A stretch of DNA of 64,000 nt, taken from the UHGV virus genome UHGV-0385297; one strand, written 5' to 3'. The stretch comes from a virus. Below are positions 1-64,000 of this stretch, one piece after another; the first letter of the stretch is position 1; every line of letters begins with the position of its first letter. The notes under the pieces were generated by a model. The model ran no database searches and was not told the DNA's origin. It saw nothing but the letters and a program-made list of their open reading frames with translations. The position numbers and the translations under genes were made by a program.

Positions 1-18881: not shown

Positions 18882-19679
18882 TTAGTTTTCGGAAACTAAG
18901 ATAGAGAACAGTTTTGCATCATCGTCACAATATGCCTTCTGGAGATTGTAAGAAACTGCATGTTTTCCATCAGAAGTCAGATTTAATTCGACACTAGATG
19001 GGTCAACCTGTGCTCTTGGACAGTAGATAGCTCCTGCGAACATTTTATTGGTCTCGCATGGATCTCTAAAGATTGCATGAATTAACAGGGATTTTACCTT
19101 TGGTACACTATCAGTAGTCTTATCAACCTGAACTGCTGCTTCACTTTCTCTTGTATAATTTACAAATACACGACCAGTTACGTCTTCTGGTAAAGTGATT
19201 TTCTTACTAGCTGCATCGAGAGTAAATTTGCCATCACCAGCAACAGCTGCTACTTCATAGGTTTTTCCGAAAGTATTATCGCCGTTAATTACTTTGACAT
19301 ATTTTACTTCTGCGCCCTTTGTACCAACAGGAACATACTTTAAGGTTACAGTATGGTCAGATCCAATAGCAATTGTCTCAGATACTGGAATCTTAATCTT
19401 ATTATCAGCAGAAGCAACAATCTTTTCTGTACCAAACTGAGATGCTGCCAGGTCAAGAGAGAAGAGTGAGTTACTAAAGCCAAAAGTACCAGTCTGAGCA
19501 TTATAGAAAGTAGTAATCTTTGCTCCCATAGCATCAGTTACATCAGTACCATCTGCACTTGTCTGTAAACTTGGTTCCTCGATCTGAGTATATCTACCCT
19601 GTAATTCGTTTGTTGATGGATCGTACTCTTCAACACTTCTAATTCTTTCAAGAACTAATTCATTAGGATTAAAAGCCAT
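18882..19679 (-). CDS. Major tail (tube) protein
   Basis: 265 aa, beta-rich Ig-like sequence. Its position between the head-tail genes and the tape-measure region is typical of siphovirus major tail proteins. Confidence 0.55.
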   Translation of the reverse strand: MAFNPNELVLERIRSVEEYDPSTNELQGRYTQIEEPSLQTSADGTDVTDAMGAKITTFYNAQTGTFGFSNSLFSLDLAASQFGTEKIVASADNKIKIPVSETIAIGSDHTVTLKYVPVGTKGAEVKYVKVINGDNTFGKTYEVAAVAGDGKFTLDAASKKITLPEDVTGRVFVNYTRESEAAVQVDKTTDSVPKVKSLLIHAIFRDPCETNKMFAGAIYCPRAQVDPSSVELNLTSDGKHAVSYNLQKAYCDDDAKLFSILVSEN

Positions 19680-19721
19680 TATAATTTCCTCCTTTAAATT
19701 TTTGTAATAAAAAAGAGAACC

Positions 19722-20486
19722 CTATTCGAGTTCTCCTAACCAATCTAGTTGCTTATTGCTTATGTCTTTTAGATTCACTCCAAAACCGGAATAACCAGAC
19801 TGCAATAGCAAACTAGCATTTTTGATTTTTCCGATTCTTTTTACAGAATCCATAAATGCATTTATTTTCATATCCCAAATTTGGGAATGATTATATTTGA
19901 ATCCTTCACTATTAATCATAGCTGAGATTAAATTTTTAAGTTGTGAATGATAAGGCTTATTTTTTGCCAATGTCATTTCTTCAATTGCATCCTCAATAAG
20001 AACCATTTTTGTTGATTCGTTAGCAGGATACTTAAAGTCTCTCTCAATAAAATGAGCTTTACTTAAATAATCGCAGATAATGTTATATGTAAATTCATCT
20101 ATTGCAACAAGATCATCATCTACAATTTGATATAAAAATAAATCGTCAGAATCGACTCTTTTTTGAATTTGGAATTTTGTAAAATCCAAATCTCCAAATA
20201 GAAGAGAAGTTGCCTCTACTGGATAAATTTTACATATAAAACCTATAAAAAGTCGAAATGGAGTAATAGTAGTATAATCTATACCAGCTTGCCACAACTG
20301 TGCTTTCATTGATGCAGGAGTTGATAACAAACTATGGACCATAGAATAATATTTTTGTTCACTATAATCACAGATTTCGCCCAATGTAGGTTGATGTATT
20401 TTGATATGCTTTGATACTACAAAATCTTCTCCTCTATAAATTTTAAGTTCATCGTTGTCAAAATACTGTTCTTTTTCTACTGCCAA
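19722..20486 (-). CDS. Head-tail joining / tail completion protein (hypothetical)
   Basis: Gene order only. Confidence 0.3.
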   Translation of the reverse strand: MAVEKEQYFDNDELKIYRGEDFVVSKHIKIHQPTLGEICDYSEQKYYSMVHSLLSTPASMKAQLWQAGIDYTTITPFRLFIGFICKIYPVEATSLLFGDLDFTKFQIQKRVDSDDLFLYQIVDDDLVAIDEFTYNIICDYLSKAHFIERDFKYPANESTKMVLIEDAIEEMTLAKNKPYHSQLKNLISAMINSEGFKYNHSQIWDMKINAFMDSVKRIGKIKNASLLLQSGYSGFGVNLKDISNKQLDWLGELE

Positions 20487-21115
20487 TACTCGTTATTCCT
20501 TATTAAAGGGTTTTCGTTAAATGGAGTATAAGTAATTCCATTTAGATCTAATAATTGGAACACAAGAGTCCTTACCAAATAATGACTATCCGTAGTAGAC
20601 TCTTTTGAGGAGATTAATTTTGCCTGCATTCCGAATATATTTGACCAATTAAAGCGTTCACGAATAATTGATCCAATAAGATCATGACGAGAAATACCAG
20701 TTTTAGAATCAAGTCGATCTGCTTCCTGGCAGAAAATAGTAAAGGTGATTTCTGTATATTTCTGAATATTGTTATAACGTGGTAACTCATCGAACATTAC
20801 CTGATAACAAACATAATTTTTCACCTTCGTCTGCGTATCAGGAATAAAAAGAGCAGGTCGGATATTTGCTGAGTCACCAAAATATTTATCCCATTCCCCT
20901 AATGGTTCATGAGTTTCTGGGTCCCAATTTATATTCCCGTCTTCATCAAAAAGTTCAGACTCTAATTCTTTTTCATCCATTGCGTATAGCAATTCAGGAC
21001 AGTAGAGTAGAGCATTTTTGATTTTATTTTTATATCGAATTGTTTCATCATCAGGAGTTTCACAATAAGCCCGAAGTTTGTTTAAAAGATCATCTTTTGT
21101 TATTAATTCAGCCAT
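20477..21115 (-). CDS. Head-tail joining protein (hypothetical)
   Basis: Gene order only. Confidence 0.3.
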   Translation of the reverse strand: MAELITKDDLLNKLRAYCETPDDETIRYKNKIKNALLYCPELLYAMDEKELESELFDEDGNINWDPETHEPLGEWDKYFGDSANIRPALFIPDTQTKVKNYVCYQVMFDELPRYNNIQKYTEITFTIFCQEADRLDSKTGISRHDLIGSIIRERFNWSNIFGMQAKLISSKESTTDSHYLVRTLVFQLLDLNGITYTPFNENPLIRNNEYWQ

Positions 21116-21126
21116 GTGCCACCTCC

Positions 21127-22383
21127 CTAGACGATTAACTGCAGTTGCAGTAGTTCGGAATCAAAAGATACATCACCTTTGATAACAGTACAATTAAATG
21201 TAATCAGTTTAGTTAGTTGTGATCTATCATCAGGAAACTTCACTTTCATCCGATTATAAGCTGCTGGACGCCAGGTTACTTTATCAGTCCAATCTTCATC
21301 ATCTATGCTGCAAGACCAAGTAAAGGTTGCATCAGAATATTCTTTTGTAATATCATCATCGGAACCTTTAAAGATATTGAGCGTAAGCGTTTTATAACTG
21401 CCACCAACTTTAATGGAATCTGTAGATGCTGAAATTTTAGAATAGATAGATGGTAGGAGAGTGGGAGTAGAAGGATCGGTAGGTGTAACACCATCACTGA
21501 AATAATCAGCCCACATACCTATAATATAACCATCGGAATCCTTTTCGATATAATCATGATTTTGTTCAAAGAAAGTCTGATATAAAGTAAGACGTTGAAT
21601 TCCTAATGGCTGAGAATTCTCAACCTTACTGATTTTCCATGCTATAGGATGGTCTGTAAAAGCACTTACGAGTACACGCATAGTTTTACTCTGATCATCG
21701 GTATACCAAATTTTGTCAGTAATTGAATTTAAAGGTAATAAAACTTTGTCCTGATTTTCTTGCGTTGTAAATCTAAGATCCGTCCATAAACCACTGTTAT
21801 ACGAGTTTTGGCTTTTTAAAACAGCCCACATCCTACGTTTAATACGTTCTTTACCATTGCGTTCTATCCACATAAAATTGTAATTAATTGGAAGAACCAA
21901 ATACTTTGTGAACTGATTTGCTGGTTCACTAAGAATAATCATCCATTTCCTATAAACTCCCTTTTCATCAGGAATATCACAGTACAAACCTGTTGGAAAT
22001 TCAGCACCGTATTTTCTTCGGAAATCCTGTTCGTAGTAATACAATTCGTCTTTTTTTGTAAATTCCACAGGCTGACTTGGTTTAAATTGAATGTAATAAT
22101 CTACCTGATCTTTATCAATAGACTGATAGGATTTAACAATAAATTTCGCATCAATACAAGTTTTAGTGGTGTTTTCATATGTCATATGGTCTTTTTTATC
22201 TGGCTGATCATCATGATAATAATCGTAGATATAACAAACCTTGGATTGAATGTTATGATCCCAATACTGTTCCATATAGAAATCAGAATCTGCTTTTAAT
22301 TTTTCTCCAAATGTAGGATAATTTTTACCTGTCGAATAAGAATCAATTCTCATTCTTCTTTGATAAGAATCATACACTGACAT
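21127..22383 (-). CDS. Structural protein (418 aa), possibly with an Ig-like C-terminus
   Basis: Gene order only. Confidence 0.3.
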   Translation of the reverse strand: MSVYDSYQRRMRIDSYSTGKNYPTFGEKLKADSDFYMEQYWDHNIQSKVCYIYDYYHDDQPDKKDHMTYENTTKTCIDAKFIVKSYQSIDKDQVDYYIQFKPSQPVEFTKKDELYYYEQDFRRKYGAEFPTGLYCDIPDEKGVYRKWMIILSEPANQFTKYLVLPINYNFMWIERNGKERIKRRMWAVLKSQNSYNSGLWTDLRFTTQENQDKVLLPLNSITDKIWYTDDQSKTMRVLVSAFTDHPIAWKISKVENSQPLGIQRLTLYQTFFEQNHDYIEKDSDGYIIGMWADYFSDGVTPTDPSTPTLLPSIYSKISASTDSIKVGGSYKTLTLNIFKGSDDDITKEYSDATFTWSCSIDDEDWTDKVTWRPAAYNRMKVKFPDDRSQLTKLITFNCTVIKGDVSFDSELLQLQLIV

Positions 22384-22742
22384 TAGTGATCACCTGCTTC
22401 CTTCTGCCAAAGCAATGCTCCAGCATCAAAAACAAGTTTCTTATATCGATTAAAATCAAAATGATCTGATTTCAAAATATATAAGGCTGATTCTAGTGAT
22501 GTAATAATTTCTACAAAATCTTTAGGGTAGAGCAGTAATTCGTTATATCTGGAAATTTCAAAAAGAAGATTCTCATGATACTTAACTACATTTACATCTC
22601 CAAAATCATCTTTAGTATTCTGATCAGTATAAAGTACCAACCAGAAAATTTTCTTTCTTAACTTTTTTTGATAGTATTCAACCTGTGAAGGTTTAAATTC
22701 TCCATACTTATGTGGAACCATATTATCCATTTGTTCCACCAT
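22383..22742 (-). CDS. Head-tail connector / head closure protein (hypothetical)
   Basis: Gene order and size. Confidence 0.3.
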   Translation of the reverse strand: MVEQMDNMVPHKYGEFKPSQVEYYQKKLRKKIFWLVLYTDQNTKDDFGDVNVVKYHENLLFEISRYNELLLYPKDFVEIITSLESALYILKSDHFDFNRYKKLVFDAGALLWQKEAGDH

Positions 22743-23184
22743 ACTCTCCGAAGTAATAAGAATGACGAGTTAATTCTAATTCCCATTCTCTTTTTAAATC
22801 ATCGAGCCTTTCCATATTTTTTGAATAGTTATTATTAGCAAGATTTTTTTCTTCTTTTCCACCAACGATCATGATGAAGTTTTTATCTTGTTCAAGTTTT
22901 GTGGGGAAATAACTAATAATAACACCTTTTGCCATAATAGCTTTCACATACTCTATGTCATAATATTCATCTACGCTATTAACCAACTCAAATGATAATT
23001 GCATAATTTCATCATCTAAAACATAGCTGGTAAATTTTTTGCGTAGAAGAGTATAAGAAGAAGCAGTATGTAACCACTGTTTTAAGGCTTCATAAAAATC
23101 ATCTTTTGTATAAGTGGCGAGTTTTAAGTCATCAATCATACTCAGAGATTTTTTATAAATATCTTCATAATTAACAGAAGGCAT
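22723..23184 (-). CDS. Head-tail adaptor (hypothetical)
   Basis: Gene order and size. Confidence 0.3.
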   Translation of the reverse strand: MPSVNYEDIYKKSLSMIDDLKLATYTKDDFYEALKQWLHTASSYTLLRKKFTSYVLDDEIMQLSFELVNSVDEYYDIEYVKAIMAKGVIISYFPTKLEQDKNFIMIVGGKEEKNLANNNYSKNMERLDDLKREWELELTRHSYYFGEYGGTNG

Positions 23185-23201
23185 AAACTATACCTCCTTT
23201 A

Positions 23202-23759
23202 TCAATCTTCAATATTGATCATTTTTGCAAAATCTGTATGACAAACTTCATCAATAATTTTAATCTTTTTAATAGAATCGAAGCTTCCGTCTTCAATACG
23301 TTTAGCAACTTCAACAGTAATTGCTTTCTGTAAACCCTTTGGAAGAGATTCAAGAGTGGATTTAAAATATGTATAAGATTTATTTAAGACCTCATCAATA
23401 TCATCCATCCCATATACTTTATCAGAATAAAAATCTGCAACATCTTTCCAACGTGGATTCTCTAAAAGATCTTCATCTTCAATAACAAATAATGGGTCAT
23501 AAATATAGCTTGAATGTCTATTTTTTAATGCAAATAAATCTCCATATTCAATTTCGGCTTCATCACCATAATTAGCAAATACGTAATACATTCCAGATTT
23601 TCCAGGAACACCTAACCAACCTGGTGTTACAGAACGGCATAAAACTGGTTCCGTCTGTGTAAAGGTTTTTACTTTCTTTTTTTCTTCAACCTTTTCTTCA
23701 ACCGTTGTTTTCTCAATTTCTACTTTAGGTGAAGTATTTGTTTTCTTAGTTACTGGCAT
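23202..23759 (-). CDS. Hypothetical head protein
   Basis: Start set at the internal ATG with an AAAGGAA RBS. Confidence 0.3.
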   Translation of the reverse strand: MPVTKKTNTSPKVEIEKTTVEEKVEEKKKVKTFTQTEPVLCRSVTPGWLGVPGKSGMYYVFANYGDEAEIEYGDLFALKNRHSSYIYDPLFVIEDEDLLENPRWKDVADFYSDKVYGMDDIDEVLNKSYTYFKSTLESLPKGLQKAITVEVAKRIEDGSFDSIKKIKIIDEVCHTDFAKMINIED

Positions 23760-23826
23760 AACAATTCCTTTCTTTCCATATAAATAAAGGTGAGAAGTGC
23801 ATGACCTCTCACCTTTAAAGCTCATA

Positions 23827-24933
23827 TTAATCTACGATCTTCCAAGTTGCGAAGTAACGTCCAATAATAGTACCTACACCAAGCTTGGTCAGATATTTGA
23901 ACTCGTATGTCATATCGTTCTTCTCAGTAGAATCAGTTACTTCCTTAATCTGAGAATCGCCCTCATATACAAGTTTTACGAACTTATTATCTGCAACAGG
24001 CATAATTAACAGAATATTAGGATCTACCATCTTGGTAGTAGTATCATTCTTTGCAAATACCTGTGGAATTTCTACAATACGAGTACCTTCCCAGATACCA
24101 AGGCGACCCAGATTTCTACGATCTTTCTTATCATCTTCACTAATCCAAGATGCATCTGCTAAACCATATAATCTGGATAGAGCAGTCTTTGTACCCATAA
24201 TTACAACTTCTGCGCCACGGTTTGCAGCCTGTACATCTTCTACCATAGTGATAAAAGTAGACTTAGCAGCAGCATTAAGAGCAGCGGTCTTGTAGAACTG
24301 TTCAGAACCTGGAAGAACCTGGGAACCTGCTGAAATTACAGCCTTATAAACCAGTTCGTTTACATAGTTATCCATCGCTTCATAAATCTTATTTACAAGC
24401 TTTGTCCAATCAGCACGGCCAGTCATAACTCTTTCAAATTCTTCGTATACACCTAGACCTACCCAATATGTAGGAATACGGAATGTTTCACCGATACCTA
24501 ATCTCTGGCGATCAATATCCCAATGATTTCCTGAAATTCTACCTACTGTTAAAACAGTCTTATCTTCAGATTCAAATTCATTAGTATCATCCATACCAAG
24601 ATTCTTTACTTCAACAAAATCATGGAAGAACTCATTATCCTGCCATCCAGAAGTCAGCATATCTTCAACGGTATCTTCAATAACTTCAAAGATCTCATTT
24701 TTATTACGTCTGATTGCTCTACGAATTTCTTTTGCAGAAGCCTTTTCGTCAACGCCCATAATCAGTCTAAAGGTGTCTTTAATTTCCTTATCTGCATCTG
24801 CTTTAGAAATTCCACCTTCAAACTCTCCACGAGTATAATCCTTTAATAATTTAGAAAAACCTAAATATCTATTTTCGTCATTCTCAAATGCAGATTTTAC
24901 ATTTGTACTAAAATTTAAGAAATTGTTCTTCAT
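23827..24933 (-). CDS. Putative major capsid protein (368 aa, lambda gpE-like position)
   Basis: Follows the protease-scaffold and a 170-aa decoration-like gene. The size is typical. Confidence 0.45.
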   Translation of the reverse strand: MKNNFLNFSTNVKSAFENDENRYLGFSKLLKDYTRGEFEGGISKADADKEIKDTFRLIMGVDEKASAKEIRRAIRRNKNEIFEVIEDTVEDMLTSGWQDNEFFHDFVEVKNLGMDDTNEFESEDKTVLTVGRISGNHWDIDRQRLGIGETFRIPTYWVGLGVYEEFERVMTGRADWTKLVNKIYEAMDNYVNELVYKAVISAGSQVLPGSEQFYKTAALNAAAKSTFITMVEDVQAANRGAEVVIMGTKTALSRLYGLADASWISEDDKKDRRNLGRLGIWEGTRIVEIPQVFAKNDTTTKMVDPNILLIMPVADNKFVKLVYEGDSQIKEVTDSTEKNDMTYEFKYLTKLGVGTIIGRYFATWKIVD

Positions 24934-24956
24934 TGTTAGTTGTCCTCCTTTGTAAA

Positions 24957-25469
24957 TTAGCCGTTCTTACGAACAAGTACCTTATAGAAAGTACCGCCAG
25001 TACGCTTAATAGCCTCAATAACTTCACCGTAGAAAGCATTAGTAGAAGTTTCTCCTTCAATAACTTTCATTCCATATCCGTCTGCTTCAACAAGCTTTCC
25101 TACAGCAACTGTTCCTGCGAGACCATTTGCTGAGATAGTAAATCTGTCACCTGCAGCTAATTCATAAACTCTCATGATTTCGTCTTTGCCGTTATAGAAG
25201 TTATATTCATATGTAGCTGCTAACGGTCTTTCGTCTGGACCAACAGGAACAGAAAGAATTAAACCAACACGAGAAGTAGCGGTAGGCTCAACCATTGTGT
25301 AATATTCATTTTCCTTGTACTTCATTGCATCAATATTTACTAACTTTCCATTATCAATATCTTCAGATGCTTTTACGTTAAAAATATGTCTTCCGTAATT
25401 AGTAGCAGTAAGGTTAGTAGATTCTGCTACAATATGCTTATCTACTGCTTTTAAATATGCGTTAACCAT
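24957..25469 (-). CDS. Head decoration-like protein
   Basis: 170 aa, immediately upstream of the major capsid protein. Confidence 0.35.
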   Translation of the reverse strand: MVNAYLKAVDKHIVAESTNLTATNYGRHIFNVKASEDIDNGKLVNIDAMKYKENEYYTMVEPTATSRVGLILSVPVGPDERPLAATYEYNFYNGKDEIMRVYELAAGDRFTISANGLAGTVAVGKLVEADGYGMKVIEGETSTNAFYGEVIEAIKRTGGTFYKVLVRKNG

Positions 25470-25543
25470 TAAAATTTCCTCCTTGTTTTATGAGCAATAA
25501 AAAAGACCGATCATTCGGTCTTACATTGCGTATGTATTTTGTT

Positions 25544-27232
25544 TTACTTATTATATTTTTCAAAAATTCCACCATAAGGTGATTTCTTTTTGGTTTCTTC
25601 TTCTGAATTAGAATTAGACATAAAGATCATAGATTTTTTAGACTTTTCTTCGTTAAAAGAAAAATTAGAATGTTCTGCGACATAATCAGAATGTAATACT
25701 TTAATCTTTGTTTCAAAATCAGCAAGAGAGTAATTATCCATATCAGATACTAACTGTGCAAATTCAGTATTCACAAAATTGCCATTATCATCTTTTTCTG
25801 TCAATACAGAATATTTATCAGAATTGATAATAGCTTCTTTCTGGGAATGTAACTCATTCTTTTCTACATTTTCTTTGAATTCCTTAAGTGCTGCATAATT
25901 CTGACGCATTGCTTCAAGTTCAGCCTTTTCACTTGCAGTTAAAAGTTCACGGAATAATTCGATACGTTCTCCTTCAAAAGCAATAGTATTATTTTCGTCA
26001 CTCTTTGTATAACTTTGTTTATAAATTTTTGACTCATCATAAGATTCATAAACAAAGTAAGAATCGTAAACGTCAGAAATCCAATACCATGTATTGTCAG
26101 ATTCTTCAAATGCCTCTAAGAGCTGGTAAAGTCCATAACGAATATCTTCATGACTTAATTCAAAAGAGCGAACCAGATTCTCTTCAAAATTCTGATTTTC
26201 TCCTTCATCACCAACGGAATTATTTTCTGGTGCAGAACCTGTTTCGCCATTATCTTCTCCATCATTGGAAGAAGAGCCATCAGATTCTCCATTGCCGGAA
26301 TCATCACTAAACATTTCTGCAAATTTTGCTTCAAGTTCTTCGTCTGATAATTCAGCGTAATCAAAAGTTACATCTTCAATTGACTTACTATATTTAGCAA
26401 GTAATTCTTCAAATTTTGTCATGCTATCATTTATTCCTCCTTCCTTTGATTGTTCTTTACTGAAACAAGTAGTCTCTAACTTTTCGAGTCTTTCTTGTAA
26501 TTCATTCATTTTTGATTCATAATCTGAAAATAAGCTATTATTATCTGCGCTAAAATCAGAAATATCTAACCTGGCATTTTTCATACCTTCTTCGACATTT
26601 TCGAGAGTATTTGGATTCTTTCCTAATAAAGTAGCACCCATAATATCCACATCAGATAAAATTAAAACTTTAGAAGCCACGTCATATGAGAGTTCGTTCA
26701 CTGCCAATTCTACGCTAATTTTTGTTCCGCCTTTTCTTTGAATAATAGCAGCTGCATCTGTATAATCCGTTGGAATAGCACATTTCCCGTATAAAAAGTT
26801 ATGACCTGTTTCTTCTTCAATTTCAAAATATGGTTCATCCGCAGTAAAACAACCAACCTGCTTTTCAATATAATTAACGCCATCATCAGTTAATTCCATG
26901 TCGTGAGATGTAAAATCCTTCAAAACTTCGCCAGTATTTTCATCAGTGTATTCCATAAAATTTGCTAAAATTGGTTTATAAGCTAGTTGTTTACTTGCTT
27001 TGATCAAAGCTTCATCTGTAACAGAAGATTTATTTCTATTTTCTCCTGAATGCATAAGCTTTACAGTGCAGAATAATAATATGTTATCTTTTTCTGATTC
27101 ATCTACTTCAAACTGAGCAGGAACCTGAACAAAAATTTGCTGTCCTGTTTCTTTTGAGCTAAATGAACATGTTTTATTTTGATTTACATAGAAACTATAC
27201 AAATCATCATATGATAATAATTTTTTCTTCAT
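25544..27232 (-). CDS. Prohead protease (HK97/S78-like) fused to an acidic coiled-coil scaffold domain
   Basis: N-terminal half carries ...HSGENRNKSSVTDEAL...GATLLGKNP..., followed by a Glu/Asp-rich coiled coil. RBS AAGGAAG at the internal start. Confidence 0.5.
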   Translation of the reverse strand: MKKKLLSYDDLYSFYVNQNKTCSFSSKETGQQIFVQVPAQFEVDESEKDNILLFCTVKLMHSGENRNKSSVTDEALIKASKQLAYKPILANFMEYTDENTGEVLKDFTSHDMELTDDGVNYIEKQVGCFTADEPYFEIEEETGHNFLYGKCAIPTDYTDAAAIIQRKGGTKISVELAVNELSYDVASKVLILSDVDIMGATLLGKNPNTLENVEEGMKNARLDISDFSADNNSLFSDYESKMNELQERLEKLETTCFSKEQSKEGGINDSMTKFEELLAKYSKSIEDVTFDYAELSDEELEAKFAEMFSDDSGNGESDGSSSNDGEDNGETGSAPENNSVGDEGENQNFEENLVRSFELSHEDIRYGLYQLLEAFEESDNTWYWISDVYDSYFVYESYDESKIYKQSYTKSDENNTIAFEGERIELFRELLTASEKAELEAMRQNYAALKEFKENVEKNELHSQKEAIINSDKYSVLTEKDDNGNFVNTEFAQLVSDMDNYSLADFETKIKVLHSDYVAEHSNFSFNEEKSKKSMIFMSNSNSEEETKKKSPYGGIFEKYNK

Positions 27233-27480
27233 CGCTCTTCCTTTCTTAAAAAATGACAAAATAAAAGTCACTCAAGATTTGAAGAGTGACTAAATACTTA
27301 GCATATTGCTATATTTAATTTTTGATTTATCAATATCTTTTGAAAAATGTAATTTATCAGTATTCAAAAAAGTATATATACCATTACCTTCATCGATCTT
27401 TTGAAAACCAAGAGATAATAATTTTTCAGCAGTATATGAATCGGATACTTTTAAAAATTTTTCTTTCACAAAATCACCTC

Positions 27481-29151
27481 TTATCCATTGGCTTTTGTGC
27501 CTTCATTTTTATTTCCGTCACGAGTAGCAGCCCCTTCGTCTGATATATCATCACCTTTAGTTGGTGCGCCACCTGTATTTTCTCCATTGTTGGCAGAATC
27601 TGTATATGTTGTTTTAAGTGGAACAAGCAAATCTCTAATACCAGAATTCATACTCATTCTTAAACCACATTCTATTTCATAAGGAGTTTGTCCAAGAGAA
27701 GTGAGATAGAGCATAGGATTATTACCTAATGTTACACTATCCTTTAAAGAATTAATATAATCCTCACGGTTGTACCAAGTTTGTCGATGGAAATTGAATT
27801 GATAGTTCTCATATCCGTTTTGACTAAGCCAGTAATTAAAATTGTGCTCTAATCTGGCAATCCAGGTAAAAGTAAGAGATGCATCATTAGCAATTGCTTG
27901 TTTAAGACCAATTGAATTGGTACTAGACCCACCAGCGACCACTAACTGAGATGCGCCACAGTTATTAAATACATTTTCAATGGATTTCGAAAGCATATCT
28001 GTATCAGAAGTGGTATTGGATTTTTCAAAATCAACAACATCAAGATCCATAGGAGATCTGACTGCTCCAACGTTCTCAGGAAGAATTTCATCAATCATAT
28101 TTTGAAATACTTCTGTCATTTCAAGTGATAATTTAAAATCATCAACCGCTGCTTTGTCTCCATCCATTAATGGAATTTTGCTTACTAATAATTTATAATT
28201 TTCCAATGCTGTTTTATCAGCCATAATATCAGCATAATCTTCACAGTCCATTAAAAGAAGAAAAATTCCAAGAAAAAAAGGAAGGCACAGATCAAATTCA
28301 TCATCAAGTCCTGCTAACAAACATATAGTTCGTTCAGTCGGAATATAAAAATAACGTTTATTTTGTTTATCAGATTGATATTCGTTCCAGGCATCAATGA
28401 ATAATTGATCCCAACATCCGGTAGTATCACCATCAACCCCTTCTACAAATTCCGAATTAGAACCTTGAGAAAAATAACTCATATCAAAAGCAATAACCCA
28501 GTTCCCTGCTACATCTTTTCCTTTGATTTTACAATACTGAGGGTCTAATGAATGAAAGAATAAACCATCATCGTTATCATAAACAAAACCATAATATGCT
28601 CCATTTAAAATTGCTAATGCGATCATTTGAGCAAATTCACTTTTAAAATTAATTTGCTGCATTTTTTGAATGACTGCATTATAATTTTTCATTGATTTTG
28701 AAGCATTATATGTTTTTTTAAGATCGATTTTCTCAGTCAGGTAATAATTATACGTAGGCATACAAGCGTAATATAGAATGATCTTTCTATATAAAGTATT
28801 AGATCTAAATAAATATTGAGACAGACCACGGATACGATCCTTATTAGTCTGTGGATTTTGCATATATTGTTTTACAAGGGATTTTGTATACTGAGTAAAA
28901 GAACGAGAAGTAGATTTAGAAACATTTTGTAAAAGAAGTTGTTTTGCCTCTTCAAAATTTAACATTCTTGGACGAGACGAAAACTGAACTGCCCGTTTTG
29001 GTTTTTCTTTTACCAATAACTCGGATGGTTTAGTTTCAATCTCATATGATTTTTTCTCTGGTAATGTAGTAATGTTTTTTTTAGGTCTTCCACGTTTTCT
29101 CTTAGGCGGAGAAACAGTAGAAGAGTGAGATTCTATTTTATTTTCGTCCAA
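27481..29151 (-). CDS. Portal protein
   Basis: 556 aa, located between the large terminase and the protease. Basic N-terminus and acidic disordered C-terminus. Confidence 0.55.
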   Translation of the reverse strand: MDENKIESHSSTVSPPKRKRGRPKKNITTLPEKKSYEIETKPSELLVKEKPKRAVQFSSRPRMLNFEEAKQLLLQNVSKSTSRSFTQYTKSLVKQYMQNPQTNKDRIRGLSQYLFRSNTLYRKIILYYACMPTYNYYLTEKIDLKKTYNASKSMKNYNAVIQKMQQINFKSEFAQMIALAILNGAYYGFVYDNDDGLFFHSLDPQYCKIKGKDVAGNWVIAFDMSYFSQGSNSEFVEGVDGDTTGCWDQLFIDAWNEYQSDKQNKRYFYIPTERTICLLAGLDDEFDLCLPFFLGIFLLLMDCEDYADIMADKTALENYKLLVSKIPLMDGDKAAVDDFKLSLEMTEVFQNMIDEILPENVGAVRSPMDLDVVDFEKSNTTSDTDMLSKSIENVFNNCGASQLVVAGGSSTNSIGLKQAIANDASLTFTWIARLEHNFNYWLSQNGYENYQFNFHRQTWYNREDYINSLKDSVTLGNNPMLYLTSLGQTPYEIECGLRMSMNSGIRDLLVPLKTTYTDSANNGENTGGAPTKGDDISDEGAATRDGNKNEGTKANG

Positions 29152-29165
29152 TCGGTTTCTCCTTT

Positions 29166-31268
29166 CTAAGAATATTTAGTTGATTTCTTTGGTGGTCTTA
29201 CATGGAAATATTTAGATATATCAGATGTGGTAGAAGTGCGTTGACGCTGAGTAATAACTTTTCTACGTTCACACATGAGCGCATGTGAGGCAAGGCATGC
29301 CGTATAGGCACGGTCGTCATGGAGCTTATTTGCTTTTTCAGGAGCGAGTTCAAATGAGTCTTTTCCTGAGTCTCTTTTTTTCCTCACAATATTAACAAGC
29401 TCCTCTTTCAATGCGTCAATATTCGCTAAAGCAAGTTTATCCATCCAATCCAGTTTTATAATCTTTGTTTTTACAGATTGGATTTTGTTTAATTCTTCGT
29501 CCAATTTCTTTTCATAATCAGATTCATTTAAATCTTCCTTTTTAAGACGTTTAACAATTTCTTCTTTTTCTTTATCAAATTTCTGTTGATCAACATCAAA
29601 TACGGTTAAATGATCCTTTCCATCATAAGAAGCGGTGAAACTTATTTTATTTTGATTCATAAGTTCGATCATTGCTTCGTACATTTCAGATTTATATTTA
29701 GCTGGATTTATAAGATGGACTTTATCAACGGCGTTTGGAAATTTTCTTATATATTCAGCTGAATATTCTTTGTCAATTAAACCTCTATGAATAATACCTG
29801 CAGCATCCGTCCAATCTGGCATAAGATAATCGGCTATATTAACACCACCACCACCAGATCCGGCATCAATATATATACCAATAATGTTGCCATAAGCATC
29901 GGCTCCACCATTGTAGTCAAGAATAATTTTTTTTAAATATTCAATCTGGTCAGGCGTCTGCATAGGTGACTTTATTTTTTTTCCAACATCAACAAGATTA
30001 ATACAATTTACTAATCGCATTCTAGTGTCAATACTTCCATCTACTTGTTCGAAATCATAAATTTCTCCAACTAGGATTACAGAATTATCTCTTGAACGAG
30101 CAGGGTCATAAGTAATTACAAATTTCTTATCACCAGTGTCATTGTAAAGAAGAGGTTTTCTAATTTCTTCATTTCTAGTGATTACTCCACGTTTAATGAC
30201 GGCATCATTACCAAGATCTGTACTAAACTGACAATAATATTCTCTTCTTGCTTTTTCTGGATTAGTTCTCATTTCTGTTTCTACGGTATTTCTGGATAGA
30301 AGAGGAGTAACCAATTCTCCTTTTAAAGTAGGTTTAAAAGCCTGTTCACAATCAATATGCAAAACGCAATAATCAGGATTTCCCATAATTTGTTGTTTTG
30401 CAAAATCTCTATACAATCTCCAGAATTGAGTGTCTGTAGAAGAAGCAGAACTTATATAGTATTTTTGATATGGCAAATCTCGTGGAATACATCGTTGTCT
30501 AATTGGATCAATTGAATTTCCATCAGAATCTTTACCTGTTTTTAAGCTCCTGTTTACTGCTGCAAATGCTCCGTAAACATTCATCATTTCATCTGACAAA
30601 AAGCCACTTTCGTCAAAAATTACGGTGCCGCGACTACCTCTTTTCGCATCTACGTTGCTATTTAATGTTTTTGTCATTGATCCGTTATAGCAAGAATAAG
30701 AAAAGCCGTTAGACGAGTGTGAAAAACCATCTCCTGCGGCATTTTTGATTTCTATTTCATTTTTAAAAATCGACCCTGTAGATCCATAAAATGTATCAAT
30801 ATTGTCATTTGCAAGTCGTTCCAATGTGGTAAAAGTTTGTTCGGCTTGTCCTCCTGTTCCGCTGGCAATATATGTCCATACATTACAGAAGCACATATCT
30901 TTTGCCATAATCTCTAAGTCTATAACTGTACTTTTACCATATCCACGGGTGCAAACAGCCAAAACATTAGGACAAATCCAGCTTCTTTGAACCAATAAAG
31001 CTTGTCCATCAAGTAGTTCTATATTGAAAAATAAATCTATCGCTTTTGTAGGATTACATTGCAGATATTTTTGGATATTTGCGATTTGAATATAAGAATC
31101 AATTTTTCGAGAAGAAATAGAATAACCATGAGGTTTTATATATATACCATATTGATTATAAAAATCTTTATCGTAATCCAATAATTCATTATTATAATAG
31201 TTTAAAATTATTTGTCTATTTTGATTCATTTTTATCCTCCTCTTGGGAAGATTCTTCTGAATCACCAA
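29166..31268 (-). CDS. terL: Terminase large subunit
   Basis: 700 aa. Walker A-like CTRGYGKST and Walker B VIFDESGF. A nuclease-like C-terminal half. Confidence 0.65.
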   Translation of the reverse strand: MVIQKNLPKRRIKMNQNRQIILNYYNNELLDYDKDFYNQYGIYIKPHGYSISSRKIDSYIQIANIQKYLQCNPTKAIDLFFNIELLDGQALLVQRSWICPNVLAVCTRGYGKSTVIDLEIMAKDMCFCNVWTYIASGTGGQAEQTFTTLERLANDNIDTFYGSTGSIFKNEIEIKNAAGDGFSHSSNGFSYSCYNGSMTKTLNSNVDAKRGSRGTVIFDESGFLSDEMMNVYGAFAAVNRSLKTGKDSDGNSIDPIRQRCIPRDLPYQKYYISSASSTDTQFWRLYRDFAKQQIMGNPDYCVLHIDCEQAFKPTLKGELVTPLLSRNTVETEMRTNPEKARREYYCQFSTDLGNDAVIKRGVITRNEEIRKPLLYNDTGDKKFVITYDPARSRDNSVILVGEIYDFEQVDGSIDTRMRLVNCINLVDVGKKIKSPMQTPDQIEYLKKIILDYNGGADAYGNIIGIYIDAGSGGGGVNIADYLMPDWTDAAGIIHRGLIDKEYSAEYIRKFPNAVDKVHLINPAKYKSEMYEAMIELMNQNKISFTASYDGKDHLTVFDVDQQKFDKEKEEIVKRLKKEDLNESDYEKKLDEELNKIQSVKTKIIKLDWMDKLALANIDALKEELVNIVRKKRDSGKDSFELAPEKANKLHDDRAYTACLASHALMCERRKVITQRQRTSTTSDISKYFHVRPPKKSTKYS

Positions 31269-32505
31269 ATACAGAATATAAGTCTCTTAAATCTTTTAAT
31301 GCATTTTCATCTAGTAAATCTTTTTCTTTTAAAGTATCTCTTAAATCAAGATTTTCACGTAACAATATACGGTTAATTTCTTGATAAGCATCTTTTTCTC
31401 TACGAAGACTTGTATTAGTAACACGCATTTCTGCAATCATATCTGACCATTCGGATTCATCAAGTGCTAATTGTTTCATAATAGAAGCATCGCTGATTTC
31501 TTGAACCTGTTGCATACCACGGCAAGTATCAATATCGAATCCATTCACTTCGGCATCTCGTAAGTTTAATGATTTGATCTTTTTAATTTTCCCCGTCCAA
31601 GTATTTTCACCTTTTTTGGCGTTTTTATTATGTTTTAAAGAGATACAACTATCCTGCGCAAGACTTGTAATAACAGAAGTTATTTTCCCTTTGCTTTCCT
31701 GCAAAGATTTAATTGTTGCCGAATTTTTTTCAATATTAGAAACATCACACATTAATTTAGCAACAGTATCATCAATTTTTGATTGCTGTAAAAATCCTCG
31801 AACAATAGAAATAGCGGAAGATGTACGCATCATATCTTCATTTGCATCCTCACTAGAATCAAGAAGACCTAACAATTGAGAATATAAAAATGGTTGATCT
31901 GAAATATCCTCTTTCTCAAACGGATCATAACTGAGTAATCTAATAACATCTTCTTTATTTTTTAAAAAGCTATCATATGTATCTAAGCCTGCATGAGTTT
32001 CTATTAGTTTTTCTTCGGTTATTTCTTCTTTTTTATTAATATCATCTTGCTTATATTTGATAAAACCATCACTATCAGCATATGTCAAAGTGTTATATTG
32101 TCCCATTGAAATCTGACGAATATAGGCATTCCAAACATTTGATTTAACCTTACCAGAAGCAAGATTTTCAGTTTCTTGAATACTGGAATCCCATACTTTT
32201 TCGAGAAAAGGTTTATTCAAATAGCGAAGCGCGAGTCGTACAGATTCTTTGTCTGGTTCATGTTCTATACCATCTTTTCCAACTTTAAAAACTATTTTTC
32301 TGGTACATTCTCTGCAAATAGGAGTTAAACCACTTTTATTCATTGGGTCTGTACTCATGTAGAATCCATCCTTGGATTTATGAGTATCACACAGATAACA
32401 CCATGCACCGTCTTTAAGAGATTTAACCTTTTCCTCTAATGTTTCAATTTTCTTCCTAGCTTGAGCAACTGTTATTTTAGTTGCTGGTTCTTTAGCTGTC
32501 GCCAA
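31216..32505 (-). CDS. Putative terminase small subunit / DNA-packaging protein with a zinc ribbon
   Basis: Overlaps the terL start. CYLCD...CRECTRK zinc ribbon plus coiled coil. Confidence 0.35.
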   Translation of the reverse strand: MATAKEPATKITVAQARKKIETLEEKVKSLKDGAWCYLCDTHKSKDGFYMSTDPMNKSGLTPICRECTRKIVFKVGKDGIEHEPDKESVRLALRYLNKPFLEKVWDSSIQETENLASGKVKSNVWNAYIRQISMGQYNTLTYADSDGFIKYKQDDINKKEEITEEKLIETHAGLDTYDSFLKNKEDVIRLLSYDPFEKEDISDQPFLYSQLLGLLDSSEDANEDMMRTSSAISIVRGFLQQSKIDDTVAKLMCDVSNIEKNSATIKSLQESKGKITSVITSLAQDSCISLKHNKNAKKGENTWTGKIKKIKSLNLRDAEVNGFDIDTCRGMQQVQEISDASIMKQLALDESEWSDMIAEMRVTNTSLRREKDAYQEINRILLRENLDLRDTLKEKDLLDENALKDLRDLYSVFGDSEESSQEEDKNESK

Positions 32506-32704
32506 TAACAGTCACTTCCTTCCTTTAATTCCAAACAAAAAAGAAGAGTAGTAACATACTCCTCTTAACAATTAAAAATTTCATCTATTATATTGTAGTT
32601 TTTTTGATAGTAATAACCACTTACTATCTTGATACCTCCCCTGCACTATTTGGTAGTTTAGCCACGTCGCAACACCCAGTTCTCTTTTGGTATCTTCCCA
32701 GGCA

Positions 32705-32789
32705 CGTTCACGGTAGGATTCGAACCTACATGTCATAAGACACATTAGTTTTCAAGACTACGCCGTTATAACCATTTCGGTACATGAAC
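32705..32789 (-). tRNA. tRNA-Ser (anticodon TGA), type II with a long variable arm
   Basis: Acceptor GTTCATG/CGTGAAC, T-loop GGTTCGAATCC, anticodon loop CTTGAAA. Confidence 0.6.
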
Positions 32790-32828
32790 TTAATAAAAAG
32801 CAGGAGAGTAGTGCTGATCCACTCAGAT

Positions 32829-33053
32829 CTATACCCATCGAATCATACAGTATATAGACTTTAGCATCAGGTTTCCTGCGTATATCCCTGTCTTTCCAGA
32901 GTGCCAGACCGCCCAGCAGTCATTCAATAATCTTTCAAACTCAGATTTGGTGCAAGCACCACTTCTGATAAAAGTCTCCGTCAACTTTTGTTCAAAAAAT
33001 AAGGAATCAATGCAGGCATCGACTCCTCGAAAACTCATAAGAGTTTTGTTCAA
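32829..33053 (-). CDS. Hypothetical protein (74 aa)
   Basis: ORF only. Confidence 0.3.
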   Translation of the reverse strand: MNKTLMSFRGVDACIDSLFFEQKLTETFIRSGACTKSEFERLLNDCWAVWHSGKTGIYAGNLMLKSIYCMIRWV

Positions 33054-33282
33054 TAACGCCGCATTTAAGCAGTAGCGACAGTGAATATTTATTTTACCCT
33101 TGTATTCACTACGAACAAGTCATCGCTCGGCAATTTTTTTAATCGGTTAGCCGTGTGACCGATGCTCACTGGTTGTTTGTATCCTCTAACTAAAACGCTG
33201 CCGTGGCATCGCCCTTACAACCTGGATATGGTGGTTTGATTGATGTAGGGGTGTTGAAGATAAAGTATTGGAGAATAGAAGA

Positions 33283-34257
33283 TTAGAAAGTAAACTTGTC
33301 CTTGTTCTCCTTTACCTTTTTCTTATTAACAGTCAAGTAATGACGTACAGTAGTTTCGGTACTCTCATGATGTAAAAGTTCTGCTATATCCTGAATATCC
33401 ATACCAAGCTCTTTTAAAATATTTGAACCACTATGTCTAAGATCATGATTATGAAGTGTAGGTACACCGATCATTTTTCCTGCCTTTTTACACCAGTCGT
33501 TCAATGTGCTATTTTGAATACATTGAGTTTCTGTAACGTGAGGAGTAATAAATACCCAGCCAAAATCATTGATATTATTTTCTTCTCTATATTTCTTCAA
33601 TTTTCTTAGCAATTGCTCGACTTCCGGAGAGAAATATAAATCAACAACCTTTTGTTCTTTTTCAAGAACGTCATTGCACATACGCTCATCAAGATCAACT
33701 TGTTCCCATTTCAAATGAGACATTGCGTTTACACGAGCCATGGTAGATAACCCAAACATAATATACGTTTGCAGTTGTATGTCTCCATTTTCTTCAAGTT
33801 TTTCTCTTAACAAATTGACCTGATCAACACTTAAAAATGTTTGTTTGATAATAGCCATTCCTTGTTTTGGACGTTCTAGGAATTCTGTAGGAGATTCTTT
33901 AATCAATTTTTTCTTACGGAGAAATTTATAAAAAGCAGATACGGAAGCCATTACTCTTTTCTGTCTATTAACATTATTTCCTTGCTCTTTTCTCCAATAA
34001 AAATATTCCTCTATGTCTTCATCTGTTGCTTCCAGCACTGACAAATTAAATTGATTATCGTACATATAAATAAACCACTGTCTTAAATCTGAATTATACT
34101 GTTGAATACTATTATGAGATAAATCACGAATAGACATATCAATCTGATATTTTTGAAATAGTTTTAACGTTTCTGGATTGATATGTCCCAATTTTTCTTT
34201 ATCGTACAATAAAATTCTTTTACTTTTTTCTGCCATTTTCTCACTTCCTTTACCCAA
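33283..34257 (-). CDS. int: Tyrosine integrase / site-specific recombinase
   Basis: C-terminal catalytic motifs LHNHDLRHSGSN and TTVRHYL (R..HxxR..Y). N-terminal SAM-like domain. Confidence 0.85.
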   Translation of the reverse strand: MGKGSEKMAEKSKRILLYDKEKLGHINPETLKLFQKYQIDMSIRDLSHNSIQQYNSDLRQWFIYMYDNQFNLSVLEATDEDIEEYFYWRKEQGNNVNRQKRVMASVSAFYKFLRKKKLIKESPTEFLERPKQGMAIIKQTFLSVDQVNLLREKLEENGDIQLQTYIMFGLSTMARVNAMSHLKWEQVDLDERMCNDVLEKEQKVVDLYFSPEVEQLLRKLKKYREENNINDFGWVFITPHVTETQCIQNSTLNDWCKKAGKMIGVPTLHNHDLRHSGSNILKELGMDIQDIAELLHHESTETTVRHYLTVNKKKVKENKDKFTF

Positions 34258-34379
34258 AAAATAAAAAGAAGCGAGATAGCAGTAAAATATATCACTTCTT
34301 TATAAATAAATATTCTATACTGAACAAAATTGCGTTTTCCGCAACTTTTTTAAAATGCGCAAATTTTATTTTTATACCA

Positions 34380-34450
34380 CGTTGTCCGATATTTTCACAA
34401 ATGTCCGATTATCCACCATTACATTGCTCCTTTTGGTGGATATTCGGACA
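34380..34450. repeat. TGTCCGA(T) repeats (two direct, one inverted) upstream of int
   Basis: The sequences gttgTCCGATattttcac, aTGTCCGATtatcc and ATTCGGACAaatc. Confidence 0.4.
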
Positions 34451-34715
34451 AATCAAATACTTGATTTTTACTAATATATCAATGTTTTTTTGAGTTTTTT
34501 TGCGAATCGTTACCTCTATACACTCTATTACTTATTATTAGCGTTAGCCACATAGCTTTTCTTTTTCTGATTCTGACGTTCTAATGCGGCTATGCCGCTT
34601 CTTTTTATAAATACCATTTTGAAAATAAGTGTAATTTTTTACACCTTTTCGCTCTAAAAGGTGTAAATATATACACCTACAATGAAGACTTTTTATAGTA
34701 TTTTAAGTAAAAATC

Positions 34716-35285
34716 TTACATATGGTCCTCTAATTCTATACTACTTGATGTCTCTTCAATATTAGCCCATTTACTTTTACTAAATAAATCTACAATTTCT
34801 TTTTCTATATCTTGACCTCTAAGAAAAATATAAGGGTTAACCACAAAACACTTTTTCGTCTTATTTGCATATGTATCGGATTGTCTTTCAACTTTCTTCA
34901 TGATATCTTTTTTACATAATGAACTTATAATTCTTTTAAAAGTTTCATAATTTTCACCTAAGATATCACTTATAGTTTTGCCGTCAACGATCTTGCCATT
35001 ATATCTTAAAATTCCGTCATTATAAGAAATGAAGGGTATGAGTGCCATAGTGACCGCATATTCCTTGGTAGGCAATTCTTTAAATAAAGCCGTAATAGGA
35101 TGTACAAACACCTTGACAAACGCCTCCTTCTTTTGGAAATTTATTATATGTGTTTGTTTATAATTGTTCTGCTGTTGACGTACAATTTTGTCACCTTCAT
35201 ATATTTCACTTAATATTTTTCCATACTCACTGACAACTGTACCAACTCTAATTTTTTCTTTTGTATCAATCATTTGAATCACCAC
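34716..35285 (-). CDS. Hypothetical protein (189 aa)
   Basis: ORF only. Confidence 0.35.
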   Translation of the reverse strand: MVIQMIDTKEKIRVGTVVSEYGKILSEIYEGDKIVRQQQNNYKQTHIINFQKKEAFVKVFVHPITALFKELPTKEYAVTMALIPFISYNDGILRYNGKIVDGKTISDILGENYETFKRIISSLCKKDIMKKVERQSDTYANKTKKCFVVNPYIFLRGQDIEKEIVDLFSKSKWANIEETSSSIELEDHM

Positions 35286-35607
35286 CTATCGAGAAGCTTT
35301 ATAGTTGGCTACGATTTCTTCAAGTTCTGGTGATTCATTAAAATAGAATACGTTTTTCCCATTTTGATTTTCATTTGGACGCATATCCAGTAATACAAAA
35401 CCATGCTGCATTAAAATACCTGCAAGTTTCATGTTAAAAATTGTTTTAATTTTTGTGTCTCTCATATGTTTTATTCTCCATTCATTTGATATAATTGCAC
35501 ATCACTCGCAAGAGTGGTGTGCGAGGATTGAGCCTCTGGCTCGATCCTATAGTGCCACAGGCACATACTTAGTTATTTTCCATTTCATAAATAAAACTTT
35601 GAATTAA

Positions 35608-35691
35608 TGGGTAGAGCAGGAGTCGAACCTGCGGTGTTTCTGATGTAACCGATTTACAGTCGGTTGCCCTCGCCTCTAGGCACATCTACCC
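35608..35691 (-). tRNA. tRNA-Tyr (anticodon GTA), long variable arm
   Basis: Acceptor GGGTAGA/TCTACCC, T-loop GGTTCGACTCC, anticodon loop CTGTAAA. Confidence 0.7.
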
Positions 35692-35766
35692 AAATTATAA
35701 GAGTGCGTAGCCATAATAGACCACGCACCCATACACAAAAAGACTAATGAATTTTCATATCTAAAA

Positions 35767-36033
35767 TTACTTTGCTTCTTTAGCAACCTCAGCAGCTTCA
35801 TCTGGATGAGCAGCCGCCCACTTGTCACATTCCTTCTCGAATGTAGTGCCAGGGAATGTCAGCCAACCCTTTGCCTTACATCTTGGACAATCATCTGGAT
35901 GGCTCTTGCCCATACCAGGACCAAACTGAGACATATGCTGCTCATATTCAGCTTTCTCCATTGGGGACTCATATTCAATTTTTCTATGCTTGTAATCGTA
36001 AATCATACAAAAGCTCCTTTCATAAAAACGCAA
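35767..36033 (-). CDS. Hypothetical protein (88 aa)
   Basis: ORF only. Confidence 0.35.
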   Translation of the reverse strand: MRFYERSFCMIYDYKHRKIEYESPMEKAEYEQHMSQFGPGMGKSHPDDCPRCKAKGWLTFPGTTFEKECDKWAAAHPDEAAEVAKEAK

Positions 36034-36039
36034 AAATAG

Positions 36040-36390
36040 TTACTTATTTTCCTCTTCCTGTTTAGGAAGAAGTTTATCTACAGCTTTATCTAGCTGCTGT
36101 TTTCCATAAGATTCAATGCTCTCAAATGCACGATCTACAATCTGAGAGATCATTTCAACAGTAAAAATAGGACGCATATATACAGGCACAAAAGCATATA
36201 GTTTTTCCACTACATACTCATGTTTCATGCCACCGGCTTTTATTGTATCCTTATATACAGACTCAGCTTCTGAGATATAATCGCCAGCAACTTCTTTTAA
36301 CCTGGAATTCGTCCTAAAATAAAGGCTCAGACCGCCAAGGATAACCCATACGACAATCTGAGCAATTTGAATAATTGTATTAATATCCAT
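36040..36390 (-). CDS. Membrane protein with an N-terminal TM helix (116 aa)
   Basis: IVVWVILGGLSLYF transmembrane segment. Confidence 0.4.
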   Translation of the reverse strand: MDINTIIQIAQIVVWVILGGLSLYFRTNSRLKEVAGDYISEAESVYKDTIKAGGMKHEYVVEKLYAFVPVYMRPIFTVEMISQIVDRAFESIESYGKQQLDKAVDKLLPKQEEENK

Positions 36391-36405
36391 AATATTTTCC
36401 TCGAA

Positions 36406-37020
36406 TTAATAACCGAGAAGCTTTAGAAAATCCTTCATCTGTTTTTCAGATAACTTTTCAGAAGTGTAGAATGTATGACTGGTATACTTACCATCTTCAG
36501 ACTTACTTACGGTAAATCCATGAATATCATCATCTTCGTCAGTTTCTACATCCAGATTCATTTCACCGTCATGTAGCTCTGCACAATCTTCACAGTTTCC
36601 ATCACATTCATCTGTAAGACCAAATAGAATAACTTCCTTCTCAAGGTCTTTACATTCTTCAATCACGTCCTGAGAGACGGAACCGTCCATATCAATGTAG
36701 AAAATATCTGCATCATACAGATCACCGTAATCATCCAGTGGGATGACAGTTACATAACCTTCGTCAGTTACGCTTAACATATATTCAATATCTGGATCGT
36801 CATCAGTAAGATCAACCCTCCAAATACTGGTTTCATCCAGATCCATAACCTCGTCAAAAATGTATTCGACCAGATCTCTGCCCGCGATCAGAGCTACAGT
36901 TTTATCTGTATGATATAAATGATGAATGAACTTATATGCTAATTCTGTGTAGTCATAAACAGTGATAATGTTTAAATTTTCTTTAACTTCAGGTGTTTTA
37001 TTTTCAGTTACCTTTTTCAT
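36406..37020 (-). CDS. Acidic hypothetical protein (204 aa)
   Basis: ORF only. Confidence 0.4.
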   Translation of the reverse strand: MKKVTENKTPEVKENLNIITVYDYTELAYKFIHHLYHTDKTVALIAGRDLVEYIFDEVMDLDETSIWRVDLTDDDPDIEYMLSVTDEGYVTVIPLDDYGDLYDADIFYIDMDGSVSQDVIEECKDLEKEVILFGLTDECDGNCEDCAELHDGEMNLDVETDEDDDIHGFTVSKSEDGKYTSHTFYTSEKLSEKQMKDFLKLLGY

Positions 37021-37099
37021 TTAAACGTATTTTCCTTTCATTCCTTATGTCGGATGCAATATGTACTATTTATTTTTTCTGGGATGGGAGAGTGTTAAA

Positions 37100-37399
37100 T
37101 TAAGCACCCTTTACAGCATCCTTTAAAGCGGAGCCAGCCTTAAACTTAACAGTCTTAGTAGCTGCAATTTCAATCTCTTCACCAGTAGCAGGATTTCTAC
37201 CAATTCTTGCAGGTCTTTCTGCTACATCAAAGCTACCAAAGCCGGTGATTGCAACCTTCTCACCCTTAACCAGTGCATCCTTAACTGCTTCAAAAACTGC
37301 ATCTACAAAAATAGTAGTATCCTTTAAAGAAATCTTTGCATACTTCTCGTCCTGTACTGCAATTGTCTGTACGTTCTTTACTAATTCGGTCTTGTTCAT
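37100..37399 (-). CDS. hup: DNA-binding protein HU
   Basis: MNKTELV...GFGSFDVAERPARIGRNPATGEEIEI is the classic HU signature. Confidence 0.85.
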   Translation of the reverse strand: MNKTELVKNVQTIAVQDEKYAKISLKDTTIFVDAVFEAVKDALVKGEKVAITGFGSFDVAERPARIGRNPATGEEIEIAATKTVKFKAGSALKDAVKGA

Positions 37400-37444
37400 A
37401 AAATAAATATCTCCTTTTTCTCGTTAAAATTTTTTAAAATAAAA

Positions 37445-37480
37445 AAGGGTAGCTGCTCCGAATGGAGTCAACTCCCTATG
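37445..37480 (-). terminator. Rho-independent terminator between the metallophosphoesterase and HU genes
   Basis: On the minus strand, GGGAGTTGACTCCATTCGGAGCAGCTACCC followed by a T-run. Confidence 0.45.
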
Positions 37481-37907
37481 ATTAGTTACGATTTTCTTTG
37501 CGGATGATCGAGAACCTATTTGTTTATGCGATTTTAGCTGATCGACAACAGCGGGTTTGTCACCCAAAAATATTGTGAATTCTATAATAGTATAGTATAA
37601 TTGCTTCTGCGGAGTTTCTTCCGCATTCTAAGCTGCTAGTTTTTCCAAAAGATGAATAATCTTGAAGAAAGGCGGTGGTGTATAATGTTTAAGTGTGTGT
37701 ACCCTTACATTGTGCATGTCAGTGCTTACTGGCGGTTCCGACTGAATAAGTGGGAATTCGTTAGAACACATTGGCGAAGGCTACCCAGTTTGTAGCCAAG
37801 CATCGTTCATCCTAGAGACAGGATCAACTCTCGTGTTCTTGTCATTTTTTCTAAGATAACTAGCAGCTTTCTTCTTTTTTATCCCGCTTCGGCAATTATG
37901 TCTACTT

Positions 37908-39098
37908 TTATACAAGTTCAATAGGGTAGTAACAAGCTACTCCTTTTTGATTACAGATACATACCATCTGAGATGGTTTTCCAGATAATCTCTTCTCAAT
38001 AGTAAATTGATCACCTGAACCAGCTAAAGTACCACCTCGAATCATTTTTACTCCATTTGCTTCATCAACTGCACAAGTGTGCATGTGACCCATAATTAAG
38101 GCATATGGGAAATACCCAAGCATAGAGCAGAGATTATATGTACCTGCTTTAGAGAATGGGTCGTAGTCTCCGTGAACAACAGTGTAAAACTTTCCACGAA
38201 TATCCAAGTCTACAATACCTACATCCAAATTTCTCTTTAAAATATGGATATTAGATATATGCTGTAAAGATAAACCAACACCCCATGTAATAATGTCATC
38301 AAGACGTTCATCGTGTAATGCATCTTCCTTACGCTCAATCCTGGTATGATTCCCAACTACACTTGAAATAAATACATTTGAAAAATGTTTAGACAATTCA
38401 TAGCAGAAAGATGAAATAAGTTCGGTTGCAATCTTAATCTGTTCGATAACATTTTCTCTATTTGTTACCTGTAAACTTTTATGGATGGACCCTGAAATCA
38501 TATCTCCACATAAAACCACATAACATTTCTCTGAATTATGTAACTCCCTAATAGCAATTACTTCGTTCAGTAATTTATTAAGCCTTTCAGCGGCAATATT
38601 GGAATTGTATTCTCCCCAAACAGAATTAAAGCACTGTCCAATATGAAAATCACTTAAGACAATTAACATATCATTATCAGATGTAACATCTACTTTTTCA
38701 TGAGTCTCAAAATTAGTACGCCCAAGCTGAGAAAGTGTACTTTCCAGCAGGTCTAATTTATTTTCTACACGGGCATCAATATAATTCTGTCTCTGCCAAG
38801 CAGTTCGTTCATCTCTAAACTGAATTTTCTTTCGTTCTAGTTCACGGATCTGTTTATCCAACTCATTATTACGGTTTTCCTTAGAGAATACTTCTGTATT
38901 GAAATCTTTAGCATTGTTGTAACGCTTACGATAAGCACTCTCAGAGCGATAAACGGTTTCATCTTCCCTAAACGCCTTATTAATCAATGCAGCAATTTCG
39001 TCCCATGTCATATCTAAAAGGCCGTTTTCTTTTGCCTGTCCTAATCTCCAAATATACTGAAGTTCGGATTCTCCGTTTAATAAATCTGTATTAAACAA
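37908..39098 (-). CDS. Calcineurin-like metallophosphoesterase
   Basis: Motifs VLCGDM, GNHTR, VVHGDYD and GHMHT. Confidence 0.65.
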   Translation of the reverse strand: MFNTDLLNGESELQYIWRLGQAKENGLLDMTWDEIAALINKAFREDETVYRSESAYRKRYNNAKDFNTEVFSKENRNNELDKQIRELERKKIQFRDERTAWQRQNYIDARVENKLDLLESTLSQLGRTNFETHEKVDVTSDNDMLIVLSDFHIGQCFNSVWGEYNSNIAAERLNKLLNEVIAIRELHNSEKCYVVLCGDMISGSIHKSLQVTNRENVIEQIKIATELISSFCYELSKHFSNVFISSVVGNHTRIERKEDALHDERLDDIITWGVGLSLQHISNIHILKRNLDVGIVDLDIRGKFYTVVHGDYDPFSKAGTYNLCSMLGYFPYALIMGHMHTCAVDEANGVKMIRGGTLAGSGDQFTIEKRLSGKPSQMVCICNQKGVACYYPIELV

Positions 39099-39114
39099 TC
39101 ATTCACCAACTCTC

Positions 39115-39330
39115 TTACGCATCTTCTTCATCGGAAGCAGTTGGCTCAGGAATATCCTCATCGACCTTTACTTTGATCACGATTTCTACTTCACTGCCCT
39201 CAAAGTCTTTCCACAAACAAGATAACTTCTTATCTTCACCGTCCACGGTAATAGTCATATTTTCAACATCAATTAAGCCTGCAGTCTTTAAAGAAGTAGT
39301 AGTGCTGCGTTTATATACTAGATTTGCCAT
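39115..39330 (-). CDS. Hypothetical protein (71 aa)
   Basis: ORF only. Confidence 0.35.
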   Translation of the reverse strand: MANLVYKRSTTTSLKTAGLIDVENMTITVDGEDKKLSCLWKDFEGSEVEIVIKVKVDEDIPEPTASDEEDA

Positions 39331-39378
39331 TTGATTTTTCTCCTTTTACTCAAAAAATAGAAGAGTGGTATACTCTTC

Positions 39379-40074
39379 TTAGATGATTTCGTCTAAACTG
39401 GTAATAATCTTGTCAGCTACGCCATATTCAATTGCTTCGCTTGAAGATAAATACCAATCGTTTTCAAAATTTTCATAAAATACATCTTCTGGAATTTTTG
39501 TTCTTGACAGAACAAATTTTCCTAATTCTTCAATTTGTCTCTGATAATTTAGAATAGCAGCAACGACATCATTGTAGCTTCCGCTAAACTGACCTGCTCC
39601 TTTATGGATGAGAAATTCAGCCGTTGGGAATGTCAGTCTCTCATGACAAGCTAAATAAATAAAGCAACCGCTAGAAGCTGCCATACCAACATTAATGCCA
39701 ATTACTTTTGTTGTACTTAAAGAAATTGTATCTACTAAGCAGTTGTTAACTTCTAAATCTCCGCCTGGGCTAAAGAAAATGACTTTAATTGGCTTACGAT
39801 CCTTTACAGGGATATTGTTTTTATTATCTTCGGAATTCCACTGCATAATCATTTTTGCATATTCCAAAGTCATAGTAGTGATTTCATCATCAATCCAGAT
39901 GATCCTATCATCATAATTCTTATAGAATTGTAAAAGACTAGGATCTGGAAGTTGTAAATTCTCTACGTTACTTGGAATTGCGATATCAAGATATGTAGCA
40001 TCTAATTTCTTTTTATTTGGGATTTCTTTAATCTTTATTTTATTTAGAAGTTCTTTAATTTCCTTTTTGTTCAT
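39379..40074 (-). CDS. ClpP-family serine protease
   Basis: FFSPGGDL...GMAASSGCFIYLAC matches the ClpP active-site region. Confidence 0.65.
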   Translation of the reverse strand: MNKKEIKELLNKIKIKEIPNKKKLDATYLDIAIPSNVENLQLPDPSLLQFYKNYDDRIIWIDDEITTMTLEYAKMIMQWNSEDNKNNIPVKDRKPIKVIFFSPGGDLEVNNCLVDTISLSTTKVIGINVGMAASSGCFIYLACHERLTFPTAEFLIHKGAGQFSGSYNDVVAAILNYQRQIEELGKFVLSRTKIPEDVFYENFENDWYLSSSEAIEYGVADKIITSLDEII

Positions 40075-40197
40075 AGGCGTTAAAGCCTCCGATTTCGTAA
40101 TATTTACTCTTTATGAGCATAAAAAAAGAGAATGCTTTTAAACATTCTCTTTGCCAAATGCATGGCTACTGGCGGCACGACCAGCTTTCCTATATAA

Positions 40198-41367
40198 TTA
40201 AGAACATAATAAAAGAGAGTCTTTATTTAGACTCTCTGGATTTATTATATAAGTTTTATCGTTATTAAAAAAATAATTATCTAAAATAGAATTTATATTG
40301 TCTCGCTCCCAATATGGAATACGCATTAATGGAATATTATAATCTATACAATGAAGATTCTTTGCCTGATCACGTTCTTTATTTTCCGTAAAATTAATGC
40401 TTGCAATTTCGATGCCATCTCCATTAAAATCGATAGGCATGTAATGTTGTTCTCCATCAAATTCAATCGCCATATTTAGTTTTGGTAAGTAAAAATCAAA
40501 TCTCAATGGGTTATCCCAATAGGCAGTATAAATTTCATGAGTGTCATGTTCATAAACATAATTATGCTCTTTTAAATAAGCTAAGATTGTTTTTTCTCCA
40601 ATGGAACAAGTACATTCATTGCATTTCGTTTTACCTTTTAAAAATAATCCATAACTTGTAGTATAGGGCTGACCGCATACCTCACAAGAAATTAAAAGGT
40701 TATAATCATTATAAGATGTATAATTCGATAATAATTTATTTTTCCCATTTGCTTCTATGGTTGCACGTACTTCTTCTATTGAATATTTTTGTTTTTCAAC
40801 CATAGATTCTCTGCCACAATAATAACATCCTCGTCCAGATTTAAGATGTATCCAATTATTCCATTGAATACCTTTATCTATATGTTTATTACAAATATAA
40901 GGCATTTTTGTTTCATTATTTACATAAATTGATGGCATCATAATACAATCATTATCTTTGAAAGTTGAAATCATTTTATTTAATGTTTCAACTTTTTTCG
41001 GGATATTTCTAGCTTCCCATTTTTCTTTTACTTTACCATGGATGTTTGGAGACGCAGTACCATATCTAATCTTTTTAACTTCAACACCTTTTATAGGCGC
41101 ACAATCACGACATGCCACCTTGGAAACAATTGTCGTACCTCTATAATATTTTTTTACTTGCATAGAAAATATTTTTCCACAATAGTCACATTGTACATCA
41201 ATAAATTTATCACTTGAATGGGGAATATCTTCGAACCTTACTTCAAATTTATCTCCAAACTTTGTAAACCGATATCCTTTTTCTTCATAATAAGATTTTT
41301 GTGAGCCATTCCATTCTACTAATAATTTTTCTGTAATAACCATTTCGCAACGTTCCTTTCGTAACAA
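40198..41367 (-). CDS. Multi zinc-ribbon protein with a C-terminal DUF559/Vsr-like endonuclease domain
   Basis: Repeated CxxC...CxxC modules. C-terminal RFDFYLPK...IEFDGEQHY. Confidence 0.5.
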   Translation of the reverse strand: MLRKERCEMVITEKLLVEWNGSQKSYYEEKGYRFTKFGDKFEVRFEDIPHSSDKFIDVQCDYCGKIFSMQVKKYYRGTTIVSKVACRDCAPIKGVEVKKIRYGTASPNIHGKVKEKWEARNIPKKVETLNKMISTFKDNDCIMMPSIYVNNETKMPYICNKHIDKGIQWNNWIHLKSGRGCYYCGRESMVEKQKYSIEEVRATIEANGKNKLLSNYTSYNDYNLLISCEVCGQPYTTSYGLFLKGKTKCNECTCSIGEKTILAYLKEHNYVYEHDTHEIYTAYWDNPLRFDFYLPKLNMAIEFDGEQHYMPIDFNGDGIEIASINFTENKERDQAKNLHCIDYNIPLMRIPYWERDNINSILDNYFFNNDKTYIINPESLNKDSLLLCS

Positions 41368-41370
41368 AGA

Positions 41371-41553
41371 TTAGGAAATAAGATATGTATTCTTTTCGAT
41401 ATCCCATTTCTCTAAGTTTTTATAAAGTAAATTATTTTTTTTAAATAAAAAGACCAAAAATCCTTTCGACTTTTGATCTGTATCAATTCTGATTACTGGA
41501 CAACCATTTTCAATTAGAAAATTTGCAAGTCGTTTACTTTTGCATACAAACAT
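41371..41553 (-). CDS. Hypothetical small protein
   Basis: ORF only. Confidence 0.3.
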   Translation of the reverse strand: MFVCKSKRLANFLIENGCPVIRIDTDQKSKGFLVFLFKKNNLLYKNLEKWDIEKNTYLIS

Positions 41554-41567
41554 TCAAAGATTTCTCC

Positions 41568-42806
41568 TTACATCTCATCTGCAATAGCAGCAATTTTACT
41601 TCTATAAATATTTTGAAGTTCAACTTCTCCATAGAAGTCCTGGCCTCTAAACACTTCTGACATTCTTCTCATACCATTGTTCCCACCGGCATATTGAGCA
41701 AGATCAACCTGTGCAGTGTAATCACCATCAATAATACAGATAGAATCTTCACCGATTCTTTGAAGAGCAAGTTTCATTAAAGAGATATCCATATTCTGAG
41801 CTTCTGTGATATAAACACCTGCATTCATACCGCTAGTGTCAAAACCACGAATATCTGACATAGGTAAGAGAGAAAGTTTTCCATCAAAAATTAACCGCTG
41901 GACTTCAATCATTCCACCTAGTTTACTGCTTAACATATTTCCAATCTGAGAATCGCATAGTTTCTCGTCTTTTGAGCCAGGATAATACCCCAGCTTTGCA
42001 CTATTTGCAGTAGCAACTGTATTACAAAAAACAATAATTTTATCAATTTTATGTTTTTCTAACTGATAGAATAAGAAACCTAACCCAAGGTAACTTTTAC
42101 CTGTGCCTGCAGGTCCTTTAATCATAGTTACTTGATTGGTCTGTAAACTATTTAAAACAAGTTGTTGATAAATATCTCCTTGATATGGATTAATCGTTCC
42201 GAAGAAATTAGTTTTAATGTTTGTAAATTTTACATTCTTGTACATTTCTCCGTCCCATTTCATTTTGTCAACAACTTCATTCTTTTCATTTTTTATAATG
42301 AGATATTGATTTGGAAGTAAATCATAGATATTTTCTGTAAGATGTTCATAGAAATAAGCCATATCTGGTTCAGATAATGATTTCTCAATAAAACCTTTGT
42401 ATTCGTCATCAATATTGTTTTTTACACTATCAACATTAAGACCAAATACCCATTTAGCAATTGTTTTACATGCAATATCATTTGTGATGAATAATACATC
42501 TGGAATAGTTGTAGCACATGCACAAATTTGATTGTCTGGTGTGTTTTCAAGACCTTTTTCTTCAATAATATTTAAAATATCATTTGTCACAACCACAACA
42601 TTAAACTTTTCTGGATTCTCATCAAGAATATGAAGAGTTTTTCTTGCAGCAAATTTTACTTCTTCATCTTTATTTCTTGATACTTTGATGTGTTCCATTT
42701 CGTGAAGAGAAGTAGAACTAATATAAAATTTTTCAGTATTTTCTAATAACTTATTCTGCAATAGCAGAAGAGCATTAGTATCATAAAAAATAGCGATGGT
42801 TTCCAA
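41568..42806 (-). CDS. PIN-domain + PhoH-like ATPase (YlaK-like)
   Basis: Walker A GPAGTGKSYLG. N-terminal PIN-like region. Confidence 0.6.
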   Translation of the reverse strand: METIAIFYDTNALLLLQNKLLENTEKFYISSTSLHEMEHIKVSRNKDEEVKFAARKTLHILDENPEKFNVVVVTNDILNIIEEKGLENTPDNQICACATTIPDVLFITNDIACKTIAKWVFGLNVDSVKNNIDDEYKGFIEKSLSEPDMAYFYEHLTENIYDLLPNQYLIIKNEKNEVVDKMKWDGEMYKNVKFTNIKTNFFGTINPYQGDIYQQLVLNSLQTNQVTMIKGPAGTGKSYLGLGFLFYQLEKHKIDKIIVFCNTVATANSAKLGYYPGSKDEKLCDSQIGNMLSSKLGGMIEVQRLIFDGKLSLLPMSDIRGFDTSGMNAGVYITEAQNMDISLMKLALQRIGEDSICIIDGDYTAQVDLAQYAGGNNGMRRMSEVFRGQDFYGEVELQNIYRSKIAAIADEM

Positions 42807-42846
42807 CCGCCTTTCCTGTATATTTCGTTAATTATTGATCATTCAA

Positions 42847-43029
42847 TCAATGAACGATAGAATTTTTAGCATTCTGCTTTAGCAGCCACAGAACTTCTCT
42901 TTCCTCGACTGCCCAATATCTCTTTGCTCTGGACTTATGTGTAACAGAAGAAATCTTCACACAGTCTCCATATCCAGCTTTTCTTAACATCTGGGCTTCA
43001 CTCTGAGTAATCTTAATTATAATAAACAC
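42847..43029 (-). CDS. Hypothetical small protein
   Basis: ORF only. Confidence 0.25.
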   Translation of the reverse strand: MFIIIKITQSEAQMLRKAGYGDCVKISSVTHKSRAKRYWAVEEREVLWLLKQNAKNSIVH

Positions 43030-43069
43030 TTCTTTCTTTATATATTTCTCCTATGATGGGAGATGAGTA

Positions 43070-43142
43070 ATGAATCCGGTTGGAATCGAACCAACGACAT
43101 AGGGATTTTCAGTCCCTTACTCTACCAACTGAGCTACAGATC
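43070..43142 (-). tRNA. tRNA-Phe (anticodon GAA)
   Basis: GGATCTGTAGCTCAGTTGGTAGAGT...CTGAAAA...GGTTCGATTCC. Confidence 0.75.
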
Positions 43143-43170
43143 CGTGCAACGGGTGTCTTACCCGAAAGAA

Positions 43171-43241
43171 TAGCGGGAGCTGGATTTGAACCAGCGTTCT
43201 CTAGGTTATGGGCCTAGTGACTTATCCTCTTGTCCATCCCG
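43171..43241 (-). tRNA. tRNA-like with a CAT anticodon (Met or Ile2). The structure is imperfect.
   Basis: Anticodon stem CTAGG/CCTAG with loop CCCATAA. T-arm GCTGG-TTCAAAT-CCAGC. Acceptor 6 of 7 bp, D-stem 3 bp. Confidence 0.45.
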
Positions 43242-43321
43242 CAATAATTTTATATATGGCTGGATATGTTTACACATATAATTCCATTTAACAGCCCACA
43301 GGCTGACCATGTATGTAATTT

Positions 43322-44140
43322 CTAATCACGAACTTTATTAATCTGATCTAATACTTCATCAATTTCTGCTTCATATAATTTCGCACAGCAAGCATATAAA
43401 TTATCAATATATCCGAACTGTTCTGCATATTTTATAACAGTAAGCTGATCTTTTTTCTTGACCTGCTTTAAGTTATAATTTTCAGTTTTCTGTTCTAAAT
43501 CAATATGGAAATTTTCTCTGAAACATTTGTATAATTCCTTATACCTGTTAGCATAATTTCCGCTTCTACGTCTACAAATCCTATTGATAATATCCTTTTT
43601 CTTATAAAGTGGGACATCATCAGTAAGACCGTTAATTACTTCTTGTTTATGAATAATTTCTTTTTTCTGGGAATTGATTTTTTGATCTTTTAATCTGAGC
43701 TGTTCATTCTGACTTCGAATAGTCTGAAGAGTAGTAGAAAATAGAAGTTTAGTATTCTCATCTGCAAATGGAAGATATGTGTCTATGAATAAGTTATCAT
43801 TGTTTATATATCCGCCAGTTTTACGAATTGTTGGAAGTACCTCAGATGTTACCCAGCGCTTAAAACGCTTGGCAGACTCAAGTTTACTGCCAAAAATCAG
43901 CGCATATAATCCAGATTCATTAATAATTACCATTTTCTGAATTCCACCAGGGGTCATCAAATCAGTGACTCCCTTATCTGTTCCATCAACATGTTTTGCT
44001 ACGGCATTGGCAATAGATTTTCCTTTCCCATATCCAAGTGCTTCTGCTATATCTTTTCCCACGAACCACGGCTCGCCATCAATTACTAAAGTTCTTACTT
44101 CACCAAATTCTTCATTTTTAAAAATTTCTAAATCTTGCAT
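43322..44140 (-). CDS. Bro-N domain antirepressor-like protein
   Basis: FGEVRTLVIDGEPWFVGKDIAEALGY is a Bro-N signature. Confidence 0.6.
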   Translation of the reverse strand: MQDLEIFKNEEFGEVRTLVIDGEPWFVGKDIAEALGYGKGKSIANAVAKHVDGTDKGVTDLMTPGGIQKMVIINESGLYALIFGSKLESAKRFKRWVTSEVLPTIRKTGGYINNDNLFIDTYLPFADENTKLLFSTTLQTIRSQNEQLRLKDQKINSQKKEIIHKQEVINGLTDDVPLYKKKDIINRICRRRSGNYANRYKELYKCFRENFHIDLEQKTENYNLKQVKKKDQLTVIKYAEQFGYIDNLYACCAKLYEAEIDEVLDQINKVRD

Positions 44141-44372
44141 AAATTATTTCCTTCCTACGCATTTGGGCAGCGCATCACCACATACAATATTTACAGTTAC
44201 TTGCCGATAACTCTTGTTATCTTATGAGAGATGACTGCGGCAACAATCATCTCGTAAAGAAATATTTATGCAAAACAGAGGTAATCACCTCTCATAAAAC
44301 AACAAGTTATTGTACGAATTTCTATTAATATATTCTCTCTTTCACACATGGAAAATTTTTGAGAATTATGAT

Positions 44373-44446
44373 AGCGAGATAAAGGAATCGAACCGATATA
44401 TCTCCGCATTAAAAGTACGGCGCTCTACCTTTTGAGCTAATCTCGC
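44373..44446 (-). tRNA. tRNA-Lys (anticodon TTT), with a weak T-stem
   Basis: Acceptor GCGAGAT/ATCTCGC, D-stem GCTC/GAGC, anticodon loop CTTTTAA, T-loop TTCGATT. Confidence 0.5.
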
Positions 44447-44898
44447 CAGACGCCAATAGGCATACTACAGGACGCAGTACACCCATCAGCAAAAGAAAAA
44501 ATATAGAAGAAAGGGTAAAACATATGAATATCTACATCTAAAATTTTAAGTAGCCATAGCAGCCAAGTACAAATCTTTACGGCAATTACATAACCCGCAT
44601 ATAAACTTTCTCCTGGATTTGATAAAATTTTAAAATTTATACATTGAACTTTAGAAGAAAAAGAAGTTTGAAAAATGAGTTTTAAACATTGAATTCTGAG
44701 CTTTGAACTTTTATCATCTTATGTAATATACTATTACAAAATATATTATTTGATAAAAATTTGCATTAGGCGCACAATTTTCTTCAAATTCCAATATTTA
44801 TTAACCTTTTAAGGAATATCTTCCTCTCCGTGATAACCCGCACGGAGAAACGGGATGTAAGTTCAAGATTTTCGCTATAACTACAAAAATATCACATT

Positions 44899-45531
44899 TT
44901 AAAAACTTACTTCGATGAAAGAAGTAGCATTACTCAGAGTAAGCTGAGAGTCAATGTTACTTAAGAAACCATCAATGTCTGCTTCAAGTTTCTGGATCTT
45001 ATCATAAAGATCAATCGGGTCTACAAACTCATATTCGTTCTGTAAACGATATGGTTTTACTACTGCATCCTGTTCCTCAGTAGTGAGTTTCTTAGCGCTG
45101 TCTTTACCAACTAAGGTAGTAAGCAGACTATCCACTTTTTCGTCTACCTTTTTGTTCTCTTTATCAACTAAAGTAGTGGCAGCACTGTAATCCAGCTTCA
45201 TCTTGCGTAAAAGGTTCTGTTCGTACTCAATGGAATTTTTACGCTCAATGCCTTCTGCACGAGTCATTTCCACACCATTTACTGTAATCTTTGTAATAGC
45301 ATTGGATAATACAATTTTAGATTTTAACTCTGAATGATTTTTAATAAGATCGGTTGCAGATTGAAAATCTGCCTTGCATCTATCTTTAAATGTCTCTTTG
45401 GAAACGGCACCAATTCTATCGGATGATTTCTTAGCTGCACCACAAAAATTTGCGTTTACAATTGCTTTATTAATTCTTGCGTCTAATAATTTTAGTTCAG
45501 TTAAAGCTTCGGTAACTGTAATTTTTCTCAT
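44899..45531 (-). CDS. Hypothetical protein (210 aa)
   Basis: ORF only. Confidence 0.4.
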   Translation of the reverse strand: MRKITVTEALTELKLLDARINKAIVNANFCGAAKKSSDRIGAVSKETFKDRCKADFQSATDLIKNHSELKSKIVLSNAITKITVNGVEMTRAEGIERKNSIEYEQNLLRKMKLDYSAATTLVDKENKKVDEKVDSLLTTLVGKDSAKKLTTEEQDAVVKPYRLQNEYEFVDPIDLYDKIQKLEADIDGFLSNIDSQLTLSNATSFIEVSF

Positions 45532-45668
45532 AATGATATACTCCTTTTTATCCTGATTGCATTTTTAAACGACTGCATTGTGCCGATGTTACGATTAATT
45601 ACATTGTTTTCCATACCTGTTATATAACACCATAAAATCACTCAAAAATGGCGTAATTAAGCCAAAAA

Positions 45669-46532
45669 CTAAGCTTTTCTATTTGTGGTATTACGTTTTT
45701 CGTTATATTTTTTATATCTAATTAAATCATTTTTTCTCTTACACTCACCACAATACATTTTCTTATTTCCTGTTTTTTCAATCAGTGCGCCACATTGTTT
45801 ACAGCGAGTGTACTTATTATTGTGTCCACGCTTAACTCCATAATATTCTTTCTGATAATTTCGAATATAATAGGAAAGAGAACGATTTATGTACTTAACA
45901 TAGAAATGATCTTCAGTAATAAAATCAAAATTATTTACAAGCTTTGTCTTATCTTCATACTCGTCAATCAATTTACAATTGTCAAAACACTTTCTAAGAA
46001 AACCCTCAATTATGATTTTGTACTCGTTCCAGGAAAGGGTCATTTTTTCTTTCTGAAATCTTTCTTTCGTGGTTAAAGCTTTATCCATAATGTCATCTAT
46101 GACAGAAGTAGCATTTTCTTCGGTCATATCTACACCAGAAGCCCATTTGTAATACAATTGTTTTGGCTTTTTGAGCAAATCCATATATTCCTTATTTAGA
46201 ATTACTTCTTTATCAAAATATTTCGTATAAATATTATTTATTTTTTGCCTTATAATTGAACACCAATTTTGATTTTTGGAAACAGATTTATAGTATTTAT
46301 ATTCAATCATGGACCATGCATCAAATACTTGTCCAACTGGTGTTCCCAGTAAATTCTTTGCTACCTTAAATCGAATAGCTTTCTTATATGTTCTTCTTTT
46401 ATTTCCACATGACCAGATGGCGGAGCAGAACGAAGAGAAAACTTCGTCCTTTTGCTCCTGAGTCTGTAGTTCTTTGTATTTTTCTATAATTTCATATAGA
46501 AATGTTTCGTTACAGTCGTAAATATGTATCAC
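45669..46532 (-). CDS. Hypothetical protein with a C-terminal CxxC zinc finger (possible transcription factor partner of the RNA polymerase)
   Basis: CKQCGAL...CGECKRK. Confidence 0.35.
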   Translation of the reverse strand: MIHIYDCNETFLYEIIEKYKELQTQEQKDEVFSSFCSAIWSCGNKRRTYKKAIRFKVAKNLLGTPVGQVFDAWSMIEYKYYKSVSKNQNWCSIIRQKINNIYTKYFDKEVILNKEYMDLLKKPKQLYYKWASGVDMTEENATSVIDDIMDKALTTKERFQKEKMTLSWNEYKIIIEGFLRKCFDNCKLIDEYEDKTKLVNNFDFITEDHFYVKYINRSLSYYIRNYQKEYYGVKRGHNNKYTRCKQCGALIEKTGNKKMYCGECKRKNDLIRYKKYNEKRNTTNRKA

Positions 46533-49140
46533 CTACTTCAAATTCATAATATTTTCCAAGATATTCATAAGTATTATATGATTTGTATGGAACTTCTCGA
46601 ATAGAAATATTTCGCTTTGGATTAGTATTATTTTTTAAATTCTCAATAATATATTCTCCATAAGCAGCCCAAGCTAAAGATTTACTGATTGAAAGAGAAG
46701 AGTATGAAGTTGCAATAACATAATTGGCAATAACATCTTCGTCAAGTTTAAGTTTTTCAGAAATATTATCTTTATATTTCTTTACAACTTCGTCCATACT
46801 AAAATCATTATTTTCATCTTTATGTAAATTTAGATGCTGCTTTATTTCATCTGCATACATATTGATGAATTTCTTACACTCTTTAATGACTCCTTTATCT
46901 TTTAGATTAAGGTCATTGTTGACGATTAAGCATCTTGTATCTATAAGATCATTAACACTGTTATCCCATTTAATATTCTTTTTCTCCCATGTCTCGATGT
47001 ATTCACATAATTCATTCATAGGAGAAGGAGACCTATAGGCATTCAATTTTTCTTTCTCATCTGGTTCAACTCCCTTATTTTTACTAAGAATATTCTGATA
47101 CGTTTTCATTTTTTGAGGATAATTATGAAGCAAGAAATACGGTAGCTGTTTTAAATGTTTTCTCAGACCACTATTCATATGCCACCTAAAACCGGTTTTA
47201 AGAAAATCAATTTCTTTGCCCTGGAAAATTCTTAGAAGAGAAGAGGAATCAGAGTATAACTTCTGAATATCTGGATTTGTTGTATACCGATTCTCAATGC
47301 TTGTTGCTACATTGGTTATTTCACCAATACGGTTATCTCTTGTCATTACTTCATACTCAATTAAATTTTCTTTCGTATATGGTTTTGACTTTGCTGTAAC
47401 CTTATCTTCGACATCAAGAATAATATGTTTGTCAATTTTTGAACCAATAACAATTGGTTCGTTGCACAAAAAGAAAATATCCCCGTCAAAATCTGCCCCT
47501 CCCTGCTGCGGGGCAGATATATCATACATATTAAACATCACGACATCTTGATCTTTAAAATATCCGAACCATTTATTTAAAATGTCATTTCGCACAATTT
47601 GAATCTTGTTTACTTCAGATGGGTCCACAAGAGGAGATCTAAAAGAAGCACAATATCCTGGTTCAAAATTTGCAGTATATAATTCTCTTTCTTTTAAGCA
47701 ACCGACTGGATTTTCTCCGACTGCATATTGAAGATAACCAATCATATCACCAACACCTGTATGATAAAAACCAGAACAATAAATTTTTCCTACTTTTGCC
47801 TCATCAATGGATTTTTTTAATTTTCTATAAATAAACTGCTTTACTGCAGGATCCTTCAACATTACATCATTGATCAATGCTGCTTCGAGATATTTACTTT
47901 CTGGCTCATATCCATCTGTATCATTTATACCCATGAATTTGTAGGTATAAAATTTATCTCCTTTAATAATCTTCTCGAATAGGTTAGTAGTGTATTTTGC
48001 CAATTTGATGATTTTTCCATCATTGTCAGGATTTAAAACGTCATATTCTTTTCTATTTTTATCTACAAAACTATTGATGTATTTCTCATTCCATAGATCA
48101 AGACATTGTAAATACTGAAAATTCATTCTGGTGTACTTGTTTAAGTGCTTTACATGATGGCTATACTTACTAATACCTAATTTAAACTGATATTTCTGTA
48201 ATGTCTTCATATATTCAATCCATGCATCATTTCCATACTTTGATTTAAAAATCTTATGACCTTTAAACATTGAGATGTTCCAGATACAATCAATATCATC
48301 GATTTTATGCTCATATCCATAGATATCAGTAATAGTAGTGTATCCCCATTCCTTTAGAATTTGTTTAAATGGAACATATACGGAATATCCTTTTATAAAT
48401 GGCAGACGAACCTGGTTTCCAATAACGTCATAGCCTAAATCCAACTGTGTACTAACAGTTTTCATAAATTCTCTTTCATGACAACCACATCCATCAAAAG
48501 GAGATAATCCTATATCTCTTAAACCTTCTTCAATTTCTCTAACTTTATATTTTTTGGACTCACCAGTTTCTTTATCTACGAAAGTTTTTTCTTTTTCTAT
48601 GACATATTTGATAAGCTGATCATTTAAAGTTTTTTCATATTCACCGATGATAACAATATTTGGAATATAATCTTTAATGAGAGTACAGGAGCTAAACGGG
48701 AGACATCTTTGCGCTTCATATTTAGAAATAACGCACTCATCAATTTCAATATCCATTTGAGTGATCATGTATAATTCATCGAAAATTTCGTCACATACAA
48801 AAGCAGTAATACCGTCTTTTCCCTGAGATGCAGATTTTCCAAAACGAGAATAATGAGTACCGTTATACGTAAATCCATTATTAAGAATATCTCGCAGTGC
48901 GGTTTCTTGTTTTGGATTCTTTTTTGCGACTATAAGCATAAGCTCTTTAATATGTGTTGAAAATCTACCTCTTAGCCTTTGAATCTGATCAAACAATAAG
49001 GAATCACCTTGTTTAATAAGATATTCATTATCTATTTCTTCATTTTTACTTAGACTCAAATCATATTCTGAATCAATGAGTTTTTTGATTGGTAACTTAA
49101 CCAAAGTGTATTGAATTGATTTTATAATAAACACCACCAT
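46510..49140 (-). CDS. Putative single-subunit two-barrel RNA polymerase (YonO-like), 876 aa
   Basis: Contains QQGGADFDGDIFF, which matches the universally conserved NADFDGD Mg-binding motif of the beta-prime/DPBB catalytic barrel. Confidence 0.5.
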   Translation of the reverse strand: MVVFIIKSIQYTLVKLPIKKLIDSEYDLSLSKNEEIDNEYLIKQGDSLLFDQIQRLRGRFSTHIKELMLIVAKKNPKQETALRDILNNGFTYNGTHYSRFGKSASQGKDGITAFVCDEIFDELYMITQMDIEIDECVISKYEAQRCLPFSSCTLIKDYIPNIVIIGEYEKTLNDQLIKYVIEKEKTFVDKETGESKKYKVREIEEGLRDIGLSPFDGCGCHEREFMKTVSTQLDLGYDVIGNQVRLPFIKGYSVYVPFKQILKEWGYTTITDIYGYEHKIDDIDCIWNISMFKGHKIFKSKYGNDAWIEYMKTLQKYQFKLGISKYSHHVKHLNKYTRMNFQYLQCLDLWNEKYINSFVDKNRKEYDVLNPDNDGKIIKLAKYTTNLFEKIIKGDKFYTYKFMGINDTDGYEPESKYLEAALINDVMLKDPAVKQFIYRKLKKSIDEAKVGKIYCSGFYHTGVGDMIGYLQYAVGENPVGCLKERELYTANFEPGYCASFRSPLVDPSEVNKIQIVRNDILNKWFGYFKDQDVVMFNMYDISAPQQGGADFDGDIFFLCNEPIVIGSKIDKHIILDVEDKVTAKSKPYTKENLIEYEVMTRDNRIGEITNVATSIENRYTTNPDIQKLYSDSSSLLRIFQGKEIDFLKTGFRWHMNSGLRKHLKQLPYFLLHNYPQKMKTYQNILSKNKGVEPDEKEKLNAYRSPSPMNELCEYIETWEKKNIKWDNSVNDLIDTRCLIVNNDLNLKDKGVIKECKKFINMYADEIKQHLNLHKDENNDFSMDEVVKKYKDNISEKLKLDEDVIANYVIATSYSSLSISKSLAWAAYGEYIIENLKNNTNPKRNISIREVPYKSYNTYEYLGKYYEFEVGDTYLRL

Positions 49141-49183
49141 TCATAATTATTTCTTCTTATTTATTCTCCCTATTATCCTTAAT

Positions 49184-49687
49184 CTACTCAATTTTTTCAT
49201 ATGCGTATCCGTCATCTGTAGTATAGTAAACATGTTTTATTCCTATATCTCTAATAGCAGCCATACAAGATGGACAAGGTCGTGCCAGTTTAAACACACC
49301 CCCATATCCTGCACGGTATATGTACAGTTTTACCTTTGAGAAATTAATATCCATATCACGGATCGCCGCCAGACAATTTATTTCTGCATGAAGTCGAGGC
49401 AATGTTTTATAACCTTTGTCGTATTCAATATGTCTATATCTGTTATATTTTTTCTGTAATGGATGAGTTTTGACGGTATTACAACCGATAGAAATAATAG
49501 ATCCTTGATAGACGGCTACACAGCCTACATGAGTTTTATGATAATCGGATAGGAGAGCAGTTTGATAAGCTTTCTGAAAATATTTCTGATCTGTCTTAGT
49601 TATCATGATTTTTTCTACTGTCTCTCTGTTTGGACCAAGCTTCACAAGATTTGTTGAAAGCAATATCTCGCATAAGGCATTCATCAA
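49184..49687 (-). CDS. dCMP deaminase (cytidine/deoxycytidylate deaminase family). The true start may be the internal ATG at 49606.
   Basis: HAEINCL and PCPSC zinc-binding motifs. Confidence 0.8.
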   Translation of the reverse strand: MMNALCEILLSTNLVKLGPNRETVEKIMITKTDQKYFQKAYQTALLSDYHKTHVGCVAVYQGSIISIGCNTVKTHPLQKKYNRYRHIEYDKGYKTLPRLHAEINCLAAIRDMDINFSKVKLYIYRAGYGGVFKLARPCPSCMAAIRDIGIKHVYYTTDDGYAYEKIE

Positions 49688-49793
49688 TTTCTGTCATACT
49701 ATATGGATGACCGTATGCATTGCGCGCGATTACACCTCCAAATGTGTGCTGGTACTTATGGTTCTTTGATTCGATGGTTACTGTTGTGTTCAT
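49596..49793 (-). CDS. Hypothetical small protein
   Basis: ORF only. Confidence 0.3.
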   Translation of the reverse strand: MNTTVTIESKNHKYQHTFGGVIARNAYGHPYSMTEIDECLMRDIAFNKSCEAWSKQRDSRKNHDN

Positions 49794-49860
49794 TGTTAAT
49801 TTCTCCTTTGATTTTTAAAATATTTTTATTCACGATGTTCACCTTTCCTATGTGAAACTC

Positions 49861-50643
49861 TTATATATTGTTATTCTCTAAAAGTTCTATTTGTTTTTCG
49901 ATTTCCTTATTGCAATCATAGGTTTGATCAATTACCTGGTTGCCATAACTGTCTTTCGTGAAATGTCTGTAATCTGCAAAAACTTTAGGTGTAGTAATAT
50001 ATTTTTCACGAGTTGAGGTGCTGTCTTTGATTCTCTTCATAGCTTTTGATTTTATAATTTCTAATGCATCTAAAATTTCTACTATCCTACCTACGTAACG
50101 TTCTGAAAGTCCTGTTTCATCTGAAATGGTTTTATAATGCCGGTAACAGCATAATGGGGATGTTGAAGATCTATTCATATTTAGACGGAGATAAGATAGA
50201 AGCAATAGAATATATGAAGAAGACATACGGATCGTGTCTACGGAAGTTCCTTCTAATTCTTCTTTAAAATTTAAAATTTTTTCAAGCTCATCGAAGTAAA
50301 TAATTCCAAAACGATCTGGTATATCAAATTTTTCAATATTAAGTTTTACCTGCAGGTATTTCACAGAATTAGTATGTTCTTTTAAACACTTTTCAAAGTC
50401 AGGAAACGTTTCAAAATAATTCTGGTCTGCAAGAAGTAGTAATGTATTATAATATTTCTGATTAATCTTTCCATCTCGGTAATTTGGCTTAAGTTTTGAC
50501 CAGTGGCATAATTCTGTAGTAGAAAATGCCACTGTGTCATCAAGAGAACGCCTTGCACATAAGTATGAAAAGATAATCACACGTTTATCCGATAGGGCAG
50601 TATCATATATAATTTCTTTTGGAATCTTCACATAATTAGGCAA
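49861..50643 (-). CDS. Putative DNA-binding / replisome organizer-like protein
   Basis: Position in the early operon next to iteron-like repeats. No clear motif. Confidence 0.3.
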   Translation of the reverse strand: MPNYVKIPKEIIYDTALSDKRVIIFSYLCARRSLDDTVAFSTTELCHWSKLKPNYRDGKINQKYYNTLLLLADQNYFETFPDFEKCLKEHTNSVKYLQVKLNIEKFDIPDRFGIIYFDELEKILNFKEELEGTSVDTIRMSSSYILLLLSYLRLNMNRSSTSPLCCYRHYKTISDETGLSERYVGRIVEILDALEIIKSKAMKRIKDSTSTREKYITTPKVFADYRHFTKDSYGNQVIDQTYDCNKEIEKQIELLENNNI

Positions 50644-50706
50644 GACGTATCACCTCACTATGCTACAAATGAGCTTATTTTACTGCTATCTACCACTTTT
50701 AATGTA

Positions 50707-51324
50707 TTAATGAGTATGTTTGTTATTTTCATATTCATTTTCAATCTCCTTTGCAATTTTATTACAATATAATTTATATAGTTTTATAACTTCATCATTT
50801 GAAAATCTAATCGTCATATAATTATTCTCCAAAAAGAAAATTCTTCGCATTTTATCTTTTAATTGCTGTAGTTTGTTTGTATGATTTGATCCGTCTATTT
50901 CAATTATCGTTCTCGATTTTCTATCTACAAAATCGGCAATATATCTTTTTACACCATATTTTTTGTATCCATCTTTACCTGTTCCAAATGATATTTGGCA
51001 CTCCAAGTATGGATACATTTCTTTAAATATTCGTTCATGTTTCGTGGTGAATTTATCATTACAACCGCCATGTAAATTAGATTTTTCATAAATTAAATAA
51101 TCTTTATAATTATGTACTTGGGTTATAACATTGTACAACGGTAAACTACTCTCAAATATTTTTTGAGATAAATCAGACAAACAAATGTTATTCATTTTAG
51201 AAAGCTTCTTTTTTAATAAAATCCAATTAAGACGTTCTTTGGAAACATCTATAGATTCTTGATACTTTCTATTAAAAACATTCAGTTCCTCAATGTTAAT
51301 CTGTTGCATTTTTAATTCCTCCAA
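50707..51324 (-). CDS. DUF559/Vsr-like endonuclease domain protein
   Basis: RYIADFVDRKSRTIIEIDGSNH, a paralogous fold to the C-terminus of 40198..41367. Confidence 0.45.
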   Translation of the reverse strand: MEELKMQQINIEELNVFNRKYQESIDVSKERLNWILLKKKLSKMNNICLSDLSQKIFESSLPLYNVITQVHNYKDYLIYEKSNLHGGCNDKFTTKHERIFKEMYPYLECQISFGTGKDGYKKYGVKRYIADFVDRKSRTIIEIDGSNHTNKLQQLKDKMRRIFFLENNYMTIRFSNDEVIKLYKLYCNKIAKEIENEYENNKHTH

Positions 51325-51389
51325 TTTAAATATTTTATTTGTAATATCTTATTCTCCAAAATTTTAAAAATCTTTCTGTACATTTAGGT

Positions 51390-52640
51390 ACATCATCTTA
51401 TACCCAAAACTCGCTCTGTCAGATTTTAAAATAGAAGAGTAGCTTTACATGGTCTGAAGTCCCCAATTTGGGTACATTTATATATACCTAAAATTCACTT
51501 TATCCAACTAAAGCAAAAATACGTTTAGGTACATGTAGGATATACCCAAAAGTGTAAAATTCCTTCATTTGGGTACATGCCAGCTATCACTTTTGTGCAG
51601 TCCATATCAAGATAGACTCATATATATCAAGAGAAGAGTATTGTACATTCACAATAAATTGTTCATGTACGATTACGGGCTTCGCCCTATATTTTGTTCT
51701 CTCTTTTTCTTTCTCTCCATTTGTTTTCTTCCTTTTGATATTTGGGTACATATATGTGTACCTATCTGCAGGTTTCTTTCTTCTTGTTTATTTTCTCTAT
51801 TTGGGTACATAGTTTATATACCTAAAATGAGTGGAAAAATAATAATATGTTCTTTAAATTGATTTCTTATGTATTTTTTTCATCTTTCTTTTATCCATTT
51901 CCACCTATTTTCACCTAAAACAGATTCGTATCCTCTTTCTTTTAAGATTTGGGTACATGCTTCAGCTCCGATCCAGTCATAGTCTAATGGTTCCTGGCAG
52001 CAGTGTAGGTAATAATCAATCTGTCCTATTAACCATTTATCCGAATTATTTTGTGATGCTGATAAAGTTCTTCTTTTAAAGCTATGTATTCTTGTTTATG
52101 TTCTTCATCAAGTGTTGACCATAGATCCACAGGATATAACATCATCTTATTTGTATCCTTTCTTATATAAGTCTTTGCATACTGCATAACCGATTGATGC
52201 CAAGTCATTGCCTTTTTTAATCTTTTCTTTCCAATTCTGCATACATACCTCTATAGAATTGGGAAATTTATAAGTCTTGTAAAATTCGTACATGATTGCA
52301 TATAACTCTTTAAATTCTTTTACTGTATAAATCTTTGTTTCTTTTGATGTCATTTTGAATTACCTCATTTTCTGTTTTATTTTATTGCTATATTATTGTT
52401 CTCCATTTTAAAATTTTTTCTTTGGATTTCTTTTTGTCCTGTTTCTGATCAGAAGAGTAATTAACTTTCTTCATATGCTATTAGTAGATCTACGATCACT
52501 TTTTAAGGATTAAAATCCATTTGGATGGCCCAGGTGATAAGTTGCTATGGTGCGAGATTCAACTGTCTTATTTTTCTGTGAGATAAGATTTAGGCTAATG
52601 AATATCCTGGATGGCTATTCAGGTACATGTTTTGGGTACA
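51390..52640. repeat. Iteron/operator array with at least 7 copies of (A)TTTGGGTACAT, some inverted
   Basis: Copies at about 51398 (inverted), 51466, 51543 (inverted), 51568, 51737, 51797, 51946 and 52625. A companion TATACCTAAAAT motif occurs twice. Confidence 0.6.
52147..52353 (-). CDS. Hypothetical small protein
   Basis: ORF only. Confidence 0.3.
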   Translation of the reverse strand: MTSKETKIYTVKEFKELYAIMYEFYKTYKFPNSIEVCMQNWKEKIKKGNDLASIGYAVCKDLYKKGYK

Positions 52641-52965
52641 ATGTTTTGTCTACCCTTGGAAATTCTTTCTTCGCAGGCTCAGAAAGACCGTCCCTAATCA
52701 TAGGGACTATTTCTTGTCAGTTTTTAGATAGGGGAGTAGTTAATGATCAGAATGAGATGTTCTACGAAATTCTTTACATGGGATTTGGTAACTCTGTGTG
52801 AGTTTTTGATACCTATTTTCGTTTCTAAGTATGCGAGTGGTAAGTTGGTAGGGTAGGAGAGTAAAATGGCTAGAATTTTTCTGAGCGTTGATTTAAACAA
52901 ATGATATTTTAGAGATATGAATTAGGTACAAAAAATAAGACACCCTGATCAGGATGCCTTATCTA

Positions 52966-53820
52966 CTATGATGCTTTATCAAAAATGGTTGTATATTTAG
53001 TTTGGGTTGTTTCCAGCTGCATAAGATTATACTGTCGCAGAAGTGTATCTACTACGTTTTCGAACAATACTCTAATGTGAGGTGAATGTTCAATGGCATC
53101 TAAGGTATAACATGTTTTCAGTTTATTTTCATAGCAATAATCTTCTTTTAGCTGATTTAAATCTATATCAGGATAGAGATTCTGCATTTCTCTGTAAAGG
53201 TTCTTATATAATTCTGTATAAGAAATATCAAAATATTCTGCTAAGAGCTGATACTTTGGGAACATCTTTGTGGACCAATAGGAATATTTACGCTGAGAGA
53301 TTGATTTCTGTGTAGTCTTAAGATTATTGATCTCATTTTGCATAACAGTAATAGTAGTAGTGATGTCTGTCATAGCTTTTGTTAATTCGGATACTGTTTT
53401 AGTTAATGAAAATACTGCATCTGTGACTTGAGTAAAATCATTCATTGAGACCAGATCATTGTGTCGGTATTTTTCTACAATATCCCATACCCAATCCATG
53501 AAAAGGTTTGCTTTTGGCTGTCTGGACCAACGGCAGATTTCCATAACACCACGTTCTGTATAATAAACACGCTCTTGTTCTTCGCTCTTAGTCAGGTTAG
53601 TACCAATTTGGTACTGACCTAATTTCATTCTTATACATAATGGATCTAATCTATCCTTATGCTTAAGATGAATTCTTCTAATACACATTGATGGATCAGT
53701 ATATTCTAACGCCTGACCAATCTGTTCTCTTGTAAGAAGGATATCATCATTCATATTACGATAGAAGCTGCAGGATAAATTATTAAAGGTTTCTGTGGTT
53801 ACTAATTTTAATGTACTCAT
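52966..53820 (-). CDS. Putative antirepressor/DNA-binding protein (KilA-N/ORF6N-like N-terminus)
   Basis: N-terminal LLTREQIGQALEY...RGVMEICRWSR. The call is weak. Confidence 0.3.
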   Translation of the reverse strand: MSTLKLVTTETFNNLSCSFYRNMNDDILLTREQIGQALEYTDPSMCIRRIHLKHKDRLDPLCIRMKLGQYQIGTNLTKSEEQERVYYTERGVMEICRWSRQPKANLFMDWVWDIVEKYRHNDLVSMNDFTQVTDAVFSLTKTVSELTKAMTDITTTITVMQNEINNLKTTQKSISQRKYSYWSTKMFPKYQLLAEYFDISYTELYKNLYREMQNLYPDIDLNQLKEDYCYENKLKTCYTLDAIEHSPHIRVLFENVVDTLLRQYNLMQLETTQTKYTTIFDKAS

Positions 53821-53985
53821 TTAGTTGTCTCCTTATGTATTTTTACTTTGTTAGTGGTTACATAAGAATATTCTCCTAATGAGTTAGGATTTGTTTACAG
53901 TTTAATTTGTAATAAAATCTTTCTTTGTATATTGAATGTTGTATGTTATAATCATGTATAAGTCATATAATTTTAGGAGGAGAGC

Positions 53986-54849
53986 ATGAGAAGATCGTTA
54001 AAGGATTTGCGCGGTGTCGAAAAAGATTCATATAAAGGTTTGCCTGAAGAGCTGAGAGAGTTCAATTATTATATTCCTGATTGTGGCAATGTAATTATGG
54101 CTGTGCCTGAGTGTTTATTAGAGAAAGCAGAAGAAAACGGTGAACTGGATATGTTTGAGTGTCCGTTTCCTGTAAAGTATGTGTTGGAAAAAGGATATAG
54201 AATATATAAAAATCACGTTATTTGTGAAGGAAAGTATGATAAGTTTGTTGGATTGCAGGTTGAAGAGGATTATTATGAATATAATAGACCAAGTAAGAGT
54301 AGTGGCGGATCAATATATACAAATGCGTTGATTAATGCTCTCAAAGGTAAGGTCTTTCCATCTTATATAGGGATGTCAGAAGGCACATTATTTGATATGA
54401 GTGATACAGGAGCTACTTTGACCATGTTTATGTATGATCCTGAAAAAGATGAAATTGCACAGTTTGATAGGTCTAAACCAGTTGAGATTCGATTTGCTGC
54501 TATAAAAGATGTCATTATGATGACTATTAAATTGGGCAATTTAGAATGGTGGGAAGCACCATACAGTGTTCATTTAAGTAGGAATTTGACACGGATGCCG
54601 GTCATTGAAGATGGTAAGGGTATTAATCTTACTTTGATGTTAGTTAATATTAGAACTGGAAGAGTAGAAAATGTAAAAGTAGTACAGCTATCTACAGAAT
54701 TTAGTGTTGCGCTATGCAAGGCTATTGATAAGCAGAGATCTACGAAGTTCTCGAATACAATGTATAATATAAATATTGATCGGTTATATGATATGTATAC
54801 TGCGGATCAGCTGGCAGAAATGGGTACTGCAAGGTGTAAGATTGGTTAA
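53986..54849 (+). CDS. Hypothetical protein (287 aa)
   Basis: RBS AGGAGG. Confidence 0.5.
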   Translation: MRRSLKDLRGVEKDSYKGLPEELREFNYYIPDCGNVIMAVPECLLEKAEENGELDMFECPFPVKYVLEKGYRIYKNHVICEGKYDKFVGLQVEEDYYEYNRPSKSSGGSIYTNALINALKGKVFPSYIGMSEGTLFDMSDTGATLTMFMYDPEKDEIAQFDRSKPVEIRFAAIKDVIMMTIKLGNLEWWEAPYSVHLSRNLTRMPVIEDGKGINLTLMLVNIRTGRVENVKVVQLSTEFSVALCKAIDKQRSTKFSNTMYNINIDRLYDMYTADQLAEMGTARCKIG

Positions 54850-55335
54850 TGGTAGAGTGGATTTGTAGTATAGATATAATGGTAGATACGACAAGTTAAT
54901 AATCGGATACGTTAGAACGATCCCTGGGTAATGGTATGTTATGTACTGTTACTTGGGGATTTTTTGTTGTGTAATTGTGTTGGGATGGATCGGAATGGAT
55001 GAAGGGTATGTTTTGATGTGTTATGAGTTGAAAACATGGAATCGTAAATTCCCTTTAATATAATGAAGAAACACGTTTTAAGATTAGAATTTTAATTTTT
55101 GGGATGTTGCATTTTTTGAAATTTTGGTGCGATTTTTATTGAGATTGCGGGATTTTTACGATAAGGGGGCCGATAACAGTTTTTGAGGTGGTGACGAGGG
55201 GATTTTGGGCGTAGTTGTGGGGAAATGGAGTGTTGGGATTTGGAATGTAGATGGGAGAGGAGCGTGATACACCTGGATGAGTTGGAAGTGGTGGGTGATT
55301 TGGAAGAGATGTTCAAATTTTAATTTGAAAGTTTG
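54850..55335 (+). other. C-depleted, G/T-rich, GGA-repeat-rich non-coding segment
   Basis: The plus strand has almost no C over about 480 nt. There are many GGA/GGGAT/TTGGGAT motifs and G-tracts. Confidence 0.5.
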
Positions 55336-55662
55336 ATTTTGAACTTAGTGTGTAGATGAAACAGCTACCGGCTCTGGTGAAAACACTTTAGCACTTTAAA
55401 GTTTTAACCAGCCCCCATAAACAATAATAGTAATAATTACTGTTATTTTACACGGTTTTTTCCTATTTTACCGTAGCCGAACATATGTTCTGTTATTTGA
55501 TCCGACTTCTGGCAATCGAACATATGTTTGCTTATTGACTGTGAGCTATGATAGTTTTTTAAACTTTTACATGTAGTATTGATAACTACATGTAATGATA
55601 TTTAATACTATAAGAGGTAGTTCGACAGTGAAAAAATAATATCGAAAAAATTAAAATTGTTA

Positions 55663-55691
55663 TTGACAATCACACTATCATGTGATATATT
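55663..55691 (+). promoter_or_regulatory. Promoter TTGACA-17-TATATT with an embedded TCACAC-N6-TGTGA operator
   Basis: Sequence read directly. Confidence 0.55.
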
Positions 55692-55763
55692 ATAGTCAAG
55701 TTCATAAAGAACGACAGCGGGAACGCTGTTATAGCACTTTTAAAAGTTTTTAGAAAAAAGTGC

Positions 55764-55792
55764 TTGACAATCACATGAACGTGTGATATAGT
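55764..55792 (+). promoter_or_regulatory. Promoter TTGACA-17-TATAGT with an embedded TCACA-N6-TGTGA operator
   Basis: Sequence read directly. It is tandem to the previous promoter. Confidence 0.55.
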
Positions 55793-55799
55793 CATTAAT

Positions 55800-56530
55800 G
55801 TAAGAACAAAGTAGTTCAGTTCTTACAGCCGCTAAAATGCCCATGTGGGGCGGTGGCAAGTTCCTTGTCAATTTAATAGGAATAAAGCCCATGAATTGAA
55901 AAATTCACAGGCTTTAAAAGTTGGTTTGATAAACCAAACCGTAGCAAGTTCAGTTTATCATTCTATCTTTCATTTGTCAAGTCTGGCAAGTGTTTTCCTA
56001 TTAATCGGCTACCAGTGACGGCACTGGTGGACTTTGCGCAACGGTCAAGATAACAATACTGGATGCCCGCAAGAGTGTCTAGCGTTTACGCAAGTAAGCG
56101 CATTGTGAAAATACCCGTTGTGGGTACATTGAAAAATAAACAACTTATACAGTGTTTTATAAAGCGTTTGGCATTTTCAACAACGGGTGAATTCCCCGTT
56201 AAAATGTCCGTGTAGCGTATAAAAGCGTTACACTAGCAAGCTGGACTTAGCACGACTGCGGTTGTGAACGTGTTCGCATTTGCGCACTTAGCTTGCTACT
56301 GGTGAAAATCCCACACTAGGATTCTGAAATCTTGCCTAGTAGTGACCCGTAAGAAGGTAGGAAGTCGGTTTAAGGCTGAGAAGCATTTTGGACAATAAAT
56401 AAAATGATTGTAAGACGTGTCGTTATACATAGGTCAAGGGGCGGACTAGCACTACCAGTCTGTCCTTTGCTCGTGTGCATAACACGGCAACTACAAAAAA
56501 TAATTTTAATTCCGCAATGCGGAGAAAGAG
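55800..56530 (+). ncRNA. Large, highly structured non-coding RNA candidate (ROOL/GOLLD-like?)
   Basis: About 700 nt without a credible ORF and GC-richer than its surroundings. Multiple long-range helices (ACCCGTTGT...ACAACGGGT; TAGCAAGCT...AGCTTGCTA; GTAAGAAC...GTTCTTAC). It sits downstream of two strong promoters. Confidence 0.4.
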
Positions 56531-56538
56531 GTATTTAT

Positions 56539-57339
56539 ATGAAGATTAACTTTTTAGCAAACTTTGAGAAAGTAACTATCAACGCTATTGTGCCAGCGGT
56601 ACAGTATGAGGCTAACCTGATGCTTCAGACTATGAATGATGAAGCAATCGCTAAACAGGATAAAATCATCTCTAATCAAAAAGGTGGTTACTCTGAGGAC
56701 GAAATTAAGGTAGCAAAGGACAAAAAGAGTAAACTGGAAGCCGCTAACGCTGAACTTGTAATTGCTAATGCTGAACTTGAGCCACGCTACAAGTCTACCC
56801 TGGAAGTAGTTACCAGTGCTAACAATGGTCATGTATCTAATGACCTTGTAGCGTTCCGTAACATTTTACGGCTTGTGGCATGCTCTGATAATAGCAAGTT
56901 TTTCCGCTATGCCATTATCACAGATGTCGATTTTTCAACGTTTTATGACCTGTTTGAAAAGTGCCATTCTATCGATGGTGACTTTGATGACAATGGTATG
57001 CGTGTATACCTTAATCAGGCTTGGAACACCCATAAAGACATCAAAGCTGAGATTGAAAAAATCCTTAAAAAAATGTTTTCACTCGTTGCTGACAGTGATT
57101 TAACCAAAAAAGTTACTATCAGATTTAACAAAACAGACCTTGGCATCTTACATGAGTGTTACGTCACAGGTCTGACCGTTTCTGCTAAAAAGGATAAAAA
57201 CGGTGAGGTAGTAGTGGGTGATTATAAATTTAGAACTGTAATCACTCGTAAGAAAGACAAGGATGGCAATGATAAGTTTGAAGGTGACAAGTTCAAAGAA
57301 CTCATTGCTAAAATTGCGTTTGGAAAACTGTATGCATAG
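56539..57339 (+). CDS. Hypothetical protein (266 aa)
   Basis: RBS GGAGAAAGAGG. The track ORF starts earlier, inside the structured RNA. Confidence 0.5.
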   Translation: MKINFLANFEKVTINAIVPAVQYEANLMLQTMNDEAIAKQDKIISNQKGGYSEDEIKVAKDKKSKLEAANAELVIANAELEPRYKSTLEVVTSANNGHVSNDLVAFRNILRLVACSDNSKFFRYAIITDVDFSTFYDLFEKCHSIDGDFDDNGMRVYLNQAWNTHKDIKAEIEKILKKMFSLVADSDLTKKVTIRFNKTDLGILHECYVTGLTVSAKKDKNGEVVVGDYKFRTVITRKKDKDGNDKFEGDKFKELIAKIAFGKLYA

Positions 57340-57428
57340 TTTTCACAGGACACAGCGGTTTAAGGGCGGTTCAACTCCGCCCGTGTCTAGTTATAGAAAA
57401 TATAAACAATTTACGGAGGTAAAATAAC

Positions 57429-57683
57429 ATGAATATGGTTCAGGTACAGAAAATGTTAATAAACGTATACCGTGATTACATCGGTATGGGCAGAAGGCAG
57501 AGCGAAATGGATAAAAGCGTTCTGTCTTTTTTAATGCAGGAATATTCCCAGACTTGCATGGACTGGGAAGAAATCCAGTGGCTCTGGATCCAGTATCTTA
57601 AAAAGGGTGTATTGGATCTTCCAGAGGCAATGAAAAGAGCCAAATTAAGAATAGAACAGGAGACAGCGGTATGTGTAAGGTAA
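57429..57683 (+). CDS. Hypothetical protein
   Basis: ORF with an RBS. Confidence 0.4.
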   Translation: MNMVQVQKMLINVYRDYIGMGRRQSEMDKSVLSFLMQEYSQTCMDWEEIQWLWIQYLKKGVLDLPEAMKRAKLRIEQETAVCVR

Positions 57684-58069
57684 AAGTGTATCACACAATT
57701 TCCAGGGAAGTATTTCACGGAATGCAATTTGCACCATTTTCTATCCGTGCGGTATTTGAGAACGGAACAGAGCTTGTATGCTCTGAATTTTCCAGAACTG
57801 AAAGCGGTATAACAATGTACCTGTACAACGGAAGTGGTGCATGGAAACGTATCTGCAATAACGGCATTTATGCGGATTTAATGGAAAAGTATTACCGCCG
57901 TTGGTTCAAAGAAAAACATGATAGTCTGAACTATGCAGCTATGATGAAACATGACCGTAAACGCAAAACAGGTTCAGCTGGACAGAGGCTCACACCATTC
58001 TGCGGACAGGTCACAGACTATGAATGTGCGAAAATTCCATTGCATGACTTTCGCAGAGTATGGAACTAA
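57671..58069 (+). CDS. Hypothetical protein
   Basis: ORF only. Confidence 0.4.
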   Translation: MCKVKVYHTISREVFHGMQFAPFSIRAVFENGTELVCSEFSRTESGITMYLYNGSGAWKRICNNGIYADLMEKYYRRWFKEKHDSLNYAAMMKHDRKRKTGSAGQRLTPFCGQVTDYECAKIPLHDFRRVWN

Positions 58070-58242
58070 CAAAGGGAGGTAGCGAAATGTTAGAAATAAA
58101 TAATGATATTAAGATTATTACAGACGCAATTAACACTTTTGGAAGTTGTACTATGCACATTCTTCCAAAAGACAAAGAAGAGAAATTAACAGAACTGGGA
58201 TATGAAATATCCCGTAAAAGTTGGGGAATTATTATAAGATAA
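58060..58242 (+). CDS. Hypothetical small protein
   Basis: RBS GGGAGGTAGCGAAATG. Confidence 0.35.
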   Translation: MELTKGGSEMLEINNDIKIITDAINTFGSCTMHILPKDKEEKLTELGYEISRKSWGIIIR

Positions 58243-58256
58243 TTGGAGGTAGCGAA

Positions 58257-58340
58257 ATGATGAGTTTTGTTTGGGTAATGTGTGTATTTTTCGGTGGTAT
58301 GGCATGTGGTTATTTACTTACTGATAATAAGGAGGATTAA
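58257..58340 (+). CDS. 27-aa hydrophobic peptide MMSFVWVMCVFFGGMACGYLLTDNKED
   Basis: Identical RBS block GGAGGTAGCGAAATG to that at 58070. Below the track cut-off. Confidence 0.3.
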   Translation: MMSFVWVMCVFFGGMACGYLLTDNKED

Positions 58341-58344
58341 GGAT

Positions 58345-58710
58345 ATGAAAAGAGAAATGACTAGAGGAGAAATGAGACTGTATTTAACTGGCAATGCCAG
58401 TGTATGGGTAGGTAAGACATTTGCACATGGTAAAAACATGCGCATGGTATCCAGGTTCACAGAAGAGGCAGATTATACCTGTGAGTATGATGGTGAGGAT
58501 CTGGGTGATGGATTCTGCACACATGACGTAGACGAGGCACTTGACTGGTTATTCGGTGTACGGAAATCAAACTACCAGAAGCATTATTTCTACTTTGCGA
58601 CTGGGGAAAATGTAAAATCAATCTGCTTTTACACATCAGAGGACGCATGGGAATTTGTAAAAGAATACGCAGATAGCGGTTATGACTGCGTAGTAGAAAG
58701 ATATATATAA
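58345..58710 (+). CDS. Hypothetical protein
   Basis: RBS AAGGAGG before the internal ATG. Confidence 0.45.
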   Translation: MKREMTRGEMRLYLTGNASVWVGKTFAHGKNMRMVSRFTEEADYTCEYDGEDLGDGFCTHDVDEALDWLFGVRKSNYQKHYFYFATGENVKSICFYTSEDAWEFVKEYADSGYDCVVERYI

Positions 58711-58833
58711 AGGCAGACCATGCTCTGCCAGCTCTGAGTTATGGAAACCGCTACGAGGTTCAGAGCAGACAACGGAATTTATTTCGGCTAATATCCATAG
58801 GTAACTTGTAAACCAGTATAAAAACCGTTATAC

Positions 58834-59043
58834 TTGACTTATAAAAGTGAAAGGCGGTGGAAAGGAATGGAAGGCATGAGCGAAAGCGAACTGATTGCTG
58901 TATTAATCGATAAGTACACAGATTTACAGCGAATCAAAAAAGCAAACGGCGGAGTAGAAAACGCAGAACTTGATTATCAGATTAAAGTCACCACTGCGAA
59001 ATTAGCTTCTATGAAGGTAAATGTAGAAGATTTAACTTTATAA
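58834..59043 (+). CDS. Hypothetical small protein
   Basis: ORF only. Confidence 0.35.
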   Translation: MTYKSERRWKGMEGMSESELIAVLIDKYTDLQRIKKANGGVENAELDYQIKVTTAKLASMKVNVEDLTL

Positions 59044-59120
59044 TCCGTCCGGGATTCAGGGGCAAGGGATATAAAAATTCCTTGCTCTTTTTATGCCTAA
59101 AATACAGGAGGTAAAGTGAT

Positions 59121-59651
59121 ATGTGTAAATATTTCAGCGGATGCAAAACAAAACAGCAGCTTAAAGTACGGTTTAAAACTCTGATTAAAGAGAATCACCC
59201 AGACAATGGAGGGGATCTGGAAACAATGCAGACCATAAACGCAGAATACGACAGATTAGTTAAAATTCTTCCAGATATTCCAGGTTCAGAAACAGAAATG
59301 CGTGATGAAAAAGAAAAATCTGCACGGAAACCAGAACCAGAAAAAACAGAAACCGATTTTACAGACTTATCAGACGCAGTAAAACAGGCTATAGCCAGAG
59401 CAACGCAGATACCAGGTATTGAAGTGGAAGTGTGTGGTTCTTGGGTATGGGTATCCGGAAATACTTACGCAGTTAAGAATACATTGAAAGAAATTGGCTT
59501 CCGGTTCTCAGGCAAAAAGAAAATGTGGTATTTCCATGAGGAAATTGAAGGACGGAAATACTTCAAACGTAAAAGAGAAATGGATATGGGATCTATCCGA
59601 TCTAAGTATGGTACGGAAACTATGTATCATAGGGAAGTATGCTTAGGGTAG
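59121..59651 (+). CDS. J-domain (DnaJ-like) protein
   Basis: LIKENHPDNGGDLETMQTINAEYDRL resembles the J-domain HPD helix II-III region. Confidence 0.45.
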   Translation: MCKYFSGCKTKQQLKVRFKTLIKENHPDNGGDLETMQTINAEYDRLVKILPDIPGSETEMRDEKEKSARKPEPEKTETDFTDLSDAVKQAIARATQIPGIEVEVCGSWVWVSGNTYAVKNTLKEIGFRFSGKKKMWYFHEEIEGRKYFKRKREMDMGSIRSKYGTETMYHREVCLG

Positions 59652-59703
59652 TGCCTAGTATGACGGCAGAAGAGAAATTTTCTGTCGTTGATAGTGGGTA
59701 TTA

Positions 59704-59732
59704 TTGAAAATCACATGTATATGTGATAGAAT
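59704..59732 (+). promoter_or_regulatory. Promoter TTGAAA-17-TAGAAT with an embedded TCACA-N6-TGTGA operator
   Basis: Same architecture as the promoters at 55663 and 55764. Confidence 0.5.
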
Positions 59733-59763
59733 GGAGGTAATTATATAGGACGGAGGAAAGGAA

Positions 59764-64000: not shown

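Follow-up and report, generated by a model that had tools for sequence, protein, structure and literature searches.

Which promoter does a YonO-type RNA polymerase recognise, and does it need a factor to do so? Both questions were left by the paper on YonO, a processive DNA-dependent RNA polymerase of the Bacillus subtilis prophage SPbeta (Forrest et al., 2017, PMC5467207). In SPbeta, YonO transcribes the late operon from a single start site, which lies downstream of yonO and was published as genome position 2225998. Among bacterial viruses, no other member of the RdRP-like branch of two-barrel RNA polymerases has been characterised, and YonO is used as a model of a possible minimal ancestor of all cellular RNA polymerases. 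The window analysed here, a stretch of 64,000 nucleotides from the virus genome UHGV-0385297 on the IMG/VR contig UViG_3300045988_130106, contains a candidate for a polymerase of this type. Its source is best explained as a large temperate tailed phage of gut Clostridia with Lachnospiraceae-type hosts. A megablast comparison of 40-60 kb of the window with 50,697 phage genomes yielded no near-identical known phage.

The polymerase gene (46510..49140, minus strand) is an ORF with an ATG start that encodes 876 aa. A sequence-only reading of the window had proposed a YonO-like two-barrel enzyme because of the motif GGADFDGD. This motif is indeed present in the translation at residues 547-554 (47479..47502, minus strand) and contains the catalytic aspartate triad D550/D552/D554. 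As the three aspartates do not vary among 56 aligned full-length polymerase homologs reaching down to 22% identity, it is no chance match. In BLASTP, GGADFDGD aligns with FDNDGD of YonO, whose 3D>3N mutant is inactive (PMC5467207). The active-site segment of the N-terminal (beta-like) barrel, D216-G251 (48388..48495, minus strand; translation DGCGCHEREFMKTVSTQLDLGYDVIGNQVRLPFIKG), comprises D216, R245 and K250, and the C-terminal (beta-prime-like) barrel has the motif R501-S-P503 (47632..47640, minus strand; translation RSP). D216, R245, K250, R501 and P503 are likewise invariant in the 56 homologs, and so are G217 and G251. Two-barrel RNA polymerases have eight universal active-site residues: four aspartates, two basic residues in the beta-like barrel and R-x-P in the beta-prime-like barrel (PMC2919709). 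All eight are found here and are invariant, which places the protein in the two-barrel superfamily. D216/R245/K250 correspond to D709/R738/K743 of QDE-1 with identical 29- and 5-residue spacing (PMC2919709). R501/P503 are equivalent to R962/P964 of QDE-1 and R446/P448 of Rpb1, with a spacing of 2. R245 and K250 are the basic residues expected in the second barrel, and D216 is the extra aspartate.

The protein matches the Pfam family RdRP (PF05183) with 51 bits at a cutoff of 23.8 (E 1.3e-13; residues 78-711, model positions 54-578 of 582). BLASTP against SPbeta YonO gives an E-value of 4e-17 at ~23% identity, and the alignment is colinear over ~790 residues (query 49-838, YonO 95-792). In tblastn, yonO was matched in 26 Bacillus phage records (SPbeta-like phages). 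Altogether, the homologs comprise 777 cluster representatives. The AlphaFold (AF2) model of the polymerase has a pLDDT of 91.9 and a pTM of 0.88. In a Foldseek search with this model, the best 21 PDB matches were all QDE-1 or RDR2 (E 1e-15 to 4e-19, prob 1.0), followed by gp62 of Thermus phage P74-26 (E 2e-6) and then by weak Rpb1-type matches. The QDE-1/RDR2 alignments span about 760-1000 columns at a TM of about 0.5, and the fold was judged on the whole model. A clear match to a primase or helicase family had been named beforehand as counter-evidence. None was found in Pfam, PHROGs, NCBIfam, the PDB sequence search or the fold search, and a primase or helicase identity of the 876-aa protein was rejected. 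The Pfam match above cutoff, the full-length YonO homology, the eight invariant residues and the confident fold match thus support, at the level of sequence and model, the proposed assignment to the YonO-family single-polypeptide two-double-psi-beta-barrel RNA polymerases. The polymerase itself is not new because the family is already known in Firmicute phages; the window adds one member to a family that is frequent among the phages and prophages of Lachnospiraceae.

The top structural matches, QDE-1 and RDR2, are eukaryotic cellular RdRPs (PF05183) which share the eight catalytic-centre residues at near-identical spacing. Unlike the polymerase described here, with which they have 12-15% identity, they function in gene silencing, acting on RNA or single-stranded DNA, and have neither a phage context nor a partner of the kind discussed below. 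Other phage single-polypeptide two-barrel transcriptases are gp64 of Thermus phage P23-45, gp62 of P74-26 and gp66 of the crAss-like phage phi14:2 (PMC10770324). They are far more distant in sequence and architecture and are either active in early or pre-early programmes or packaged into the virion. The sections of PMC10770324 that were searched ascribe to them promoter motifs of their own of ~15-25 bp and make no mention of a dedicated adjacent zinc-ribbon partner.

Upstream of the polymerase gene and in the same orientation, genes for a dCMP deaminase, a replication-initiator-like HTH protein and a DUF559 endonuclease are located (49184..51324, minus strand). Judged by gene content and position, they presumably form an early/middle unit that is transcribed by the host RNA polymerase and delivers the phage polymerase. 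The polymerase gene itself lies downstream of an operator-rich regulatory region and upstream of HU, terminase-like, portal and tape-measure genes on the same strand. From this context, its designation as an early-region gene is plausible. TGTACCYAAA repeats were considered as promoters for the polymerase and rejected: they are palindromic, operator-like and confined to the regulatory region at 51.38-52.64 kb upstream of the early unit. In the opposite direction, a co-directional block (1..45531, minus strand) constitutes the putative late transcription unit according to gene content and coding cover, the latter being 0.77 on the minus strand vs 0.03 on the plus strand. It contains a 210-aa gene, five tRNAs and Bro-N, PhoH-like, HNH, ClpP-like and exonuclease genes. 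In addition, it includes HU, a tyrosine recombinase, terminase-like ORFs, portal, tape measure and an ORF of at least 1853 aa running off the window. Several terminator-like hairpins within it count against transcription as a single unit.

The order polymerase, HU and YonK/YonJ/YonG-like genes, terminase and portal is seen in the window and in relatives, and the polymerase gene always heads the structural block. The downstream gene content differs between relatives. SPbeta is similarly a large temperate siphovirus-like Firmicutes phage, and its polymerase gene is likewise located upstream of and co-directional with HU, YonK/YonJ/YonG-like, terminase and structural genes. The two enzymes are alike in their full-length homology, their size (876 aa here vs 839 aa in YonO), the aspartate triad and the basic residues of the second barrel. 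In contrast to SPbeta, the polymerase gene of the window forms an operon with an overlapping gene for a 287-aa zinc-ribbon protein, and the host belongs to a gut clostridial lineage instead of Bacillus. SPbeta lacks this second gene; it has a small yonP upstream of yonO and a terminator and yonN (HU) downstream. The polymerase of the window is very probably DNA-dependent, and transcription of the late genes is its likely task.

Where could such transcription begin? De novo EM motif analysis revealed a conserved 22-bp element, GTTATATAACAGGTATGGAAAA (45607..45628, minus strand), which is a candidate late promoter. The motif has the consensus TATATAT-CA-N4-TGGAAA and 23 bits. In 82 of 100 non-redundant loci vs 0.6 expected, it outscores every other site of the entire locus, and the result holds in cross-validation (27-44 of 50). 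In the window, the element is single-copy, with 24.6 bits vs 15.6 for the next best site. The motif was compared with a sigma-A promoter (-35 TTGACA, -10 TATAAT, spacing 16-18 nt, conserved A at -11 and T at -7). It has no conserved upstream -35 hexamer, and its TATATAT core is without T at -7 in either register. Furthermore, no sigma-70-like site was found at 45.6 kb among the best 60 of 81 consensus matches in a scan. The motif is absent from SPbeta (yonO-yonK interval), Perkons, TR-TP1, PMBT24 and the loci L162-L164; in this respect, too, the window is unlike SPbeta. Repeats across the late block were tried as multiple promoters and rejected, as the repeat search gave weak chance-like families alone. 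From the presence of a phage polymerase, it had been predicted that the late genes have a promoter class of their own and share a non-sigma-70 motif upstream. Such a conserved element does exist at the head of the late block; the promoter class stands as a conserved candidate motif and may amount to one promoter per genome.

Alternatively, the element might be no promoter at all. In this window, it lies behind the partner gene, 41 nt from the stop codon of that gene and 75 nt ahead of the next ATG. Across the relatives, its offset from the partner stop is narrow (median 42 nt, IQR 30-51), whereas the distance to the next ORF ranges from 2 to 823 nt. This anchoring, tighter to the partner stop than to the following gene, would suit a 3'-end or module-boundary element as well. 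Possible roles are those of a terminator or 3'-end signal for the polymerase-partner operon, of a packaging (pac) or recombination site, or of a module boundary that recombination has kept. The variable gene content behind it agrees with this explanation, and SPbeta has candidate pac sites near its polymerase gene. However, these pac candidates are situated upstream of yonO, not downstream. Moreover, the 22-bp element shows neither dyad symmetry nor a hairpin, it always points in the direction of the late genes, and relatives retain it even where the non-coding DNA around it has ceased to align. These properties make a non-promoter function unlikely, and we lean towards a promoter.

The gene between polymerase and element (45669..46532, minus strand) is an ORF with a GTG start that overlaps the polymerase gene by 23 nt and encodes the 287-aa partner protein, a candidate initiation or specificity factor. 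The zinc finger ascribed to it from the sequence is confirmed as a C-terminal C4 zinc ribbon, CxxC-N13-CxxC (45741..45803, minus strand; translation CKQCGALIEKTGNKKMYCGEC). Its four cysteines C244, C247, C261 and C264 are invariant in 56 non-redundant partner homologs, and zinc-ribbon models recur across family members in profile searches. The family comprises ~1000 proteins. A partner homolog adjoins the polymerase gene in all 155 related loci with downstream DNA, and in the reverse check starting from the partner, the polymerase gene was alongside in five of five places. This linkage is kept down to 35% polymerase identity. Among cultured strains, [Clostridium] asparagiforme DSM 15981, Lacrimispora sp. 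HJ-01, Enterocloster lavalensis KCTC 15153 and Paenibacillus lutrae N10 are candidate lysogens for members of this clade. Beyond the zinc ribbon, profile searches including Pfam, NCBIfam and PDB gave no family match for the partner. Pfam sigma domains were detected in none of the 56 family members, NCBIfam sigma models matched two of the 56 far below cutoff (E 9e-4 and 5e-3), and the PDB profile search returned zinc ribbons alone, with no sigma region 2/4 profile. The TFIIB ribbon PF08271 matches at an E-value of only 0.16, and TFIIB-family membership is therefore not established. A tblastn search of the phage collection found no partner homolog in cultured phages. Homology of the partner to TR-TP1 gp4 or to SPbeta YonP or YonN was considered and rejected. 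SPbeta, Perkons and TR-TP1 have neither a detectable partner homolog nor the 22-bp motif; because they lack the homolog, the partner is no general requirement of the YonO family.

The sequence-only reading had suggested this neighbour as the specificity factor of the polymerase. The strict two-way linkage and the overlapping frames agree with that by association, and the role is that of a candidate; whether the partner is an initiation factor for the polymerase appears evenly balanced. There is an analogy to the non-virion RNA polymerases of AR9 and phiKZ. These are phage two-barrel enzymes that depend for promoter recognition on an extra phage-encoded subunit whose sequence has no clear sigma similarity (PMC9209446, PMC7618050). 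In contrast to the single-chain enzyme of the window, they are split beta/beta-prime multisubunit assemblies, and the partner is likened to their extra subunit by analogy only.

In a different scenario, the partner regulates the host RNA polymerase at the late promoter, as a zinc-finger late activator or Q-like antiterminator. In that case, the partner would bind the motif, or the motif would belong to a host-type promoter, and the YonO-like enzyme would work elsewhere or merely assist. Phages classically place a regulator gene directly ahead of the late promoter on which it acts, as with Q and PR' in lambda, and Ogr of P2 is a small zinc-finger late activator. The AT-rich motif with its TATATA core would suit this scenario, and so would the YonO-type enzymes of SPbeta and Perkons, which have no adjacent partner. 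On the other hand, the partner gene overlaps the polymerase gene and was never seen apart from it in either direction, and profile searches gave no Q-like or Ogr-like match for the partner. In addition, the motif lacks both a conserved -35 and the near-invariant T at -7, and no sigma-70-like site coincides with it among the best 60 of 81 consensus matches. Regulation of the host enzyme by the partner is thus quite improbable.

Two further proposals concern the enzyme itself. It could be an RNA-dependent RNA polymerase that copies phage or host RNA instead of transcribing DNA, as the Pfam family name, the nearest solved structures (the RdRPs QDE-1 and RDR2) and the annotation of the TR-TP1, PMBT24 and Perkons homologs as RNA-dependent RNA polymerases might suggest. 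Yet these annotations were transferred from the Pfam name, YonO as the sole characterised phage member strongly prefers DNA templates, QDE-1 itself has been crystallised on DNA templates (PDB 7y7r, 7y7t), and the synteny with the SPbeta late module points to transcription, which leaves this proposal very little probability. A service in replication, e.g. as a primase-like RNA synthase, would fit the nearby replication-initiator-like and dCMP deaminase genes and a superfamily that includes the replicative DNA polymerase PolD, but it is hardly credible given that no search revealed primase or helicase similarity, that deletion of yonO silences 37 late genes in SPbeta and that the polymerase gene is always found at the head of the structural block.

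For the YonO-family enzyme as a late transcriptase, the following course can be proposed. The host RNA polymerase would transcribe the leftward early/middle unit with the DUF559, replication-initiator-like, dCMP deaminase, polymerase and partner genes. Then, the phage polymerase would take over, and the late block of >45 kb on the same strand would be transcribed as one long unit, as is the case for YonO in SPbeta. In this clade, the polymerase would most likely start at the single 22-bp element just past its own operon, and its RNA would be expected to set in at TATGGAAA or immediately behind it. The 287-aa zinc-ribbon protein, which is translationally coupled, would most likely be needed as an initiation or promoter-specificity subunit. 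This proposal has good prospects of being correct in outline; of its parts, the single element as start is little more likely than not, and the partner as initiation subunit is evenly balanced. It builds on the established family membership, catalytic residues and fold of the polymerase, on the gene linkage and on the conservation and uniqueness of the motif. In function only, the system resembles the T7-type RNA polymerases, which are also phage-encoded, processive and take over late transcription from short conserved promoters. T7-type promoters have an AT-rich stretch at their end, followed by G-rich start bases. However, the T7-type fold is a right-hand, Pol I-like one instead of two barrels, and T7-type phages have many promoter copies per genome vs one candidate site here.

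More tentatively, the YonO-type polymerase of this clade might be a two-protein holoenzyme in which the partner directs the enzyme to one promoter, TATATAT-CA-N4-TGGAAA. The partner could then be a very distant sigma-2-like or TFIIB-like protein, and the different adjacent proteins in TR-TP1 and PMBT24 could be divergent versions of the same factor. We consider this a possibility that is somewhat less than even.

Apart from reviews and the 2017 paper, a literature search conducted mostly outside subscription journals yielded nothing on a factor or promoter for YonO, and neither the zinc-ribbon partner nor the 22-bp motif is described in the literature searched. If both were unrelated to initiation, the window would contain one more, ordinary YonO homolog. 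As it stands, the window and ~160 related loci offer testable answers to the two questions for a large sister clade of YonO. The candidate promoter is a defined stretch of 20-22 bp that has a fixed position and occurs once in each genome, and the candidate factor gene always accompanies the polymerase gene. Should the holoenzyme reading be true, this minimal, pre-LUCA-type RNA polymerase lineage would gain its first initiation factor and its first defined promoter. This would provide a compact orthogonal set of polymerase, factor and promoter from gut Clostridia and a handle on how promoter-recognition factors joined the two-barrel polymerases.

The polymerase is an 876 aa protein encoded on the minus strand (46510..49140, ATG start). 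Translation of the ORF places GGADFDGD at residues 547-554 (window 47479-47502, minus strand), as the sequence-only reading had described. The protein matches the Pfam RdRP family PF05183 over residues 78-711 (E 1.3e-13, 51 bits; gathering cutoff 23.8 bits) and was assigned to the unannotated PHROGs family phrog_8308 (E 6e-62). In 50,697 phage genomes, tblastn found homologs in 40 records. Thomasclavelia phages TR-TP1 and TR-TP2 rank first with 30% identity (E 3e-77); behind them come Enterocloster phages, Clostridium phage c-st and yonO of SPbeta and relatives. In a direct BLASTP comparison, polymerase and SPbeta YonO are colinear nearly end to end (23% identity, E 4e-17), and ADFDGD aligns with YonO FDNDGD. 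An exhaustive HMMER search yielded a family of 777 representative clusters. Among 56 full-length homologs with identities down to 22%, K140, D216, G217, R245, K250, G251, K293, R501, P503, D550, D552, D554, G606, N610, D645 and K648 are invariant. Eight residues are common to all two-barrel RNAPs, in QDE-1 D709, R738, K743, R962, P964 and D1007/1009/1011 (Ruprich-Robert and Thuriaux, PMC2919709). Their equivalents in the polymerase are D216, R245, K250, R501, P503 and D550/552/554, and the spacings of 29, 5 and 2 residues are identical in both proteins. This match locates R245 and K250 as the basic residues of the second barrel, for which a search had been proposed. The AlphaFold2 model built from the 56-member alignment is confident (pLDDT 91.9, pTM 0.88). 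Its best Foldseek matches in the PDB are 21 chains of the eukaryotic RdRPs QDE-1 and RDR2 (E 1e-15 to 4e-19), followed by the Thermus phage two-barrel RNAP gp62 (E 2e-6) and a weak tail of Rpb1-type subunits. Primase- or helicase-like structures do not occur among these PDB matches, so the resemblance named beforehand as an objection is not found. Thus, PF05183, the YonO alignment, the eight residues and the predicted structure all back a YonO-like two-barrel RNAP.

Several relatives carry a polymerase gene broken exactly at its most conserved codons. Insertions of ~160-1380 nt, mostly of a length indivisible by three, are present in the compared loci L151 (2551-2854); L144, L145 and L153; L068, L157, L142 and L072; L117; and L171 (phage c-st). 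The sites are residue 549/550 (DFDGD motif), 641/642 (beside the invariant D645/K648) and 798. Rfam identifies the insertion in L151 as a group I intron (RF00028, 50.7 bits, cutoff 50), and the c-st YonO homolog is annotated as N- and C-terminal parts flanking a 354-aa ORF.

YonO is a strictly DNA-dependent, highly processive RNA polymerase with an essential Asp triad. Deletion of yonO silences 37 late genes, which form one operon with a single start site 3' of yonO; the promoter and the need for a factor were left open by the authors (PMC5467207), and no later answer was found in the literature searched. As YonO-like proteins of Firmicute phages and of genomes now placed in Clostridia were catalogued in 2003-2010 (PMC2919709) and YonO function was demonstrated in 2017 (PMC5467207), the polymerase itself belongs to an already known type. 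From homology and synteny with SPbeta we infer a YonO-like role in late transcription. The polymerase gene is identical to one carried by a 101-kb IMG/VR contig. Relatives are viral contigs and prophages of 80-217 kb in Lachnospiraceae, Enterocloster, Lacrimispora, Clostridium, Paenibacillus and Lysinibacillus genomes, and their layout mirrors that of SPbeta, since the markers YonJ, YonK, YonG and HU lie 3' of the polymerase gene.

The partner gene (45669..46532, minus strand, GTG start) overlaps the last 23 nt of the polymerase gene. It encodes 287 aa with the C-terminus CKQCGALIEKTGNKKMYCGEC, in agreement with the zinc-finger neighbour noted earlier. A homolog directly follows the polymerase gene in 155/155 related loci with sequence there (tblastn), including Paenibacillus and Lysinibacillus prophages with 28-31% identical partners. 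In a locus whose polymerase is ~35% identical, the homolog is still clear (E 1e-60). Conversely, a PF05183 gene lies directly 5' of three independently found partner homologs in 5/5 places, with overlaps of 14-32 nt. The family comprises ~1000 proteins, none of them in deposited phage genomes. Its members share a helical body and a C4 zinc ribbon; the ribbon is invariant and the sole part recognisable in sequence searches. The AlphaFold model is moderate (pLDDT 75.5) and gave no Foldseek matches, and sigma profiles reach just 2/56 family members. Therefore, a sigma-like partner is a lead rather than a result. In other clades, a ~210-aa family follows the polymerase gene in TR-TP1 (gp4, L002 3798-4427), L163 (3431-4072) and L164 (4787-5443); gp4 matches its L163 counterpart with E 2e-20. 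In PMBT24 (L170 4968-5690), the protein that follows has 240 aa and a zinc ribbon at its C-terminus, and it matches the partner profile weakly. SPbeta and Perkons have HU after the polymerase gene and no adjacent partner. The proteins adjoining YonO-like genes may form one very divergent superfamily.

The gap just past the partner gene is the most widely shared of 11 non-coding gaps 3' of the polymerase gene (14 divergent loci); two of the other ten are common to 7-9 loci and the rest to at most two. Iterative nhmmer found the conserved block in 75 loci. De novo EM on the downstream regions of 100 non-redundant loci returned nnTATATATcaanTATgGaAAa (23 bits). The top site of the whole ~13.3-kb locus, either strand, lies within 150 nt past the partner stop in 82/100 loci (0.6 by chance). 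Because the matrix was trained on those same regions, cross-validation was performed with matrices from one half of the loci each: the locus-wide top site fell into the 150-nt post-stop stretch in 27, 35, 44 and 35 of 50 held-out loci. Close and distant relatives converged independently, on TATATATCAnaTATGGAAA and TATATATACAgTAntGGAaA, respectively. The window has a sole site, GTTATATAACAGGTATGGAAAA (45607-45628, minus strand, 24.6 bits; runner-up 15.6 bits). It lies 41 nt after the partner stop codon and 75 nt ahead of the next ATG (medians across loci 42 and 93 nt, the latter to the next ORF). The main alternatives to a phage-polymerase promoter are a 3'-end or module-boundary element and a regulatory site for host RNAP to which the partner would bind. 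The motif lacks a conserved -35 and a T at -7 and would be poor as a host-type promoter. The SPbeta model predicts what is seen here, a single site in each genome that heads a very long run of co-directional genes (1..45531, minus strand) and shares their orientation. This is the shared non-sigma-70 motif near late genes whose search had been suggested, and we consider it slightly more likely than not to be the promoter of the phage polymerase. SPbeta and Psychrobacillus phage Perkons share two further sequences in the non-coding DNA 3' of their polymerase genes, the 14-mer TTAATTGCGGTGTA (exact; L001 11312-11325, L172 5092-5105) and the 12-mer ACCTGACAAGAG. Both sequences are possible conserved regulatory elements of Bacillus-type YonO phages.

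Upstream of the polymerase gene, the same strand carries dCMP deaminase, replication-initiator-like and DUF559 genes, then a 1.6-kb regulatory region and a strand switch at ~52.9 kb. Between this switch and the polymerase-containing unit's first gene, TGTACCYAAA forms a dense array (51383-52640), read mainly on the minus strand. With at most one mismatch, the window has 28 sites (9.4 expected), ~16 of them in the 1.3-kb array. Many are palindromic, TTTGGGTATA-N6-TGTACCYAAA (51383-51408, 51467-51492, 51524-51550, 51800-51826). The array looks like repressor operators or origin iterons; in SPbeta, candidate pac sites occupy the equivalent position. In the rightward block, a borderline match to the HDV-like ribozyme family (RF02682, HDV-F-prausnitzii; 58731-58800, plus strand) scored 44.1 bits (Rfam gathering score 44).

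On the minus strand 3' of the polymerase gene, the partner gene is followed by a 210-aa gene and five tRNA genes: Lys-ttt (44372-44447), Met-cat (43170-43244), Phe-gaa (43071-43143), Tyr-gta (35607-35692) and Ser-tga (32705-32789). Between candidate promoter and structural genes, an accessory run (39379-44140) encodes Bro-N/antirepressor-like (43322-44140), PhoH-like ATPase (41568-42806), HNH homing-endonuclease-like (40198-41367) and ClpP-like protease (39379-40074) proteins; its variation among close relatives suggests a cargo-gene hot spot. The late block also contains exonuclease, HU-like and portal genes, two large terminase-like ORFs, a 1463-aa tape-measure gene and, downstream of it, an ORF (1-5559) that spans at least 1853 aa, extends past the left window end and probably encodes a giant tail or host-recognition protein. 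A tyrosine recombinase gene (33283-34257, PF00589 E 3e-21) lies in mid-block just 5' of the terminase-like ORFs and likewise in the relatives L003 and L004, an unusual position for an integrase. The master repressor of SPbeta is described as resembling a recombinase. Terminator-like hairpins are over-represented in 36000-54000 (18 vs. 7.2 +/- 2.6 expected), several of them on the minus strand between accessory genes (e.g. 41479-41451, 40152-40125, 39379-39359).

Transcription of the whole block would demand that the polymerase reads through these hairpins. If the model is true, the five tRNA genes scattered in the putative late unit would be transcribed by the phage polymerase. An obligatory partner and a single conserved motif were not found described in the literature searched; both are directly relevant to the questions of promoter and factor that the YonO study left open.

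Follow-up and report, generated by a model that had tools for sequence, protein, structure and literature searches.

Composition and boundaries of the block

Over some 480 nt of the phage genome UHGV-0385297, cytosine nearly disappears from the plus strand, and we asked what kind of element would hold DNA in such a state. The preliminary description of the locus, made from the letters and a list of open reading frames, had noted a non-coding block packed with GGA, GGGAT and TTGGGAT units, and had named an RNA that captures CsrA-type proteins, a quadruplex-forming sequence and a degenerate tandem repeat as possibilities. Here we refer to the whole stretch of 64,000 nt that was analysed as the window.

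Base counts for positions 54850-55335 (486 nt, plus strand) gave 130 A, 32 C (6.6%), 150 G (30.9%) and 174 T, which corresponds to a GC skew of +0.648; C and G make up 18.2% and 15.9% of the 64-kb window. A sliding count over all 486-nt windows placed the peak of the skew, +0.656, in the window starting at 54828. The next separate peak reached +0.48, and only 0.03% of the 486-nt windows attained the value of the focal interval. The scarcity of cytosine on this strand was thus confirmed (32 C against 150 G), and the asymmetry goes well beyond that of any other part of the window. The share of T did not rise (35.8% against 34.9% window-wide). The deficit of C is made up by G, which means that the G:C pairs share one orientation, with G nearly always on the plus strand. 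Intergenic DNA 100 nt from the block has a skew of about 0.

The interval that was first delimited is C-poor, but it proved to be composite. Its left approx. 115 nt, from 54850 to about 54966-54971, are the 3' UTR and the terminator of the ORF at 53986-54849, and the terminator hairpin at 54919-54961 is a stable one (-37.2 kcal/mol, z = -4.3). On the other side the unit extends rightwards past 55335, to approx. 55424. The features of the element and its flanks are as follows.

53986-54849, plus strand: upstream ORF of 287 aa, phrog_12389, outside the element (ORF list, PHROG)
54919-54971, plus strand: intrinsic terminator belonging to the upstream ORF; the hairpin has 20 pairs, some of them G-U, and leads into a T run (terminator scan, fold)
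54953-55346, plus strand: the C-poor, G/T-rich block proper, 394 nt, C 5.8%, G 31.5%, T 37.1%, non-coding
55113-55197, plus strand: core of approx. 85 nt, near-invariant in 7 close relatives, holding GCGATTTTT, GGGATTTTT and the CGATA pair
55159-55177, plus strand: ACGATAAGGGGGCCGATAA, two CGATA units 12 nt apart, holding several of the rare cytosines
55349-55368, plus strand: landmark box 1, GTGTGTAGATGAAACAGCTA (alignment, nhmmer)
55365-55615, plus strand: equivalent, by position only, of the 250-bp opening fragment of SPβ
55401-55417, plus strand: landmark box 2, AGTTTTAACCAGCCCCC, with a C-run (alignment, nhmmer)
55452-55476, plus strand: hairpin CACGGT..ACCGT
55479-55491 and 55518-55530, plus strand: two LexA/Cheo-type boxes
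55567-55595, plus strand: perfect 11-bp inverted repeat

To the right of the inverted repeat there are two near-consensus promoters with operator-like inverted repeats and then a highly structured leader of approx. 745 nt, for which no similarity was found in the non-coding gap between yonN and yonK of SPβ. Within the block an AT-rich stretch occupies 55060-55130.

The window's block is borne by six IMG/VR loci. Three of these (L022, L025 and L026) have the start of a minus-strand gene as left neighbour and are homologous to the window from approx. 54953 only, and in L025 the right flank differs too. From the different left neighbours and the onset of homology at approx. 54953 we concluded that the block is a separate module, 54953-55346. 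In the 98%-related phage L002/L076 a segment of approx. 125 nt is heavily diverged, yet the block there contains only 4.8% C. The core at 55113-55197 is kept even in L002 and L023, whose flanks have diverged.

The only sizeable ORF in the interval (55092-55316, minus strand, 74 aa, TTG start) is of low complexity, and indels of 1 nt and 9 nt lie inside it among near-identical relatives. We concluded from these indels that the stretch is non-coding, as had been claimed at the outset.

Relatives of the block and the SPβ opening region

Judged by its genes, the window derives from an SPβ-like phage. The ORF at 46510-49140 matched the Pfam family RdRP (PF05183) and is homologous to YonO, the RNA polymerase of SPβ, which consists of a single subunit (PMC5467207). 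Using tblastn with SPβ proteins we found homologues of YonO, YonJ, YonN, YonF (terminase), YonE (portal) and YonD, all on the minus strand and mostly in the order known from SPβ, with the homologues of yonJ and yonN swapped. The YonF match at 30540-31121 is weak (23.6% identity, E = 1.9e-6) and lies adjacent to the YonE portal homologue; searches of PHROG, Pfam and PDB with this putative terminase returned nothing. Genes point leftward from approx. 53.8 kb and rightward from 53986, which sets the strand switch at approx. 53.9 kb. The block adjoins this switch, 5.7 kb upstream of the RNA polymerase gene and approx. 24 kb from the terminase gene, and its position is thus the border between the late arm, which includes the polymerase, and the early regulatory arm.

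We surveyed 65 loci around YonO homologues with 43-100% identity. A strong C-poor non-coding block was present in 44 of them (206-735 nt, 2-5% C), so that the proposed search for the block in related phages gave a positive answer, and in all 44 the G-rich strand is opposite to the coding strand of the polymerase. The blocks form 26 sequence clusters, and several families cannot be aligned with one another by BLAST although their composition is alike.

Common to all families is a two-box landmark at the right end of the block, TTGGTGTGTAGATGAA-N3-GCTAT followed by approx. 35 variable nt and AGTTTTTGCYACCCCC. The window has it at 55337-55424, as GTGTGTAGATGAA..GCTA, approx. 35 nt and AGTTTTAACCAGCCCCC. 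The C-run of box 2 lies approx. 55 nt from box 1, a spacing that is nearly fixed in all families, and DNA folding of 12 families revealed no conserved hairpin between the boxes (z near 0). A profile HMM of the landmark was built from the other families, SPβ and Goe12 only, with the window's own family left out. With nhmmer this profile had a single match in the window, at 55337-55424 on the plus strand (E = 1e-11, 40.5 bits). Among the 44 block loci, 42 had exactly one match, which lay within 60 nt of the block end in 36. In the other six the landmark was 1.6-2.9 kb away, with an intervening ORF in those examined, and the 300 nt beside the distant landmark were still C-poor (4.4-7.0% C) in the four of these six loci that were checked.

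Short motifs are shared as well. In 13 diverged blocks, taken from the families and SPβ, ACGATA occurred 17 times against 0.5 expected from dinucleotides and was present in 11 of the 13, often as a pair 12 nt apart. GATTTT occurred 73 times against 18.9 expected and was present in all 13. The CGATA pair is the most conserved motif within the blocks of otherwise unalignable families and SPβ.

Other collections yielded little. The block DNA had no match among INPHARED phages, and relatives of the flanking proteins came from near-identical phages only, or from unrelated phages that share one domain and have no block. The core of the block had 0 matches in a host and prophage search of 185,579 species genomes. 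A degenerate form of the landmark had 63 matches in the same genomes, all by chance, none of them a true profile match or adjacent to a block. Relatives of the window's terminase are encoded on 245 IMG/VR stretches. For a co-variation of the terminase-adjacent ORF with the block families, the 80 terminase loci retrieved had too few contigs in common with the polymerase loci.

SPβ itself carries a C-poor block in the intergenic region between yonP and yonR, at approx. 64194-64531 of NC_001884, with a skew of +0.49 to +0.66 at 10200-10600 of locus L095. It contains 6.8% C and 27.8% G with repeated TACGAT/ATCGTA motifs, and ends as GGGTGTGGAAATGGAAGT|GCTATGG...AAATATACCCCC. The landmark of SPβ is clearly homologous to that of gut family D and, via the profile, to that of the window; the same profile matches SPβ at 10506-10603 of L095. 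The homology at the boundary, …GTGTG.A.A.GAA..GCTATGG … ATACCCCC, is found in the window at 55337-55424.

The place where SPβ DNA is opened and its packaging starts has been assigned to the region between yonR and yonP by the restriction mapping of Fink & Zahler in 1982, and PhageTerm read mapping gave the same yonR-yonP site for phi3T and Goe11-14 (bioRxiv 10.1101/2021.11.22.469490). Packaging is headful and proceeds counter-clockwise, towards yonP/yonO (bioRxiv 10.1101/2021.11.22.469490; PMC8270828). Read coverage is high over a fragment of approx. 250 bp that reaches from GCTATGG to …GGGAATCGAAG, and position 251 is given as the start of packaging (bioRxiv 10.1101/2021.11.22.469490, supplement). 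The sharp left edge of this pac fragment, GCTATGG, has its counterpart in the window at the junction 55364|55365, before GCTA. Skewed blocks are not mentioned in these papers on the SPβ pac region (bioRxiv 10.1101/2021.11.22.469490 with its supplement; PMC8270828). Base composition around the mapped fragment of Goe12 was as follows.

L098 3400-3728, left of the fragment: C 6.7%, G 27.7%
L098 3729-3980, the 250-bp fragment: C 15.1%, G 15.1%
L098 3981-4200, right of the fragment: C 29.5%, G 3.6%

In Goe12, mirror-image skewed blocks thus start exactly at both mapped edges of the fragment. Mirror arms are also present in gut family D (L048, L071), and the window's family A, like families B and C, has the left arm only. 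The Goe12 record begins at attP and not at the opening point, and is without a pac annotation.

A possible recognition arm for packaging and its alternatives

In the reading that we favour, the pac region of an SPβ-like temperate phage has a recognition arm that is rich in G/T and excludes cytosine, and the block is this arm; we give this reading a probability of roughly 55%. As far as position and landmark homology can place it, the element belongs to the SPβ-type pac region. The DNA ends of the window's phage would then map at the landmark, and the block itself would be the binding target of the terminase. The arm would be bound by the small subunit, or by another protein with the same recognition role, via many G/T-rich sites of the same orientation (GGATTTT-like) together with the ACGATA-N6-(A/C)CGATA pair; candidates for the binder are YonG, or the window's ORF 31216-32505, and small ORFs nearby. 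Binding would bring the nuclease to the two-box landmark next to the arm (55349-55417), with a cut at approx. 55364|55365 as placed by homology, and headful packaging would proceed leftward through the block, towards the RNA polymerase and structural genes. We propose that sites facing the same way, as on DNA wrapped round a rotationally symmetric oligomer, would hold G on one strand and so give the block its C-less look. That the block is bounded by the terminators or promoters of its neighbours was counted in favour of this reading.

Several results count against the recognition arm. For the authors of the SPβ study, the pac pattern belongs to the 250-bp fragment, which extends rightward from GCTATGG, and not to the block (bioRxiv 10.1101/2021.11.22.469490). 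The right arm is absent from the window's family, and distant cultured YonO phages of Enterocloster and Thomasclavelia (polymerase identity 23-30%) had no block near the ends of their records. A small terminase subunit was not found in the window, the ORF upstream of the terminase (31216-32505) being without a match in PHROG, Pfam or PDB. Within the single block the top k-mer counts were no higher than in shuffles, and the helical phasing of T-tracts and GATTT, with z of approx. 2-2.5 at 10.25-10.5 bp, stayed below the threshold of approx. 3.7.

Among the alternatives, those that rest on the GGA units and G-tracts fared worst. A plus-strand transcript, rich in GGA, could titrate CsrA or some other protein that binds RNA, and the 20 GGA triplets in 486 nt are indeed four times the window average; in length and in number of GGA triplets the block resembles sponge RNAs of the CsrB/RsmY type. 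This number is, however, what dinucleotide composition predicts (17.3 expected, P = 0.21), A(N)GGA was not in excess (4 against 4.7 expected), and AGGA was depleted (1 against 3.2). The plus-strand RNA of the block folds no better than shuffles (z = +0.67), promoter prediction gave no sigma70-like site for the plus strand from 54547 to 55622, the block is directly preceded by a terminator, and Rfam gave no match in the block at the gathering threshold or at E up to 10. The block thus differs from the CsrB/RsmY type in that it has no GGA-presenting stem-loops, transcription signals, A(N)GGA excess or family match. In addition, the homologous SPβ block is A-rich instead of T-rich and shows GGA in other contexts, and we consider the probability of an RNA sponge almost negligible. 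The idea that the G-rich strand forms quadruplexes as a structural signal scarcely fared better. The G4Hunter maximum of the window (1.72) lies at 55198, but a G3+ motif with loops of at most 7 nt occurs 0 times in the interval, and allowing loops up to 12 nt gave a single one, at 55198-55237 (loops of 5, 9 and 12 nt). This is the string GGGGATTTTGGGCGTAGTTGTGGGGAAATGGAGTGTTGGG cited in the preliminary description, and the first two of its G-runs are gone in L002/L076; G3 runs are few in T-rich families, for example in L051.

The repeat-like appearance of the block was upheld in part. GGGAT was found 5 times in the interval against 1.8 expected (P = 0.02, uncorrected), and within the single sequence the packing with GGA units matches the dinucleotide expectation, as given above. 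At the family level the excess of GATTTT across diverged blocks makes the GGGAT(TTT) units real. As to a degenerate tandem repeat, TRF reported no tandem array in the block, a repeat finder listed repeat families of 2 copies each only, and no regular period was found; the term holds loosely, for an irregular array of GATTTT in one orientation that is seen family-wide. GATTT showed a further periodicity peak at 12 bp (z = 5.2).

Two further alternatives accept that the landmark is a DNA end. RecA prefers GT-rich DNA, and a resected G/T-rich 3' tail could aid RecA loading and circularisation via terminal redundancy, or protect the end. The polarity is right, since after a cut and 5'-3' resection the G/T-rich strand is the one that ends 3' at the terminus; this strand runs 5'-3' towards the landmark, and the mirror arm of Goe12, SPβ and family D approaches from the opposite side with the same polarity. 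On the other hand, a headful series has a pac end on its first molecule only, most gut families have a single arm, and AGCGG, the Chi sequence of B. subtilis, is absent from the SPβ block as read from its sequence. We regard a role at the DNA end as unlikely. A little less probable still, in our judgement, is that the block is a functionless spacer, in which a strand that is repeatedly single-stranded beside the packaging cut has lost cytosine by deamination. Such a by-product would suit a block that contains no ORF, and in Goe12 the skew changes sign exactly at both mapped edges, as if exposure depended on distance and direction from the end. Deamination converts C to T, yet T is flat and G is doubled relative to the window, the excess of specific motifs among families is 4- to 30-fold, the 85-nt core is kept where the flanks diverge, and the skew is gone in the intergenic DNA nearby.

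The remaining two alternatives look to replication and to transcription. The block lies approx. 1 kb from the switch in gene orientation and in cumulative GC skew, it contains the AT-rich stretch described above, and a gene at 49861-50643 has weak matches to DnaD/replication initiators. An origin could therefore be imagined, with a persistent G-rich R-loop as primer or with box 1 as a DnaA-box-like site by an AT-rich unwinding stretch; box 1 of family B, TGTGGATGA, fits the complement of the DnaA box, TGTGGATAA, at 8 of 9 positions by eye. The single DnaA-like box is nevertheless poor in the window (7 of 9) and in SPβ, no promoter was predicted for a rightward G-rich transcript, and what the experimental SPβ data place at the landmark are DNA ends and not replication starts, so that an origin appears improbable. 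A minus-strand transcript might instead serve as a Rho-loading (rut) site that keeps leftward transcription of the early region from running on into the late arm. Its RNA would contain 31% C and 6% G (C/G approx. 5) and would be nearly unstructured (-23.9 kcal/mol over 384 nt). No leftward promoter was predicted near enough, however; transcripts from the candidates at 55952-55989 would meet a hairpin terminator at 55916-55883. The likely yonP promoter of SPβ (TAGACA-17-TATAAT, by eye) lies between yonP and the block, which would put the block outside that transcript, and in L048 a minus-strand terminator stands between the block and the leftward gene. A rut site would also leave the landmark and the mirror arm unexplained, and we consider it highly improbable.

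Three other candidates were tried and rejected. The start site of YonO in SPβ is upstream of yonK (PMC5467207) and the likely yonP promoter has the position just given, which leaves no place for the block as a YonO promoter or leader. The MrpR operator SPBRE takes up one 15-bp site only, at the promoter of yonP (PMC10516654), and cannot explain a skewed tract of 300-700 bp. A cluster of Chi sites was dropped because the SPβ block lacks AGCGG.

Returning to the recognition arm of the pac region, a wider proposal may tentatively be attached to it, which we hold to be possible but less probable than the assignment of the block itself. Long C-excluding arms (206-735 bp) with sites in the same orientation may load a recognition protein and set the cut exactly at the edge of the arm, a pac architecture that would be new relative to the model phages. 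In SPβ, Goe12 and family D two mirror arms would then define two cuts approx. 250 bp apart, and the signal conserved from Bacillus phages to those of human-gut Clostridia would be the strand asymmetry and not a fixed sequence.

Comparison with other pac systems

The pac region of SPβ, phi3T and Goe11-14 has the same position as the element studied here, at the late/early border upstream on the yonP-yonO side. The two-box landmark is homologous (E = 1e-11), GCTATGG is directly adjoined by a block that is C-poor and G-rich on the same strand, and ACGATA-type motifs are present. The blocks of SPβ and the window cannot be aligned beyond the landmark and short motifs. That of SPβ is A-rich (38% A) and that of the window T-rich (37% T), and in SPβ and Goe12 a mirror C-rich arm follows beyond the 250-bp fragment, which the window lacks. 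The element is therefore not a new class but an undescribed, sharply defined feature in a model family of phages, one that is abundant in the human gut.

The start site is recognised by pac-type terminases in a way that is understood in few model phages only. In SPP1, pac consists of pacL, pacC and pacR, and the small terminase G1P binds while G2P cuts. The architecture is analogous to the one proposed here, with a cut region between recognition arms that carry repeated boxes and with headful packaging in one direction, and the pac of SPβ is without sequence similarity to that of SPP1 (PMC8270828). The arms of SPP1 are approx. 100 bp long, lie beside the terminase genes and show no strand skew, whereas the arm suggested here measures 206-735 bp, is separated from the terminase gene by approx. 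24 kb and has cytosine excluded from one strand.

The pac of P1 is made up of clustered hexamers, TGATCA/G, on both sides of the cut. There is a likeness in that the mapped SPβ fragment has copies of a short hexamer with the rare bases (ACGATA / ATCGTA) to its left and to its right. The difference is that the hexamers here sit in a long skewed tract, which is absent from P1, and are not known to depend on methylation. Neither P1 pac nor SPP1 pac has sequence in common with the block element.

The one-strand cytosine desert and the two-box landmark together form a signature that can be computed and that is tied to the mapped opening point of SPβ. If the recognition-arm reading is true, the start and direction of packaging, and hence the host or phage DNA that is transduced, would be predictable in uncultured SPβ-like phages, and the block would be a protein-DNA recognition region that conserves the base composition of one strand and not its sequence. 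If the block is dispensable, the mirror skew would instead record, with unusual sharpness at the mapped edges, a strand-specific mutation process that depends on the DNA end.

As an anecdotal observation, the two IMG/VR contigs L057 and L082 terminate 330-335 nt to the right of GCTA.

Base composition around the pac fragment and the landmark

The mapped 250-bp pac fragment of SPβ-type phages, the genome-opening piece between yonP and yonR, is flanked by G-rich, C-poor sequence on its left and by C-rich, G-poor sequence on its right (Goe12, L098 3400-4200; SPβ, L095 10195-10999 and ~12246; the family D loci L048 and L071). These mirror-image blocks begin exactly at the two sharp edges of the fragment. 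In SPβ, yonR-yonS appear to have been inserted into the right arm. The right arm is absent from the window's family.

The two-box landmark was found 1.6-2.9 kb from the end of the C-poor block in L033, L035, L064, L068, L084, L037 and L043. A minus-strand ORF lay between block and landmark in all four loci examined for ORFs (L033, L037, L064, L084), with a length of 389 aa in L033 and L064, and the 300 nt adjoining the landmark were still C-poor in 5 of 5 loci checked (L033, L037, L043, L064, L084). Gene insertion thus seems to be tolerated in this region, or drawn to it.

Periodicity was analysed in 13 C-poor blocks: that of the window (54962-55346), 11 gut-phage representatives and SPβ (L095 10195-10532). 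The start positions of GATTT showed a periodicity of 12.0 nt (z=5.2; shuffle threshold ~3.9), which is the spacing of the CGATA pair and not the DNA helical repeat. Two independent IMG/VR metagenomic contigs with different block families, L057 and L082, ended 335 and 330 nt right of the GCTA of the landmark, respectively; this could be a physical genome end or a coincidence.

Putative control sites and the leader right of the landmark

Features right of the landmark in the window
55479-55491 and 55518-55530: CGAACATATGTTC and CGAACATATGTTT, a pair of LexA (Cheo-box)-type sites directly right of the pac landmark
55567-55595: perfect 11-bp inverted repeat, TTACATGTAGT-N7-ACTACATGTAA, kept in close relatives
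55663-55691 and 55764-55792 (+): a pair of sigma70-type promoters close to the consensus (11/12, with TG)
55795-56540 (+): untranslated leader of ~745 nt, bounded by these two promoters, which are strong, and by the point where the next ORF probably starts

In families A and B, LexA-like boxes were present at the corresponding relative position as well (L036, L038, L039, L045, L091). Together with the two sites in the window this suggests, on sequence grounds, that a rightward promoter is under SOS control. The inverted repeat at 55567-55595 could act as an operator or form a hairpin.

Both sigma70-type promoters carry the inverted repeat ATCACA…TGTGAT between -35 and -10. The same promoters were found in the relatives L021, L022 and L026, but with the inverted repeat CATGTT…AACATG, which, judged by sequence, looks like a swap of repressor/operator specificity.

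The true start of the next ORF is probably the ATG at 56540, preceded by the RBS GAAAGAGG. The leader folded far better than its shuffles (z=-7.2). No Rfam family was matched by the leader, and no similarity to the non-coding gap between yonN and yonK of SPβ was detected. The leader is possibly a structured RNA of a kind not yet described.

Neighbouring genes

The ORF at 53986-54849 (+), left of the block, is a mosaic by sequence comparison: its first 99 aa recur, at 61-70% identity, in many other gut phages and in a Clostridium scindens phage, and the matches of the C-terminal portion are to phrog_12389 and to another, different fecal phage. The late region (25544-49140, minus strand) is syntenic with SPβ, and other genes are interspersed in it.

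Genes of the late region
25544-27271 (-): yonD
27481-29151 (-): yonE/portal
29166-31268 (-): yonF/terminase
33283-34257: tyrosine-recombinase-like ORF, interspersed
~37109-37399 (-): yonN
37908-39098 (-): yonJ
40198-41367: HNH endonuclease, interspersed
46510-49140 (-): yonO
49184-49687: dCMP deaminase, among the interspersed genes
Five tRNA genes, interspersed with the SPβ-like late genes

Between ORFs of the early arm, an Rfam match to the HDV-F-prausnitzii ribozyme (RF02682) was detected at 58731-58800 (+), scoring 44.1 bits against a gathering score of 44.

Follow-up and report, generated by a model that had tools for sequence, protein, structure and literature searches.

Promoters and palindromes in the window

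The window analysed here, a stretch of 64,000 nucleotides (64 kb), is probably part of the genome of a large, uncultured tailed phage that infects gut Clostridia. A preliminary description had placed three promoters in it, each with a TCACA-N6-TGTGA palindrome between the -35 and -10 boxes, and all three were found where they had been described. P1 (55663..55691, plus strand) is a sigma-70-type promoter that reads TTGACA (55663-55668)-ATCACACTATCATGTGA-TATATT (55686-55691). The tandem promoter P2 (55764..55792, plus strand) reads TTGACA (55764-55769)-ATCACATGAACGTGTGA-TATAGT (55787-55792). In a promoter scan of positions 50000-64000, P1 and P2 had the top two scores (11/12 matches, a 17-nt spacer and TG before the -10 box). 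P3 (59704..59732, plus strand) is weaker, with a score of 10/12 with TG in the same scan and again a 17-nt spacer: TTGAAA (59704-59709)-ATCACATGTATATGTGA-TAGAAT (59727-59732). The spacing of P1 and P2 is 101 nt, and both face a 740-nt ORF-poor stretch (55799-56538). Given the 17-nt spacer and the near-consensus hexamers, neither should need an activator. LexA-box-like motifs are located just upstream of P1; some relatives have an additional promoter further upstream whose spacer contains them.

The palindrome search yielded the putative operators O1 (ATCACACTATCATGTGAT, 55669..55686), which fills the P1 spacer, O2 (ATCACATGAACGTGTGAT, 55770..55787) in the P2 spacer and O3 (ATCACATGTATATGTGAT, 59710..59727), the proposed autoregulatory site, for which relatives were also consulted. 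All three palindromes extend to the 18-mer ATCACA-N6-TGTGAT, whose right arm supplies the TGn extended -10 element. Since the 18-bp site takes up the entire spacer, a bound protein would exclude RNA polymerase; this geometry agrees with the occlusion by a repressor that had been proposed, and points to repression.

The placement of the sites is not random, and the three promoters whose spacers they fill rank among the highest-scoring ones. TCACA-N6-TGTGA has exactly three matches in the 64-kb window, compared with 0.10 expected from shuffles, and 0/100 shuffles reached three. Searched as ATCACA-N6-TGTGAT, the palindrome likewise gave 3 matches versus 0.1 expected, with no random scatter. When up to two mismatches were allowed, only positions 36601 and 50576 were added (5 sites in the window, 5.2 expected by chance). 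The small regulon suggested in the preliminary description can thus be stated for these 64 kb, in which three sites were seen; since the whole genome is likely 100-190 kb, it may contain more.

Leader RNA and genes of the P1/P2 unit

Downstream of P1 and P2 lies a structured non-coding leader RNA (55799..56538, plus strand), identified by folding and by comparison with relatives. Its start is approximate, as the transcript was assumed to begin ~7 nt past the -10 box. The ~740-nt leader has a minimum free energy of -244.8 kcal/mol (z = -7.0 on the plus strand versus -5.3 on the minus strand) and no match in Rfam at E <= 1. In relatives, the corresponding region measures 746-1238 nt, and its first 750 nt contain no ORF above chance length. 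Near the 3' end, a conserved element (56422..56488, plus strand) forms a long-range helix, GUUAUACAUAG/UAGUGUGCAUAAC, around a hairpin with a variable loop (UAGCACUACCA here). In alignment A4, which comprises 18 distinct sequences, both partners vary in 9/10 pairs of the inner helix, and pairing is kept in 97.7% of cells. The observed covariation was reached by 0/500 shuffles, and slid controls collapsed. The non-coding nature of the leader in relatives and the covarying helix uphold the view that the tandem promoters drive a structured RNA.

The first gene past the leader, p266 (56539..57339, plus strand; function unknown), keeps its position across the family: tblastn matches were found directly after the leader in 41-55 loci, with 25-32% identity in most relatives and up to 48% in L190. 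It has no Pfam or PHROG match, and its AF2 model is of low confidence (pLDDT 62). A block of four small ORFs of unknown function follows on the same strand (57429..58710), comprising p84 (57429-57683), p132 (57671-58069), p60 (58087-58242) and p121 (58345-58710). None of them matches a Pfam or PHROG family; p132 is kept after p266 in 25 loci. Between cistrons, at 58731..58800 (plus strand), there is a candidate HDV-like self-cleaving ribozyme, a full-length match to RF02682 with 44.1 bits (gathering score, 44). The last ORF, p58 (58867..59043, plus strand), precedes a terminator-like 13-bp hairpin followed by UCUUUUUAU (59058..59098, plus strand; -20.6 kcal/mol, z = -2.9). This hairpin is probably the end of most P1/P2 transcripts, and the regulator gene described below may therefore not be cotranscribed with the P1/P2 unit in this phage. 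In most relatives, the homologue of that gene directly follows p132. The genes of the unit are presumably early genes.

HTH93 and its neighborhood

P3 precedes the gene of HTH93 (59764..60045, plus strand), the proposed repressor of P1, P2 and P3, with the ATG 32 nt downstream of the promoter. HTH93 is an XRE-family protein of 93 aa (HTH_26, PF13443; 51.9 bits, 9e-14) with a C-terminal helix. Its AF2 model (pLDDT 84) shows a five-helix domain and a helix spanning residues 66-90, and the best solved structure matches are VanU(G), the N-terminus of SaPI2 Stl, CylR2, DdrO, C.AhdI and SinR. The model thus predicts with confidence an XRE fold with a long C-terminal helix, and the nearest solved structures are those of dimeric operator-binding regulators.

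Upstream of P3, p176 (59121..59651, plus strand; phrog_15863, unknown function) contains an N-terminal ...ENHPDNGGD... stretch that looks J-domain-like by eye. This gene moves together with P3 and HTH93 and is missing from the relative L138, in which the regulator is exchanged (see below). The downstream gene p69 (60045..60254, plus strand) overlaps the HTH93 stop codon (ATGA); as it is also present in L138, it lies outside the swapped cassette. The P3 unit ends with a terminator-like hairpin followed by UUUCUUUAU (60271..60315, plus strand; -18.4 kcal/mol, z = -4.7). Positions 58839-60140 are 97.5% identical to a different element, L192. A 99%-identical HTH93 was found on a 3.5-Mb MAG contig and also in an element bearing genes for ParB and tubulin-like proteins. 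Elsewhere in the window, a tyrosine recombinase is encoded at 33283-34257 and an XRE-HTH protein that weakly matches ParB-like partition proteins in PHROG at 62257-63384.

Conservation of the promoter-palindrome design

A search by promoter and palindrome alone revealed the same design in 115 viral contigs or loci, often as tandem pairs spaced by ~91-105 or 184-201 nt. Sufficient downstream DNA was available for 68 informative loci; in 55 of these, a gene for an HTH93 homologue (51-63% identity) follows on the same strand. The distance is 1.4-3.2 kb in all but one locus, where it is 56 nt. The 13 loci without a homologue have a single promoter-palindrome match each. The homologues are preceded by their own, weaker promoter bearing the same palindrome, in agreement with the assignment of P3 to the HTH gene in the preliminary description. 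As the -35 boxes of these promoters (TTGCTA, TTGTGA, TTGTAC and others) fall outside the search pattern, their palindromes were found independently.

Wherever a gap lies upstream of a class-A HTH gene, the gene is preceded by TTGnnn-(A)TCACA-N6-TGTGAT-TAnAAT. In 39 distinct regions upstream of class-A HTH genes, only the TTG of the -35 box, both half-sites, the -10 box and then GGAGGT are conserved; the half-sites match the -10 box in degree of conservation, and N6 and positions 4-6 of the -35 box are variable. In L183-L186, which harbor a class-A-like paralogue (ISVNMPAKFSHN), no TCACA-N6-TGTGA was found within 12 kb with up to one mismatch, a point against the repressor-operator reading.

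The weak -35 box of P3, in which only TTG is conserved, and the location of the site in the spacer, as for MerR-family sites, would suit activation by a spacer-bound protein that remodels the promoter. We regard such a role of HTH93 as very improbable. MerR-type activation depends on a 19-20-nt spacer, whereas the spacer here is the optimal 17 nt; moreover, P1 and P2 match the consensus at 11/12 positions, with TG, and the fold of HTH93 is XRE rather than MerR.

Coupled change of operators and regulator

Operators and regulator gene have been replaced together in L138, whose P1, P2 and leader region shares 91% identity with the window. L138 keeps the -35 and -10 boxes and the flanks, and its palindrome in P1, P2 and P3 is CATGTT-N3-AACATG (CATGTT-ACT-AACATG as the counterpart of O1). 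This sequence is present at 5 sites in 7.7 kb, compared with 0.05 expected; one site precedes the unrelated 64-aa gene that replaces HTH93 at exactly the same position. On the left, the swap starts exactly at the P3 -35 box; on the right, it stops at the final codons of the gene encoding the regulator. Both tandem promoters of L191 carry TCACT-N6-AGTGA, with TCACTTTATAAAGTGA as the counterpart of O1. The P1 hexamers are invariant in L138 and L191, but the spacer is not.

Among other relatives, ACTAC-type palindromes are present in the homologous tandem promoters of L187/L188 and L130/L174, and the L187/L188 HTH homologues show the recognition helix LSPTIIAKFQ versus ISVNMPTKFS. In L120, both half-sites are changed symmetrically (CCACA-N6-TGTGG), along with a changed helix, ISKNMPYKFS. 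In L194, where HTH93 is 99% the same and the leader and p266 have diverged, ATCACA-N6-TGTGAT is kept at all three promoters. Different recognition helices thus appear to pair with different palindromes among the relatives. That the palindrome is tied to the HTH protein, as originally suggested, is supported at the level of comparative genomics, at which operator and regulator seem to change together; the same holds for the repressor-operator reading as a whole.

These data also bear on the idea that promoter design (a TRTGn extended -10), together with chance or duplication, produced the palindrome, with no factor bound to it. The right arm TGTGA does coincide with the extended -10, single chance copies exist in strong Clostridia promoters (e.g., before rplJ and alaS), and P1 and P2 could be a duplication. 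However, no promoter function calls for the left arm ATCACA, which is nevertheless conserved like the -10 box, and relatives change both arms symmetrically while keeping the hexamers. Moreover, the N6 sequences are not alike among P1, P2 and P3, so these are not recent copies. This explanation is contradicted by the swapped spacers between kept hexamers in L138 and L191 and by the conserved left arm upstream of class-A genes, and we give it almost no credence.

A concerted operator-repressor swap between near-identical phages is a signature of immunity regions. Accordingly, HTH93 could serve a temperate phage or plasmid-like prophage as its maintenance (immunity) repressor, silencing the lytic or early promoters P1/P2 and autoregulating P3; heteroimmunity, as in lambdoid phages, would then account for the diverse operator/repressor pairs. 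The tyrosine recombinase, the XRE-HTH protein with its weak ParB-like match, the LexA-box-like motifs near P1 and in the spacer of the extra promoter, and the occurrence of a nearly identical HTH93 on the MAG contig and in the ParB/tubulin-like element are compatible with such a lifestyle. But HTH93 is not divergent: it is codirectional with the operon to be silenced and, in most relatives, lies inside it. The protein lacks a peptidase or sensor domain through which induction could act, and the recombinase is far off among structural and replication genes. Neither an attachment site nor an integrated form of this phage came to light, and the 3.5-Mb contig bears the other element rather than this phage. 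We therefore consider an immunity function possible but rather doubtful.

Occurrences in bacterial genomes

Bacterial genome contigs contain at least 120 copies of the same 19 specified bases, nearly always without a nearby HTH93 gene; the motif alone is thus not diagnostic. In 13 of these cases, it forms a conserved host promoter upstream of a DUF1836/MerR-like gene, with ATCACATGACC(A/G)TGTGAT invariant, and a host protein may therefore recognize the same site. The palindromes could then be sites of a host regulator such as the DUF1836/MerR-like protein, by which the phage borrows host control, with HTH93 having its targets elsewhere. All 13 chromosomal loci have TTGACA-ATCACATGACC(A/G)TGTGAT-ATAAT, although their DUF1836 proteins share 34-61% mutual identity and the flanks have diverged. 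The DUF1836 gene is the first in a conserved operon with NfeD-like and flotillin genes, and the P2 spacer (ATCACATGAACGTGTGAT) is very near the host site. We judge this explanation unlikely. It fails to account for the phage regulator swap that accompanies the palindrome change at all three promoters, for the retention of the site by the P3-HTH93 cassette in an unrelated element, and for the helix variants that track palindrome variants; in addition, a DUF1836-type gene in the phage's own host is presumed.

Proposed circuit

On balance, we favor as probable that HTH93 is a dimeric phage repressor that occludes P1, P2 and its own P3, resulting in negative feedback on early genes. In this model, the tandem near-consensus promoters P1 and P2, with their extended -10, would be used by the host sigma-A polymerase to transcribe the leader and the string of small genes from p266 to p58. 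HTH93 would be made from the weaker P3 and perhaps also by read-through. It probably dimerizes via the C-terminal helix, and each HTH would contact one half-site of ATCACA-N6-TGTGAT, the half-site centers being 11 bp apart. Upon entry, the strong promoters would fire, the repressor would build up and P1/P2 would be turned down, while P3 would keep the repressor at a set level. What the sequences themselves establish is the presence of the sites and their non-random placement, the conserved architecture, and the joint replacement of operators and regulator gene; binding, dimerization, the sign of regulation and its timing are what we infer. Such a control circuit is of a classic kind; it is notable because repressor and sites were swapped together between near-identical phages.

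Comparison with known systems

The early region of T7 has the tandem host-polymerase promoters A1-A3, a leader and a polycistronic mRNA processed by RNase III. Similarly, strong tandem host-type promoters here precede a long leader and a putative early operon of small genes, in which the intercistronic processing site would be the candidate self-cleaving ribozyme. The T7 promoters have no operators, and their shut-off is achieved by other means.

In P22, the small repressor Arc, produced from its own operon, shuts the very strong phage promoter Pant via an operator between the -35 and -10 boxes. HTH93 would resemble Arc as an operon-encoded small repressor with a spacer operator. Arc, however, is a ribbon-helix-helix protein acting at a single promoter as part of the immI antirepressor circuit, whereas HTH93 is of XRE type, with three promoters.

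The C proteins of restriction-modification systems, VanU(G), SinR and CylR2 are among the nearest solved folds to HTH93, with a sequence identity of only 17-34%. They are small XRE-type dimers acting on palindromes in or beside their own promoters. Restriction-modification and van genes, the setting of C proteins and VanU(G), are absent here, and C proteins use paired sites, first activating and then repressing, in contrast to the circuit proposed for HTH93.

The Cro/CI immunity regions of lambdoid phages (imm434, imm21) also combine a phage HTH dimer with palindromic operators overlapping early promoters, and repressor and operators of differing specificities are exchanged as a module between near-identical phages. 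Here, however, there is neither a divergent repressor/antirepressor pair nor a tripartite OR/OL with cooperative binding, and each promoter has one site, exactly in the spacer. Furthermore, the replacing regulator in L138 is not even a homologue of HTH93.

Aca autorepressors of acr-aca operons, like the proposed repressor HTH93, are small HTH proteins of mobile elements encoded in or after the operon they control; no acr gene was identified here. For each Aca family, a conserved inverted repeat in the core promoter and repression by the cognate Aca have been reported (PMC9410906). The arrangement proposed for HTH93 would be equivalent: a strong early promoter with an inverted repeat in its core would be turned down. 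It differs from the Aca systems in having three promoters, two of them in tandem, a long structured leader and a separate promoter for the repressor itself.

Three promoters filled by one palindrome

A sequence check of the window found the three promoter sequences of the preliminary description to be exact: P1 (55663-55691) and P2 (55764-55792) stand in tandem, and P3 (59704-59732) precedes the gene of HTH93, a 93-amino-acid (aa) XRE-family protein (59764-60045, plus strand). Their identical design was borne out as well. In each, the 17-nucleotide (nt) spacer of a sigma-70-like promoter is filled by one palindrome (O1, O2, and O3, respectively), the proposed operator. P1 and P2 are the top two promoter matches between 50000 and 64000 (11/12 each) and P3 scores 10/12, all with TG before the −10 box. 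Because the right arm TGTGA provides this TG, the palindrome overlaps the extended −10.

In the 64-kb window, TCACA-N6-TGTGA starts at 55670, 55771, and 59711, and the full ATCACA-N6-TGTGAT is present at all three sites. Against 0.10 copies expected from dinucleotide-preserving shuffles, and with no shuffle reaching three, the motif is not random. Allowing two mismatches in ATCACA-N6-TGTGAT added only two sites, which is chance level for the window. A CRP-like reading was rejected: the window sites do not match the CRP/FNR-type order TGTGA-N6-TCACA, and with the half-sites inverted a different surface is presented to the protein.

P3, proposed to drive HTH93, lies upstream of a predicted unit of HTH93 and the neighboring ORF p69 that ends at the second terminator-like hairpin. 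Directly after its −10 box, GGAGGT (59733-59738; TAGAAT-GGAGGT) is kept in most loci with HTH93-type genes; a second ribosome-binding site lies nearer the HTH93 start codon. A very stable hairpin (59647-59705; −30.2 kcal/mol, z = −8.8) has its end within the P3 −35 box. Its core is kept in the related viral locus L138, and its role may be to insulate P3 or to terminate transcripts from upstream.

Association of the palindrome with HTH93 homologues in viral relatives

Viral contigs were scanned for TTGAMA-ATCACA-N6-TGTGATA. This promoter-plus-palindrome pattern was matched at 115 viral loci, mostly on contigs of 80-200 kb, and many of these loci contain two or three tandem copies approximately 91-105 or 184-201 nt apart. 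A same-strand HTH93 homologue was found downstream in 55 of the 68 loci with enough DNA to judge, 1.4-3.2 kb from the promoter in all but one of the 55; the 13 loci without a homologue have a single pattern match each. These counts support the view that the palindrome design is tied to the HTH gene.

The usual order is tandem promoters, a non-coding leader of approximately 800-1200 nt, p266, p132, a weaker promoter with the same palindrome, and the HTH gene, which in most relatives stands third in the P1/P2 operon. Because the −35 boxes of the HTH-proximal promoters (TTGCTA, TTGTGA, TTGTAC, and others) fall outside the search pattern, the palindromes at these promoters are independent observations. 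Loci found via the protein only (72-82% identity) also have this palindrome before the HTH gene. Across 39 distinct upstream regions, only the TTG of the −35 box, both half-sites, the −10 box, and the following GGAGGT are conserved, and the N6 between the half-sites is free. Human-gut contigs, the largest of 189 kb, encode proteins identical or nearly identical to HTH93. INPHARED phage records yielded neither a useful relative, at the DNA or the protein level, nor a cultured one; the matches were a single 223-nt stretch and a lemur-virus protein at 43%.

Joint change of operator and regulator

The strongest evidence for a pairing of HTH93 with the palindrome, as judged by sequence comparison, is the joint replacement of operator and regulator. 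Over P1, P2, and the leader, L138 and the window share 91% identity, and in a three-way alignment of the window, L138, and a further relative, L191, the −35 and −10 boxes and their flanks are invariant. The P1 and P2 spacers contain ACATGTT-N3-AACATGC in L138 and ATCACTT-N4-AAGTGA in L191. CATGTT-N3-AACATG occurs five times in 7.7 kb of L138 versus 0.05 expected, with one copy inside the promoter spacer of a 64-aa gene located exactly at the HTH93 position. Identity between the window and L138 ends at the P3 −35 box and restarts at the last codons of the regulator gene. For the 64-aa protein, no relation to HTH93, no Pfam match, and no meaningful match among solved structures was detected; from its sequence pattern only, we suspect a ribbon-helix-helix protein.

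HTH homologues with the recognition helix LSPT(I/L)(I/V)AKFQ have ACTAC-type palindromes in their own promoters. In L187 and L188, such palindromes are also found in the homologous tandem promoters before the homologous leader, and the tandem promoter of L130 and L174 contains ACTACAC-N4-GTGTAGT. L120, with the helix ISKNMPYKFS, has CCACA-N6-TGTGG, in which both arms are altered symmetrically. In L194, HTH93 is 99% identical, the leader and p266 are divergent, and ATCACA-N6-TGTGAT is kept at all three promoters. Helix variants track palindrome variants, and the regulator and operators are swapped together; as indirect evidence, both fit the proposal that HTH93 binds the palindrome sequence-specifically as a dimer.

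The p176-P3-HTH93 module (58839-60140) is 97.5% identical in L192, L193, and L195 (about 9076-10374), which represent a different mobile element with ArdC, Fic, Uma2, HNH, ParB, and tubulin-like genes. Within 20 kb of this unrelated element, the palindrome is present at P3 only. The high identity of the module across elements indicates a probable recent exchange. The N-terminal part of p176 (...ENHPDNGGD...) looks J-domain-like by eye; p176 has no Pfam match. The phage family shows at least five types of palindrome, with two regulator proteins that are unrelated to each other. It is conceivable, if rather doubtful, that the repressor gene and the palindromes of the three promoters form a plug-in module that is swapped as a set and gates a new structured leader of about 0.75-1.2 kb and p266, with phage and host regulators acting on each other's promoters, given that the commonest operator type equals the host operator described below.

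HTH93 and its family

HTH93 matches Pfam HTH_26 (PF13443; 51.9 bits, cut-off 22) with residues 6-65, spanning profile positions 1-63 of 63. Its AF2 model (pLDDT 84) has a five-helix, lambda-repressor-like XRE domain (helices 5-13, 18-24, 30-35, 42-52, and 56-59) and a long C-terminal helix (66-90) with a heptad-like hydrophobic pattern by eye. The top Foldseek matches were VanU(G) (3tyr; rmsd 1.1 Å over 61 residues) and the DNA-binding domain of SaPI2 Stl; CylR2, DdrO, C.AhdI, and SinR matched more weakly (E > 0.03). Aligned across the family, the proteins keep a conserved C-terminal half and sort into discrete classes by their helix 2-helix 3 region. In some of them, the N-terminus of one class is joined to the C-terminus of another, which suggests modular exchange. 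In L176, four tandem HTH_26 genes of two alternating types were observed (7600-9151), with the P3-like promoter and operator duplicated ahead of each 91-aa copy.

A type II toxin-antitoxin pair of HTH93 and p69 was considered and rejected: in L138, p69 comes after the unrelated 64-aa gene, and HTH93 of L192 is followed by a 40-aa ORF instead of p69, so there is no fixed two-gene pair. Further downstream in the window, 60341-61058 encodes a RelE-family toxin (PF06296, 2e-10) and, after it, an HTH_3 antitoxin-like protein. This pair has its own promoter-like site (TTGACA-17-TATTTT) without a palindrome and is kept in L138.

The leader RNA and the P1/P2 transcription unit

The 740 nt downstream of P2 contain no credible ORF. 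Folding of this leader (55799-56538, plus strand) against shuffles gave z = −7.0 for the plus strand and −5.3 for the minus strand; with the covarying helix described below, this justifies the earlier designation as a structured RNA region. Apart from an HDV-like ribozyme, no Rfam match at E ≤ 1 was obtained for 55300-59800, nor did the relatives' leaders match Rfam; a single twister match came from the relatives' DNA. In relatives, the leader equivalent is 746-1238 nt long at a conserved position, p266 is always next, and the first 750 nt contain no ORF exceeding chance length.

A whole-leader MAFFT alignment (17 sequences over 2123 columns) was too gappy and was discarded, and RNAalifold on a 16-sequence MAFFT alignment gave only four invariant pairs. 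Covariation was therefore assessed with a trimmed alignment and a hand-given structure. The conserved 3′ element (56422-56488, plus strand), just before the p266 ribosome-binding site, comprises a long-range helix around a hairpin with a loop of variable length and sequence. Compensatory changes were found in nine of ten hairpin pairs, with 97.7% of cells paired in 18 distinct sequences; no shuffle reached this covariation, and the signal was lost when partners were slid. A local hairpin, AUAGUGU/ACACUAU, was set aside (83% paired, one compensatory pair), the long-range helix fitting slightly better. The leader may represent an undescribed RNA class or a cis-regulatory leader. A search of viral contigs with the 15-mer of its conserved loop (AGCACTACCAGTCTG) gave mostly chance matches but yielded L138.

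After the leader follow p266, p84, p132, p60, p121, the HDV-like ribozyme candidate, p58, and a terminator-like hairpin (59058-59098, plus strand). For p266, a word search retrieved six homologues, and the AF2 model is poor (pLDDT 62). Between p266 and p84, a hairpin at 57348-57392 has a tRNA T-arm-like core (GGGCGG-UUCAACU-CCGCCC closed by GACAC/GUGUC); it was not called by ARAGORN, and its sequence is present in L138 too. The ribozyme candidate (58731-58800, plus strand; RF02682) scores 44.1 bits at a gathering score of 44, and its self-cleavage may process the polycistronic RNA. A weaker HDV-like match (34.6 bits) follows the HTH gene in L176 (8336-8405), and a twister-P5 ribozyme (45 bits) lies between the tandem promoters and the HTH gene in L060 (2484-2559, minus strand); in thirteen other relatives, the ribozyme search found none.

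The same site in bacterial genomes

Among bacterial genome contigs, the 19 specified bases of the phage design turned up at least 120 times, in nearly every case as a single copy per locus with no neighboring HTH93 gene. Most of these sites precede unrelated housekeeping genes; coincidence among strong promoters with TGTGnTA plausibly accounts for them. Thirteen form a conserved chromosomal promoter in diverse Clostridia, ahead of a DUF1836/MerR-like gene with NfeD-like and flotillin genes behind it (L197, L231, L234, L241, L250, L252, L272, L278, L282, L291, L295, L312, and L314). This promoter, TTGACA-ATCACATGACC(A/G)TGTGAT-ATAAT, has consensus −35 and −10 boxes and an invariant spacer, while the proteins are only 34-61% identical, and its site equals the phage operator in sequence and position. 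A host regulator may thus recognize the same site. Because this leaves the coupled operator/regulator swaps unexplained, we consider it a rival or an added layer and not the main explanation, which remains the proposed pairing with HTH93. A scan of genome contigs for hosts and prophages gave mostly unrelated single promoters and did not confirm the lifestyle.

Upstream region and genome setting

Just upstream of P1, two copies of CGAACATATGTT were observed 39 nt apart (55478-55491 and 55517-55530). They resemble the Firmicutes LexA/Cheo box (GAAC-N4-GTT), and 0 of 100 shuffles gave as many. In L011, L025, L030, and L102, GAAC-N4-GTTC sits in the spacer of an additional promoter further upstream (TTGATA-ATAGAACAAATGTTCGA-TAAAAT). 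The LexA-like boxes suggest SOS-controlled entry into the P1/P2 operon. Between them and P1, a perfect inverted repeat, TTACATGTAGT-N7-ACTACATGTAA (55567-55595), recurs unchanged in L138 and L191 and almost unchanged in L176. It lacks a following T-run and could be another operator or a structural element. The stretch 55100-55310 is G/T-rich and strongly GC-skewed, with short GATTTT/GGATTT-like repeats and a TTTTACGATAAGGGG...CGATAA motif; GC skew is 0.35 for 54-56 kb, which covers it. In L176 and L187, too, the tandem promoters are preceded by stretches of this kind, and the one in the window could serve as an origin or packaging site or mark a genome end.

The window encodes tailed-phage functions (tape measure, portal, PhoH, exonuclease, homing endonucleases, and five tRNAs). 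Long ORFs between approximately 6.4 and 53.8 kb are nearly all on the minus strand, and a block of small plus-strand genes begins at 53986. The promoters and GGAGG ribosome-binding sites point to a probable Firmicutes host. No ORF of at least 120 aa is present in 1-6400; in the adjoining 6428-8442, one gene is DUF3990/PARP-like and another encodes a GmrSD N-terminal domain. A tyrosine recombinase gene (33283-34257) lies amid structural and replication genes.

The proposed circuit and its relation to known systems

The preliminary description placed the operator where it would occlude RNA polymerase, and the predicted site does cover the entire spacer and overlap the extended −10. Occupancy of a site that spans the 17-nt spacer would exclude simultaneous polymerase binding. 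Since bound protein and polymerase would be mutually exclusive and these near-consensus promoters need no activator, repression is the natural reading, with negative feedback on P1 and P2 and autoregulation at P3. A MerR-type spacer activator was rejected: the spacers are 17 nt, not 19-20 bp, and HTH93 belongs to HTH_26, not MerR. Within the 64 kb covered, the postulated small repressor regulon has strong comparative evidence in its favor.

The circuit may serve either early shut-off (Cro-like or Aca-like) or prophage immunity. The swapping of immunity-like cassettes between phages, the tyrosine recombinase gene, and the LexA-box-like motifs upstream of P1 point towards immunity in a temperate phage, whereas a co-directional, in-operon regulator without a sensor domain favors feedback.

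Uncultured gut Clostridia phages may offer several orthogonal repressor/operator pairs. The pairs share a promoter scaffold, with the same −35 and −10 boxes and exchangeable 17-nt spacers, which is the layout of engineered regulated promoters. In a large uncultured phage family, the locus probably lies at the end for early functions and host takeover. Behind the strongest, most tightly controlled promoters stand a conserved structured RNA absent from Rfam, p266, and the candidate ribozyme. Phage-host regulatory cross-talk would be implied if the phage operator matches the host DUF1836 operator by more than coincidence. Exchangeable repressor/operator cassettes on a fixed promoter scaffold, an undescribed leader RNA, and an identical host operator are worth recording.

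The circuit itself is of an ordinary, well-known kind, a small phage repressor acting on the spacer of strong promoters. As with Aca repressors, an inverted repeat lies in the core promoter of the HTH operon (O3 in P3), and O1 and O2 are placed likewise in P1 and P2. Aca repressors are encoded with an anti-CRISPR gene. The operon genes here have no Pfam or PHROG annotation; a weak ArdA match was found further downstream in the relative L179. In lambdoid CI/Cro systems, the repressor gene is divergent and multi-site operators are common to two promoters, whereas here all genes from 53986 onward are on the plus strand and each promoter has one site.

What the first reader, a model, noticed from the sequence alone, without database searches (positions are those of the whole stretch)
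55800..56530. Large ornate non-coding RNA candidate downstream of two strong promoters (ROOL/GOLLD-like?)
About 700 nt with no plausible ORF, GC-enriched relative to the phage, and full of local and long-range complementarities. These include an 8-bp hairpin GTAAGAAC/GTTCTTAC, 9-bp helices ACCCGTTGT/ACAACGGGT and TAGCAAGCT/AGCTTGCTA enclosing 60-70 nt domains, GGTTTG/CAAACC and GTGTAGCG/CGTTACAC. It is transcribed from tandem consensus promoters and ends just before an RBS. Large structured RNAs of unknown function (ROOL, GOLLD) are characteristically found in Firmicutes prophages. This may be one, or a new class.
Basis: partly seen in the sequence, partly recalled or inferred. Interest (0 to 1): 0.75.

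Follow-up and report, generated by a model that had tools for sequence, protein, structure and literature searches.

The report
Modular phage early-operon leader with antisense RNA
The 740-base gene-free stretch is real, strongly folded and unlike any catalogued RNA, but it is best read as the patchwork untranslated leader of a gut phage's early genes, carrying a small antisense RNA gene, and not as one giant ROOL- or GOLLD-like RNA.

Summary
Window 55795-56538 has no credible ORF under any code. It sits behind two near-consensus, operator-bearing promoters. It is the most strongly folded stretch of the 64-kb window (z about -7 to -10).

The ROOL/GOLLD interpretation does not hold. No Rfam family matches, even at E<=10. 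Near-identical relatives swap, delete or interrupt whole sections, which a single ornate fold would not tolerate.

The region splits into modules:
- A 5' hairpin and an A-bulged hairpin.
- A 130-bp cassette that, on the minus strand, is a conserved sigma-A promoter (TTGACA, 17 nt, TG-extended -10), a conserved start motif and a terminator. This predicts an antisense RNA of about 70 nt facing the early promoters. It recurs in at least seven diverged lineages.
- A plus-strand hairpin with a U-run.
- A plus-strand-specific domain (56037-56122) with 12 compensatory pairs.
- A variable 3' body.
- A conserved 64-nt hairpin at the leader/mRNA junction, where relatives carry hammerhead-like, twister-like or tRNA-like elements.

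Best reading: a repressor- and LexA-controlled early leader gated by a countertranscript and probably cut away from the mRNA. The layout resembles pIP501 RNAIII/RNAII. The mechanism is inferred, not shown. I rate it a new variant of a known kind, of moderate interest.

The parts
55478..55530 (.). Two LexA (Cheo-type) boxes, CGAACATATGTTCT and CGAACATATGTTTG, upstream of the early promoters (context)
   Evidence: They are the only two zero-mismatch matches in the 64-kb window and form a direct and inverted repeat. Reading them as the Firmicutes LexA site rests on the established consensus CGAACNNNNGTTCG. L028 and L051 carry similar boxes.
55663..55691 (+). Early promoter P1 (TTGACA, 17 nt, TATATT, with TG) carrying the palindromic operator ATCACA-N6-TGTGAT in its spacer
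   Evidence: Relatives keep the promoter but change the palindrome: ACATGTT..AACATG in L001/L002 and ACTAC..GTAGT in L050.
55764..55792 (+). Early promoter P2 (TTGACA, 17 nt, TATAGT, with TG) with the same operator; predicted start near 55799
   Evidence: A third copy of the operator-promoter at 59704-59732 drives a 93-aa HTH_26 protein.
55799..55827 (+). H1: 9-bp hairpin at the very 5' end of the P2 transcript (inferred 5' stabiliser)
   Evidence: z = -4.3. It is invariant in L001, L002, L031 and L005. L050 has an A-to-G change that gives a G.U pair only on the + strand.
55828..55857 (+). H2: hairpin with an A-rich bulge (motif CTAAAATGCCCATGTGGGGCGG)
   Evidence: The motif occurs once in the window. 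It recurs identically in the middle of the otherwise unrelated L028 leader, where, read by eye, the flanking stem changes compensate (G.U to C-G, C-G to U-A). It is replaced in L031 by a hairpin that acts as a terminator on the - strand.
55952..55980 (-). Antisense promoter Pas: -35 TTGACA (55980-55975), 17-nt spacer ending in TGA, -10 TAAACT (55957-55952)
   Evidence: The scan tool finds it in the window, L031, L028 (11/12), L029 (11/12) and L046. In 9 of 9 sequences the -35, the 17-nt spacing, the TG and the -10 are kept while the spacer sequence varies. L051 has it as well.
55874..55945 (-). Predicted antisense RNA of about 70 nt: conserved start GCUACGG, stem-loop 1, terminator hairpin (55916-55883) and a U-rich tail
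   Evidence: A - strand terminator is called in the window, and a canonical one in L031. It folds at -24.3 kcal/mol, z = -5.9, with 0 of 200 shuffles as stable. The start motif cttG(C/T)(T/C)ACGG is conserved in all lineages.
55971..56002 (+). Hairpin c (9 bp, loop AGUC) followed by UUUUCCUAUU: a terminator-like or attenuator candidate lying on the -35 of Pas
   Evidence: z = -4.2. It shows compensatory and + strand G.U changes across lineages (helix 2). It forms whether or not the antisense target is masked.
56007..56033 (+). 11-bp hairpin CUACCAGUG/CACUGGUGG
   Evidence: Helix 9: 97.7% of cells paired, with one compensatory pair.
56037..56122 (+). Domain D2: closing helix CGCAACGG/CCGUUGUG, an internal 5-bp helix and two hairpins
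   Evidence: Helices 10-13 carry 12 pairs with changes on both sides and are 95-100% paired. It is strand-specific: z = -3.7 on + and -0.7 on -.
56126..56421 (+).
   Evidence: It is replaced by unrelated 435-nt sequence in L001, L031 and L050 and is nearly invariant in the close relatives. Folding is moderate (z -2.2 and -1.7). No covariation data exist.
56422..56485 (+). Conserved long irregular hairpin at the leader/mRNA junction: base GUUAU/AUAAC plus CAUA/UGUG, with a variable top. Candidate processing site.
   Evidence: The window, L005, L029 and L044 each fold into the same architecture on their own, and the alignment agrees. z = -4.0 on + and -1.9 on -. Relatives carry a twister-P1-like element (L001, L031, L032, L050), a Hammerhead_3-like element (L051) or a tRNA-like element (L004) at the same place. 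L053 shows a hammerhead core by eye.
56512..56541 (+). RBS-proximal hairpin CCGCAAUGCGG, RBS AAAGAGG and the ATG of the 266-aa gene
   Evidence: The sequence is. The hairpin is kept with different sequence (CCCA/UGGG and others) in L005, L004 and L028.

Best explanation
The region is the untranslated leader, about 740 nt long, of the early operon of a temperate SPbeta-like gut Firmicutes phage that encodes a YonO-type RNA polymerase. It is a chain of separable modules, not one RNA machine.

Proposed layout:
- Transcription starts at two tandem sigma-A promoters. Each is occluded by a palindromic operator, probably bound by the phage's 93-aa Cro/CI-type protein. Two LexA boxes lie upstream.
- The transcript opens with a 5'-terminal hairpin, a likely protection against 5'-end-dependent decay.
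- It then runs head-on into a small antisense gene with its own consensus promoter. The RNA of about 70 nt from that gene is complementary to leader positions about +77 to +147.
- Just past that target lies a plus-strand hairpin with a U-run.

Proposed working:
- While the early promoters are repressed, the constitutive antisense RNA mops up or truncates leaky leader transcripts. This could work by duplex cleavage or by termination at hairpin c.
- When the promoters fire, convergent transcription suppresses the antisense promoter and sense RNA outnumbers it. The operon then switches on sharply.
- The rest of the leader is folded plus-strand RNA that ends in a conserved hairpin. There the leader is probably cut from the mRNA, as relatives appear to do with ribozymes or a tRNA-like element.

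Shown here: the non-coding nature, the promoters by sequence, conservation of the antisense gene, covariation in D2 and in hairpins b and c, and the mosaicism. Inferred: transcription itself, the regulatory logic and the processing.
For: - Non-coding.
- Sense promoters and operators.
- LexA boxes.
- Antisense promoter: the -35, the 17-nt spacing, the TG and the -10 are conserved while the spacer varies, in 9 of 9 sequences from six lineages, plus L051.
- Minus-strand terminators.
- Antisense RNA fold: z = -5.9.
- Both strands of 55799-56004 are strongly structured (z -7.4 and -5.9), whereas D2 is structured only on the + strand.
- Two-hairpin core: 10 of 20 pairs compensatory, covariation score 0.30 against at most 0.11 for slid controls, 0 of 500 shuffles as high.
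- 5' half: 18 compensatory pairs against 2-5 for slid controls.
- L042 keeps the antisense cassette while losing H1, H2 and hairpin a.
- A gene-free leader or upstream stretch of about 700 nt to 2.4 kb precedes this gene family in 11 loci (window, L004, L005, L028, L029, L046, L048, L049, L051, L052, L053), with protein identity down to about 20-40%.
- Junction elements in relatives: twister-P1-like, Hammerhead_3-like and tRNA-like.
- The described analogue, with a repressor, a 329-bp leader, a convergent antisense promoter and attenuation, is pIP501 (PMC4981023).
Against: - No expression data exist. Every promoter, start and terminator is a prediction.
- Hairpin c forms with or without the antisense target masked, so the classical alternative-fold attenuation switch is not evident.
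- The U-run after hairpin c is weak in L028, L029 and L046.
- L004, L005, L048, L049 and L052-L053 have long leaders without a recognisable antisense cassette. The cassette therefore cannot explain why a long leader is universal.
- The window's junction hairpin matches no known ribozyme, so processing there is argued only by position.
- The 3' 400 nt has no covariation data, because relatives are either nearly identical or unrelated there.
- Almost all covariation in the 5' half comes from one diverged sequence, L031, together with L050.
Confidence: 0.5

Rival explanations
1. Released cargo RNA. The leader body (roughly 56005-56420, or the whole 55799-56420) is cut free at the junction element and acts in trans. 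It could serve as a decoy or sponge against a host defence or an RNase. Its variability among near-identical phages would then reflect diversifying selection.
For: - Three different RNA-cutting devices sit at the same junction in relatives.
- Early operons of the group carry further ribozymes between genes: HDV-like in the window, pistol and twister-P5 above gathering score, and twister-P1 at 53 bits, below its gathering score of 67.2.
- The 3' body is swapped between phages whose flanks are 86-96% identical.
- D2 is a plus-strand fold supported by covariation.
- This would be among the first RNAs made after induction.
Against: - No target or mimicry was found. There is no Rfam hit and no repeat array.
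- The variable body folds only moderately (z -1.7 to -2.2).
- An IS insertion (L003) and deletions (L002, L042) are tolerated.
- Cleavage in the window's own version is unproven.
Confidence: 0.15
2. Replication control region or RNA-primed origin. A long structured transcript from a strong promoter would prime or activate replication, with a short antisense RNA against its 5' part setting the rate. This is how ColE1 RNA II/RNA I work, and pIP501 and pT181 use related countertranscript control.
For: - The layout matches: a repressor-controlled promoter, a long structured untranslated RNA and a convergent short antisense RNA near its 5' end.
- The pIP501 description agrees.
- The region lies near the point where gene orientation switches, at about 53.9 kb.
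- A G-rich, C-poor tract lies just upstream.
Against: - There are no iterons and no DnaA-box cluster.
- The 3' body, where a primer end would lie, is freely exchanged among phages with the same flanking genes.
- The G-rich tract lies upstream of P1 and P2, not inside their transcript.
Confidence: 0.1
3. One large ornate trans-acting RNA of a new class (ROOL- or GOLLD-like).
For: - Its size is about 740 nt, it is strongly folded (z -7.1) and it lies in a prophage-type genome.
- Junctions are conserved while hairpins vary in the 5' half.
- Most of the equivalent leaders in relatives also fold strongly on the + strand, with z from -7 to -12 in five of nine.
Against: - No Rfam hit appears at E<=10.
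- Modules are swapped, deleted or interrupted in relatives.
- The most conserved motifs are minus-strand promoter elements.
- The 3' half folds only modestly.
- No terminator precedes the gene.
Confidence: 0.08
4. No RNA-level function beyond spacing. The stretch would be a recombination hot spot between the immunity region and the early genes, filled with remnants, terminators and insulating hairpins.
For: - Mosaicism is extreme and an IS element is tolerated.
- Several hairpins also read as terminators on the opposite strand.
- Conservation in close relatives is no higher than in the neighbouring genes.
Against: - Compensatory changes include plus-strand G.U pairs in D2 and in hairpins b and c.
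- Fold energy is specific to the + strand.
- A long leader persists across protein divergence down to about 20-40% identity.
- The antisense gene is conserved.
Confidence: 0.07

Closest known systems
pIP501 / pAMbeta1 (Inc18) replication control: CopR, RNAII leader and RNAIII countertranscript (PMC4981023)
   Same: - A small HTH repressor acts at the sense promoter.
- A long untranslated leader precedes the controlled gene.
- A convergent antisense promoter lies inside the leader and makes a short stem-loop RNA.
- A terminator-like hairpin lies in the sense leader downstream of the target.
- The host range is Firmicutes.
- In L048 and L030 a 65-aa HTH gene sits directly upstream, in the position that copR occupies in pIP501.
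   Different: - The leader here is 740 nt (329 bp in pIP501) and mosaic.
- The antisense RNA is about 70 nt, not 136.
- No antisense-dependent alternative fold was found.
- The downstream gene is not a recognisable Rep.
- The element is a phage early operon, not a plasmid replicon.
- There is no sequence similarity: blastn against plasmids found nothing.
Phage immunity and early-leader RNAs: P4 CI RNA, P1/P7 c4 RNA, P22 sar, lambda OOP (from established knowledge; not checked in papers here)
   Same: In each, a short regulatory RNA is encoded in or against the untranslated leader of a phage early or antirepressor operon. It backs up protein repressors. In P4 and P1 the RNA is cut out of the leader by host RNases.
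   Different: - P4 CI and P1 c4 lie on the same strand as their target transcript and are processed from it, whereas this RNA has its own antisense promoter.
- sar and OOP target a ribosome-binding site or the 3' end of a gene, not a site about 600 nt upstream of the gene.
- There is no sequence or Rfam relationship.
ROOL, GOLLD and OLE large ornate RNAs (PMC12286853, PMC5737381)
   Same: Size class of 600-800 nt, prophage association in Firmicutes, and a strong predicted structure with variable peripheral hairpins.
   Different: - No covariance-model match.
- It is not a free-standing gene with its own terminator.
- Its modules are exchangeable.
- It is not adjacent to tRNAs; the nearest tRNA lies 11 kb away.
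Ribozyme-rich phage neighbourhoods (twister, hammerhead, pistol, HDV-like) and RNase III processing of T7 and SP82 early RNAs (from established knowledge)
   Same: Early polycistronic phage RNA is cut at structured elements between genes. In this phage group, HDV-like, twister-P5 and pistol elements match above or at gathering score, and twister-P1 (53 bits) and hammerhead-like elements match below it. All lie between early genes or at the leader/gene junction.
   Different: The window's own junction element (56422-56485) matches no ribozyme family. It looks like a long imperfect hairpin. Whether it is cut, and by what, is unknown.

Membership tests
ROOL (Rfam) | Match to the family covariance model | tested here: not met
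   There is no hit at gathering score in the window and none at E<=10 in 55300-56700. There is also none in relatives' loci at E<=1.
ROOL / GOLLD | A single conserved multi-domain architecture kept intact among homologues | tested here: not met
   The 3' 350 nt is replaced (L001, L031, L050), the 5' 230 nt deleted (L042), an 18-nt helix arm deleted (L002, L041, L003) and an IS element inserted (L003).
GOLLD, OLE, HEARO (Rfam) | Match to the family covariance model | tested here: not met
   no hit to any of the 4227 families other than chance-level matches (best E 0.63, 14.9 bits).
Countertranscript-controlled leader (pIP501 / pT181 type) | Repressor-controlled sense promoter followed by a long untranslated leader | tested here: met
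   Promoters with operator palindromes are seen. The 740 nt have no ORF. This rests on sequence only; no expression data exist.
Countertranscript-controlled leader (pIP501 / pT181 type) | Convergent antisense promoter inside the leader making a short stem-loop RNA with its own terminator | tested here: met
   The promoter is conserved in 9 of 9 sequences plus L051. Terminators are called. The fold has z = -5.9. All of this is prediction only.
Countertranscript-controlled leader (pIP501 / pT181 type) | Sense-strand attenuator whose formation depends on antisense binding | tested here: inconclusive
   Hairpin c plus a U-run lies 26 nt downstream of the target. It forms equally well with the target masked, and its U-run is weak in L028, L029 and L046.
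Countertranscript-controlled leader (pIP501 / pT181 type) | The controlled gene encodes the replication initiator | tested here: inconclusive
   The 266-aa protein has no Pfam or PHROG family. Its AF2 model (pLDDT 96) has no informative fold match.
Type I toxin-antitoxin locus | Small hydrophobic toxin ORF with an RBS on the sense RNA, overlapped by the antisense RNA | tested here: not met
   The window has no conserved small ORF. The MPMWGG... reading frame, read by eye in the window, L028 and L005, lacks an RBS and is stopped after 3 codons in L005. L028 does carry a toxin-like 25-aa ORF elsewhere in its leader.
Self-cleaving ribozyme (twister, hammerhead, pistol, hatchet, HDV-like) at the leader/gene junction | Match to a ribozyme covariance model at 56420-56500 | tested here: not met
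   One search finds nothing on the + strand there at E<=10. Relatives do carry sub-threshold twister-P1 hits (33-36 bits) and a Hammerhead_3 hit (27 bits) at the equivalent site.
RNase III-type processing hairpin | Long (20 bp or more) imperfect hairpin between transcript segments, cleaved by RNase III | not testable with these tools
   A hairpin of about 26 bp with internal loops is conserved in architecture in five lineages. Cleavage cannot be assessed by computation.
ColE1-type RNA II pre-primer | Persistent RNA-DNA hybrid and an RNase H-cut primer end at an origin | not testable with these tools
   Only the gross layout is similar. No origin features were found.

The most novel reading that the evidence does not exclude
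The conserved 64-nt element at 56422-56485 occupies exactly the position where relatives carry hammerhead-like, twister-like or tRNA-like elements, in operons that hold HDV-like, pistol and twister ribozymes elsewhere. It could be a new self-cleaving or otherwise self-processing RNA motif. It would release the upstream leader body of about 620 nt as a free, exchangeable 'cargo' RNA, for example an anti-defence decoy.
Probability: 0.12. Interest if true: 0.8.

Novelty: new variant of a known kind. Interest (0 to 1): 0.5.

Why it matters
- **A testable switch.** The region gives a concrete map of the lysis-lysogeny control region of an uncultured group of SPbeta-like phages of gut Clostridia and Erysipelotrichales. 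The map has LexA boxes, exchangeable operator specificities, tandem early promoters, a conserved countertranscript and a long folded leader.
- **A gap in RNA catalogues.** No Rfam family covers any of these RNA elements. The antisense cassette and domain D2 could be added as new motifs.
- **RNA-level mosaicism.** The leader and its operon are a hot spot for RNA modules. Relatives carry hammerhead-like, twister, pistol, HDV-like, tRNA-like and type-I-toxin-like elements at matching positions. This makes the locus a good place to ask why phages cut their early RNAs.
- **A hunting ground for new motifs.** Searching next to known ribozymes has already yielded new ribozyme classes, and the same approach could be applied here.

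Tried and rejected
1. Stop-codon recoding. The phage has five tRNAs and an HDV-like ribozyme, but none of the tRNAs is a suppressor. All three stops interrupt every frame.
2. Small proteins. The 57-aa, 50-aa and 20-aa ORFs lack an RBS and are not conserved.
3. Known RNA families. Rfam at gathering score and at E<=10 gave nothing.
4. GenBank relatives. blastn and tblastn against GenBank phages and PLSDB plasmids gave no match for the leader or for the 266-aa protein.
5. Pattern scan of IMG/VR for the core motif. It returned only the known contigs plus chance hits inside an unrelated coding region.
6. Origin features. There are no iterons and no excess of DnaA boxes.
7. Covariance model R1 of the two-hairpin core. 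It found one copy per related locus and none in L004, L005, L048, L049 or L006-L023.
8. Antisense-dependent attenuation by alternative folding. Hairpin c is unaffected by masking the target.
9. Extra conservation of the 3' half. It is no more conserved than the neighbouring genes.
10. Function of the downstream protein.
   - The first AF2 model was poor (pLDDT 59).
   - A 57-sequence alignment gave pLDDT 96.
   - A PDB sequence search gave nothing.
11. The 10-bp 'closing helix' TTAATAGGAA/TTCCTATTAA. It is probably not an RNA helix. More likely it is the U-rich tail of a terminator on each strand.
Full report
**What is in the window.** Region 55795-56538 lies between two tandem promoters and the ribosome-binding site of a 266-aa gene starting at 56539. 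The promoters are at 55663-55691 and 55764-55792, and each scores 11/12 with a TG extension. I translated all six frames with the three stop codons marked separately. Every frame is interrupted by all three kinds of stop, so stop-codon recoding cannot make the region coding. The five tRNAs of the window are ordinary. The longest ORFs (57 and 50 aa) have no Shine-Dalgarno sequence and are broken or replaced in relatives. GC content is 42.0%, against 34.1% for the window and 39.0% for the downstream genes.

**Is the folding more than chance?**
- The whole region folds at -243 kcal/mol, with z = -7.1 on the + strand and -5.8 on the - strand.
- In my 300-nt scan of the + strand of all 64 kb, windows 55601-55900 (z -10.1) and 55801-56100 (z -9.8) are the two most extreme of 319. 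The mean is -1.1 and the sd 1.8.
- With 100 shuffles per segment:

| Segment | z on + strand | z on - strand |
|---|---|---|
| 55799-56004 | -7.4 | -5.9 |
| 56005-56125 | -3.7 | -0.2 |
| 56126-56305 | -2.2 | -1.8 |
| 56306-56500 | -1.7 | -0.3 |

- The signal is therefore real but concentrated in the first 330 nt.
The 3' arm of ACCCGTTGT/ACAACGGGT lies in an 18-nt segment that is missing from L002, L041 and L003.

**Known families.** Rfam 15 gives no hit at gathering score. At E<=10 in 55300-56700 it gives only chance-level matches. ROOL, GOLLD, OLE and HEARO are therefore excluded as memberships. blastn and tblastn against GenBank phages and PLSDB plasmids find nothing for the leader or for the downstream protein.

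**The phage.** The window encodes a YonO-type single-subunit RNA polymerase (Pfam RdRP). Its nearest isolates are Thomasclavelia phages TR-TP1/2 at 30% identity, Enterocloster phages and SPbeta. One relative of the locus sits in a Eubacterium sp. MAG.

**Relatives and mosaicism.** I collected about 25 related loci through the downstream protein, the upstream protein and DNA patterns. Close relatives behave as follows:
- L002 and L041 match throughout, apart from the operator region and the 18-nt deletion.
- L001 (86-88% identical up to 56140) and L031 and L050 (83-85% identical up to about 56050) then carry an unrelated 435-nt body. L031 and L050 also replace individual hairpins upstream.
- L042 lacks 55698-55925.
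- L003 carries a 1.7-kb IS30-like element inserted at about 56003, flanked by a duplicated TTTCCTATTAATC.
- L005 shares only the first 65 nt and the last 110 nt.
- L004 shares nothing after 55647, yet also has about 720 nt of non-coding leader.

More distant loci, with 20-48% protein identity, again have 700 nt to 2.4 kb of gene-free sequence before the gene. These are L028, L029, L044/L046, L048/L049, L051, L052 and L053. Only L030 appears to lack it. A long leader is thus the conserved trait, and its sequence is not. Plus-strand fold z-scores of nine leaders range from -11.6 to -1.0. The plus strand is 31-48 kcal/mol more stable than the minus strand in the five most structured. Mosaicism of this kind is hard to reconcile with one global ornate fold.

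**Covariation on the plus strand.** I aligned the 5' half (window 55796-56135 with L002, L041, L001 and L031).
- RNAalifold predicts 114 pairs, 18 of them with changes on both sides.
- The pair-count tool gives 93.6% paired cells. It finds 18 compensatory pairs against 2-5 in slid controls, and 0 of 500 shuffles reach the observed values.
- The best-supported part is domain D2 (56037-56122). Its closing helix is CGCAACGG/CCGUUGUG. It has an internal helix and two hairpins, with 12 compensatory pairs and 95-100% pairing.
- D2 is strand-specific, with z = -3.7 on + and -0.7 on -.
- Caveat: essentially all of this variation comes from one diverged lineage, L031, later joined by L050.
- In the 3' 400 nt the close relatives are nearly identical, so nothing can be tested there. 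That stretch is also no more conserved than the adjacent genes.

**The key reinterpretation: an antisense gene.** The motif shared most widely among otherwise unrelated leaders is plus-strand TTTATCATT-N13-GTCAAGT. Read on the minus strand, it is a textbook sigma-A promoter:
- The -35 is TTGACA (window 55980-55975).
- The spacer is always 17 nt and ends in (A/G)TGA.
- The -10 is TAAACT, TAAAAT, TATACT or TAGACT.
- The spacer sequence varies freely.
- This holds in 9 of 9 sequences from six lineages and in L051.

The scan tool calls this promoter independently in the window, L031, L028 (11/12), L029 (11/12) and L046. Seven nucleotides downstream lies a conserved start motif, cttG(C/T)(T/C)ACGG. 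On the plus strand I had first taken this motif for a conserved apical loop.

About 30 nt further on the minus strand there is a terminator-like hairpin. It is at 55916-55883 plus a UUCCUAUU tail in the window. L031 replaces it with a different, canonical GC-rich hairpin plus U6. L029, L042, L044, L046 and L051 show similar hairpins by eye.

The predicted RNA is the reverse complement of 55874-55945, about 70 nt long. It folds into a single-stranded 5' tail, a stem-loop and the terminator, at -24.3 kcal/mol and z = -5.9. Covariance model R1 of this core finds exactly one copy in each related locus and none elsewhere. On its alignment, 10 of 20 pairs are compensatory. The covariation score is 0.30, against at most 0.11 for slid controls.

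L042 keeps this cassette while losing H1, H2 and hairpin a. The cassette is therefore the conserved unit of the 5' part. This also explains why both strands of 55799-56004 fold so well.

**Other parts of the leader.**
- H1 (55799-55827) sits at the predicted 5' end. L050 has an A-to-G change there that is a G.U pair only on the plus strand.
- H2 (55828-55857) has a 5-nt A-rich bulge. Its core, CTAAAATGCCCATGTGGGGCGG, recurs mid-leader in L028 with compensating stem changes.
- Hairpin c (55971-55992) plus UUUUCCUAUU is called a plus-strand terminator. It overlaps the -35 of Pas and varies with compensation, including plus-strand G.U pairs.
- Constrained folding shows that hairpin c forms whether or not the antisense target is masked. 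I therefore cannot demonstrate the alternative-fold attenuation used by pIP501 and pT181.

**The junction with the mRNA.**
- Window 56422-56485 forms a long irregular hairpin. Its base (GUUAU/AUAAC and CAUA/UGUG) is conserved and its top varies.
- The window, L005, L029 and L044 each fold into this architecture independently. L028 fits by alignment, with an A-U to U-A swap.
- z is -4.0 on the plus strand and -1.9 on the minus strand.
- At the same position, L001, L031, L032 and L050 have a twister-P1-like element. It scores 33-36 bits, below gathering score, with E = 3e-5 in a local search. It has a CUA/UAG replacement of the family consensus CCC...GGG, which I read as pseudoknot T2.
- L051 has a Hammerhead_3-like element at 27 bits, and L053 has a hammerhead core by eye.
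- L004 has an 88-nt tRNA-like element, called by ARAGORN but not by Rfam.
- Further downstream in these operons lie more ribozymes:
  - HDV-like in the window at 58731-58800, and in L001, L004, L005, L042 and L050.
  - Twister-P5 in L051, above gathering score.
  - Pistol in L052 at 58.7 bits, above gathering score.
  - Twister-P1 in L048 at 53 bits, below its gathering score of 67.2.

- By position, the window's hairpin is therefore a candidate processing site, either an RNase III-type site or something new. That is inference only.
- A short hairpin abutting the RBS is kept with different sequences in L004, L005 and L028.

**Regulatory context.**
- Each early promoter carries a palindrome in its spacer (ATCACA-N6-TGTGAT).
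- Relatives keep the promoter but change the palindrome. It is ACATGTT..AACATG in L001 and L002, ACTAC..GTAGT in L050, and by eye AAGTCTTTTAAAAGACT in L004. This is the pattern of exchangeable immunity specificities.
- A third copy at 59704-59732 drives a 93-aa HTH_26 protein, the likely cognate repressor or Cro.
- Two perfect Cheo-type LexA boxes lie at 55478 and 55517.

**Mechanism proposed.** I propose a repressor- and LexA-controlled early leader in which a constitutive convergent antisense RNA filters leaky transcription and is itself shut down by convergent transcription on induction. The folded remainder is cut from the mRNA at the junction hairpin. The closest described system is pIP501. 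It has the CopR repressor, a 329-bp leader, the 136-nt RNAIII from convergent promoter pIII, and both attenuation and convergent-transcription effects (PMC4981023). From established knowledge, P4 CI, P1 c4, P22 sar and lambda OOP are phage analogues, and ColE1 RNA I/RNA II shares the layout.

I give this reading 0.5. The steps shown are the anatomy and its conservation. Transcription, pairing in vivo, termination and processing are all inferred.

The rivals are:
- a released cargo or decoy RNA (0.15);
- replication control or an RNA-primed origin (0.10), with no iterons or DnaA boxes and no Rep-like neighbour;
- a single ornate RNA (0.08);
- no RNA function (0.07).

**Verdict.** The region is a real, uncatalogued, partly covariation-supported structured RNA region. 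It is a modular early-operon leader with an embedded antisense RNA gene, not a ROOL- or GOLLD-like RNA. I rate it a new variant of a known kind, with interest 0.5. The most novel reading still open is that the junction hairpin is a new processing ribozyme that releases an exchangeable cargo RNA (probability about 0.12).

Noticed in passing
window 58731-58800 (+): An HDV-like ribozyme (Rfam HDV-F-prausnitzii, 44.1 bits against a gathering score of 44) lies between gene 58282-58710 and a small ORF at 58868-59034 in the same early operon. The same element is found in L001, L004, L005, L042 and L050.
   Followed up: partly
L052 3140-3226; L051 3305-3377; L048 8073-8149: Relatives' early operons carry a pistol ribozyme (58.7 bits, above gathering), a twister-P5 ribozyme (40.3 bits, above gathering) directly after the 267-aa gene, and a twister-P1 ribozyme (53 bits). 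These operons are punctuated by several classes of self-cleaving ribozyme.
   Followed up: partly
window 55478-55491 and 55517-55530: Two perfect Firmicutes-type LexA (Cheo) boxes, CGAACATATGTTC, lie 39 bp apart, about 130-185 bp upstream of P1. They are the only zero-mismatch matches in the window. This suggests SOS control of the early region.
   Followed up: partly
window 54960-55320 (+); also L028 2580-2860 and L050 300-700: A non-coding tract of about 360 bp that is G/T-rich and nearly C-free (GC skew up to +0.66) lies between the upstream gene's terminator and the LexA boxes. The feature is conserved in distant relatives. Its function is unknown.
   Followed up: no
window 55669-55686, 55770-55787, 59710-59727; L001/L002, L050, L004: The operator palindromes inside the promoter spacers differ between otherwise near-identical phages, giving at least four specificities. 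A third operator-promoter at 59704-59732 drives a 93-aa HTH_26 (Cro/CI-type) gene at 59764-60045.
   Followed up: partly
L003 1774-3473: An IS30-like element (437-aa transposase, Pfam HTH_38) is inserted in the leader just after hairpin c. It is flanked by a duplicated TTTCCTATTAATC, so the leader is split from its early genes in that contig.
   Followed up: partly
L028 3480-3557 (+) and 3567-3539 (-): Inside this relative's leader is a 25-aa hydrophobic ORF with a charged tail (MISLIIKVAIITVLILSVRDDINNR) and a GGAGG RBS. A TG-extended antisense promoter sits at its 3' end. This looks like a type I toxin-antitoxin module.
   Followed up: no
L004 7546-7633 (+): An 88-nt tRNA-like element lies directly upstream of the first early gene. 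ARAGORN calls it tRNA-Lys(ttt) with an odd anticodon position, and the Rfam tRNA model does not detect it.
   Followed up: no
window 34260-34715: An ORF-free intergenic stretch of 456 nt in the minus-strand late-gene block is strongly folded (z = -7.2 on the - strand, -5.6 on +). It lies near tRNA genes and has no Rfam hit.
   Followed up: partly
window 46510-49140 (-): An 876-aa YonO-type single-subunit RNA polymerase (Pfam RdRP, E = 1e-13). It places the phage among the SPbeta-like phages of gut Clostridia and Erysipelotrichales.
   Followed up: partly
window 56539-57339 (+): The 266-aa first early gene belongs to a family of about 100 clusters at 50% identity, with no Pfam or PHROG family. 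The AF2 model is confident (pLDDT 96): a long helical hairpin plus an alpha/beta C-terminal domain. It has no informative PDB or BFVD fold match.
   Followed up: yes
window 60403-61058 (+): A RelE-family toxin gene (111 aa) is followed by an HTH_3 antitoxin-like gene (105 aa) in the early region.
   Followed up: no
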